DNA from: a virus | Lineage: Duplodnaviria; Heunggongvirae; Uroviricota; Caudoviricetes | Direction: 5' to 3' (one strand) | Length of the DNA: 26,649 bases | IMG/VR virus record: IMGVR_UViG_2778261572_000013 | Location: 1 to 26,649 of that record | Shown here: positions 1 through 26,649 of the stretch, piece after piece | Position numbering within the stretch: the first letter of the stretch is position 1 | Layout: every line of letters begins with the position of its first letter | The notes under the pieces: generated by a model | Told to the model about the DNA's origin: nothing | Database searches by the model: none | The model's input: only the letters and a program-made list of their open reading frames with translations | Program-made: the position numbers and the translations under genes

Positions 1-17
1 TAGATAAGTTTTAGATA

Positions 18-43
18 ACAAAAAACCCATTTATGTAAACGGG
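18..43 (-). terminator. Putative rho-independent terminator downstream of int
   Basis: On the minus strand, hairpin CCCGUUUA-ca-UAAAUGGG (one G-U wobble) followed by U6 (plus-strand A-tract 18-25), immediately 3' of the int stop. Confidence 0.45.
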
Positions 44-49
44 TTAATG

Positions 50-81
50 AAAACAATAAGTTAGAGTAAAAACAATAAGTT
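50..81. repeat. Two direct copies of AAAACAATAAGTT (50-62 and 69-81), candidate integrase arm-type binding sites
   Basis: Exact 13-bp direct repeat with 19-bp period read in the sequence, located between the putative att core and the int 3' end. Confidence 0.4.
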
Positions 82-104
82 GGGTTGGTGGTCAGTGGTG
101 GTTA

Positions 105-1157
105 TTACGGGGTAATGCCAACCGCTGCCGCCACTTTGTCGCCACTTGGCAGCGTTGCCAGAGGATTGAAACGGAGCGCCGTTTCCAGATGATCTGGTGC
201 CAGATGTGCGTAACGCATAGTCATTTTTATATCGTGGTGTCCGAGAATTTTTTGTAAGGCGAGAATGTTTCCACCCGACATCATGAAGTGCGCCGCAAAC
301 GTATGGCGCAGAACGTGTGTGAGTTGACCGCGAGGGAGCACGATAGACGTTTTTTCCATCACGGATAAAAATTGAAAATAGCAGTCTGTAAAGAAATTGA
401 ACCCATCAAGCGCCATGATCTCTTCGTAAAGCTCTTTACTGATAGGGATGCTTCTGTTTTTCTTCCCCTTCGTTCTGACAAAGGTAATTCGGTATTTGGT
501 CACCTGTGAGCGGGTAAGATTTACGGCTTCACGCCAGCGTGCACCTGTGCTTAAGCATATCTTAACTACCAGTGCCAGAATTGGGTCCTGACGTTTGCAA
601 TCAGCCAGCAATTCAACAATCTGCTCATGGGTAAGCCATGCCATCTCTTTTTCTGCGATGGTGAATTTTCGCATGTTCTCCAGTGGGTTCGGATACGACC
701 ATTCGCCCAGACGGGATAGTTCGCTAAAAACACTACTTAGATAGCTTTGCTCCAGGTTAATGGTGACCGGGCTTGCTCCTTTCTTCCATTTCTCGCTGAA
801 GTAGATCTCGCCTGTCAGGCGTTTATCTCGATAGTGGGCAAACATTTTAGAGGTGAGATCGGTTGCAAGAGGATTGCCCAGAGCGTCAACCATCAACAGC
901 AATTTGTCATAGACATGCTGCCCAGCTGTCAGAGATTTACCATGTAGTTTGAACCATAGCTCAACCACGTCTTTCAGTGTTCGACGATCCACTGATTCAC
1001 CCAGCCAGGGCTTTGCTTCGGTTTCTTCCATCGTGTGGCGCTCAAAAGCCAGAGCTTCGCCTTTGGTGGCGAATTGTTTACGCACCCGACGCCCACTACG
1101 TCCGGCGGGGTAACATTCGCAAAGCCATTTTCCTGTGGTGAGTTTTCGTACTGCCAT
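105..1157 (-). CDS. int: Tyrosine recombinase / phage integrase (P2 Int-like)
   Basis: 350-aa ORF. C-terminal HxxR...H...Y catalytic region (LTHVLRHTFAAHFMMSGGNILALQKILGHHDIKMTMRYAHL) is typical of tyrosine integrases; first gene of the prophage as in P2. Confidence 0.93.
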   Translation of the reverse strand: MAVRKLTTGKWLCECYPAGRSGRRVRKQFATKGEALAFERHTMEETEAKPWLGESVDRRTLKDVVELWFKLHGKSLTAGQHVYDKLLLMVDALGNPLATDLTSKMFAHYRDKRLTGEIYFSEKWKKGASPVTINLEQSYLSSVFSELSRLGEWSYPNPLENMRKFTIAEKEMAWLTHEQIVELLADCKRQDPILALVVKICLSTGARWREAVNLTRSQVTKYRITFVRTKGKKNRSIPISKELYEEIMALDGFNFFTDCYFQFLSVMEKTSIVLPRGQLTHVLRHTFAAHFMMSGGNILALQKILGHHDIKMTMRYAHLAPDHLETALRFNPLATLPSGDKVAAAVGITP

Positions 1158-1230
1158 AAAAAAGCCCTCATGTCAGAGGGCTAAATTTAACTGTATGTTT
1201 GACCAGTGGTCAATGTATGTAAATATTAAA

Positions 1231-3000
1231 TCATACGTCAGGGGTAATCCAGTCGACTAAAGCCTCAATACTTTCGAAATCTGCACAGATATCTGAAAGA
1301 GGTTGTGTATCTGCTTTTGTTTTGAAATCAGCCCATACTGATTCATTTTTTTCTGTAAGACCCAAATGGTTTTCTATCGAACCATTTAGCCAAATCCAAA
1401 TATTTGCATTTCTCAGTTTTGCGGCTAATGATGACAAAAATTCTCTGGCGCCGGGCTTTTGAGACATAATAGCAAATGCTTCAGCTGCGGTAGTGTTACT
1501 ACCCTTTGTAGGCAAACCGGATCCATCGAGAGTGCATTCTCCATTAGCATGCATACTTCTCAAGATTTCTTTTAGTCGTAAAATATCCTCGTCATTATGT
1601 TCTAAGAAGTTGTTCCTTATTGCACCGCGGAACGCAAAATCTAAATCAACAATTGCTTTTGTAGGTATATCCATTGAATTTAGAATTTGCATCGTTTTAG
1701 ATATACTTTCAACGGACCCTGTTTCAATTAGTGCTATTTGCATCTGACCTAATGTTTTATTTTTAACTTTGTTAAAAATAAATGGGAGCAGAGTAGTCTC
1801 TGTTTTACCTTCTGTTAGTATTACATTGTTAGCAAACAAAACTTTTGAAGACTGTGTTAATGAAAATAAATGGGTTGCTTGTGCTGGTCGTTGTTCGATT
1901 ACTTTATTGACTGCTTCTTTTAATGTTAATCTGCAATGAGTGCCACGCTGACTGTTTTTTCTGATTAACACAGTGTCTTTTGCTAAGTCAGAGGTAATCA
2001 TTTGAGATGAATGGGTAGAGAAAATTATTTGATATCCATGATGAGATAGTGTTTTTAGAGATTCTCTAATTTGTTCGATAGCAAATGGGTGAAGATATAA
2101 CTCAGGTTCATCTATTAACAGTAGAGTAGTTGTTTTAATATCATCACCGTTGGTTATATCAGCTAAATGTCTTATTAGAGCCATCTGAATCGAACGCTGT
2201 GTGCCATGACCATAAGAAGAACAGTCACGAGCAATGCCGGGAAATGAATCTTCATATACTTTTACAGTCCCTGATTTAAATATATCCTTGAAGTCAGGGA
2301 GTTCGAAGTGTAGTTTTAAACTTATCCCAGGGAAGAAATCAGCAACTTTACTACTTATTGAATCATCAATATCATTGAGGTCCGATATTCGTTTATTACC
2401 GGTTGCAGTCATTCTTCTATTAACGGCATTTAAATGGCTTAGTATCCTTTGAGTGTGCTTCTCTTCTATTTTGCAACTCAATTCTGCCAGCAACTTACCT
2501 ATTGTAGTTCCTGTTTTTGATTTTGAAGAATCATCCGCTGCATTTTCCATTGCACCTATACGTATTGGGTCTGGAAATAAAGCTTTTATCGCATTCTCAA
2601 TACCCGTTGGTGATGTCCTGAATTCGTTATTTTCTGGGTTTTTAATTAATAATCTGACGTCTTTTGCACTTTGAGCACCAACAGGCTGTTGACGTTTAAA
2701 TATCAATACCCCATCAATAATGTAGGGTGAAATTCTAGTTCTGTTTTCTTCTGTTAAAGCTGACAAAATATCTTCAGTAATACCCTTAACTGTACCTATA
2801 ACTTCTATAGGGTTATCTGGATTAGTATAATCATCAGAGGACAAAAGTTTTTTCTTAAAAAGCCATTCAATAGCATTTAAAATCGTTGACTTACCAGCAT
2901 TGTTGTAACCGATTAAAGGCGTGAATGAAGAAAAATTGATATCAATATCTTTGCAAGATCTAAAGTTTTTTATAGAAATCTTTGAAAGATGATGATTCAT
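1231..3000 (-). CDS. OLD-family ATP-dependent endonuclease (ABC-type ATPase N-terminus plus Toprim C-terminus)
   Basis: 589 aa. Walker A GYNNAGKST, signature-like HGTQRS, Walker B LLLIDEPELYLHP, H-loop FSTHS, then Toprim-like E (ILTEGKTE) and DxD (VDLDFA). Size matches P2 Old (586 aa). AT-rich relative to the phage core. No adjacent helicase gene. Confidence 0.75.
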   Translation of the reverse strand: MNHHLSKISIKNFRSCKDIDINFSSFTPLIGYNNAGKSTILNAIEWLFKKKLLSSDDYTNPDNPIEVIGTVKGITEDILSALTEENRTRISPYIIDGVLIFKRQQPVGAQSAKDVRLLIKNPENNEFRTSPTGIENAIKALFPDPIRIGAMENAADDSSKSKTGTTIGKLLAELSCKIEEKHTQRILSHLNAVNRRMTATGNKRISDLNDIDDSISSKVADFFPGISLKLHFELPDFKDIFKSGTVKVYEDSFPGIARDCSSYGHGTQRSIQMALIRHLADITNGDDIKTTTLLLIDEPELYLHPFAIEQIRESLKTLSHHGYQIIFSTHSSQMITSDLAKDTVLIRKNSQRGTHCRLTLKEAVNKVIEQRPAQATHLFSLTQSSKVLFANNVILTEGKTETTLLPFIFNKVKNKTLGQMQIALIETGSVESISKTMQILNSMDIPTKAIVDLDFAFRGAIRNNFLEHNDEDILRLKEILRSMHANGECTLDGSGLPTKGSNTTAAEAFAIMSQKPGAREFLSSLAAKLRNANIWIWLNGSIENHLGLTEKNESVWADFKTKADTQPLSDICADFESIEALVDWITPDV

Positions 3001-3043
3001 TTTAGACTCCTCCAGTAAGTATTTAAAAGTAATGTCTGCAATG

Positions 3044-3982
3044 TTATTGTATTGTTAAGATAATGCTGGCTATAATTTGAATATCCTCAATGGAACACTC
3101 AAAATCCTTACTCCCACCAGAAACAAGAATTTTGTTCTTAGGTAAACGAGTTAACTCTTTTAAAGATAACTCATTGTCAATTCCTACTAACCATTTTCCA
3201 TCTCTAATTAGGTGAAATTCTTTATCACATATGACATGTTTTTCTCCATTGCTTACAAACATCAAGCTGCTAGTTTCTTGCTTCGGAAGTAGACACCGAT
3301 CCATGGATAAAAAACCTGACTCGACAAGCACGCCATTGACCAAATTGAACTTATTTAAAATTACAGTGTTTTCTTCTTGTGAACTATTTGGTGTTTCGAT
3401 TCCTGTAACTAGCCAGGCGAGATCCGCTTTGGTTTCTAATGCGCATTTAATCACCCAATCCGCAGGGAAAGAATCTCGCATGTATCGTGTGGCTAATGTG
3501 CTTTTTGAAATACCAAGGTGGTCGGCTAAGGCTTGGCGGGTTTTAAACCCGTAAGCATTAACAATCCTCTCTATCGCGGCTTTTCCTCCGTTAGTAAGCT
3601 CAATGTGATTCTCAATGCGGCGCTTAAAGGATGATTGATGAGCGTTGCTGTTAAACCCCTCATGTGGGACTGTTTCATCATGTTGTTCCACATAAGGGGG
3701 GAAACTTTCTTCTGCATTGTTAGAACCAAAGGCCAGCCATTCTAGGGATGCGCCAGTTTCCATTGAACATATAACAACCCAATCAGCAGGGAAGGTATCG
3801 CGTGCATATCTATTAGCCATTGTGCTTTGTGAAATACCAAGATGCTTACAGAAGGCTTGGCGTGATTTGAAACCATAGGCCTTGAGTATCCTCTCAATGA
3901 CTTTTTGCCCTCCACGATTCTGCATGACCATAGCTTTCAGACTATCTTCAATATGGCGAAATGTGATTTTTTGAGTTGACAT
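3044..3982 (-). CDS. 186 CI-like immunity repressor with tandemly duplicated N-terminal DNA-binding domain
   Basis: 312 aa. Residues about 29-85 and 137-193 are paralogous (IERI.AYGFK.RQA..HLGIS.ST.A.RY.RD.FPADWV..C..ET.A.L.WL), resembling the phage CI repressor N-terminal domain. Divergent from the cox/cII operon, as expected for the repressor. Confidence 0.7.
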   Translation of the reverse strand: MSTQKITFRHIEDSLKAMVMQNRGGQKVIERILKAYGFKSRQAFCKHLGISQSTMANRYARDTFPADWVVICSMETGASLEWLAFGSNNAEESFPPYVEQHDETVPHEGFNSNAHQSSFKRRIENHIELTNGGKAAIERIVNAYGFKTRQALADHLGISKSTLATRYMRDSFPADWVIKCALETKADLAWLVTGIETPNSSQEENTVILNKFNLVNGVLVESGFLSMDRCLLPKQETSSLMFVSNGEKHVICDKEFHLIRDGKWLVGIDNELSLKELTRLPKNKILVSGGSKDFECSIEDIQIIASIILTIQ

Positions 3983-4069
3983 ATTCTTTATGTGAACCTA
4001 TTCTCCGTTTTGTGATGTTTTGTCACGATTAATACCGGCTCACCACAAGCCAATAGGAGATGTTGCATC
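3983..4069. promoter_or_regulatory. Divergent promoter/operator region of the immunity switch
   Basis: Lies between the leftward repressor gene and the rightward early operon; contains the direct repeat GTTTTGTGA/GTTTTGTCA and an RBS (GGAG) for the 4070 ORF. Confidence 0.5.
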
Positions 4070-4291
4070 ATGACCCCTAACATTTCAATAACTCTGAATA
4101 CGCCACACGTCACAATTGAGCGTTATAGCGAACTTACTGGTCTTTCTATCGACACCATCAACGATATGCTGGCTGATGGTCGTATCCCTCGCCATCGCCT
4201 TCGGAAAGACAAGAAAAGAGAAAAGGTAATGATCAACCTTGCTGCTCTTACCGTTGATGCACTTACTGATTGCAATGTTGTATTCAACTAG
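4070..4291 (+). CDS. Small DNA-binding protein, Cox/Apl-like (excisionase/switch regulator) candidate
   Basis: 73-aa basic protein, first gene of the rightward early operon, with an HTH-like segment ([25 protein letters not shown]). Assigned by position and size only. Confidence 0.5.
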
Positions 4292-4323
4292 TTCCATTTT
4301 GGGATGCATCAGGAGTGTCGACT

Positions 4324-4833
4324 ATGTTTGATTACCAAGTTTCCAAACATCCACATTTTGATGAAGCCTGTCGTGCATTTGCATTGCGCCACAACTTGGT
4401 GCAACTGGCAGAACGTGCAGGTATGAATGTGCAGATTCTGCGGAACAAGCTGAATCCAGCTCAACCTCATTTATTAACCGCACCAGAAATTTGGTTGCTT
4501 ACTGATCTGACAGAAGACTCAACACTGGTAGATGGTTTTCTGGCACAGATTCACTGCCTGCCATGTGTTCCGATTAATGAGGTGGCAAAAGAGAAACTGC
4601 CGCATTACGTCATGAGTGCAACAGCAGAGATCGGGCGTGTAGCTGCAGGCGCGGTATCTGGCGATGTAAAAACCAGTGCAGGCCGTCGTGATGCTATCAG
4701 CAGCATTAACTCTGTAACACGACTGATGGCGTTGGCTGCTGTTTCATTGCAGGCCCGTTTACAGGCTAACCCTGCGATGGCGAGTGCAGTTGATACCGTG
4801 ACTGGCCTCGGTGCTTCATTTGGTTTGCTGTGA
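4324..4833 (+). CDS. Phage regulatory protein CII-like (186 CII/CP76 family)
   Basis: 169 aa starting at MFDYQV with an AGGAG RBS 5 nt upstream; position after the apl-like gene as in 186. Family assignment is from memory of the CP76-type sequence, not verified. Confidence 0.55.
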
Positions 4834-4992
4834 GGTGCTTATGCTGACGAAAGAACCATCATTTGCATCGCTGCTGGTAAAATAAAGCCCGGCAATGCAC
4901 TACGGTCACGGCTGGATCATGGGAGAGGATGGTAAACGCTGGCATCCATGTCATTCACAAGATGAATTGCTGTCTGAATTGACCACGAGAAA

Positions 4993-5232
4993 ATGGAGAA
5001 AGTCCAAATGTATGCGGCAGAAAGTGAAGTGGTTTATCAGTTTCGTTACAGAGGGGAGAGTTATTCAGTACCTGAAGATGATTTGCTCTGTTGCTATCCG
5101 TCGTTGTCGGGCGATGGTAGCTACTTTTTCACGCTAAAGGATGGAACCTTTATACGTGGTGAAAAAGTACAAGAAGTGATGCGTATAAAGACATCACCTC
5201 TTGAACGTTATCGGCGAAGTATTTATCGGTAA
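4993..5232 (+). CDS. Hypothetical early protein
   Basis: 79-aa ORF (alternative ATG at 5008 preceded by GGAG). No recognisable motif. Confidence 0.4.
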   Translation: MEKVQMYAAESEVVYQFRYRGESYSVPEDDLLCCYPSLSGDGSYFFTLKDGTFIRGEKVQEVMRIKTSPLERYRRSIYR

Positions 5233-5471
5233 CGATCTATCAGTGTCTGTATCAGATGAGTGAATTCTTGTTGTTTAACCGAACCTAAAGGAAGTTTGTT
5301 TAATTCTTCGCGGAGGAGCTCAAAAAATGCAGATTGATTTGCTGAGTCAGTTCGAAATAAGGAGTGGATCAGACCTGAAACAAGAATTCGTTGAACTGCA
5401 ACCTCATCGCGAAGACTGGAGATCTCGTTTTCAAGTTGCTCTAAACGCTCTCTTTCAACCGGGTTCAACAT
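5223..5471 (-). CDS. Hypothetical coiled-coil protein encoded antisense to the early operon
   Basis: 82 aa with a good RBS (GAAGGAA 7 nt upstream of ATG) and coherent helical sequence; overlaps the 3' end of the 4993-5232 ORF by 10 bp, convergently. Confidence 0.45.
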   Translation of the reverse strand: MLNPVERERLEQLENEISSLRDEVAVQRILVSGLIHSLFRTDSANQSAFFELLREELNKLPLGSVKQQEFTHLIQTLIDRYR

Positions 5472-5552
5472 TGATGATTCCTTCTAGCTATCAATATGTT
5501 GGTAATGGATCATATCAAAAATTTTTTAGTAGATGTGTTGTGGGATGCATAA

Positions 5553-5894
5553 ATGGCTATTGAAGGCGCTGCGGCGACTGTTCCATTAAGTCCCGGTGAA
5601 CGCCTGAATGGACTTAATCACATAGCGGAATTAAGGGCGAAAGTTTTTGGCCTGAATATTGAGTCAGAGCTTGAGCGGTTTATTAAAGATATGCGTGATC
5701 CACGGGATATCAATAATGAACAAAATAAACGGGCACTGGCTGCCATATTCTTTATGGCAAAAATTCCAGCTGAACGTCATAGCATCAGCATTAATGAGCT
5801 GACCACTGACGAAAAGCGGGAGCTGATTAAAGCAATGAATCATTTTCGTGCAGTGGTGAGCTTATTTCCCAGACGGCTAACCATGCCGAATTAA
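5553..5894 (+). CDS. Hypothetical early protein
   Basis: 113-aa ORF in the early operon; weak RBS. Confidence 0.45.
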   Translation: MAIEGAAATVPLSPGERLNGLNHIAELRAKVFGLNIESELERFIKDMRDPRDINNEQNKRALAAIFFMAKIPAERHSISINELTTDEKRELIKAMNHFRAVVSLFPRRLTMPN

Positions 5895-5961
5895 CCAACT
5901 AATGAAATTAATGGCGTAAACCCGCCGGGCATCCCTTTATCTAAATTCAGGAGAATTGATT

Positions 5962-6195
5962 ATGCGTAATATTGAAATCCTCACGACTAAAACCGGACCG
6001 GATGACGCAGGGCTTAATATTTTACTGACAGAGGCTCGTCTGGAAGAACGTCGGGCAAGGGCTGAAGCAATGGCAGCTCGCCTTGATAGCCTGGCGTGTC
6101 ATATCACATCCCGCCAGCTAAACCACGTCGAAGCGGCAGAACTGCTGCGTGTAACTGCTGAAGCAATCCAGAACGAAGCGCAGGAGATCCACTAA
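5962..6195 (+). CDS. Hypothetical early protein
   Basis: 77 aa from ATG 5962 with AGGAGAA RBS; its stop overlaps the next start (TAATG). Confidence 0.5.
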   Translation: MRNIEILTTKTGPDDAGLNILLTEARLEERRARAEAMAARLDSLACHITSRQLNHVEAAELLRVTAEAIQNEAQEIH

Positions 6196-6422
6196 TGGCT
6201 GATGCAATGGATCTCGTACAGCAGCGCGTTGAAGAAGAACACCAGCGCCATATTCGTGCTGCCCGTGCCAAAACACCGGGCGTGTCTCGCGTGCTTTGTA
6301 TTGAATGTGAAGCGCCAATTCCGCCAGCACGACGCCGCGCCATTCCGGGAGTGCAGCTTTGCATTACCTGCCAGGAAATCGCAGAGCTGAAAGGCAAACA
6401 TTACAACGGAGGTGCTGTATGA
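6195..6422 (+). CDS. TraR/DksA-family C4 zinc-finger protein
   Basis: 75 aa with CxxC...CxxC (CIECEAPIP...CITCQ) in the arrangement typical of phage TraR/DksA-like proteins. Confidence 0.7.
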
Positions 6423-6721
6423 CAAGGGCAGTGCGTATCCATCAATTAAAAATTGCACCTAAGTATTTCAACGCTGTGGTTGCAGGTCAAAAGACGGCTG
6501 AACTTCGTAAAGACGATCGTGGCTATAAAGTTGGTGATGTTCTTTCTCTTTGCGAATGGAAGCATGGCGTATTTACGGGTAGGGAATGGGCCGCTGTTAT
6601 CTCTCATGTGCTTCCGGTTAATGACGTCATGGCAGTTTCAGAACAATGGGTGATGCTATCAATTCGCCCATTAACCCCATTAGAAGCTTTAGGATATGTT
6701 ATTGCAGGAGGTGCTGTATGA
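6419..6721 (+). CDS. DUF3850/ASCH-like small protein
   Basis: 100 aa from ATG 6419 (overlaps upstream stop, ATGA). Family assignment from recalled similarity, moderate. Confidence 0.5.
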
Positions 6722-7575
6722 GTACCATCCTGAAATGGGCGGGTAATAAAACTGCCATTATGTCCGAACTGAAAAAACATCTTCCTGCTGGCCCGCGACT
6801 GGTTGAACCTTTCGCGGGTTCCTTTGCTGTGATGATGGAGACGGATTACCCCAGCTATCTTGTTGCGGATATTAATCCTGATTTAATCAACCTCTATAAA
6901 AAGGTTGCTGCTGATTGCGAGGCGTTTATATCTCGTGCCAGAGCTTTATTTGAGGAAGCAAACAGGGAGTTGGCTTATTACAACATAAGGCAGGAGTTTA
7001 ATTACTCCACTGAAATTACTGATTTCATGAAAGCGGTATATTTCCTGTATCTCAATCGTCATGGTTACCGTGGGTTATGTCGTTATAACAAGAGCGGGCA
7101 TTTCAACATTCCATACGGTAATTATAAAAATCCGTATTTCCCTGAAAAAGAAATTCGCGCATTTGCAGAGAAAGCCCAGCGAGCAACGTTTATCTGCGCC
7201 AGCTTTGATGAAACGCTGGCGATGCTGCAGGTGGGGGATGTGGTGTATTGCGATCCGCCTTATGACGGTACGTTTTCCGGCTATCACACTGACGGCTTCA
7301 CTGAAGATGACCAGTATCACCTGGCATCTGTTCTTGAATATCGATCATCAGAAGGTCATCCAGTCATTGTTTCTAACAGTGACACATCCCTGATCCGTTC
7401 GCTGTATCGAAATTTCACTCACCACTACATCAAGGCAAAACGCAGCATCGGCGTAGCAGCTGGTGAGAGTAAATCTGCAACAGAAATCATCGCTGTTTCT
7501 GGGGCGCGCTGCTGGGTGGGATTTGATCCTTCGCGTGGCGTGGATAGTTCTGCCGTGTACGGAGTGCGTGCATGA
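6718..7575 (+). CDS. dam: DNA adenine methyltransferase (Dam/D12-class N6-MTase), orphan
   Basis: 285 aa from ATG 6718 (AGGAGG RBS). N-terminal KWAGNK AdoMet motif and catalytic DPPY motif. No partner restriction enzyme nearby. Confidence 0.85.
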
Positions 7576-9986
7576 GCCATGCTGATATGAACAACTGCAG
7601 CGGCTTTAACGAGGCCGCCGCAGCATTCTCATGGAACAGCCCGAAAAAGGCTATTAACCCTTATCTGGACCCGGCGGAAGTTGCGCCGGTTTCTGCGCTT
7701 TCAAACCTGATCACTCTGTACGCTGCCGATAACGAGCAGGAACAACTGCGCCGCGAGGCACTGAGTGATCAGGTTTGGGAGCGTTATTTCTTTAATGAAT
7801 CCCGTGATCCTGTCCAGCGCGAAATGGAGCAGGATAAGCTCATTAGCCGGGCAAAGTTGGCGCATGAGCAGCAGCGTTTTAACCCGGACATGGTCATTCT
7901 GGCAGACGTTAACGCCCAGCCTTCCCATATCAGCAGGCCGCTGATGCAACGTATTGAATACTTCAGCAGCCTTGGCAGGCCAAAGGCTTATTCCCGCTAT
8001 TTGCGTGAGACGATTAAGCCATGTCTGGAACGGCTGGAGCATGTACGCGACAGTCAGCTATCCACTTCTTTTCGCTTTATGGCAAGCCATGAAGGGCTGG
8101 ACGGCCTGCTGATTCTGCCTGAAATGAGTCAGGATCAGGTGAAACGCCTGTCCACCCTTGTTGCTGCGCATATGAGCATGTGCCTTGATGCAGCTTGTGG
8201 CGATTTGTATGCCACCGATGACGTTAAGCCAGAAGAAATCCGCAAGACATGGGAAAAGGTGGCAGCAGAAACCCTGCGACTGGATGTCATACCGCCTGCG
8301 TTTGAGCAACTCCGCCGGAAAAGAAACCGCCGTAAACCCGTGCCCTATGAACTCATTCCGGGTTCGCTGGCGCGTATGTTGTGCGCCGATTGGTGGTACC
8401 GGAAATTATGGAAGATGCGTTGCGAATGGCGGGAAGAGCAGTTGCGTGCTGTTTGCCTGGTCAGCAAAAAAGCATCTCCCTATGTCAGCTATGAAGCCGT
8501 GATGCATAAACGTGAGCAGCGCCGTAAGTCGCTGGAGTTTTTCCGTTCTCATGAACTGGTGAACGAAGACGGCGACACGCTGGACATGGAGGATGTGGTA
8601 AACGCCAGCAGCAGCAACCCTGCGCATCGCCGCAATGAGATGATGGCCTGTGTTAAAGGTCTGGAGCTTATCGCGGAAATGCGCGGTGACTGCGCCGTTT
8701 TCTACACCATCACCTGTCCGTCACGTTTCCATTCCACGCTAAATAACGGCAGGCTCAACCCGACCTGGACAAATACGACGGTAAGACAAAGCAGTGATTA
8801 TCTGGTCGGCATGTTTGCTGCATTTCGTAAGGCGATGCACAAAGCCGGATTGCGCTGGTATGGCGTGCGGGTGGCTGAGCCGCATCATGACGGTACAGTT
8901 CACTGGCACCTGTTGTGTTTTATGCGCAAAAAAGATCGCCGCACCATTACTGCTTTGTTGCGTAAGTTTGCCATTCGTGAAGACCGCGAGGAGCTGGGTA
9001 ATAACACGGGACCACGCTTTAAGTCTGAGCTGATAAACCCGCGCAAAGGTACGCCAACAAGCTACATCGCGAAATACATCAGTAAGAACATTGACGGGCG
9101 TGGTCTGGCTGGCGAGATCAGCAAGGAAACGGGTAAATCCCTGCGTGATAACGCTGAATACGTTAATGCCTGGGCGTCTCTGCATCGTGTTCAGCAATTC
9201 CGCTTCTTTGGAATTCCGGGGCGTCAGGCTTACCGTGAACTGCGATTGCTGGCTGGTCAGGCGGCAAGGCAACAGGGGGACAAAAAAGCAGGTGCGCCGG
9301 TACTGGATAACCCGCGCCTTGATGCAATCCTGGCTGCTGCTGATGCTGGTTGTTTTGCCACCTACATCATGAAGCAGGGCGGCGTACTGGTTCCCCGCAA
9401 ATATCACCTCATCAGAACTGCTTATGAAATCAACGAAGAACCGACCGCATATGGCGATCACGGTATTCGTATTTATGGCATCTGGTCACCCATTGCAGAG
9501 GGCAAGATCTGCACTCATGCGGTGAAGTGGAAAATGGTTCGTAAGGCCGTTGACGTTCAGGAGGCGGCAGCCGACCAGGGCGCTTGCGCCCCTTGGACTC
9601 GTGGCAATAACTGTCCCCTTGCTGAAAATTTGTACCAACAAGGGAAAGACAAATCAGCTGATGGAGATACCAGAACGGATATCACCCGCATGGATGACAA
9701 GGAGTTGCACGATTACCTGCACAGTATGAGCAAAAAAGAGCGCCGGGAACTGGCTGCAAGGTTACGCCTGGTGAAACCGAAACGGCGTAAAGACTACAAA
9801 CAGCGAATTACAGACCATCAGCGACAGCAGCTCGTCTATGAACTGGAGTCCAGAGGATTTAATGGCAGCGAGAAAGAGGTCGATTTACTCCTTCGCGGCG
9901 GCAGTATTCCGTCAGGAGCAGGTCTGCGTATCTTCTATCGGAACCAGCGTTTGCAGGAAGATGATAAGTGGCGAAACCTGTATTAA
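7572..9986 (+). CDS. A: Replication initiation endonuclease (P2 gpA-like rolling-circle initiator)
   Basis: 804-aa ORF at the P2 gene A position, start overlapping the dam stop. Contains an HxH-type motif (GTVHWHLL) and a Tyr-containing region ([10 protein letters not shown]) consistent with Rep-type nickases. Confidence 0.85.
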
Positions 9987-10078
9987 TTACGCGGGTTAAC
10001 AATTCGTGCTCTTAATAATACCAGGCATATCAGGCTGATGAACGTAAAAAAACGTTTTACATCAGTAAGATTATTATA

Positions 10079-10098
10079 TACTGTAAATATAAACAGTG
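10079..10098. promoter_or_regulatory. LexA (SOS) box
   Basis: taCTGTaaatataaACAGtg matches the CTGT-N8-ACAG consensus, with promoter-like hexamers just upstream, about 45 bp before the 10140 ORF. Confidence 0.7.
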
Positions 10099-10139
10099 GT
10101 TATATATACAGTATTGCTTGTGGTGTCATAGGAGGAAAG

Positions 10140-10328
10140 ATGCAGGACTATTTTTTGGAGTCTTTGAAGCTCCAGCGCATTGATTTTTTTCTTAAGCTTG
10201 TAGCGGCTAGTGAGTGTAGTGATGAAGAGAAGGGGCTGGCTTTGCAGTGGGTTTCTGAACTGACAGATGAACTCATGGCAAAAATCAGAAGCCACGAATA
10301 CAACCGCTCAATGGATGTCATCAGCTGA
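10140..10328 (+). CDS. Small SOS-controlled protein, possible Tum-like antirepressor N-terminal module
   Basis: 62-aa ORF with strong RBS (AGGAGG) directly downstream of the LexA box; position matches the LexA-controlled tum locus of phage 186 after gene A. Confidence 0.45.
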   Translation: MQDYFLESLKLQRIDFFLKLVAASECSDEEKGLALQWVSELTDELMAKIRSHEYNRSMDVIS

Positions 10329-10338
10329 GGGGACTTTT

Positions 10339-10572
10339 ATGCGCATTGAAATAATGATCGATAAAGAGCAGAAGATTAGCCAGTCTACCCTGGACGCCCT
10401 TGAATCCGAGCTTTACCGCAATCTGCGCCCCCTGTATCCCAAAACGGTAATTCGTATCCGTAAAGGTAGCTCTAACGGTGTGGAACTGACCGGACTGCAA
10501 CTGGACGAAGAAAGGAAGCAAGTGATGAAAATTATGCAGAAGGTGTGGGAAGACGACAGCTGGCTGCATTAA
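10339..10572 (+). CDS. DinI-family protein
   Basis: 77 aa starting MRIEIMIDKEQ, ending WEDDSWLH; resembles DinI (MRIEVTIAK ... WESADDWF). RBS GAGGGGA. Confidence 0.75.
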   Translation: MRIEIMIDKEQKISQSTLDALESELYRNLRPLYPKTVIRIRKGSSNGVELTGLQLDEERKQVMKIMQKVWEDDSWLH

Positions 10573-10842
10573 GAAACGTTGCTGGCGTCTGAACTTGCTT
10601 CTGGCGTCAGCAAGGTTGAACAACGAGCTGTGCGAGGCGTTAGTGTCAATTTGTTACCTTAACCACGATATATGCTAGGAAATTAACAGTTCTTAAGAAA
10701 CCGCTTGCATGATCGAGCGCATTGAACTTAAGTTTAAGTAACGAAATCAACAGATGATATTGTTGTCTAAATTTTAAAGATAATCTGTTGAGGTTGTAGG
10801 CGTCGGAGTGTAGACTTCCGCGCCATGTAAAAAGGGGGAGTT

Positions 10843-11058
10843 ATGTCAAGCATCGCCGCATTTAGCCTGGGTAACCCAGTTGAACGTCTGGCAAGGGTTC
10901 TTAAAGAGAACCAGGACAAACTCAATCTTAGTAAAGATGGTTTTGTGTCCGTAGACTTGTCTAACAAAAGAGCAATGGATGCCATCAAGGCACAGATGGA
11001 TAAGCTTGAAGGCATCAAAACGAGCACTGTAAAAGAGAAAACTAATAGAACCAGATAA
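10843..11058 (+). CDS. Hypothetical small soluble protein (cassette 1, gene 1)
   Basis: 71 aa with strong RBS (AAGGGGGAG). AT-rich. Stop overlaps the next start (TAATG). Confidence 0.55.
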   Translation: MSSIAAFSLGNPVERLARVLKENQDKLNLSKDGFVSVDLSNKRAMDAIKAQMDKLEGIKTSTVKEKTNRTR

Positions 11059-11900
11059 TGGCAACATTACTTTTAGCAGTGATTTTGGTTAGTGGTTTTA
11101 TTTATGTAAACCTATCACTTTCAACAAGATACCGATATAAGCGTTCCAACGGCTGGGACGCTTATTTTTTTGTGGCTGCCTGGGGTATCGTTTTTTTTCT
11201 CCTTGGCGGTTTTTTCACCTTTATTTTGAACGTCAGCGGAGGGTTTCGTTGGCTGGCTAATGCCTTGAATCTAACACCTGACAGTTTTAATGGCATGTTG
11301 TCTTCATCGAAAGACAAACTTCAAAGAATAAATGAAATCAAACAGATAGCATGGGTTATGATTTCAATTGTCCTCGCTGCGATTTCAGGTTTTGGAAATA
11401 AGTTACGCACATCACGTGGAGATCGTCGCTGGGATGCCTTAGCTAAAGCTGTGGGTAATAACGCTTTCGAATCATTACTCATGGAAGCGTCCGCAAGACA
11501 GTTTCCGATCATAGCAACTCTGTCGTCTCGCAAAATCTATGTTGGTCTTGTTACTTGTCCGGCGTTAGAAAACGGGCTTTCAGAGCACCTTGAACTTCTC
11601 CCGATGTTAAGCGGATATCGGGATAAAGATGATCTAACGATTAGTATCACGACTAACTATCACCAACATTATCTTGATAGTGGTGTGATAAGTGGAATGT
11701 CTCGGCTTAATATCGAAGATTTCCGTGTGCTCATACCAAAAGATGAGGTTGAAACAATTTCGTTTTTTGATACTGAGACATATAACAAATTTAAAGAAAA
11801 TGAAGCCAGGGATAGAAAGAGCTGTCGAAAGATTGGTAGTAAAAGTGCATCTTCGCACAGCAAGCGTGCAGCAGATACTGAGTCAAATGATCGTGCATGA
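11058..11900 (+). CDS. Hypothetical membrane protein (cassette 1, gene 2)
   Basis: 280 aa; three hydrophobic segments in the first about 115 residues, then a hydrophilic domain of about 165 aa. Translationally coupled to the 71-aa gene. Confidence 0.55.
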   Translation: MATLLLAVILVSGFIYVNLSLSTRYRYKRSNGWDAYFFVAAWGIVFFLLGGFFTFILNVSGGFRWLANALNLTPDSFNGMLSSSKDKLQRINEIKQIAWVMISIVLAAISGFGNKLRTSRGDRRWDALAKAVGNNAFESLLMEASARQFPIIATLSSRKIYVGLVTCPALENGLSEHLELLPMLSGYRDKDDLTISITTNYHQHYLDSGVISGMSRLNIEDFRVLIPKDEVETISFFDTETYNKFKENEARDRKSCRKIGSKSASSHSKRAADTESNDRA

Positions 11901-11948
11901 CTATGCTGCATGAGATCGCATGATCGTTTGAGGATCGTTTTTGCTAAG

Positions 11949-11972
11949 GCCCGCCAGAACTGGCGGGCTTTT
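11949..11972 (+). terminator. Rho-independent terminator after cassette 1
   Basis: GCCCGCCAG-aa-CTGGCGGGC perfect 9-bp stem followed by TTTT. Confidence 0.7.
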
Positions 11973-12231
11973 GCATAGATCATGCACCTGCATGAAAACT
12001 ACTACATAAAGCGGGCAGGCGTGGCGGGGATACGAGCGCGCGCTGTCGGTATTTTCAAAATTTAAGTAAGATAGTAAATGCAAAATGTGTATCACTCTAT
12101 CGGGTACAGAAAAACCATTCAGAAACTATAATTGAACAGTAACAAACGTGATGATGTTCACTTTTTTAAATTTTTTATATAAACTGATGGGTACTATGAC
12201 AGTAATATGCCAGCTTGCGTGAGAATGAATT

Positions 12232-12696
12232 GTGGAAAAAGAGCTAAATCAAAATCAGATCAGTGAAGTGCAGATTAATGTCTGCCACAAAATCTATGAA
12301 TTTTTTAAGTCTTTAGATGGAGCATCCGATTTCAAAATCGAAACTGAAACCAGTGGCGATGATGGCGATCTAAGTTTTTCTTTTGAGCAATCAAAGACTA
12401 TTTTTAAAGTGGAAGTGCTTTCTACAGAATACTTTAAATTAATTAGAATTATAAATGCATTTGACTTTACCGCAACAAAGTCTATTGAGGAAATGAATTT
12501 ATTAGGCAGGGCAAATCAATTTAATGCATATGCAGTGGGCATTAAGGCTCTGGTTCATACTAAAAAAGTAGGTTATGTTGATTTCTGCGTAGATATATTA
12601 TCTTCTAAAGGTGACGTTAATTCTAGCGATCTTAATTTATCCTTGGTCTTACTAAGAAGTGCGCCAATGAATTTTCTGGCAGTAACTAAGGACTAG
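12232..12696 (+). CDS. Hypothetical acidic soluble protein (cassette 2, gene 1)
   Basis: 154-aa ORF from a GTG start, AT-rich, no recognised motif; followed 10 bp later by the next gene. Confidence 0.45.
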   Translation: MEKELNQNQISEVQINVCHKIYEFFKSLDGASDFKIETETSGDDGDLSFSFEQSKTIFKVEVLSTEYFKLIRIINAFDFTATKSIEEMNLLGRANQFNAYAVGIKALVHTKKVGYVDFCVDILSSKGDVNSSDLNLSLVLLRSAPMNFLAVTKD

Positions 12697-12706
12697 TGAG
12701 GACAAT

Positions 12707-13480
12707 ATGCCAACAAAGCCTAGTTTAGATGAAAATTCAACGTTAAACTTGAAGGCGCAATCTTATTTAAAAGCTGTCTCGGTAGATGCCTCAAATGATT
12801 CTACCCACAATGGATGGAATGCTGATGTAATTATTTTTTTTGTTTTCATTGTTGTTGTAATGGCTCTGACACTATCAAAATGGCTTCAGAATAAAATAGA
12901 TGAATTTATTTCAAAAAAATATTTTAGATGGGTTTTTTCTGGGGTAATTCTTCCAGCGATATCGTTAGGCTTAGCAAGCTACACAACAGCATCAAATCAA
13001 AAATTTGTATACATTGCTACAATTATAGTAAGTCTTGTGATTGGTGAGCGAGCTTCTGCACTGACAGCTGAGAAATCCGAACAACAACTTGAGGCTGAGA
13101 CAGGAAAATTAACTAGCAAAATAAGTGTGCTAGAAGCTGCACATACTAAGGCTTTGGAAAAGAAAGATGCTGAACTTGCAGCTAAAGGTAATGAAATTAG
13201 AGCTGTATCTGATGAGCTTACTAAAAGAGTTGATGAGTTACGTCAGAATTATTTGCGAAGATTGTACGAAATAGCTACAGATCATCAAGAGGCTGATTGT
13301 GTTGTCATTAAATTGAGAGTAAAAGAGGTGGCTCAAGATATTATGGCAACAAGTGGGCTTCTTTTAACTATGGATAGTATTGATTATCAGGTGAGAAATA
13401 ACCAAGTTCCGTTGCCACAGGAAAGTTCAATTGTTTATGAATATGCTATGAAGAATGCTAAAGCTCGAAATCAGCAATGA
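12707..13480 (+). CDS. Hypothetical membrane protein with coiled-coil domain (cassette 2, gene 2)
   Basis: 257 aa with RBS GTGAGGA; three hydrophobic segments (about residues 41-113), then a heptad-like charged region (EKSEQQLEAETGKLTSKISVLEAAHTKALEKKDAELAAKGNEIRAVSDELTKRVDELRQ). Confidence 0.55.
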   Translation: MPTKPSLDENSTLNLKAQSYLKAVSVDASNDSTHNGWNADVIIFFVFIVVVMALTLSKWLQNKIDEFISKKYFRWVFSGVILPAISLGLASYTTASNQKFVYIATIIVSLVIGERASALTAEKSEQQLEAETGKLTSKISVLEAAHTKALEKKDAELAAKGNEIRAVSDELTKRVDELRQNYLRRLYEIATDHQEADCVVIKLRVKEVAQDIMATSGLLLTMDSIDYQVRNNQVPLPQESSIVYEYAMKNAKARNQQ

Positions 13481-13484
13481 TTTT

Positions 13485-13516
13485 AAAGCCAAGTCAGTGT
13501 TAACTGACTTGGCTTT
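13485..13516. terminator. Bidirectional hairpin terminator between cassette 2 and portal gene
   Basis: Perfect 14-bp inverted repeat AAAGCCAAGTCAGT-gtta-ACTGACTTGGCTTT flanked by T/A runs, between convergent genes. Confidence 0.7.
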
Positions 13517-13518
13517 AA

Positions 13519-14547
13519 TTACAGTTTATATTCAGAGAAATTTATAATGCGCTCACCCAACCAATAATTAATCTCTGCAATCCGCATTTGCAGGGCTACT
13601 AGCTCATTTCGCACAAAAACATTTGCCGCCTTCTCTACATCCCCAAACCCTCCAACATTATTAGGCATTATCCCCATCATTTGCGGCGGTACGCGGTGCG
13701 CCGCCATCATGTCGTCCCGGCTCACGTTCTTGATATTCAGAAACTCATCCTTCGCCGCGACTTCTGACAGAGGAATGATCTGAAGCCCATCCTTTTTGCC
13801 GTTAGGCGAGTACATAAACAGGTTGCGGAAGTTACCCGGTCCTTTGGCGCTTTTCATTGCGTTGCGGAGGTTGTTCACATCCTCCTGGTTTTGCGCGGCA
13901 TCGGTCATGTACATGATGAAGCCTGCATGACTGCCGTTAATGTAATACTTCCGGCGGAACAGCGTGGCGGACTCGTTGAGCAGAGCGGATGGAATAGCAG
14001 AAAGATAGCCAGGCAGGCCGTAGATCTCCTGATTAATATCCGGTTCCATCAGATGAAAGATGCTGCCTTTCGTGAACTGATACGGCTGGGTTGCCATACC
14101 GTATTGCACAAACCAGTAGGTATCCAGGTCTAATCCGCGTCGAGTGTATTTTGCCAGGGCAGGTTCAAGGGCGATAACTTCACCGAAGCGGTTCGTGCGT
14201 TTCTCCAGGTAGGCATTACCAAATACCAGATAGTCCTGCACAAAACGTGAAAAAGCCTGCTGGCTGAGCAACGGGTGAGGGATATAGGTGCTGGTCAGAA
14301 TGTTGCACTTTACTGCAATCGGTGAGCTGTGGTGTACGGCGGCGCGGAAGGTTCGCGCCAGGCCGTCGAAACTCACTGGTGGCTCATACCAACGGTCCAT
14401 CTGTACGCATTCCACATAGTCCAGCAGTTCGCGGCGGTCCAGAACAGGAACGGGATCACCGAAGCTGAATGCTTCGGCTGAAGTCTGGTTTTTATGCTGG
14501 ATCTGTTTCGTCGCCGCAGCGCGGTTCTTCTTACTCTTTCCCATCAA
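13519..14547 (-). CDS. Q: Portal vertex protein (P2 gpQ-like)
   Basis: 342 aa (P2 Q is about 344 aa), leftward, adjacent to the terminase remnant, in the P2 cos-Q-P arrangement. Confidence 0.8.
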   Translation of the reverse strand: MMGKSKKNRAAATKQIQHKNQTSAEAFSFGDPVPVLDRRELLDYVECVQMDRWYEPPVSFDGLARTFRAAVHHSSPIAVKCNILTSTYIPHPLLSQQAFSRFVQDYLVFGNAYLEKRTNRFGEVIALEPALAKYTRRGLDLDTYWFVQYGMATQPYQFTKGSIFHLMEPDINQEIYGLPGYLSAIPSALLNESATLFRRKYYINGSHAGFIMYMTDAAQNQEDVNNLRNAMKSAKGPGNFRNLFMYSPNGKKDGLQIIPLSEVAAKDEFLNIKNVSRDDMMAAHRVPPQMMGIMPNNVGGFGDVEKAANVFVRNELVALQMRIAEINYWLGERIINFSEYKL

Positions 14548-15236
14548 AAAATCTCCACAATATTGCTGGTATTGGCGGACTCGCCCTGCAGTGGTTCGTT
14601 AAACAGTGCGTGCATTGTTGCCCAGGCCAGATCGGCATGGCTGGCTTCTTCGCTGCGGCTGGCTTCATAGGTCGGGCGGTTGCCGCTGGCGGTGGTGGCG
14701 CGACGGATTGCCATGAATGACTGCGCAATGTCGGTGTGCCCGGCGTCAAACTCAAGACGGCGGTGGCTGATAATGTCGTAGGCCTTGAGTACCAGGGCGT
14801 TTTTAACGTTGGGGTTGTAGACAAACTCCCGGACGGCAGGAAAAAACGCTTTCACGTTCTCGTAAACCCCGTGACCAACGCCGGTTGAGTCGATGCCGAT
14901 ATAGGTCACGTTGTACTGTTCGGTCAGTTTTTTGATGGCGTCAGCTTGGGCGCGAAAGTCCATTCCGCGCCACTGGTGACGCTCAAGAATGCGGAACTTA
15001 CCGCCTGGCACGGCTGGCGGTGCCACCACCACGCATCCGGCGCTGTCGCCGTTCTGCGTACCTTTTGCCGGGTCATAACCGATCCACACTTCGCGCCAGC
15101 CAAACGGGCGCAGGGCCAGTGCATGAAAGTCGGTCCAGACTTCCCAGCTGTCGGTACAAATACCGCGCATTGTTTCACTGCCCCCATCACCGCAACCATA
15201 AGGCTCCAGTAAGTTTTTTCTAACGGAGCACGGCTC
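14544..15236 (-). pseudogene. P: Terminase large subunit (gpP) 3' fragment; N-terminal ATPase domain missing
   Basis: Open frame ends where the O gene starts. The segment from about WIGYDPAKG...DSAGCVVVAPP onward resembles a terminase nuclease domain. No Walker A region is present, and the frame's first 47 codons are antisense to the O start. Confidence 0.6.
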
Positions 15237-16070
15237 ATGACAGTGAAAGCAAAGCGTTTTCGCATCGGGGTGGAAGGTGCCACCACCGACGGACGCGAAA
15301 TCCAGCGTGAATGGCTGGAACAGATGGCAGCCAGCTACAACCCGGCGGTGTATACCGCGCTGATTAACCTTGAGCACATCAAGTCTTATCTGCCGGACAG
15401 CACCTTTAACCGCTACGGCAAGGTGACGGCGCTGTTTGCTGAAGAAATCACGGAGGGTCCGCTGGCGGGCAAGATGGCACTGTATGCCGACGTTGAGCCA
15501 ACGGAGTCCCTGGTGGAACTGGTGAAAAAAGGCCAGAAATTATTCACCTCTATGGAAGTCAGCCCGAAGTTTGCTGATACGGGCAAAGCCTACCTGGTCG
15601 GCCTGGCAGCCACTGATGACCCAGCCAGTCTGGGTACGGAAATGCTGACATTCAGCGCCAGCGCAGCCCATAACCCGCTGGCAAACCGCAAGCAGAATCC
15701 CGCCAATCTCTTTACCGCCGCAGAGGAAACGGTGATCGAACTGGAAGAAATCCAGGATGACAAACCGTCCCTGTTTGCCCGTGTCACGGCGCTGTTTACA
15801 AAAAAAGAGCAGTCCGACGATGCCCGGTTTTCTGATGTGCATAAGGCCGTGGAACTGGTCGCCACTGAGCAGCAAAACCTGAGTGTGCGCACCGAAAAAT
15901 CCCTTTCTGAGCAGGAAGAACGTCTGTCTGAGCTGGAGACAGTTCTGCAGGCACAACAGGCCGCCTTTAACGAACTGGTGGACAAGCTGAGCCATGAAGA
16001 CAGCCGCCAGGACTACCGCCAGCGTGCAACGGGCGGTAACGCCCCCGCTGACACTCTGACCAATTGCTGA
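15237..16070 (+). CDS. O: Capsid scaffolding protein (P2 gpO-like)
   Basis: 277 aa (P2 O is about 284 aa), first gene of the rightward head operon, GGAG RBS. Confidence 0.8.
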   Translation: MTVKAKRFRIGVEGATTDGREIQREWLEQMAASYNPAVYTALINLEHIKSYLPDSTFNRYGKVTALFAEEITEGPLAGKMALYADVEPTESLVELVKKGQKLFTSMEVSPKFADTGKAYLVGLAATDDPASLGTEMLTFSASAAHNPLANRKQNPANLFTAAEETVIELEEIQDDKPSLFARVTALFTKKEQSDDARFSDVHKAVELVATEQQNLSVRTEKSLSEQEERLSELETVLQAQQAAFNELVDKLSHEDSRQDYRQRATGGNAPADTLTNC

Positions 16071-16086
16071 TGGAGCACAAAACCTG

Positions 16087-17145
16087 ATGAAGAAGAATAC
16101 CCGCTTTGCTTTTAACGCTTACCTGCAGCAGCTGGCGCGTCTGAACGGTGTGGCAGTTGAAGAACTGTCCAGCAAGTTCACCGTGGAGCCGTCTGTACAG
16201 CAGACGCTGGAAGACCAGATCCAGCAGTCCGCCGCTTTCCTGACGCTGATTAACGTCACGCCAGTGACTGAGCAGTCCGGTCAGCTGCTGGGGCTGGGTG
16301 TTGGCAGCACCATTGCCGGAACCACTGACACCACCGCGAAAGAGCGTGAACCTGTCGATCCGACGCTGATGGTCGATGTGGAATACAAATGCGAACAGAC
16401 CAACTTTGACACAGTGCTGACCTACGCGAAGCTGGACCTGTGGGCGAAGTTTCAGGATTTCCAGGTGCGTATCCGTAACGCCATTGTGAAACGTCAGGCA
16501 CTGGACCGCATCATGATCGGCTTTAACGGCGTGAAGCGTGCGAAAACCTCCAACCGCAGCGAAAACCCGCTGCTGCAGGATGTGAACAAAGGCTGGTTGC
16601 AGAAAATCCGTGAGGATGCACCGGATCACGTCATGGGCACCACCACCACGGGCGGTGAAACCACACCGGGTGCGGTGAAAGTCGGGAAAGGTGGCGAATA
16701 TGCCAACCTGGACGCCGTAGTGATGGATGCCGTCAATGAGCTTATCGACGTGGTCTACCAGGACGATGATGATCTGGTGGTGATTTGCGGTCGTGAACTG
16801 CTGTCTGACAAGTACTTCCCGCTGGTCAATAAAGAGCAGGAAAACAGTGAAAAACTGGCTGCCGATATGATCATCAGTCAGAAACGCATGGGTGGCCTGC
16901 AGGCCGTGCGTGCGCCGTTCTTCCCGCCGAATGCGCTGCTGATCACCCGTCTGGATAACCTGTCCATCTACTGGCAGGAAGATACCCGCCGCCGTTCAGT
17001 TATCGACAACCCGAAACGTGACCGGATTGAAAATTTTGAATCCGTTAACGAAGCCTATGTGGTTGAGGACTATCGCTGCGCTGCACTGGTGGAAAACATC
17101 CAGATTGGTGACTTCAGCGCCGCCGCAGCAGAAACCGGAGCGTAA
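16087..17145 (+). CDS. N: Major capsid protein (P2 gpN-like)
   Basis: 352 aa, follows O; size and order as P2 N. Confidence 0.8.
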   Translation: MKKNTRFAFNAYLQQLARLNGVAVEELSSKFTVEPSVQQTLEDQIQQSAAFLTLINVTPVTEQSGQLLGLGVGSTIAGTTDTTAKEREPVDPTLMVDVEYKCEQTNFDTVLTYAKLDLWAKFQDFQVRIRNAIVKRQALDRIMIGFNGVKRAKTSNRSENPLLQDVNKGWLQKIREDAPDHVMGTTTTGGETTPGAVKVGKGGEYANLDAVVMDAVNELIDVVYQDDDDLVVICGRELLSDKYFPLVNKEQENSEKLAADMIISQKRMGGLQAVRAPFFPPNALLITRLDNLSIYWQEDTRRRSVIDNPKRDRIENFESVNEAYVVEDYRCAALVENIQIGDFSAAAAETGA

Positions 17146-17148
17146 TTC

Positions 17149-17799
17149 ATGAGCCTGAGTCCCGCACGGCAGCATCGCCTGCGCGTTCAGGCTGAACAGG
17201 CCGCTCGCGAGGGTGGCAGTGTTCGCCACGCGTCGGGCTATGACCTGATGCTGCTGCAACTGGCGGAAGACCGCCGCCGTCTCAAGGGCGTTCAGTCCAC
17301 GGTCAAAAAAGCGGAAATCAAGGTGGAGCTGCTGCCGAAATATGCCGCCTGGGCGGAGGGCGTTCTGGCTGCCGGAGGCGCTCAACAGGATGACGTGCTG
17401 ATGTACGTGATGCTGTGGCGCATTGATGCCGGAGATTATGCCGGGGCGCTGGAGATCGGGCGTCATGCCCTGCGTCATGGCTGGGTGATACCGCTGGGTA
17501 ACCGCAACGTGCAGACCGTGCTGGCAGAGGAAATGGCAGACGCGGCGCAGAGCGCAATGCTTGCCGCCACCGGCTTTGATGCCGATCTGTTGCTGCAGAC
17601 GCTGGAGCTGACAGACGGTCTGGATATGCCGGACCAGTCACGGGCGCGTCTGCATAAAGCGATTGGCGCTGTCCTGAGTGAAAGCAATCCGGCGTCTGCC
17701 CTTAATCATCTCAACCATGCGTTACAGCTCGATCCCCGCTGTGGCGTGAAAAAAGACAAACAGCAGCTGGAGCGCAGACTGCGCAATGACAGCCGCTGA
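17149..17799 (+). CDS. M: Terminase endonuclease/small subunit (P2 gpM-like)
   Basis: 216 aa, follows N; order as in P2. Confidence 0.7.
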   Translation: MSLSPARQHRLRVQAEQAAREGGSVRHASGYDLMLLQLAEDRRRLKGVQSTVKKAEIKVELLPKYAAWAEGVLAAGGAQQDDVLMYVMLWRIDAGDYAGALEIGRHALRHGWVIPLGNRNVQTVLAEEMADAAQSAMLAATGFDADLLLQTLELTDGLDMPDQSRARLHKAIGAVLSESNPASALNHLNHALQLDPRCGVKKDKQQLERRLRNDSR

Positions 17800-17894
17800 C
17801 AGAACGTGCCCCCGCGCACGGGCGGCACGGGGTGGCGAAAGGCATAGCCACATCAAAATCCCGTTCACCGCCCTCTATTTCAGGAGAAAGCAGC

Positions 17895-18125
17895 ATGAAG
17901 TTTGTTGCGCCAGAACAGGCACCGGAACAGGCGGAAATCATCAGAAATACGCCGTTCTGGCCTGATGTGGACCTGTCGGAGTTTCGCAGCGTGATGCGCA
18001 CTGACGGCACGGTGACGCAGCCGCGTTTAAAGCAGGTTGCCCTGTCTGGACCGACGGCATTGGTAATACGTCGGGCGTCATTCCCGGCAAAACCATTACG
18101 GAGCGACAGGCAGCAGAAGGGCTGA
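17895..18125 (+). CDS. L: Head completion protein gpL-like, probably 3'-truncated
   Basis: ATG 17895 with AGGAGAAAG RBS; only 76 codons (P2 L is about 169 aa); frame is lost where lysozyme-like sequence begins in another frame. Confidence 0.4.
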   Translation: MKFVAPEQAPEQAEIIRNTPFWPDVDLSEFRSVMRTDGTVTQPRLKQVALSGPTALVIRRASFPAKPLRSDRQQKG

Positions 18126-18397
18126 TCTCCAACGTGCTGCGTGTGGAGCGGGCGCTGGAAAGGTGTGTGAAGCAACAGCCGCCGCAGAAGGTGTATGACG
18201 CTGCGGTGTCGTTTGCCTTCAACGTGGGTACGGGCAATGCCTGCAGTTCCACGCTGGTGAAATTGCTCAATCAGCGGCGCTGGGCGGATGCGTGCCGACA
18301 GTTGCCGCGCTGGGTGTATGTAAAAGGTGTGTTTAATCAGGGGCTGGATAACCGCCGTGCACGGGAGATGGCCTGGTGCTTACAGGGAGCAAACTGA
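18005..18397 (+). pseudogene. K: Phage lysozyme (gpK-like, GH24 family) lacking the N-terminal catalytic region
   Basis: Frame-2 open stretch encodes CPVWTDGIGNTSG...GKTITERQAAEGL...SFAFNVGTGN...RRW..., matching the middle and C-terminus of lambda/P21-type lysozymes; no in-frame N-terminus with the catalytic Glu upstream. Confidence 0.55.
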
Positions 18398-18398
18398 A

Positions 18399-18836
18399 AT
18401 GAAAAAGAAAGTAATCAGCGGACTGTTTCTGATGTTATGGATGGCGCTGTTAATCGCAGCAATGGTGTATCCGCAGGGGATTTTTCCGGTACTGGCAGCG
18501 TCCGGTGTCTGGGTAGCCTGTCTGCTGACATGGGGGGCAATTCCGGTAGCACTGGTTGCGTTAATTAAGAACGGCCCGCTCTGGCAGGAGTTGAGGGCAT
18601 CTTTGCTGAAGAGCATTACCCGAAAAGAAAACGTATTTATCAGCTGGATGATGCGATTGCTGATTGTCGTAAGTCTCGCCTGGACGGGGTGGGCTATTAC
18701 CCTGGTCTTTTATCTGCTGACCGTTATCGCCACCATTTTTCACTGGCCGCCATCCGTTACTGACGTTATGCCGCTGACCGAAGTGCTGGAATGGCGGTAT
18801 AAAGCGATTCAGAGAAGCGGGGACAACGATGAGTGA
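18399..18836 (+). CDS. Small membrane protein, LysA-like candidate
   Basis: 145 aa with four hydrophobic segments, RBS AGGGAG, immediately after the lysozyme remnant as P2 lysA follows K. Its stop overlaps the T start. Confidence 0.4.
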   Translation: MKKKVISGLFLMLWMALLIAAMVYPQGIFPVLAASGVWVACLLTWGAIPVALVALIKNGPLWQELRASLLKSITRKENVFISWMMRLLIVVSLAWTGWAITLVFYLLTVIATIFHWPPSVTDVMPLTEVLEWRYKAIQRSGDNDE

Positions 18837-21800
18837 TAACAACCTGCGGCTGCAGGTCATTCTTAATGCGGTTGACAAACTCACCCGCCCATTCCGTGCT
18901 GCACAGGCCAGTTCGAAAGAGCTGGCTGGCGCAATCAGAAACTCCCGTGACGCATTAAAGCAACTCAATCAGGCGGGTAACAGCCTGGAAAAATTTCGCA
19001 AGCTGCAGGCCGATAACAAGAAGTTAGGCGACAGGCTGAACTATGCCAGACAGAAGGCTAATTTACTTAGCTCTGAGCTGGAGTCGATGGAACAACCATC
19101 ACAACGGCACCTTGTGGCTTTAGGTCGGCAAACGCTGGCAGTCCAACGCCTGGAAGAACAACAAAAATATTTGCAGAAGCAAACGGCGCTTGTGCGTGCA
19201 GAACTGTACCGGGCGGGAATTTCTGCGAAAGATGATGCGGGAGCAACTGCCCGTTTAGCCCGTGAAACATCACGTTATAACCAGGAATTGTCGCAACAGG
19301 AGGCGAGGCTGAAGCGACTGGGGGAAGCTCAGCGCAGGATGAATGCAGCGCGTGCCAGTTATGCCCGTTCGCTGGAGGTGCGTGATCGTATTGCAGGTGT
19401 TGGAGCCACCACCACGGCTGCAGGGCTGGCAATGGGCGCACCAGTGATGGCGGCAGTAAAAAGCTATACCAGCATGGAAGATGCTATGAAAGGTGTGGCA
19501 AAGCAGGTCAATGGTCTGCGTGACGATAATGGCAACCGCACTGCACGTTTTTATGAAATGCAGGATGCCATCAAGGCTGCCAGCGAACAGTTGCCGATGG
19601 AAAACGGTGCGGTGGACTTCGCTGCACTGGTTGAAGGTGGTGCGCGCATGAACGTCGCAAACCCTGACGACAGCTGGGAAGACCAGAAACGTGATCTGCT
19701 GGCCTTCGCCAGCACGGCAGCAAAGGCGGCAACAGCCTTTGAGCTGCCAGCGGATGAACTGTCAGAAAGTCTGGGTAAAATCGCCCAGCTCTACAAAATC
19801 CCTACCCGCAATATTGAACAGCTCGGTGATGCGCTGAACTATCTGGATGATAACGCCATGTCGAAAGGGGCAGACATCATTGATGTCATGCAACGCCTGG
19901 GCGGTGTGGCTGATCGTCTGGATTATCGTAAAGCGGCGGCGCTGGGTTCCACCTTCCTGACACTGGGTGCTGCGCCGGAGGTTGCAGCCAGTGCAGCAAA
20001 CGCGATGGTGCGTGAATTGTCCATTGCCACCATGCAAAGCAAGAGTTTCTTTGAAGGAATGAATCTGCTGAAACTCAATCCTGAAGTGATTGAAAAGCAG
20101 ATGACGAAGGATGCGATGGGAACCATCCAGCGCGTGCTGGAGAAGGTGAACGCACTGCCACAGGACAAGCGTCTGTCTGCCATGACCATGTTGTTTGGTA
20201 AAGAGTTTGGTGATGACGCGGCGAAACTGGCAAACAACCTTCCGGAACTGCAGCGCCAGCTAAAACTGACAGCGGGCAATGATGCGCTCGGTTCCATGCA
20301 GAAAGAATCCGACATCAACAAAGACTCACTTTCTGCTCAGTGGTTGCTGGTCAAAACCGGAGCGCAGAACACCTTCAGCAGCCTGGGCGAAACGCTGCGC
20401 CAGCCGCTGATGGATATTCTGTACACGGTGAAAAGCATCACGGGGGCGTTGCGCCGCTGGGTGGAAGCTAACCCGGAACTGACAGGCACACTGGTGAAAG
20501 TAGCGGCTGTTGTGGCTGCGGTTACCGTTGGCCTCGGCACCTTAGCGGTGGCGCTGGCTGCAGTGCTGGGGCCGCTGGCAGTGATTCGTCTGGGATTCTC
20601 TGTGCTGGGTATCAAAACGTTACCTTCCGTTACGGCAGCAGTAACCCGAACCAGCAGCGCGTTGTCCTGGCTGGCTGGCGCACCACTGGCACTGCTGCGA
20701 CGCGGGCTTGCTTCATCGGGCAACGCCGCAGGTTTACTTACTGCGCCGTTGTCGTCTTTGCGCCGCACGGCATTACTGACGGGAAATGTCCTGAAAACTG
20801 TAGCAGGTGCGCCGGTTGCACTTTTGCGGTCTGGATTATCCGGTTTACGTGCTGTTGCTGTGATGTTTATGAATCCTCTGGCGGTACTGCGCGGTGGACT
20901 GGCCGCCGCAGGCACGGTGCTGCGAGTACTGGCATCTGGTCCACTGGCGATGCTGCGCGTTGCCCTGTATGCCGTATCTGGTCTGTTAGGTGCTCTGCTC
21001 AGTCCGATAGGTCTTGTGGTTACTGCACTGGCGGGCGTGGCGCTGGTTGTCTGGAAATACTGGCAACCCATCACCGCATTTCTTGGTGGCGTGGTGGAAG
21101 GATTCAAAGCGGCGGCAGGTCCCGTCAGTGAAGCATTCGAACCGCTTAAGCCCGTGTTCCAGTGGATTGGCGACAAAGTACAGGCGCTGTGGGGCTGGTT
21201 TACTGATCTGCTGACGCCCGTTAAGTCGACCTCTGCCGAACTGCAGAGTGCAGCGGCAATGGGGCGACGATTCGGGGAGGCACTGGCGGAAGGGCTAAAT
21301 ATGGTCATGCATCCGCTGGACTCCCTGAAATCCGGCGTTTCCTGGTTGCTGGAGAAGCTCGGCATTGTCAGTAAAGAGGCCGCAAAGGCAAAACTGCCGG
21401 AAAGCGTGACGCGTCAGCAACCTGCGACGGTGAATGCAGACGGTAAAGTGATGATGCCATCGGGTGGTTTTCCATCATGGGGATATGGCTTTGCGGGGAT
21501 GTATGACAGCGGCGGGTATATCCCGCGCGGGCAGTTTGGCATCGTCGGTGAAAACGGGCCGGAAATTGTTAACGGCCCGGCAAATGTGACCAGCCGGAGA
21601 AATACAGCTGCACTGGCTGCCGTTGTTACCGGAATGATGGGCGTTGCTGCCGCGCCTGCAGAGCTTCCACCGTTGCACCCTTTGGCACTTCCCGCGAAAG
21701 GTGGAGAAGCAATTGTGAGTCGCGCAGCCACTGTGCCGCCCGTTTACAGGATTGAGGCACCGACGCAGATCATCATCCAGACGCAGCCAGGACAAAGTGC

Positions 21801-21906
21801 GCAGGATATTGCGCGGGAGGTGGCCCGCCAGCTTGATGAACGTGAACGCAGGCTGAAGGCAAAGGCCAGGAGTAACTACAGCGATCAGGGGGGATACGAC
21901 GCATGA
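18829..21906 (+). CDS. T: Tail tape measure protein (P2 gpT-like)
   Basis: 1025 aa; N-terminal coiled-coil region, central Gly/Ala-rich hydrophobic repeats (xPLAxLRxGL units); followed by U and D as in P2. Confidence 0.8.
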   Translation: MSDNNLRLQVILNAVDKLTRPFRAAQASSKELAGAIRNSRDALKQLNQAGNSLEKFRKLQADNKKLGDRLNYARQKANLLSSELESMEQPSQRHLVALGRQTLAVQRLEEQQKYLQKQTALVRAELYRAGISAKDDAGATARLARETSRYNQELSQQEARLKRLGEAQRRMNAARASYARSLEVRDRIAGVGATTTAAGLAMGAPVMAAVKSYTSMEDAMKGVAKQVNGLRDDNGNRTARFYEMQDAIKAASEQLPMENGAVDFAALVEGGARMNVANPDDSWEDQKRDLLAFASTAAKAATAFELPADELSESLGKIAQLYKIPTRNIEQLGDALNYLDDNAMSKGADIIDVMQRLGGVADRLDYRKAAALGSTFLTLGAAPEVAASAANAMVRELSIATMQSKSFFEGMNLLKLNPEVIEKQMTKDAMGTIQRVLEKVNALPQDKRLSAMTMLFGKEFGDDAAKLANNLPELQRQLKLTAGNDALGSMQKESDINKDSLSAQWLLVKTGAQNTFSSLGETLRQPLMDILYTVKSITGALRRWVEANPELTGTLVKVAAVVAAVTVGLGTLAVALAAVLGPLAVIRLGFSVLGIKTLPSVTAAVTRTSSALSWLAGAPLALLRRGLASSGNAAGLLTAPLSSLRRTALLTGNVLKTVAGAPVALLRSGLSGLRAVAVMFMNPLAVLRGGLAAAGTVLRVLASGPLAMLRVALYAVSGLLGALLSPIGLVVTALAGVALVVWKYWQPITAFLGGVVEGFKAAAGPVSEAFEPLKPVFQWIGDKVQALWGWFTDLLTPVKSTSAELQSAAAMGRRFGEALAEGLNMVMHPLDSLKSGVSWLLEKLGIVSKEAAKAKLPESVTRQQPATVNADGKVMMPSGGFPSWGYGFAGMYDSGGYIPRGQFGIVGENGPEIVNGPANVTSRRNTAALAAVVTGMMGVAAAPAELPPLHPLALPAKGGEAIVSRAATVPPVYRIEAPTQIIIQTQPGQSAQDIAREVARQLDERERRLKAKARSNYSDQGGYDA

Positions 21907-22388
21907 TGATGGTGCTGGGATTGTACGTGTTTATGCTGCGCACCGTGCCGTATCAGGAACTGCAGTATCAGCGCAGCTGGCGACATGCGGCTAACAGCCG
22001 GGTAAATCGTCGTCCGTCCACGCAGTTTCTGGGACCGGACAACGACATGCTGACGCTTTCCGGTGTTCTTATGCCGGAGATAACAGGCGGCAGGCTGTCG
22101 TTGCTGGCACTGGAGCAGATGGCAGAACAGGGGAAAGCATGGCCTCTGATTGAAGGCAGCGGCACGATTTACGGCATGTATGTGATTGAGGGACTGAATC
22201 AGACTAAAACGGAGTTTTTCCGCGACGGTATGCCGCGCCGGATTGAGTTCACCCTGTCGCTCAAACGGGTGGATGAATCCCTGTCCGATATGTTCGGTGA
22301 TCTCAGTGCGCAGCTGAATAATCTGCAGGGAGCGGCAACATCAGCCTTAAGCGATATCAGTAAAACGGTGGGAGGGCTTCTGTCGTGA
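21903..22388 (+). CDS. U: Tail protein gpU-like
   Basis: 161 aa (P2 U is about 159 aa), overlaps the T stop, precedes D. Confidence 0.75.
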   Translation: MMMVLGLYVFMLRTVPYQELQYQRSWRHAANSRVNRRPSTQFLGPDNDMLTLSGVLMPEITGGRLSLLALEQMAEQGKAWPLIEGSGTIYGMYVIEGLNQTKTEFFRDGMPRRIEFTLSLKRVDESLSDMFGDLSAQLNNLQGAATSALSDISKTVGGLLS

Positions 22389-23485
22389 ATTTCAGCTCTG
22401 AACTGCTTAACAAAGGCAACAAAACTCCGGCATTCAGCATCAGTATTGAAGGCAGGGATATCACCACTGTGCCGGACAACCGCCTGATGGGGCTGACGCT
22501 GACGGATAACCGGGGATTTGAAGCGGACCAGCTTGATCTGGAGCTGGACGACGCCGATGGAAAAATCGTGCTGCCGCGCCGTGGTGCGGTCATTACGCTG
22601 GCGCTGGGCTGGAAGGGGCAGCCGCTTTTCCCGAAAGGGGCATTCACGGTGGACGAGATTGAACACACTGGCGCACCGGACCGCCTGACTATCCGGGCGC
22701 GAAGTGCTGATTTTCGGGAAACCCTGAATACCCGCCGTGAAAAATCTTGGCACAAGACCACCGTCGGGGAAGTGGTAAAGGAAATAGCCGCGCGTCACAA
22801 GCTGAAGATGGCGCTGGGTAAAGACCTGTCGGATAAGCCCGTGGAACATATAGACCAGACTAATGAGAGTGACGGCAGTTTTCTGATGCGGCTGGCGCGA
22901 CAGTACGGTGCCATCGCGTCGGTGAAAAATGGCAATCTGCTATTCATCCGGCAGGGGCAGGGCAAAAGCGCCACTGGTAAACCACTGCCAGTGATCACTA
23001 TCACACGCAAGGACGGCGACAGTCACCGCTTTACCCTGGCAGATCGCGGAGCCTACACGGGCGTAATTGCCAGCTGGTTGCATACCCGCGAACCTGCGAA
23101 GAAAGAAAGCACCACGGTGAAGCGTAAGCGCAGAACTAAGAAGCAGAAGAAAGAGCCAGAAGCGAAGCAGGGCGATTACCTGGTGGGTACGGATGAAAAC
23201 GTGCTGGTACTTAATCGCACTTATGCCAACCGGAGCAACGCCGAACGAGCGGCGAAAATGCAGTGGGAACGCCTGCAACGCGGCGTTGCGTCATTCTCGC
23301 TACAACTGGCAGAAGGGCGGGCAGATCTCTACACGGAAATGCCAGTGAAAGTCAGTGGCTTTAAACAGCCGATAGATGATGCGGAATGGACCATTACGAC
23401 TCTGACGCATACCGTCAGCCCGGATAACGGTTTTACGACCAGTCTGGAGCTTGAAGTGAGGATTGATGATTTCGAAATGGAATGA
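22385..23485 (+). CDS. D: Tail protein / late control gene D-like
   Basis: 366 aa (P2 D is about 387 aa), position between U and ogr. Confidence 0.75.
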   Translation: MNFSSELLNKGNKTPAFSISIEGRDITTVPDNRLMGLTLTDNRGFEADQLDLELDDADGKIVLPRRGAVITLALGWKGQPLFPKGAFTVDEIEHTGAPDRLTIRARSADFRETLNTRREKSWHKTTVGEVVKEIAARHKLKMALGKDLSDKPVEHIDQTNESDGSFLMRLARQYGAIASVKNGNLLFIRQGQGKSATGKPLPVITITRKDGDSHRFTLADRGAYTGVIASWLHTREPAKKESTTVKRKRRTKKQKKEPEAKQGDYLVGTDENVLVLNRTYANRSNAERAAKMQWERLQRGVASFSLQLAEGRADLYTEMPVKVSGFKQPIDDAEWTITTLTHTVSPDNGFTTSLELEVRIDDFEME

Positions 23486-23575
23486 TTCTTCGCAATGGAG
23501 AACTTTTAAGTTTGCAAAATGGAATAATGCGGTATCATTATTGTGAATTTAGCAAAAATGGGGAGAACTCGAAAA

Positions 23576-23794
23576 ATGATGATTTGCCCACTGTGTGGAA
23601 GTGCCGCCCATACTCGCAGCAGTTTTCAGGTATCTTCATTGACCAAAGAGCGTTACAACCAGTGCCAGAACATTAACTGCAGCCATACTTTTGTTACCCA
23701 TGAAACTTTTGTTCGTTCGATTGCAACGCCAAAAGAGTCAAATCCGGTTCAGCCGCATCCAATGAAATCAGGACAGGTGGCGCTCTCTCTTTGA
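23576..23794 (+). CDS. ogr: Ogr-type zinc-finger late-gene transcription activator
   Basis: MMICPLCGSAAHTRSS...KERYNQCQNINCSHTF... closely parallels P2 Ogr (MFHCPLCQHAAH...KERYHQCQNVNCSATF); last prophage gene before attR, as in P2. Confidence 0.9.
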   Translation: MMICPLCGSAAHTRSSFQVSSLTKERYNQCQNINCSHTFVTHETFVRSIATPKESNPVQPHPMKSGQVALSL

Positions 23795-23816
23795 CGCTGC
23801 CGCCATTTTGTCGCCA
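23795..23816. repeat. 22-bp repeat CGCTGCCGCCA(T)TTTGTCGCCA, also present at 123-144 (one mismatch)
   Basis: Direct repeat read at both prophage ends: the left copy inside the int 3' end, the right copy immediately after the ogr stop. Candidate arm-type Int site or alternative att core. Confidence 0.5.
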
Positions 23817-23870
23817 TCGTTAAAAAACAGTGTTTCTAACATCATGATTTTAAACAGCTTAAATTTCAGG

Positions 23871-23917
23871 CAACAAAAAACCCATCAACCTTGAACCGAA
23901 ATGGCGGGGTTGATGGG
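23871..23917 (-). terminator. Rho-independent terminator of ybjL, containing the putative attR core
   Basis: Perfect 10-bp stem CCCATCAACC/GGTTGATGGG followed on the minus strand by U-tract; the 14-mer AACAAAAAACCCAT (23872-23885) is identical to 17-30 at the left end. Confidence 0.6.
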
Positions 23918-24029
23918 CTCCACAAAATGGGGACATCAAAGAAAAGCAGTGGCACTAATTAAGACTGATGCCCTGCGGAAAAGTTCTGCGGTTGTGCAAA
24001 AAAATTTCATTTTCAGGGCAACTTCAGTT

Positions 24030-25715
24030 TTATCCTAATCCTGGCCATACCATGACGATGATTGTCCCTGCCAGCGTCAGCAGGACGTTGGCGATTGCAT
24101 AGGTGCCCGCATAGCCCAGCGCCGGGATGTTACTGCGAGCTGTATCACTGATGATCTCCATTGCCGGCGCGCAGGTACGTGCGCCCATCATTGCGCCGAA
24201 CAACAGTGCGCGGTTCATTCGCAATACATAAGCACCGAACAAGAAACAGATAACCACGGGCACCAGACTGACAATCAATCCGGCAATCAACATCTGACCG
24301 CCAATCGCGCCCAGGCCGTTATTAATACCGCTACCGGCGCTCAGACCAACGCCTGCTATAAACACCATCAAGCCGAACTCTTTCACCATGCTTAATGCAC
24401 CTTGCGGAATGTAACCGAAGGTCGGGTGGTTAGCACGCATAAAGCCCAGCATAATTCCGGCGAATAACAACCCGGCAGCGTTCCCCATGCCGAAACTGAA
24501 TGTGCTGAACTGGAAGGTGATCATCCCGATCATCAGCCCAATAACAAAGAAGGCGCAAAATGCCAGCAGGTCAGTGACCTGGCTGTGAATCGAGATAAAG
24601 CCGATGCGATCGGCGATGGTTTTTACGCGACGGGCATCACCGCTGACTTGTAAAACGTCACCTTTGTTAAGCACGACGTTGTCATCTATCGGCATCTCAA
24701 TCTGGCTACGAATGACGCGGTTAAGGAAGCAACCGTGATCGGTCAACTTCAGTTGTGCGAGACGTTTACCTACAGCGTTATGGTTTTTAACGACCACTTC
24801 TTCAGTGACGATACGCATGTCGAGAAGGTCACGATCGAAAACTTCTTTACCGTTACGGAAGCTGGGATCGAGTCGGGCATGGGCGTCGGGATAGCCTACC
24901 AACGCTATTTCATCGCCCATTTGTAGCACGGCATCACCGTCTGGATTTGCCAGAATCCCGTTACGTCGAATACGTTCAATGTAGCAGCCGGTTTGTCGAT
25001 AAATACCCAGTTCACGCAGATTTTTGCCGTCGGTCCAGGCCACCAGCTCCGGGCCGACGCGATAGGCGCGGATCACCGGTAAATAAACCTTACGGTTGGC
25101 ATCAGTGTCCAGGCCACGTTCGCGGGCGATTTGCTGGGCGCTGGTCTGTAAGTCCTGATGCTGCAATTTCGGCAAGTAACGCGCACCAACAATCAAACTC
25201 ACCAGACCGATTAAATAGGTTAAGGCATACCCGAGGCTCAGATTATCCAGTGCCAGTGAGAGCTGCCTGCTTTCCATGCCGGAATGACGCAGTGTATCGC
25301 CAGCACCGACCAGAACCGGTGTCGACGTCATAGAGCCTGCTAACATACCGGCCGTCAGGCCAATATCCCAGCCAAACAGCTTACCTAACCCTAAGGCGAT
25401 CACCAGCGCACTGCCAACCATCACCAGTGCTAACATTAGGTAATTTTTCCCATCGCGAAAAAAAATGGAAAAAAAGTTCGGTCCGGCTTCGACCCCGACG
25501 CAGAAAATAAACAGCATAAAGCCAAGATTAAGCGCATCGGTGTTAATGCTGAAATGTTGTTGGCCTAATAACAGCGATACGACTAAAACGCCAATGGAAT
25601 TACCCAGTTGGATCGAACCAAGTCGTAACTTTCCGAGACATAGCCCAAGCGCGAGGACCACAAATAATAACAGAATGTAATTCCCATTTAACAATTCGGC
25701 GACGTTTATATTCAC
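24030..25715 (-). CDS. ybjL: Putative transport protein YbjL (AspT/YidE/YbjL family)
   Basis: 561-aa polytopic membrane protein recognised as E. coli-type YbjL from its sequence ([20 protein letters not shown]...), with TM blocks flanking a central soluble domain. Confidence 0.85.
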
Positions 25716-25984
25716 GGAGGCTAACTTCTTGTTTACTAGTAAGCTGTTGAAAGAAATGGTAATTTACGATAATGTTTTTTACCAGAATTCAGGGCGCAGA
25801 TTCATTCAGCGCACCTAAACGATAGTAAAGTAACAATATATTTTACTAGTGTAATCACATTAGGTATCAACGGCTATATGAATTGCGTTGGCCTATATTA
25901 GCATGGAATGCGAAGCGGCTTTATCTTACTGAACGCCACACTGGCGAAAAATGTGTTCGATAGACGCAGTGTCAGGAGGAACGA

Positions 25985-26362
25985 GTGAAACATAAACAAC
26001 GTTGGGCGGGGGCAATCTGCTGTTTTGTCCTCTTCATTGTGGTGTGCCTTTTTCTGGCGACGCACATGAAAGGCGCTTTTCGGGCTGCCGGGCATCCTGA
26101 AATCGGCTTGCTATTTTTCATTCTTCCTGGAGCAGTGGCCAGCTTCTTTTCACAGCGTAGAGAAGTCCTGAAACCTCTGTTTGGCGCAATGCTGGCGGCA
26201 CCCTGTTCGATGCTCATTATGCGGCTGTTTTTTTCACCGACGCGCTCATTCTGGCAAGAGCTGGCATGGTTACTAAGCGCGGTGTTCTGGTGTGCGCTGG
26301 GGGCACTGTGTTTCTTATTTATCAGTAGTTTGTTTAAACCACAGCACAGAAAAAATCAGTAA
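25985..26362 (+). CDS. ybjM: Inner membrane protein YbjM
   Basis: 125-aa hydrophobic protein, GTG start, located between ybjL and grxA as in E. coli. Confidence 0.7.
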   Translation: MKHKQRWAGAICCFVLFIVVCLFLATHMKGAFRAAGHPEIGLLFFILPGAVASFFSQRREVLKPLFGAMLAAPCSMLIMRLFFSPTRSFWQELAWLLSAVFWCALGALCFLFISSLFKPQHRKNQ

Positions 26363-26383
26363 AGCCCTCAACGCGAGGGCTTG
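26361..26383. terminator. Bidirectional terminator between ybjM and grxA
   Basis: AGCCCTC-aacgc-GAGGGCT hairpin between convergent genes. Confidence 0.6.
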
Positions 26384-26391
26384 TCAGACGA

Positions 26392-26649
26392 TCAGGCGTC
26401 CAGATTTTCTTTCACCCATGCAGCAAAATCGGTATAGCCGCCGATATGTTGCTGATCGACAAAAATCTGCGGCACGGTTTCTACGGGTTTACCTGCCTTT
26501 TGTTGTAGATCTTCTTTAGTGATCCCTTCCGCACGAATATCTACATACTGATACTGAAAATCATCGCGTTCATTGCTCAATTTCTCAGCCAGATCTTTTG
26601 CACGCACACAGTAAGGGCAACCCGAACGACCAAAAATAACGGTTTGCAT
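26392..26649 (-). CDS. grxA: Glutaredoxin 1
   Basis: 85 aa with CPYC active site (MQTVIFGRSGCPYCVRAKDLAEKL...), matching E. coli Grx1. Confidence 0.92.
   Translation of the reverse strand: MQTVIFGRSGCPYCVRAKDLAEKLSNERDDFQYQYVDIRAEGITKEDLQQKAGKPVETVPQIFVDQQHIGGYTDFAAWVKENLDA

Follow-up and report, generated by a model that had tools for sequence, protein, structure and literature searches.

A 3' remnant of the large terminase gene P beside gene O in a defective P2/186-like prophage of E. coli, probably left by one short-microhomology deletion

An open frame in which terminase sequence runs straight on into the opposite strand of a neighbouring gene raises the question of what it is: a short terminase, a fragment kept for some use, or what a deletion has left behind. 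The frame considered here lies at 14544-15377 on the minus strand of the window, by which we mean the whole stretch of 26,649 nucleotides analysed (IMG/VR record IMGVR_UViG_2778261572_000013), and reads 277 aa from a GTG start. Our reading, to which we give a probability of about 0.88, is that it is a pseudogene remnant of gene P, produced by a single illegitimate, microhomology-mediated deletion. The deletion, its endpoints, the domain content left and the loss of promoter elements were observed directly. The frame and its two neighbours are composed as follows.

14544-15152, minus strand: P remnant, codons 387-588 plus the TGA stop, carrying Terminase_6C, a complete RNaseH-like nuclease domain
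15153-15377, minus strand: non-genic 5' extension of the frame, the first 75 of its 277 codons, not gpP
13519-14544, minus strand: portal gene Q, intact, 341 aa (Pfam Phage_portal; ungapped alignment to E. coli W)
15237-16070, plus strand: O (scaffold), full length (Pfam Phage_GPO)

The sole Pfam match of the frame is Terminase_6C, at residues 99-260 (profile positions 1-154 of 155, E = 4e-50); neither the Terminase_6N ATPase domain nor the Terminase_5 HTH was found in it. Intact gpP is 588 aa long in E. coli W and 590 aa in P2 (AF063097), as a first-pass annotation had it (about 590 aa), and holds the Terminase_5 HTH at 11-68, the Terminase_6N ATPase at 162-382 and Terminase_6C at 410-571. 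That annotation had described the gene as a 3' fragment adjoining the upstream sequence of O, with a nuclease-like domain, in a frame that spans the ribosome-binding site and start codon of O at 15237. All of this agrees with what we found, namely Terminase_6C alone, on gpP 387-588. Its figure of about 230 remaining gpP codons was too high: 202 are left (aa 387-588), and the 75 codons before them read the antisense strand of the O leader and of O codons 1-47. Over its 609 nt the remnant differs by 1 nt from the intact gene of E. coli W, with 100% amino acid identity to gpP 387-588, which puts its homology to gpP, as judged from sequence, far beyond chance. The P stop overlaps the Q ATG by 1 nt. 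Residues 1-386 of gpP were not found anywhere in the window (tblastn, any frame; best E = 0.07), the deleted P-O DNA left no trace elsewhere in the window, and no second large terminase was found in the element.

An ATG at 15170 lies in frame, and gene callers start there a 208-aa product (MRGICTD followed by gpP 388-588). A weak G-rich stretch upstream of this ATG would allow such a product to be made. No sigma-70-like promoter was predicted between 14400 and 15600. The 208-aa product had no PADLOC defence-family match at E <= 0.01, an NCBIfam search with the fragment returned nothing, and a sequence search of intact gpP against solved structures gave no relevant match. A search for Walker A in the window, earlier said to find none, does give one classical match within a real gene, Old. 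This test is non-diagnostic, since intact gpP itself lacks the classical [AG]xxxxGK[ST] motif; its own motif is of the SRQIGAT type.

The remnant ends at a junction, called D1 below.

15149-15152: deletion junction D1, 4-nt microhomology TGTC (BLASTN endpoints; three-way display against L001 and L003)

By BLASTN against intact relatives, window 13553-15152 corresponds to 1501-3100 of L001, and window 15149-18046 to 4313-7210 of the same contig. The two segments overlap by 4 nt (TGTC) in the window, and their endpoints give a loss of 1,212 bp. The loss comprises 1,158 bp of P coding sequence (codons 1-386) and 54 bp of the P-O intergenic region, which is 142 bp long in intact relatives and of which the 88 bp before the O ATG are kept. 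Loss of the 5' part of P had been proposed and is borne out; its size had been put at about 1 kb, and is 1.21 kb in all. Alignment to intact gpP genes thus sets the deletion endpoint at 15149-15152 and does not yield a full-length short terminase. D1 joins P codon 386/387 to the mid-point of the shared Ogr/B activator site, close to the boundary between ATPase and nuclease domains (residue 382 versus 387). No convincing repeat or palindrome able to explain a hotspot was seen at its endpoints.

The 54 bp lost from the intergenic region bear on transcription in both directions.

15141-15158, plus strand: late-gene activator (Ogr/B) site, cut, as seen by sequence comparison with an intact relative
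15153-15236, plus strand: O-proximal intergenic part, kept, with the presumed O core promoter and the O ribosome-binding site
16087-17145, plus strand: N (major capsid), full length (Pfam Phage_cap_P2)
17149-17799, plus strand: M (small terminase), full length (Pfam Phage_term_smal)

Activation by Ogr/B in P2/P4 probably needs both half-sites. The GenBank records of P2 and 186 place a single activator/B-protein site in common between the divergent promoters pP/pO (p12/pV), and the Ogr-dependent late promoters of P2 share the consensus TGT-N12-ACA (PMC3931495). In an intact relative the 18-nt TGT-N12-ACA element reads TGTGTGGTTGTCGGTACA; its version in the window reads TTCCCAGCTGTCGGTACA, the left 8 of 18 nt having been swapped for P coding sequence (TTCCCAGC), and the left half-site TGT is gone. 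A shared site of this type, lying some 55 nt ahead of each of the two start sites, is not present in the window, and the pP side is deleted, P promoter core and start site included. A scan of the window for perfect TGT-N12-ACA gave six chance-level sites, none of them at the P-O junction. On the other side, 15149-15236 shows zero differences from E. coli W, and the O core promoter is presumed to lie at about 15168-15205, with a start near 15205, by the annotation geometry of 186 and P2. The divergent promoter region, reported as missing, is preserved in part: the P core promoter and start are gone and the activator site is cut, but on the O side the core promoter, the ribosome-binding site and the gene itself are intact.

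In the P2 record the P operon consists of P and Q, with Q downstream, so that Q is here without its late promoter. The P fragment has no promoter of its own, and both it and the portal gene are most likely silent. Read-through from elsewhere could still transcribe both. The O-N-M block (15237-17799, plus strand) aligns without gaps to intact relatives; with the TGT half-site gone from the activator site, its transcription is most likely weakened.

The element as a whole is a P2/186-like prophage of E. coli, defective on several counts.

17-23885: defective prophage, about 23.9 kb, between rcdA and ybjL
17-30 and 23872-23885: att cores AACAAAAAACCCAT, 14 nt each, bounding the prophage
12018-12036, plus strand: probable cos cohesive-end sequence GGCGTGGCGGGGATACGAG, whose first 13 nt are those of phage 186 cos
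18043-18046: deletion junction D2, 873 bp lost, microhomology TGTC as at D1
18712-18731: deletion junction D3, about 9.7 kb lost, from lysA to E', true microhomology about 6-7 nt (TATCGCC)
23576-23794, plus strand: ogr/delta-type late activator gene, intact, 72 aa, annotated likewise in relatives

Intact relatives at the same rcdA/ybjL site are about 35.6 kb long. The Peduoviridae order int-cI...A...cos-Q-P/O-N-M-L...T-U-D-ogr, with flanking att repeats, is kept minus three deleted blocks (1,212, 873 and about 9,700 bp absent relative to intact relatives), and the probable cos sits inside a 153-bp block, 11893-12046, that is conserved in all relatives. D2 removed the 3' part of L, the whole of X and the holin gene, and the 5' part of lysozyme K, leaving Phage_GPL profile positions 1-36 of 139 and Phage_lysozyme positions 50-125 of 125. 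D3 removed R, S, V, W, J, I, H, G, FI and FII with the promoters pV and pF, and gives a LysA::GpE' fusion frame at 18327-18836. Together these two deletions amount to about 10.6 kb, D1 to 1.2 kb. The prophage does not hold a full head, packaging, lysis and tail set: P lacks its 5' two-thirds, L its 3' part, K its 5' part and lysA its 3' part, and X, holin, lysB/C, E and the genes from R to FII just named are missing. As no other large terminase is present in the element, we infer that it is unable to package DNA on its own, in agreement with the first-pass annotation; the final step draws on what the ATPase of TerL is known to do. Two other deletions accompany the terminase lesion, so that packaging failure is not the sole reason why this prophage is dead.

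All retained segments are 96-98% identical in nucleotides to intact relatives, and apart from the lesions above they align without indels to relatives whose genes are annotated intact. With a remnant 1 nt in 609 away from an intact gene and retained segments free of indels, the decay is deletional and recent, with almost no point-mutation decay. We propose that one deletion of 1,212 bp between 4-nt TGTC microhomologies, in a P2/186-like prophage, would at one stroke have stripped gpP of its DNA-binding and ATPase domains, removed the core and start site of the P promoter, and cut off the left part of the activator site. It would have left the nuclease-domain coding sequence in frame, by chance, with the antisense of the O leader. 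Added to the L-to-K and lysA-to-E' deletions, it would preclude DNA packaging, lysis and tail building.

Assemblies bearing D1 are marked by the sequence TTCCCAGCTGTCGGTACAAA. Among 5,426 complete genomes of E. coli, of which about 1,220 have the gpP gene, none contains the junction in one piece, and its 30-mer and 20-mer had no matches in GTDB species representatives, JGI metagenomes or IMG/VR. An exact-protein look-up for the junction allele returned six contigs. This allele is rare. A different P deletion is present in 4 of the 5,426 genomes. C-terminal truncated fragments of gpP are common in public E. coli assemblies: a 204-aa one occurs in 254 blocks of the assembly collection. Six of its contexts were read; in four, P is cut by a deletion into tube, T, D or ogr, and the other two have an internal P deletion and a full-length but disrupted P, respectively.

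The observation that complicates a one-off deletion is that an identical D1 junction was found in window-type prophages (L005, L006, L008) and in L004-type prophages (L004, L007, L009), two types that differ in flanking haplotypes, integrase, immunity region, cargo and other deletions. Starting 35 nt from the junction on the left and 28 nt from it on the right, their flanks diverge, each matching a different intact phage allele. A single random deletion with plain vertical descent does not predict the junction on a second haplotype background. The 1,212-bp deletion might then have arisen repeatedly through a driving mechanism, a hotspot or site-directed recombination, and the TGTC common to D1 and D2, as well as an independent P deletion in STEC308 that begins 26 bp away, point the same way. 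We nevertheless consider recurrence unlikely. The homology is just 4 nt, with no flanking repeat or palindrome to direct the event; the absence of the junction from the complete genomes, many of which have the gene, argues against a hotspot; and other defective P2-like prophages show, at the same locus, different junctions with unrelated microhomologies of 2-7 nt. The data are also explained if the deletion arose once and was afterwards passed on by gene conversion or gap repair with co-resident P2-like phages, heterology setting the bounds. An apparent clustering of P truncation endpoints near codon 385 was rejected as an ascertainment effect, the protein used to retrieve the contigs itself beginning at M385. 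Two candidate sites for private alleles common to both types near the junction (15572, 16031) were uninformative, as the intact prophage L016 has both.

Far less probable is that the P-O junction allele is something other than a passive scar, being either recurrent and sequence-directed, or copied by double-strand gap repair between P2-like prophages and kept for a benefit to the host, which might come from a packaging-dead prophage or from an orphan nuclease domain with portal, for instance by superinfection interference.

Slightly more doubtful still is the proposal that the nuclease-domain fragment and Q form a retained functional gene whose junction allele is selected; one possibility would be a TerL C-terminal domain acting alone, which by docking on portals or cutting DNA would hinder superinfecting P2-like phages in their packaging. 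The deletion lies almost on the ATPase/nuclease boundary, creates an in-frame ATG and is found on two backgrounds, and the 208-aa product is identical in both lineages despite 23 differences in 605 coding sites, all synonymous. However, the fragment of each lineage is 1-2 nt from some intact gpP allele, which means that the synonymous differences arose in intact genes under terminase selection, before truncation. Further points against a function are the deleted P promoter, with none predicted in its place, the rarity of the allele, the lack of a PADLOC match, and the ongoing deletion of neighbouring genes in L006 and L004. Contig L006 (99.98% identical) has one extra deletion, O::D, indicating that decay is continuing.

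That the frame is a naturally short full-length terminase, or the nuclease half of a split one, can be dismissed: gene callers do give a 208-aa gene and Terminase_6C is complete, but over its 609 nt the remnant is colinear with, and 99.8% identical to, the 3' end of genes 1,767 nt long that occur in >1,200 E. coli genomes, and the reading is refuted by the antisense-O residues before the junction and by the finding that no frame of the window resembles Terminase_6N or the N-terminus of gpP.

The remnant reading is one of ordinary prophage decay. The 202 residues are the C-terminal Terminase_6C domain of the family of P2 gpP (AF063097) and 186 Orf12 (U32222), and the Q-P / O-N-M order with an activator site between divergent promoters is that of P2 and 186; unlike these, the window is without residues 1-386, the P promoter and 8 of 18 nt of the activator site. 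The intact relatives, E. coli W (NC_017664), OkiPb01716 (NZ_AP042701, with the same attachment site) and Klebsiella phage 4LV2017 (Peduoviridae, Elveevirus), at 96-98% identity, differ from the window in its three deleted blocks and its other cargo between cos and Q. Microhomology decay that keeps Q and 3' P and loses variable parts of the late region is also seen in STEC306-308, Eco_23-3571 and L018-L022. In STEC308, unlike here, the P N-terminus and both promoters are kept, and in L018-L022 P is joined to tube, T, D or ogr.

In annotation, the 208/277-aa frame should be called a gpP pseudogene fragment and not a terminase, a 'terminase-like protein' or an 'oxidoreductase'; the truncated gpP group includes NCBI entries under the names 'terminase-like protein' and 'oxidoreductase, partial'. 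The prophage itself is to be scored defective, and it illustrates cleanly how P2-like elements decay, by successive short-microhomology deletions with immunity and defence cargo intact. Wider interest attaches only to the junction common to two otherwise different prophages: gene-conversion transfer of deletion alleles between co-resident prophages, if true, would bear on the spread and persistence of defective prophages. As in domesticated or cryptic enterobacterial prophages, morphogenesis and lysis are lost and immunity and defence (Old, and the cos-proximal hotspot of PMC9122126) are kept; unlike in domesticated ones, nothing indicates co-option of the terminase fragment. Integrase, immunity, replication and defence cargo genes are all retained in the prophage.

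The minus-strand open frame at 14544-15377, which the first-pass annotation had read as a 3′ remnant of the large terminase gene P abutting the scaffold gene O, was confirmed, with 277 codons and a GTG start. In Pfam it matches Terminase_6C alone, which describes the RNaseH-like nuclease domain of large terminases (residues 99-260, full profile, E = 4e-50). Codons 1-75 are not terminase sequence but run antisense to the O leader and O codons 1-47. Public gene calls start the fragment at an in-frame ATG, 15170, giving a 208-aa product composed of MRGICTD followed by gpP 388-588. Q, the P fragment, O, N and M stand in P2 order, and the neighbours are as follows:

13519-14544, minus strand, portal gene Q, full length
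15237-16070, scaffold gene O, full length
16087-17145, major capsid protein gene N, full length
17149-17799, small terminase gene M, full length

With P2/186-like prophages of over 1,200 complete E. coli genomes, and with Peduoviridae phages of Klebsiella, the region shares 96-98% identity; their terminase gene measures 1,767 bp (588 aa). BLASTN against the intact prophage of E. coli W (L001) returned two colinear blocks, window 13553-15152 matching L001 1501-3100, and window 15149-18046 matching L001 4313-7210. Alignment to a second intact prophage, OkiPb01716, gave the same endpoints. By this comparison 1,212 bp are missing from the window, and the two sides meet in a 4-nt microhomology, TGTC (15149-15152). 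The lost block comprises gpP codons 1-386 (1,158 bp) and 54 bp of the P-O intergenic region, 142 bp long in full. With it went the Terminase_5 HTH (11-68) and all of the Terminase_6N ATPase (162-382), whereas the linker and the complete nuclease domain (410-571) were spared. In the 609 nt kept of P, a single synonymous difference from the E. coli W gene was found, and the 202 retained gpP residues are identical. The terminase reading is upheld, with its sizes corrected: 202 gpP residues instead of about 230 codons, and 1,212 bp missing in all. Neither the deleted DNA nor gpP residues 1-386 were found elsewhere in the window and, with the ATPase domain gone, the claim that the element cannot package DNA was judged right.

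The feature is a pseudogene fragment inside a multiply deleted P2/186-like prophage, which is a known and common situation. A 204-aa C-terminal gpP fragment, called from internal Met-385, was found in 254 blocks of the assembly collection under the name 'terminase-like protein', and 'oxidoreductase, partial' is the label given to related fragments. Among the contexts read, the deletion cutting P extended to the tail tube, T, D or ogr gene, or P was internally deleted (as in the STEC308 type), or it was full-length yet disrupted. Junctions of the other truncated-P contexts were assorted microhomologies of 2-7 nt. Given the many fragments, varied contexts and assorted junctions, truncated gpP remnants are ordinary in decayed P2-like prophages. 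In two defective P2-like prophages at different chromosomal sites (L019 and L022), the left endpoints of the P deletion agree within 0-3 nt, after ...CAGGTTCTGGTAT (junctions at ~6689-6691 in window orientation), with T and D respectively as right partners.

A shared junction stands out. The exact P-O junction and the exact 208-aa product recur in a defective prophage of another kind, also located between rcdA and ybjL (L004, L007 and L009; L004 junction at ~10606-10609 in window orientation, compared with window 15115-15179). This second type differs from the window in integrase, immunity region, cargo and portal variant, and its secondary deletions are others (N::W and sheath::D/ogr). The two types were compared on both sides of the junction.

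Table. Nucleotide differences in the P fragment (605 nt) and the right flank (15149-16971, 1,823 nt).
Window type, P fragment: 1/605 from nearest intact allele, E. coli W
Window type, right flank: 16/1,823 from nearest intact allele, strain 8GC
L004 type, P fragment: 1-2/605 from nearest intact alleles, USMARC-50748 and S171-1
L004 type, right flank: 2/1,823 from nearest intact allele, PCP07083
Window versus L004, P fragment: 23/605, all synonymous
Window versus L004, right flank: 62/1,823

Differences between the two types reach to 35 nt left of the junction and begin again 28 nt to its right. Beyond these points, the flanking haplotypes match different intact phages, and no allele private to junction-bearing elements was found. 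Each flank has a nearly identical counterpart among intact-gene alleles, so the all-synonymous pattern is uninformative on selection of the fragment. The junction itself is rare: no copy turned up in 5,426 complete E. coli genomes, nor in GTDB representatives, JGI metagenomes or IMG/VR, and no structure suggestive of a hotspot was seen at its endpoints. Both observations speak against a hotspot. A single origin is held to be most likely, and independent recurrence in the two prophage types unlikely. After a single origin, co-resident intact P2-like phages would have served as templates for gene conversion or gap repair, with tracts ending at the junction, where homology stops.

The deletion also affects the late promoters. 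In the GenBank records of P2 and of 186, the divergent late promoters have one annotated activator site between them, at ~55 nt from either start (Ogr site of pP and pO in P2, B-protein site of p12 and pV in 186). The homologous element of the intact relative reads TGTGTGGTTGTCGGTACA (L001 4305-4322) and resembles the 186 B site GTTGTGTGGGCGGTTGTCCA; P2 late promoters are Ogr-dependent and have in common a TGT-N12-ACA element (PMC3931495). The right deletion endpoint falls inside this element, window 15141-15158 reading TTCCCAGCTGTCGGTACA, so that its left TGT half-site is gone. The divergent promoter region had been described as missing; this holds for the P core promoter along with its start site, but the O-side core promoter, ribosome-binding site and O are untouched, with 0 differences from E. 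coli W over 15149-15236 and, by 186 geometry, an O start site probably near 15205. The activator gene is present:

23576-23794, ogr, intact

No sigma-70-like promoter was predicted near the P fragment. Judging from sequence, the P fragment and Q would be transcriptionally orphaned, and activation of O-N-M would be impaired; activation at P2/P4 promoters generally needs both half-sites. In L001 (4256-4322, the corresponding part being deleted in the window), the distance between the P start codon and the middle of the shared activator site is only ~55 nt, compared to 77-79 nt in 186 and P2; in this phage group the P mRNA would then have almost no leader, unless translation of P begins at Met-17, the start annotated in Klebsiella phage 4LV2017.

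The prophage lies between rcdA and ybjL, with 14-nt att cores at 17-30 and 23872-23885, and contains integrase, Old, CI repressor, replication protein A, cos-proximal cargo, Q, the P fragment, O, N, M, T, U, D and ogr. Its other features are:

1231-3000, minus strand, Old (OLD-family ATPase-TOPRIM nuclease), full length (PADLOC Old, E = 1e-234)
3044-3982, minus strand, CI repressor, 312 aa, two Phage_CI_repr HTH stretches and a CI C-terminal domain
12018-12036, probable cos
12232-12696, plus strand, cargo ORF, 154 aa, between cos and Q
12707-13480, plus strand, cargo ORF, 257 aa, predicted membrane segment, between cos and Q
18043-18046, junction (TGTC) of a second deletion, 873 bp, 3′ part of L to 5′ part of K
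near 18712-18731, junction of a third deletion, ~9.7 kb, lysA to E′
18829-21906, tape-measure gene T, intact

Old lies between the integrase and CI genes, whereas P2 Old is cos-proximal. CI, 189 aa in the related STEC308 prophage, looks like an N-terminally duplicated or extended repressor. The cos-proximal region is a defence hotspot of P2-like phages (PMC9122126). Its cargo here is unannotated, and stands in place of the PIN-domain, GmrSD, AIPR or retron-type cargo of relatives. Neither ORF had a significant family in Pfam, NCBIfam, PHROG or PADLOC, a borderline Pfam match to TetR_C_4 (E = 2e-4) being discounted as not meaningful; the pair is a candidate uncharacterised defence pair.

Along with all baseplate, fibre, sheath and tube genes, the ~9.7-kb deletion takes out promoters pV and pF; the genes T, U and D survive intact but have lost pF. 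Directly 5′ of T, the deletion also joins the LysA N-terminus in frame to the GpE′ C-terminus (18327-18836, plus strand). TGTC is found at two of the three deletion junctions, a coincidence of ~1% by chance as judged post hoc; other junctions at the locus are unrelated sequences. All remaining prophage DNA can be aligned, with no indels, to relatives whose annotated genes are intact; the decay is deletional and recent. NLMV01000024.1 (assembly GCA_002229415.1) is 100% identical to the window across 20.6 kb, and a contig of another sample, 99.98% identical, carries an additional O::D deletion.

Follow-up and report, generated by a model that had tools for sequence, protein, structure and literature searches.

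A short-homology deletion joins L to K in a decaying P2/186-like prophage of Escherichia coli and ends at a recurrent breakpoint in the endolysin gene

How did the start of a P2-type L gene come to lie directly against the remainder of a lysozyme gene, and is the place where the two meet in any way special? The question is raised by positions 17,895 to 18,397 of the stretch of DNA that we analyzed (hereafter the window, 26,649 nucleotides, the viral record IMGVR_UViG_2778261572_000013 of IMG/VR), in which a short L-like reading frame is followed by a lysozyme frame that has no proper beginning. The window itself is a segment of the E. coli chromosome with a 186/P2-like prophage integrated beside ybjL-ybjM-grxA. 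These host genes form its right end with 99.9% identity to E. coli, and a phage integrase, an Old-type nuclease and a CI repressor form its left end. Synteny with the late and early operons of P2, flanked by host genes, was seen when the whole window was compared by blastn with L003, an intact prophage at this site, and in annotation tables; strain 2-1 (NZ_CP097198) has an intact 34-kb prophage there. When window positions 17000 to 19500 were compared by megablast with 5426 complete E. coli genomes, about 1100 P2-like prophages were matched, and their gene order runs from terminase endonuclease subunit M through head completion L, tail X, an HP1-family holin, lysozyme and a LysA-like gene (DNZ54_00345) to LysB and LysC. 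In these prophages the query falls into two parts, separated by 877 bp more than in the window. Alignment of the whole window to the intact same-site prophage resolves three separate short-homology deletions, termed J1, J2 and J3 (Table 1), and it is J2 that joins L to K.

We placed the J2 joint by comparison with the intact prophages L001 and L003. In blastn, window positions 17000 to 18046 correspond to L001 4001 to 5047 and window positions 18043 to 18731 to L001 5921 to 6609. The two parental sequences are ...GCCCTGTC^GGCA in L and ...GGGTGTC^TGGA in K (a caret marks a dividing point here and below), and the deletion ends can be written as ...GCCCT^GTCG in L and ...GCGGGT^GTCT in K. L codons 52 to 154, all of X, the holin gene Y and K codons 1 to 53 are thereby removed. 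That the remainder of L, X, the holin gene Y and the start of K are missing had been proposed from the sequence alone, with a breakpoint expected near 18000 to 18060; blastn to intact prophages together with tblastn of the window bears this out, and alignment to intact prophages puts the breakpoint at 18043 to 18046. Nowhere in the window did tblastn detect another copy of X or Y, of the C-terminal part of L or of the N-terminal part of K. J2 is a deletion by short-homology illegitimate recombination, and nothing that we found speaks against reading it as a deletion. The same sequence-only reading had described it as a junction fusing L to lysozyme, which is right as to the deletion joint but not as to the fusion: because 877 is not a multiple of three, the L and K stumps are out of frame with each other and no fusion protein results.

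On the left of the joint, the L-like frame starts with an ATG at 17895 and comprises 76 codons before its stop at 18123 to 18125, just as it had been read earlier, and its incomplete GPL domain matches only profile positions 1 to 36 of 139 in Pfam Phage_GPL (PF05926). On the right, the lysozyme frame was said to begin at 18005; the K frame is indeed open from 18005 to 18397 and contains the lysozyme motifs, but genuine K sequence starts only at 18043/18047, and there is no ATG, GTG or TTG in this frame before a GTG at 18134. The K remnant covers positions 18 to 125 of the 125 in the Pfam Phage_lysozyme profile, and intact K covers positions 2 to 125.

The identity of this lysozyme is clear from its relatives. 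Intact K (170 residues) aligns end to end with P1 Lyz (PDB 1XJT/1XJU) at E = 2e-26. The two proteins have in common the block EGCR..PY.C.AGVWTDGIGNT, and P1 Lyz, the prototype SAR endolysin, carries a hydrophobic N-terminal SAR segment with a cysteine, as does intact K (residues 1 to 23, with C9). The alignment also places an E41-x8-C50-x5-T56 triad, C9 and C43 on intact K, where by analogy with P1 Lyz we take E41, C50 and T56 to be catalytic (E-8-C-5-T) and C43 to be regulatory. By homology, K is assigned to the P1-Lyz-type SAR endolysins (GH24, Phage_lysozyme). Measured against P1 Lyz, the fragment left in the window has no SAR domain, C9, E41, C43 or C50 and no start codon ahead of it, and the only member of the triad that it keeps is T56, in VWTDGIG, with E41 and C50 deleted. 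The description of the gene as a lysozyme without its catalytic N-terminus thus holds for E41, C50 and the SAR domain but not for the third catalytic residue, T56. The further conclusion that lysis functions are inactivated stands: the K stump has neither the SAR domain nor those catalytic residues, and the spanin genes lysB and lysC have also gone, through a separate deletion.

That separate deletion is J3, which took away the 3′ end of lysA together with lysB, lysC, R, S, V, W, J, I, H, G, the invertase gene, FI, FII and E, and which created a chimeric reading frame that RefSeq names 'DNZ54_00345 family protein'. J1 lies in the terminase gene P. With all three deletions in place, the ORFs that still read as intact are O, N, M, T, U, D, ogr, Q and the early region, and the essential lytic genes lost or truncated are L, X, Y, the N-terminus of K, lysB/C, the ATPase domain of P, and R through E. 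Given the K stump and the loss of lysB and lysC, of the terminase ATPase domain and of the tail genes, the element is by its gene content a decaying cryptic prophage that can neither lyse the cell, nor package DNA, nor build tails or particles. It had also been proposed that the element is a domesticated remnant, and this we do not support: the terminase ATPase domain and almost all tail genes are missing, no complete module is kept, the genes for sheath, tube, baseplate and fibre have been deleted, L and the terminase ATPase domain are missing from the head module, and the whole looks like decay. A perfect LexA-box-like site, CTGT-N8-ACAG, is present at 10081 to 10096, upstream of a 62-aa ORF and a DinI-like ORF, an arrangement that we take to occupy the position of the tum antirepressor operon in phage 186; the prophage is therefore probably SOS-inducible.

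Table 1. Positions of the genes, remnants and deletion joints of the prophage in the window
Feature	Position in window	Strand	Description
P′ remnant	14544..15152	-	C-terminal nuclease domain of the large terminase only (Pfam Terminase_6C); ATPase domain gone
J1	15149..15152	+	TGTC microhomology; deletion of 1216 bp, comprising codons 1-386 of terminase P and 58 bp between P and O
O (scaffold)	15237..16070	+	Intact-looking, upstream of J2
N (capsid)	16087..17145	+	Intact-looking, upstream of J2
M (small terminase)	17149..17799	+	Intact-looking, upstream of J2
L′ pseudogene ORF	17895..18125	+	gpL residues 1-51 (17895-18046/47) followed by 25 residues from K read out of frame
T TTA AAG slippery heptamer	18026..18032	+	In the L′ frame; a -1 slip would enter the open K frame
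J2	18043..18046	+	877 bp lost (L001 5048-5924); TGTC microhomology in both parents, one copy kept
K′ remnant	18047..18397	+	Endolysin residues 54/55-170
lysA′-E′ chimeric ORF	18399..18836	+	145 aa; lysA 1-111 joined to the GpE′ frame; Phage_P2_GpE at residues 110-142
J3	18712..18731	+	10,800 bp lost; imperfect short homology TAT(C/T)GCC (TATCGCC core)
T	18829..21906	+	Remaining late gene
U	21903..22388	+	Remaining late gene
D	22385..23485	+	Remaining late gene
ogr	23576..23794	+	Remaining late gene; followed by ybjL-ybjM-grxA

Taken by itself, the feature is ordinary, one deletion of a kind already known in a decaying P2/186-like prophage. The exact 76-aa ORF that spans the joint is encoded on four independently assembled contigs, from GCA_002229415.1, SRR3989759, ERR1195698 (L004) and SRR30297647 (L007). 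The first of these, contig NLMV01000024.1, is 100% identical to the window over 18.7 kb, and the SRR3989759 contig is likewise 100% identical to it. L004 and L007 share only about 97% identity with the window, and their further deletions differ from those found there. Their flanks diverge from the window's within 5 to 14 bp of the joint, at positions that are standing polymorphisms among intact phages; L007 resembles a recombinant, with a left flank of the L004 type and a right flank of the window type. None of the 5426 complete E. coli genomes contains the L-K joint, and neither the exact joint 34-mer nor a looser joint pattern has a match in GTDB (one genome per species). An identical joint in three haplotypes that differ by about 3% may mean that it arose more than once: judging from these flanks, the carriers would represent either one old joint whose flanks were converted or the same joint formed repeatedly.

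What sets J2 apart is its K-side end, GCGGGT^GTCT^GGACC, which falls between codons 53 and 54 at T5921^G5922 in L001 coordinates. At least 22 distinct joints in independent P2-like prophages end at this T^G step, within 1-2 nt and in both directions; five are leftward deletions (from L, from M twice, from P and from Q into K) and 17 are rightward (from K into lysB, V, J, H, T, U or D). The leftward set came in part from a look-up of the 87-aa ORF that any 5′-truncated K leaves behind, which returned ten different contexts, comprising nonsense and frameshift alleles of K plus two larger deletions, from early M to K (L008) and from P to K (L009), whose right end is at the same 2-3 nt of K. A pattern scan added a deletion from late M to K (L018), and a homology search one from the portal gene Q to K in a phage that is only 81% identical in K (L019). 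In all of the leftward joints (the window, L004, L007, L008, L009, L018 and L019), K starts at the same 2-4 nt.

Since the 87-aa look-up can show leftward deletions only, the rightward search used K residues 1 to 53 as query, and returned 16 different proteins that consist of K residues 1 to 53, sometimes 54, followed by an unrelated tail. Fourteen of these tails were long enough to search, and 11 of them map to downstream phage genes on the same strand. They reach the lysB region, U and D, two sites in V (three proteins), three nearby sites at the end of J and, in two cases, the invertase/sheath region. At the DNA level we read joints of K to D (L021), K to J (L022-24, L025), K to T (L026) and K to tail-fibre sequence (L078, L079). 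In the same result set, deletion-type joints elsewhere in K codons 1 to 90 number only about 3-5, the other truncated proteins being frameshifts, and four deletions (P0019, P0024, P0032, P0046) span the hotspot site. The K-side breakpoint is thus a recurrent, nucleotide-precise hotspot, and the end is not random. It speaks against a special mechanism at the hotspot that the joints were gathered by searching a very large collection with K fragments, so that their absolute frequency is low: of the 976 complete E. coli genomes that have this K region, only about 10 lack a contiguous match across the hotspot site. Strains 2012C-4502 (NZ_CP027440) and CFT073 are examples with an intact K of this type. 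A literature search found no report of a breakpoint hotspot in K, which is weak evidence of novelty.

Short patterns for the left part of K (15-16 specified bases) were also run against IMG/VR and gave 51 loci, among which only L026 is a real joint; nearly all the others are intact alleles of K (V54I, V54A, V54K) or matches that arose by chance in unrelated viruses. This outcome is a caution against short patterns.

The anatomy of the joints narrows down the event behind them. Where the left part of K is retained, it ends either at T5921, the next base being the partner's, or at G5922; where the right part is retained, it begins no later than T5923 in two of the types and is elsewhere ambiguous over 5921 to 5925. 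Every partner has a T at position -1, both at the distinct rightward sites mapped from tails (10 of 10) and at the leftward ones (5 of 5), with G or A as base 0. Behind this T, the next four bases belong to the parent that contributes the right side of the joint; three cases keep the G of K and then continue with the partner. One partner site in V gave two outcomes, GGT^ACC (P0073) and GGT G^CC (P0063), and a short heteroduplex at the joint would yield exactly this pair. About 20 of the 22 joints are of the top-strand type. Because deletions of both polarities stop at one phosphodiester, the pattern argues for a DNA break rather than a protein roadblock, and because the products are almost all of the top-strand type, it points to a nicked coding strand and away from a symmetric staggered exchange.

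Other readings of the joint and of its recurrence have to be weighed against this one. The simplest is that the joint is an artefact of assembly or library preparation in a strain whose lysis cassette is whole; it is known from assembled sequence alone, and a related locus (L012) does have a scaffolding gap with duplicated ends at the same place. The joint nevertheless recurs in four independent assemblies made by different pipelines with long flanks on both sides, the 4 nt that the parents have in common are too few for a de Bruijn mis-join, and the deleted genes have no second copy in the window, all of which leaves an artefact with almost no credibility. We consider it just as improbable that the arrangement is functional, a domesticated gene in which a programmed -1 frameshift at T TTA AAG (18026) makes an L′-K′ fusion with some activity. 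The heptamer does stand in the frame that a slip would require, and nothing interrupts the K frame between 18005 and the K stop, but the heptamer is ordinary native L coding sequence that is present in intact phages too and is probably incidental, and other carriers of the joint show continued decay around it. Nor does slippage restore the enzyme, the one finding by which the sequence-only reading was prepared to be overturned: the slip product would still be without the SAR domain, E41 and C50, so that no intact lysozyme is encoded here. A stronger competitor holds that the L-K joint arose once and then spread and diverged, and that the other deletions share its K end because they are secondary deletions nested on it, with no fragile site involved. 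The identical joint and identical 76-aa ORF of the window, L004 and L007 are what a single origin predicts, the recombinant look of L007 fits it as well, and the joint of early M to K, if nested on an L-K ancestor, would use 4 nt of homology (CCTG) rather than 2. Against it, each nested deletion would need to end on the old joint to the nucleotide, the Q-K joint occurs in a phage of only 81% identity, and the three L-K carriers have flanks that agree, up to 5 bp from the joint, with different haplotypes standing among intact phages. The 17 rightward deletions keep K codons 1 to 53, Y, X and L and so cannot descend from an L-K ancestor. The few loci compared already suggest that carriers of different joint types are scattered among intact phages. 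We regard a single origin as quite improbable, if less so than the two readings before it.

Repeated breakage at K is thus the reading that we prefer, and a course of events can be proposed for it. At codon 53/54 K would be broken in a sequence-specific manner, in the simplest case by a nick of the coding (top) strand, and the broken K end would be rejoined elsewhere in the prophage through terminal homology of 1-4 nt. The leading candidate for the breaking enzyme would be DNA gyrase or topoisomerase IV, above all under poisoning by quinolones, which favour scission before G. Removal of the holin, endolysin or morphogenesis genes turns a lethal induction into survival, and cells that lost lysis or morphogenesis genes would be the ones to survive induction and hence the ones seen, with selection enriching such products. 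We have high confidence in the account as a whole, that is, three short-homology deletions including the one between L and K, a recurrent K-side end at the T^G step, and a break-and-rejoin origin that we infer for it.

As to what makes the break, gyrase at the K site is possibly the answer and is offered as a candidate only, a lead and our 'best guess' from sequence likeness. Supplementary table S2 of Sutormin et al. (PMC6379681) lists 133-bp fragments, centred on the cut, of the gyrase consensus and of the strong gyrase site of phage Mu, and when these are aligned on their centres with K they read TCGGCGGTAT^GGGG^ATACC (consensus), CTGTGCGGGT^GATT^TTATG (Mu) and CAGCGCGGGT^GTCT^GGACC (K). The same T^G step of Mu is annotated as 'gyrase cut site' at 17879..17880 of AF083977 (GenBank), where the wild type is GCGGCT^GATT. 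Compared with the strong site of Mu, CTGTGCGG(C/G)T^GATT, the left half of K, CAGCGCGGGT, matches 7-8 of 10 positions in the same register, and both sites have G at 0 and T at +3. In the article by Sutormin et al., quinolones are described as promoting scission before G (PMC6379681); in K the T^G step is on the top strand only, the bottom strand having C^A, so a drug-stabilized complex would tend to nick the top strand, which fits the bias of the joints. Other features speak against gyrase. [quoted passage not shown] A symmetric exchange with a 4-bp stagger predicts equal numbers of top- and bottom-strand products where about 20 of 22 are top-strand, and a processed staggered double-strand break would be expected to lose 5923 to 5925, which right-retained K includes. 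That a top-strand nick by gyrase or topoisomerase IV at GCGGGT^G, of the quinolone-stabilized kind, would repeatedly trigger deletions of lysis and morphogenesis genes is a tentative proposal, to which we give well under an even chance.

The main competitor accepts the hotspot as real and assigns it to something other than a topoisomerase, either a different strand-specific nickase (an HUH Rep protein, a relaxase, or a nuclease of homing or defence) or template switching at a paused polymerase. The strong top-strand bias and the single invariant T at -1 fit a single-strand event, and the gyrase consensus score at K is, as said, unremarkable. No specific alternative enzyme can be named, however, and the obvious ones do not fit. 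A pseudo-origin for gpA was rejected, the P2 nick site GCGCCTCG^GAGTCC (GenBank 29892) and its homologue in the window at about 9589 to 9600 both being unlike the K site, and a look-alike in gene A, TGTCTGGAACGG (8021 to 8033), varies synonymously between phages and is thus not a conserved element. A pseudo-site for a Cin-like invertase fared no better, since its crossover sites, TTCTC...ACCTTGGTTT...GAGAA, are unrelated to K. No IS element or transposase remnant was found at any joint, and the sole apparent inversion (L079) lies in the invertible tail-fibre segment, so that no true inversion is left. No unusual hairpin or cruciform is predicted either, fold energies at the K site not differing from those of shuffles (z from -0.25 to -1.1). 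Neither Chi nor Dcm/Vsr, nor the relaxase nic sites of F and R388, nor a Cas9-like cut three nucleotides ahead of TGG fits in register or biology. A protein roadblock, for its part, would not halt both polarities at one phosphodiester. On balance we put a non-topoisomerase cause only a little short of an even chance.

Whatever the enzyme, the deletion alone would be one more decayed prophage with a dead lysis cassette, and the recurrent breakpoint is the interesting part. If inactivation is channelled through a fragile site in a lysis gene, the early decay of a prophage would be partly deterministic and predictable from its sequence. If a drug-poisoned topoisomerase is what breaks K, exposure to antibiotics would directly shape which prophages are disarmed, and if this is true, the stress that induces SOS-inducible prophages would also 'ground' them, a built-in route from active prophage to harmless remnant. 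The K site would, moreover, serve as a natural single-nucleotide reporter of illegitimate recombination in wild E. coli.

Among known systems, the element is closest to the other cryptic P2/186-like prophages of E. coli, of which the P2-related remnant of E. coli B is an example of a defective one. Its genes follow the order found in those prophages (int, CI, early genes, A, Q, P, O, N, M, L, X, Y, K, lysABC, tail genes, T, U, D, ogr), and it lies in the chromosome as they do and has likewise lost essential genes by internal deletions at short homologies; unlike them, it carries a set of three deletions that is found only in GCA_002229415.1 and SRR3989759. For the hotspot, two kinds of recombination offer a comparison. 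Illegitimate recombination at the nick sites of rolling-circle origins is known from M13 and pC194, and there, as at K, one end is invariant to the nucleotide, its partners differ and one strand is favoured, although the K sequence is unlike both the nick site of P2 gpA and the homologous site of this prophage. Ikeda and colleagues have reportedly described gyrase-mediated illegitimate recombination in E. coli, which is said to give deletions with little or no homology, one end of which is at a preferred cleavage site, just as one end of the deletions described here is at codon 53/54 of K.

Besides the joint between L and K, the window carries two further deletion joints, both with counterparts in related prophages. 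Through J1 the large terminase P lost its ATPase portion, two-thirds of it, and part of the P/O promoter region went as well; the related prophage L004 (ERR1195698) has a different deletion at almost the same spot, its P-side end lying 33 nt further on. J3 fuses lysA to the GpE' frame, immediately 5' of the tape-measure gene, and an independent lysB/C-to-E' deletion in E. coli EC71 has an end 43 nt from that of J3.

Terminase P and the endolysin gene K share the 12-mer GTCTGGACCGAC (codons V-W-T-D) in inverted orientation; the copy in P is 9 nt away from J1, and the first base of the copy in K is at the hotspot, the recurrent deletion end at K codons 53/54. This inverted pair may be a coincidence or may be tied to the mechanism of breakage. 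T TTA AAG, a -1 slippery heptamer of the classical type, is native coding sequence of L and is probably without function.

Deletion is one route by which K has been lost, and loss of the endolysin through point mutation is recurrent too: K was knocked out independently in L011, L013, L014, L017 and L020 by Y40stop, Q75stop, R74stop and single-base frameshifts, in prophages that otherwise look intact as judged over 2-8 kb of sequence. In L025 (GCA_946062075.1, 2428-7720), a relative that shares the ybjL site and is far advanced in decay, DNA has been deleted at four places, A|P, L|Y, K|J and H|D; of the ends of these deletions only the K-side one coincides with the hotspot.

Coordinates of features in the window
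Feature	Position	Strand	Details
Old-type ATPase/Toprim nuclease	1231-3000	-	full-length; PADLOC Old, E = 1e-234
CI repressor	3044-3982	-	312 aa; two Phage_CI_repr HTH stretches
62-aa ORF	10140-10328		downstream of LexA-box-like site
DinI-like ORF	10339-10572		downstream of LexA-box-like site
Variable cargo region	10582-13500		from DinI-like gene to portal/cos end
P remnant left by J1	14544-15152	-	
GTCTGGACCGAC copy in P	15129-15140	-	
Deletion joint J1	15149-15152		1216 bp lost; TGTC microhomology
T TTA AAG, -1 slippery heptamer	18026-18032		L' (truncated L) frame; leads to open K frame
GTCTGGACCGAC copy in K	18044-18055	+	
lysA-GpE' chimeric ORF	18399-18836		145 aa; RefSeq WP_274537030.1 'DNZ54_00345 family protein'
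Deletion joint J3	18712-18731		10.8 kb lost

The only perfect match to CTGT-N8-ACAG (LexA-box-like) in the window lies at 10081-10096, and its layout with the 62-aa and DinI-like ORFs suggests an SOS-inducible antirepressor operon resembling 186 tum. The CI repressor has been duplicated in tandem, as a 143-bp direct repeat of 72% identity within its gene (3432-3574 and 3756-3898) shows. The variable cargo region may be a defence-gene hotspot, since GmrSD (L004) and DndB (L009, a prophage with a P-to-K deletion) occupy the same position in relatives; none of its own ORFs (71, 280, 154 and 257 aa) has a PADLOC match, and the sole Pfam match noted among them is a weak one to TetR_C_4 in the 257-aa ORF. 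The Old-type nuclease gene is flanked by the integrase and CI repressor genes, a position that differs from that in P2.

Follow-up and report, generated by a model that had tools for sequence, protein, structure and literature searches.

The window, the stretch of 26,649 nucleotides analyzed here, is an Escherichia coli chromosome segment in which a P2-like prophage (window ~17 to 23985) occupies an integration site between rcdA and ybjL. Positions 23900 to 26649 match the ybjL-ybjM-grxA region in numerous E. coli chromosomes with 100% identity, and positions 8399 to 26649 show 100% identity with NLMV01000024.1, a contig from the draft assembly GCA_002229415.1. The P2-type traits of the element are clear: Q and P are oriented leftward and O, N, M, and L rightward, the replication nickase gpA is present, and T, U, D, and ogr lie at the right end beside att. 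tblastn searches gave matches of 92 to 100% identity with the proteins of Klebsiella phage 4LV2017 and of 32 to 54% identity with P2 T, U, D, and ogr. Among the intact phages of the phage collection, 4LV2017 (NC_047818; 33,540 bp; Peduoviridae, Elveevirus), which carries a full annotated P2-type gene set, is the nearest; two intact prophages of this family, present in E. coli strains CV839-06 and KE47, were used for comparison as well.

Aligned with 4LV2017 by blastn, the window falls into collinear blocks of 96 to 97% DNA identity with three breaks. It has the same gene order as 4LV2017, CV839-06, and KE47, namely, int, CII, Dam, A, Q, P (C terminus), O, N, M, L (N terminus), endolysin (C terminus), and LysA, followed at the right by E' (C terminus), T, U, D, ogr, and att. 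Compared with 4LV2017, the window is without 1216, 877, and 8057 bp, here termed D1, D2, and D3, and what is missing is the ATPase half of the terminase, the interval from the C-terminal part of L through X and the holin to the N terminus of the endolysin, and everything from the C terminus of LysA through E. Intact in the element are int, both att cores, the CI-type repressor gene, CII, Dam, A, Q, O, N, M, T, U, D, and ogr, and the products of T, U, D, ogr, O, N, M, Q, and A are full length with 92 to 100% amino acid identity to those of 4LV2017. The features that bear on the three breaks are collected in Table 1.

Table 1. Features of the P2-like element in the window (positions refer to the 26,649-nucleotide window)
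Feature	Position	Strand	Description
att core (other)	17-30		AACAAAAAACCCAT
Terminase large-subunit gene P, remnant	14544..15170	-	Only C-terminal nuclease domain, aa 365-572; tblastn; Pfam Terminase_6C only
D1 junction	15149..15152	.	Joins 4LV2017 14557 to 15770; 1216 bp missing; microhomology TGTC
Truncated head-completion gene L'	17895-18125	+	76 aa; Pfam Phage_GPL profile positions 1-36 of 139 only
D2 junction	18043..18046	.	Joins 4LV2017 18667 to 19541; 877 bp missing, out of frame; microhomology TGTC
Endolysin C-terminal fragment	18134-18397	+	87 aa, frame differs from L'; Pfam Phage_lysozyme positions 50-125 of 125 only
Chimeric ORF LysA(1-110)::E'(5-39)	18399..18836	+	ATG, 145 codons plus stop; blastp, Pfam
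LysA-derived part of chimeric ORF	18399..18727	+	P2 lysA-type membrane protein; 96-97% DNA identity to 4LV2017 19897-20226 and CV839-06
D3 junction	18712..18731	.	20-bp stretch in which the parental sites match at 14 of 20 positions
E'-derived part of chimeric ORF	18728..18836	+	Last 36 codons including native stop overlapping T start; 96.8% identity to 4LV2017 from 28283 on
Tape measure gene T	18829..21906	+	Intact, 1025 aa; 98% identical to 4LV2017 T
Tail gene U	21903-22388	+	Intact; 99.4% identity, full length
Tail gene D	22385-23485	+	Intact; 97.3% identity, full length
ogr/delta-type late activator gene	23558..23794	+	Intact; tblastn
attR core	23867-23885		

The ORF immediately upstream of T had been described in a first-pass annotation as encoding a 145-amino-acid (aa) membrane protein and overlapping the start of T by 8 bp, and it had been attributed either to a deletion that joined two genes very neatly or to a chimeric ORF with a 3' end taken from E'. 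The overlap (ATGAGTGA) and the membrane character, with two hydrophobic blocks at approximately aa 3 to 57 and 78 to 116 (Kyte-Doolittle), are as described, and both explanations turned out to be true of one and the same event, as blastp, tblastn, and Pfam recognize a LysA part and an E' part. Residues 1 to 111 are 93.7% identical to the 125-aa LysA-like proteins of 4LV2017 (gp21) and CV839-06, and residues 110 to 145 are 97.2% identical to residues 4 to 39 of E' from the same two elements (blastp and tblastn); tblastn places E' residues 4 to 39 at window positions 18726 to 18833. In the protein, LysA ends with ...FYLLTVIA and is followed by E' from residue 5 onward (TIFHWPPSVTDVMPLTEVLEWRYKAIQRSGDNDE). 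The Pfam profile Phage_P2_GpE (PF06528) matches aa 110 to 142 over profile positions 4 to 36 of 37 (55.7 bits, cut-off 23; E = 3.3e-15), and the precomputed annotation of the identical database protein lists PF28015 (LysA) together with PF06528 (GpE).

The NCBI entry for the hybrid, WP_274537030.1, is named "DNZ54_00345 family protein." Members of this LysA family are multipass membrane proteins of ~125 aa encoded between the endolysin gene and lysB. The first 110 aa of the hybrid are 93.7% identical to family members, and there is the precomputed PF28015 match; the 15 aa that would form the native C terminus have been exchanged, and there is no lysB. The ordinary family name would suit a longer natural allele of lysA, located at a position where tail genes were never present. 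We regard such an allele as extremely unlikely, because intact members are 125 aa long and end with ...TVIAFW(I/M)..., whereas the ORF in the window diverges right after ...TVIA and runs on into E' sequence (TIFHWPPSVTDVMPLTEVLEWRYKAIQRSG.NDE), for which Pfam gives a significant GpE match, and because every intact relative has the genes from LysB through E between lysA and T.

An alignment of the ORF with P2 LysA and E/E' had been proposed in the first-pass annotation, and it supports the same two parts. The N-terminal part is a distant homologue of P2 LysA (NC_001895), with a weak but significant match (26% identity; E = 9e-5), and the C-terminal 40 aa match the C terminus of P2 E+E' with 52% identity (E = 1e-12). 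In P2, lysA and E' are separate genes 11.9 kb apart that belong to different operons (O and F), and E' is expressed only via a -1 frameshift from E. The distance from lysA to T in P2, earlier given as about 10 kb, is in fact 11.9 kb (lysA ends at 7934 and T starts at 19850), and that in 4LV2017 is 8.1 kb. The P2 record describes lysA as a nonessential gene that influences the timing of lysis and E+E' as an essential tail protein produced by the -1 frameshift from E. Unlike in P2, the reading frame of E' in the window continues straight on from that of LysA, and E has been lost along with the slippery site. No homologue of the upstream gpE (Phage_TAC_7), from which the -1 frameshift would lead into E', was found in the window, and the sequence upstream of the E' part is that of LysA. 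As E, the slippery site, and the remaining tail genes are gone, the E' peptide is left without its partner, and we infer that the hybrid ORF is in all likelihood a by-product without a function. The 8-bp overlap itself is native to the E'/T gene pair, with the same 8 bp found in 4LV2017 (28384 to 28391) and P2 (19850 to 19857), and the neat appearance of the ORF/T overlap is thus inherited from this arrangement. A "neatly" overlapping gene pair can therefore come from a different upstream partner, and WP_274537030.1, filed as an ordinary LysA-family ("DNZ54_00345") protein, should be reannotated as a LysA::E' fusion made by deletion.

In comparison with the three intact relatives, the collinear DNA identity of 96 to 98% is broken at the D3 junction and picks up again downstream, after 8.06 kb in 4LV2017 and 8.62 kb in CV839-06. 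In terms of 4LV2017, D3 joins position 20229 to position 28267 with 8057 bp missing. In terms of CV839-06, in which the same three breakpoints are obtained, D3 measures 8.62 kb, the size differing because the tail-fiber genes differ; the size of D3 and its exact microhomology are thus values inferred from stand-in relatives and not from the actual parent prophage. The deletion takes the C terminus of LysA, LysB/LysC, R, S, V, W, J, I, H, G, FI, FII, E, and the first codons of E'. In a three-way alignment, the parental sequences are ...CTGACCGTTATTGCCTTCTGG on the lysA side and ...GTGGCAGATATCGCCACCATT on the E' side, and the window reads ...CTGACCGTTATCGCCACCATT. The crossover lies within TAT (18725 to 18727), after which C18728 is the E' allele and is followed by GCC. 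The exact microhomology comprises 3 bp (TAT), or 6 of 7 bp when the flanking GCC is included (TAT[T/C]GCC), inside the imperfect repeat of 14 matches in 20. A longer exact microhomology, with TATCGCC also present in the parental lysA, was considered and rejected; KE47, which gave the best match among the 750 E. coli genomes with matches, has T at that one base, and none of the 750 contains a perfect match to a reconstructed parental lysA 3' end with C. As the best intact E. coli lysA carries T there, the exact microhomology is taken to be 3 bp and C18728 to come from the E' side.

The other two breaks affect head and lysis genes. D1 removes the N-terminal 364 codons of P, that is, the ATPase half, along with part of the divergent promoter region between P and O. 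D2 removes the C-terminal two-thirds of gpL, X, the holin gene, and ~40 N-terminal codons of the endolysin gene; gpL retains ~50 of its 154 residues (aa 1 to 52) and the endolysin retains aa 35 to 157 (tblastn). The loss had initially been placed in the interval between lysA and T only, and this has to be extended, as X, the holin gene, and the front of the endolysin gene are also gone through the separate, upstream deletion of 877 bp. The tetranucleotide TGTC is common to the D1 and D2 junctions, which is probably a coincidence.

The microhomologies at the three junctions, of 4, 4, and 3 bp, point to short-homology illegitimate recombination as the likely route. When pairs of breakpoints are drawn at random from the 4LV2017 genome, at least 4 bp are shared in 1.8% and at least 3 bp in 5.5% of cases per junction. 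A deletion adjacent to an insertion sequence (IS), or one brought about by a site-specific recombinase, would be the alternative to short-homology slippage. Some relatives (KE47) do harbor a recombinase/invertase module in the interval that is deleted here, and TGTC recurs at D1 and D2. One 4-mer in two junctions is nevertheless weak evidence, the microhomology of D3 is a different one (TAT/GCC), and at none of the joints did we find IS sequences or IS ends, terminal inverted repeats or other repeats, or extra or foreign bases. We therefore consider this alternative to have next to no likelihood.

The tail genes that D3 removed are not present elsewhere in the element. In tblastn searches with the late proteins of 4LV2017 and P2 (threshold E <= 0.01), X, the holin, LysB, LysC, R, S, V, W, J, I, H, G, FI, FII, and E had no match in the 26.6-kb window, the sole exception from the tail module being the last 36 codons of E'. 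The absence of tail tube, sheath, baseplate, and fiber genes between the lysA-like gene and T, as claimed in the first-pass annotation, is therefore confirmed, and the sheath and tube homologues elsewhere in the element that would have spoken against it were searched for and not found. One match of P2 FI at window positions 8322 to 8501 (E = 5e-4; 26% identity) was dismissed as a chance match, as it lies antisense within gene A, whose product is 98% identical to the gpA of the intact phage. The further claim that the Z/fun accessory hotspot was lost with the segment is correct as to the position, but an accessory gene was probably not lost with it, as the interval between G and FI is only 106 to 133 bp and free of cargo in the two nearest relatives. 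Prophage KE47 provides an example of what the interval deleted in the window can hold, with a GmrSD-type restriction endonuclease gene (13584 to 15359) at the S/V hotspot (P2 orf30) and an invertible tail-fiber assembly segment with a recombinase gene (19570 to 21592) at the G/FI (Z/fun) position.

The deletions also remove the sites at which late transcription would be activated. The sequence TGT-N12-ACA is the binding motif of Ogr/Delta-type activators at the late promoters of P2, 186, and P4. In the three intact relatives, such dyads are found upstream of O (two, centered 87.5 and 145.5 bp from the ATG), V (55.5 bp), and FI (83.5 to 85.5 bp). In the window, O, the hybrid ORF, and T are all without a dyad in front of them. 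Of the two dyads of O, one was deleted entirely by D1 and the one nearest to O lost its left half, the cut lying at TGTC, and D3 removes those of V and FI. Ogr can probably no longer activate late transcription in this element. In terms of the P2 operons, T-U-D would be without the F promoter and fused to the tail of the O operon.

Judging from its gene content, the element is a defective derivative of a Peduoviridae (P2-like) prophage and not a functional member of the family, as the complete contractile tail module (R, S, V, W, J, I, H, G, FI, FII, E/E', and X) is missing. We consider it very probable that the locus is the scar of a single deletion of ~8 kb in an Elveevirus-like prophage, which created the LysA::E' hybrid and which is one of three microhomology deletions in the course of a recent decay private to this lineage. 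Short-homology recombination independent of RecA, by replication slippage or microhomology-mediated end joining as suggested by the junction sequence, would have connected the lysA-type gene, at its codon 110, with codon 5 of E', which extends the tail assembly chaperone gene E through a -1 frameshift. The joint happens to be in frame, an outcome with a prior probability of 1 in 3, and gives rise to a 145-aa LysA::E' ORF that keeps the native stop codon and the overlapping start of T. Along with D3, the element would have lost LysB/LysC, the tail completion, baseplate, fiber, sheath, and tube genes, E, the region of the O-operon terminator, and the late promoters P_V and P_F. D1 would have cost it the terminase ATPase domain and the activator dyads of P_P/P_O, and D2 the C-terminal part of gpL, X, the holin, and the N terminus of the endolysin. 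As a consequence, DNA packaging, tail building, and cell lysis would be impossible for the element.

Relatives of the region are common, being present in approximately 1,000 of 5,426 complete E. coli genomes. The D3 junction, in contrast, was found in 0 of the 5,426, and the hybrid protein forms a cluster with only one member at 90% identity among approximately 15 billion proteins. With the junction missing from these genomes and the protein a singleton, the deletion is private to one strain or lineage, and for the same reasons a conserved lineage of elements without tails was rejected. The exact hybrid protein is encoded on two contigs only, one in GCA_002229415.1 and the other in the Logan assembly of SRR3989759. 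The Logan contig contains all three junctions at 100% identity, and the two assemblies may share an isolate or reads.

The source being a draft assembly (NLMV01000024.1, 57.8 kb), and several P2-like prophages being frequent in a single E. coli strain (a median of 2 matching places per genome), the possibility arises that the strain harbors an intact prophage and that a short-read assembler collapsed or misjoined its lysA and E' regions. We judge this to be highly improbable. The parental sites share only 3 exact bases (14 of 20), far below the k-mer of an assembler, which makes a misjoin in the graph implausible. Moreover, a second pipeline (Logan, SRR3989759) gave a sequence that is 100% identical over all three junctions, and three clean junctions in one element, each with microhomology, look biological.

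A comparable remnant of a P2-like prophage is present at rcdA-ybjL in strain EC71 (NZ_CP085622), in which the lysis cassette is also joined straight to T and the right breakpoint also lies within E'. Its T-U-D-ogr region together with the host flank is 97.7% identical to the window. The EC71 remnant differs in that truncated lysB/lysC are joined to E' ~63 bp further in, with a 4-bp microhomology (TGAC), in that its left arm is distinct (the integrase is 75% identical), and in that a second deletion joins CII to N with a 6-bp microhomology (GCGGTA); its junctions lie at 10434 to 10439 and 14064 to 14067. The joint was found in no genome but that of EC71, and the remnant is, by the positions of its breakpoints, an independent event. 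The two right breakpoints within the 120-bp E' ORF could suggest a deletion hotspot in E', but with two cases, and with a query that favors joins of lysis genes to T, this is unsupported.

The EC71 remnant, at the same site and with the same direct connection of lysis genes to T, could also be taken to suggest a functional mobile element without a tail, such as a capsid-forming satellite resembling cf-PICI or a domesticated head/T-U-D module that borrows the tails of a helper. This would agree with the finding that the capsid genes O, N, M, and Q, along with A, int, and both att cores, are intact while the tail genes are missing. A satellite or capsid-forming island would, however, need a working terminase and a head completion protein, whereas only aa 365 to 572 of the terminase large subunit remain, with the whole ATPase half gone, and gpL is cut after ~50 aa. 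In addition, no recognizable late-promoter dyads are left, DNA identity to the intact phage is 96 to 97% up to every breakpoint, and the architecture is seen in no other genome, the EC71 junction being different and unique to its own genome. We thus regard a functional satellite as very unlikely. The losses of the terminase ATPase domain, the C terminus of gpL, X, the holin, the N terminus of the endolysin, and the Ogr-type dyads indicate a dead prophage. An R-type tailocin was rejected because the pattern is the opposite, with head genes present and the sheath, tube, and baseplate genes missing.

The pattern of what was lost and what was spared raises another possibility. What the three deletions hit is precisely the set of functions for host killing and virion formation, with the holin, the endolysin, and the spanins gone along with the tail, the terminase ATPase, and each of the four Ogr-dependent dyads. 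Spared are A, the capsid genes, and T-U-D-ogr, as well as int, Old, the repressor, and the cargo genes. Selection might have favored a disarmed prophage in which a LysA::E'-T-U-D unit is still expressed, or else the E/E'/T boundary might be a hotspot of deletion, as the EC71 breakpoint within E' could also suggest, but we consider either of these highly improbable. Recent decay by three short-homology deletions, which we prefer, is consistent with the state of the retained genes, whose full length and 92 to 100% identity to 4LV2017 leave little time for further decay.

Defective prophages of E. coli that decay by internal deletion have already been described, for example in the prophage pool of O157 (PMC2669165), and "grounded" prophages have been reviewed (PMC6379469). 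These defective or cryptic prophages display the same loss of morphogenesis and lysis functions, while the repressor, the integrase, and accessory defense genes persist (PMC2669165, PMC6379469). Nothing essential distinguishes the element studied here from other defective E. coli prophages, except that it is very young, with its genes intact and its junction private. The literature on microhomology-mediated prophage decay yielded general background only. The element is a case of ordinary prophage decay, a phenomenon that is already known, and it offers nothing new beyond the correction of an annotation. Its importance beyond annotation, where it should be labeled a defective prophage, is small, and it consists in a clean case of very recent inactivation by three short-homology deletions that can serve as a data point for rates of decay and for junction signatures.

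The cargo at the int-CI and A-Q hotspots differs from that of 4LV2017, the window carrying Old and a set of unassigned ORFs and 4LV2017 carrying a retron between A and Q. Between int and the CI repressor gene of the window lies a gene for an Old-family nuclease of 589 aa (1231 to 3000, minus strand) with AAA_15 and OLD-like TOPRIM domains, which PADLOC identifies as Old over its full length (E = 1e-234). At the same position, 4LV2017 has an unrelated hypothetical gene. Four cargo ORFs of 71, 280, 154, and 257 aa (10843 to 13480, plus strand) are located at the hotspot between A/DinI and the portal gene. PADLOC gave no match for these four ORFs, and the sole Pfam match is a marginal one of TetR_C_4 (E = 2e-4) to the 257-aa ORF. 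In the corresponding slot, 4LV2017 harbors a retron (St85-type effector and reverse transcriptase), CV839-06 three hypothetical genes, and KE47 a P-loop NTPase and a RES NAD+ phosphorylase. The four ORFs of the window can be regarded as candidate anti-phage genes. The CI-type repressor (3044 to 3982, minus strand; 312 aa) contains two Phage_CI_repr helix-turn-helix stretches and a CI C-terminal domain, and as it is only 58% identical to the repressor of 4LV2017, the element represents a different immunity type on a near-identical backbone.
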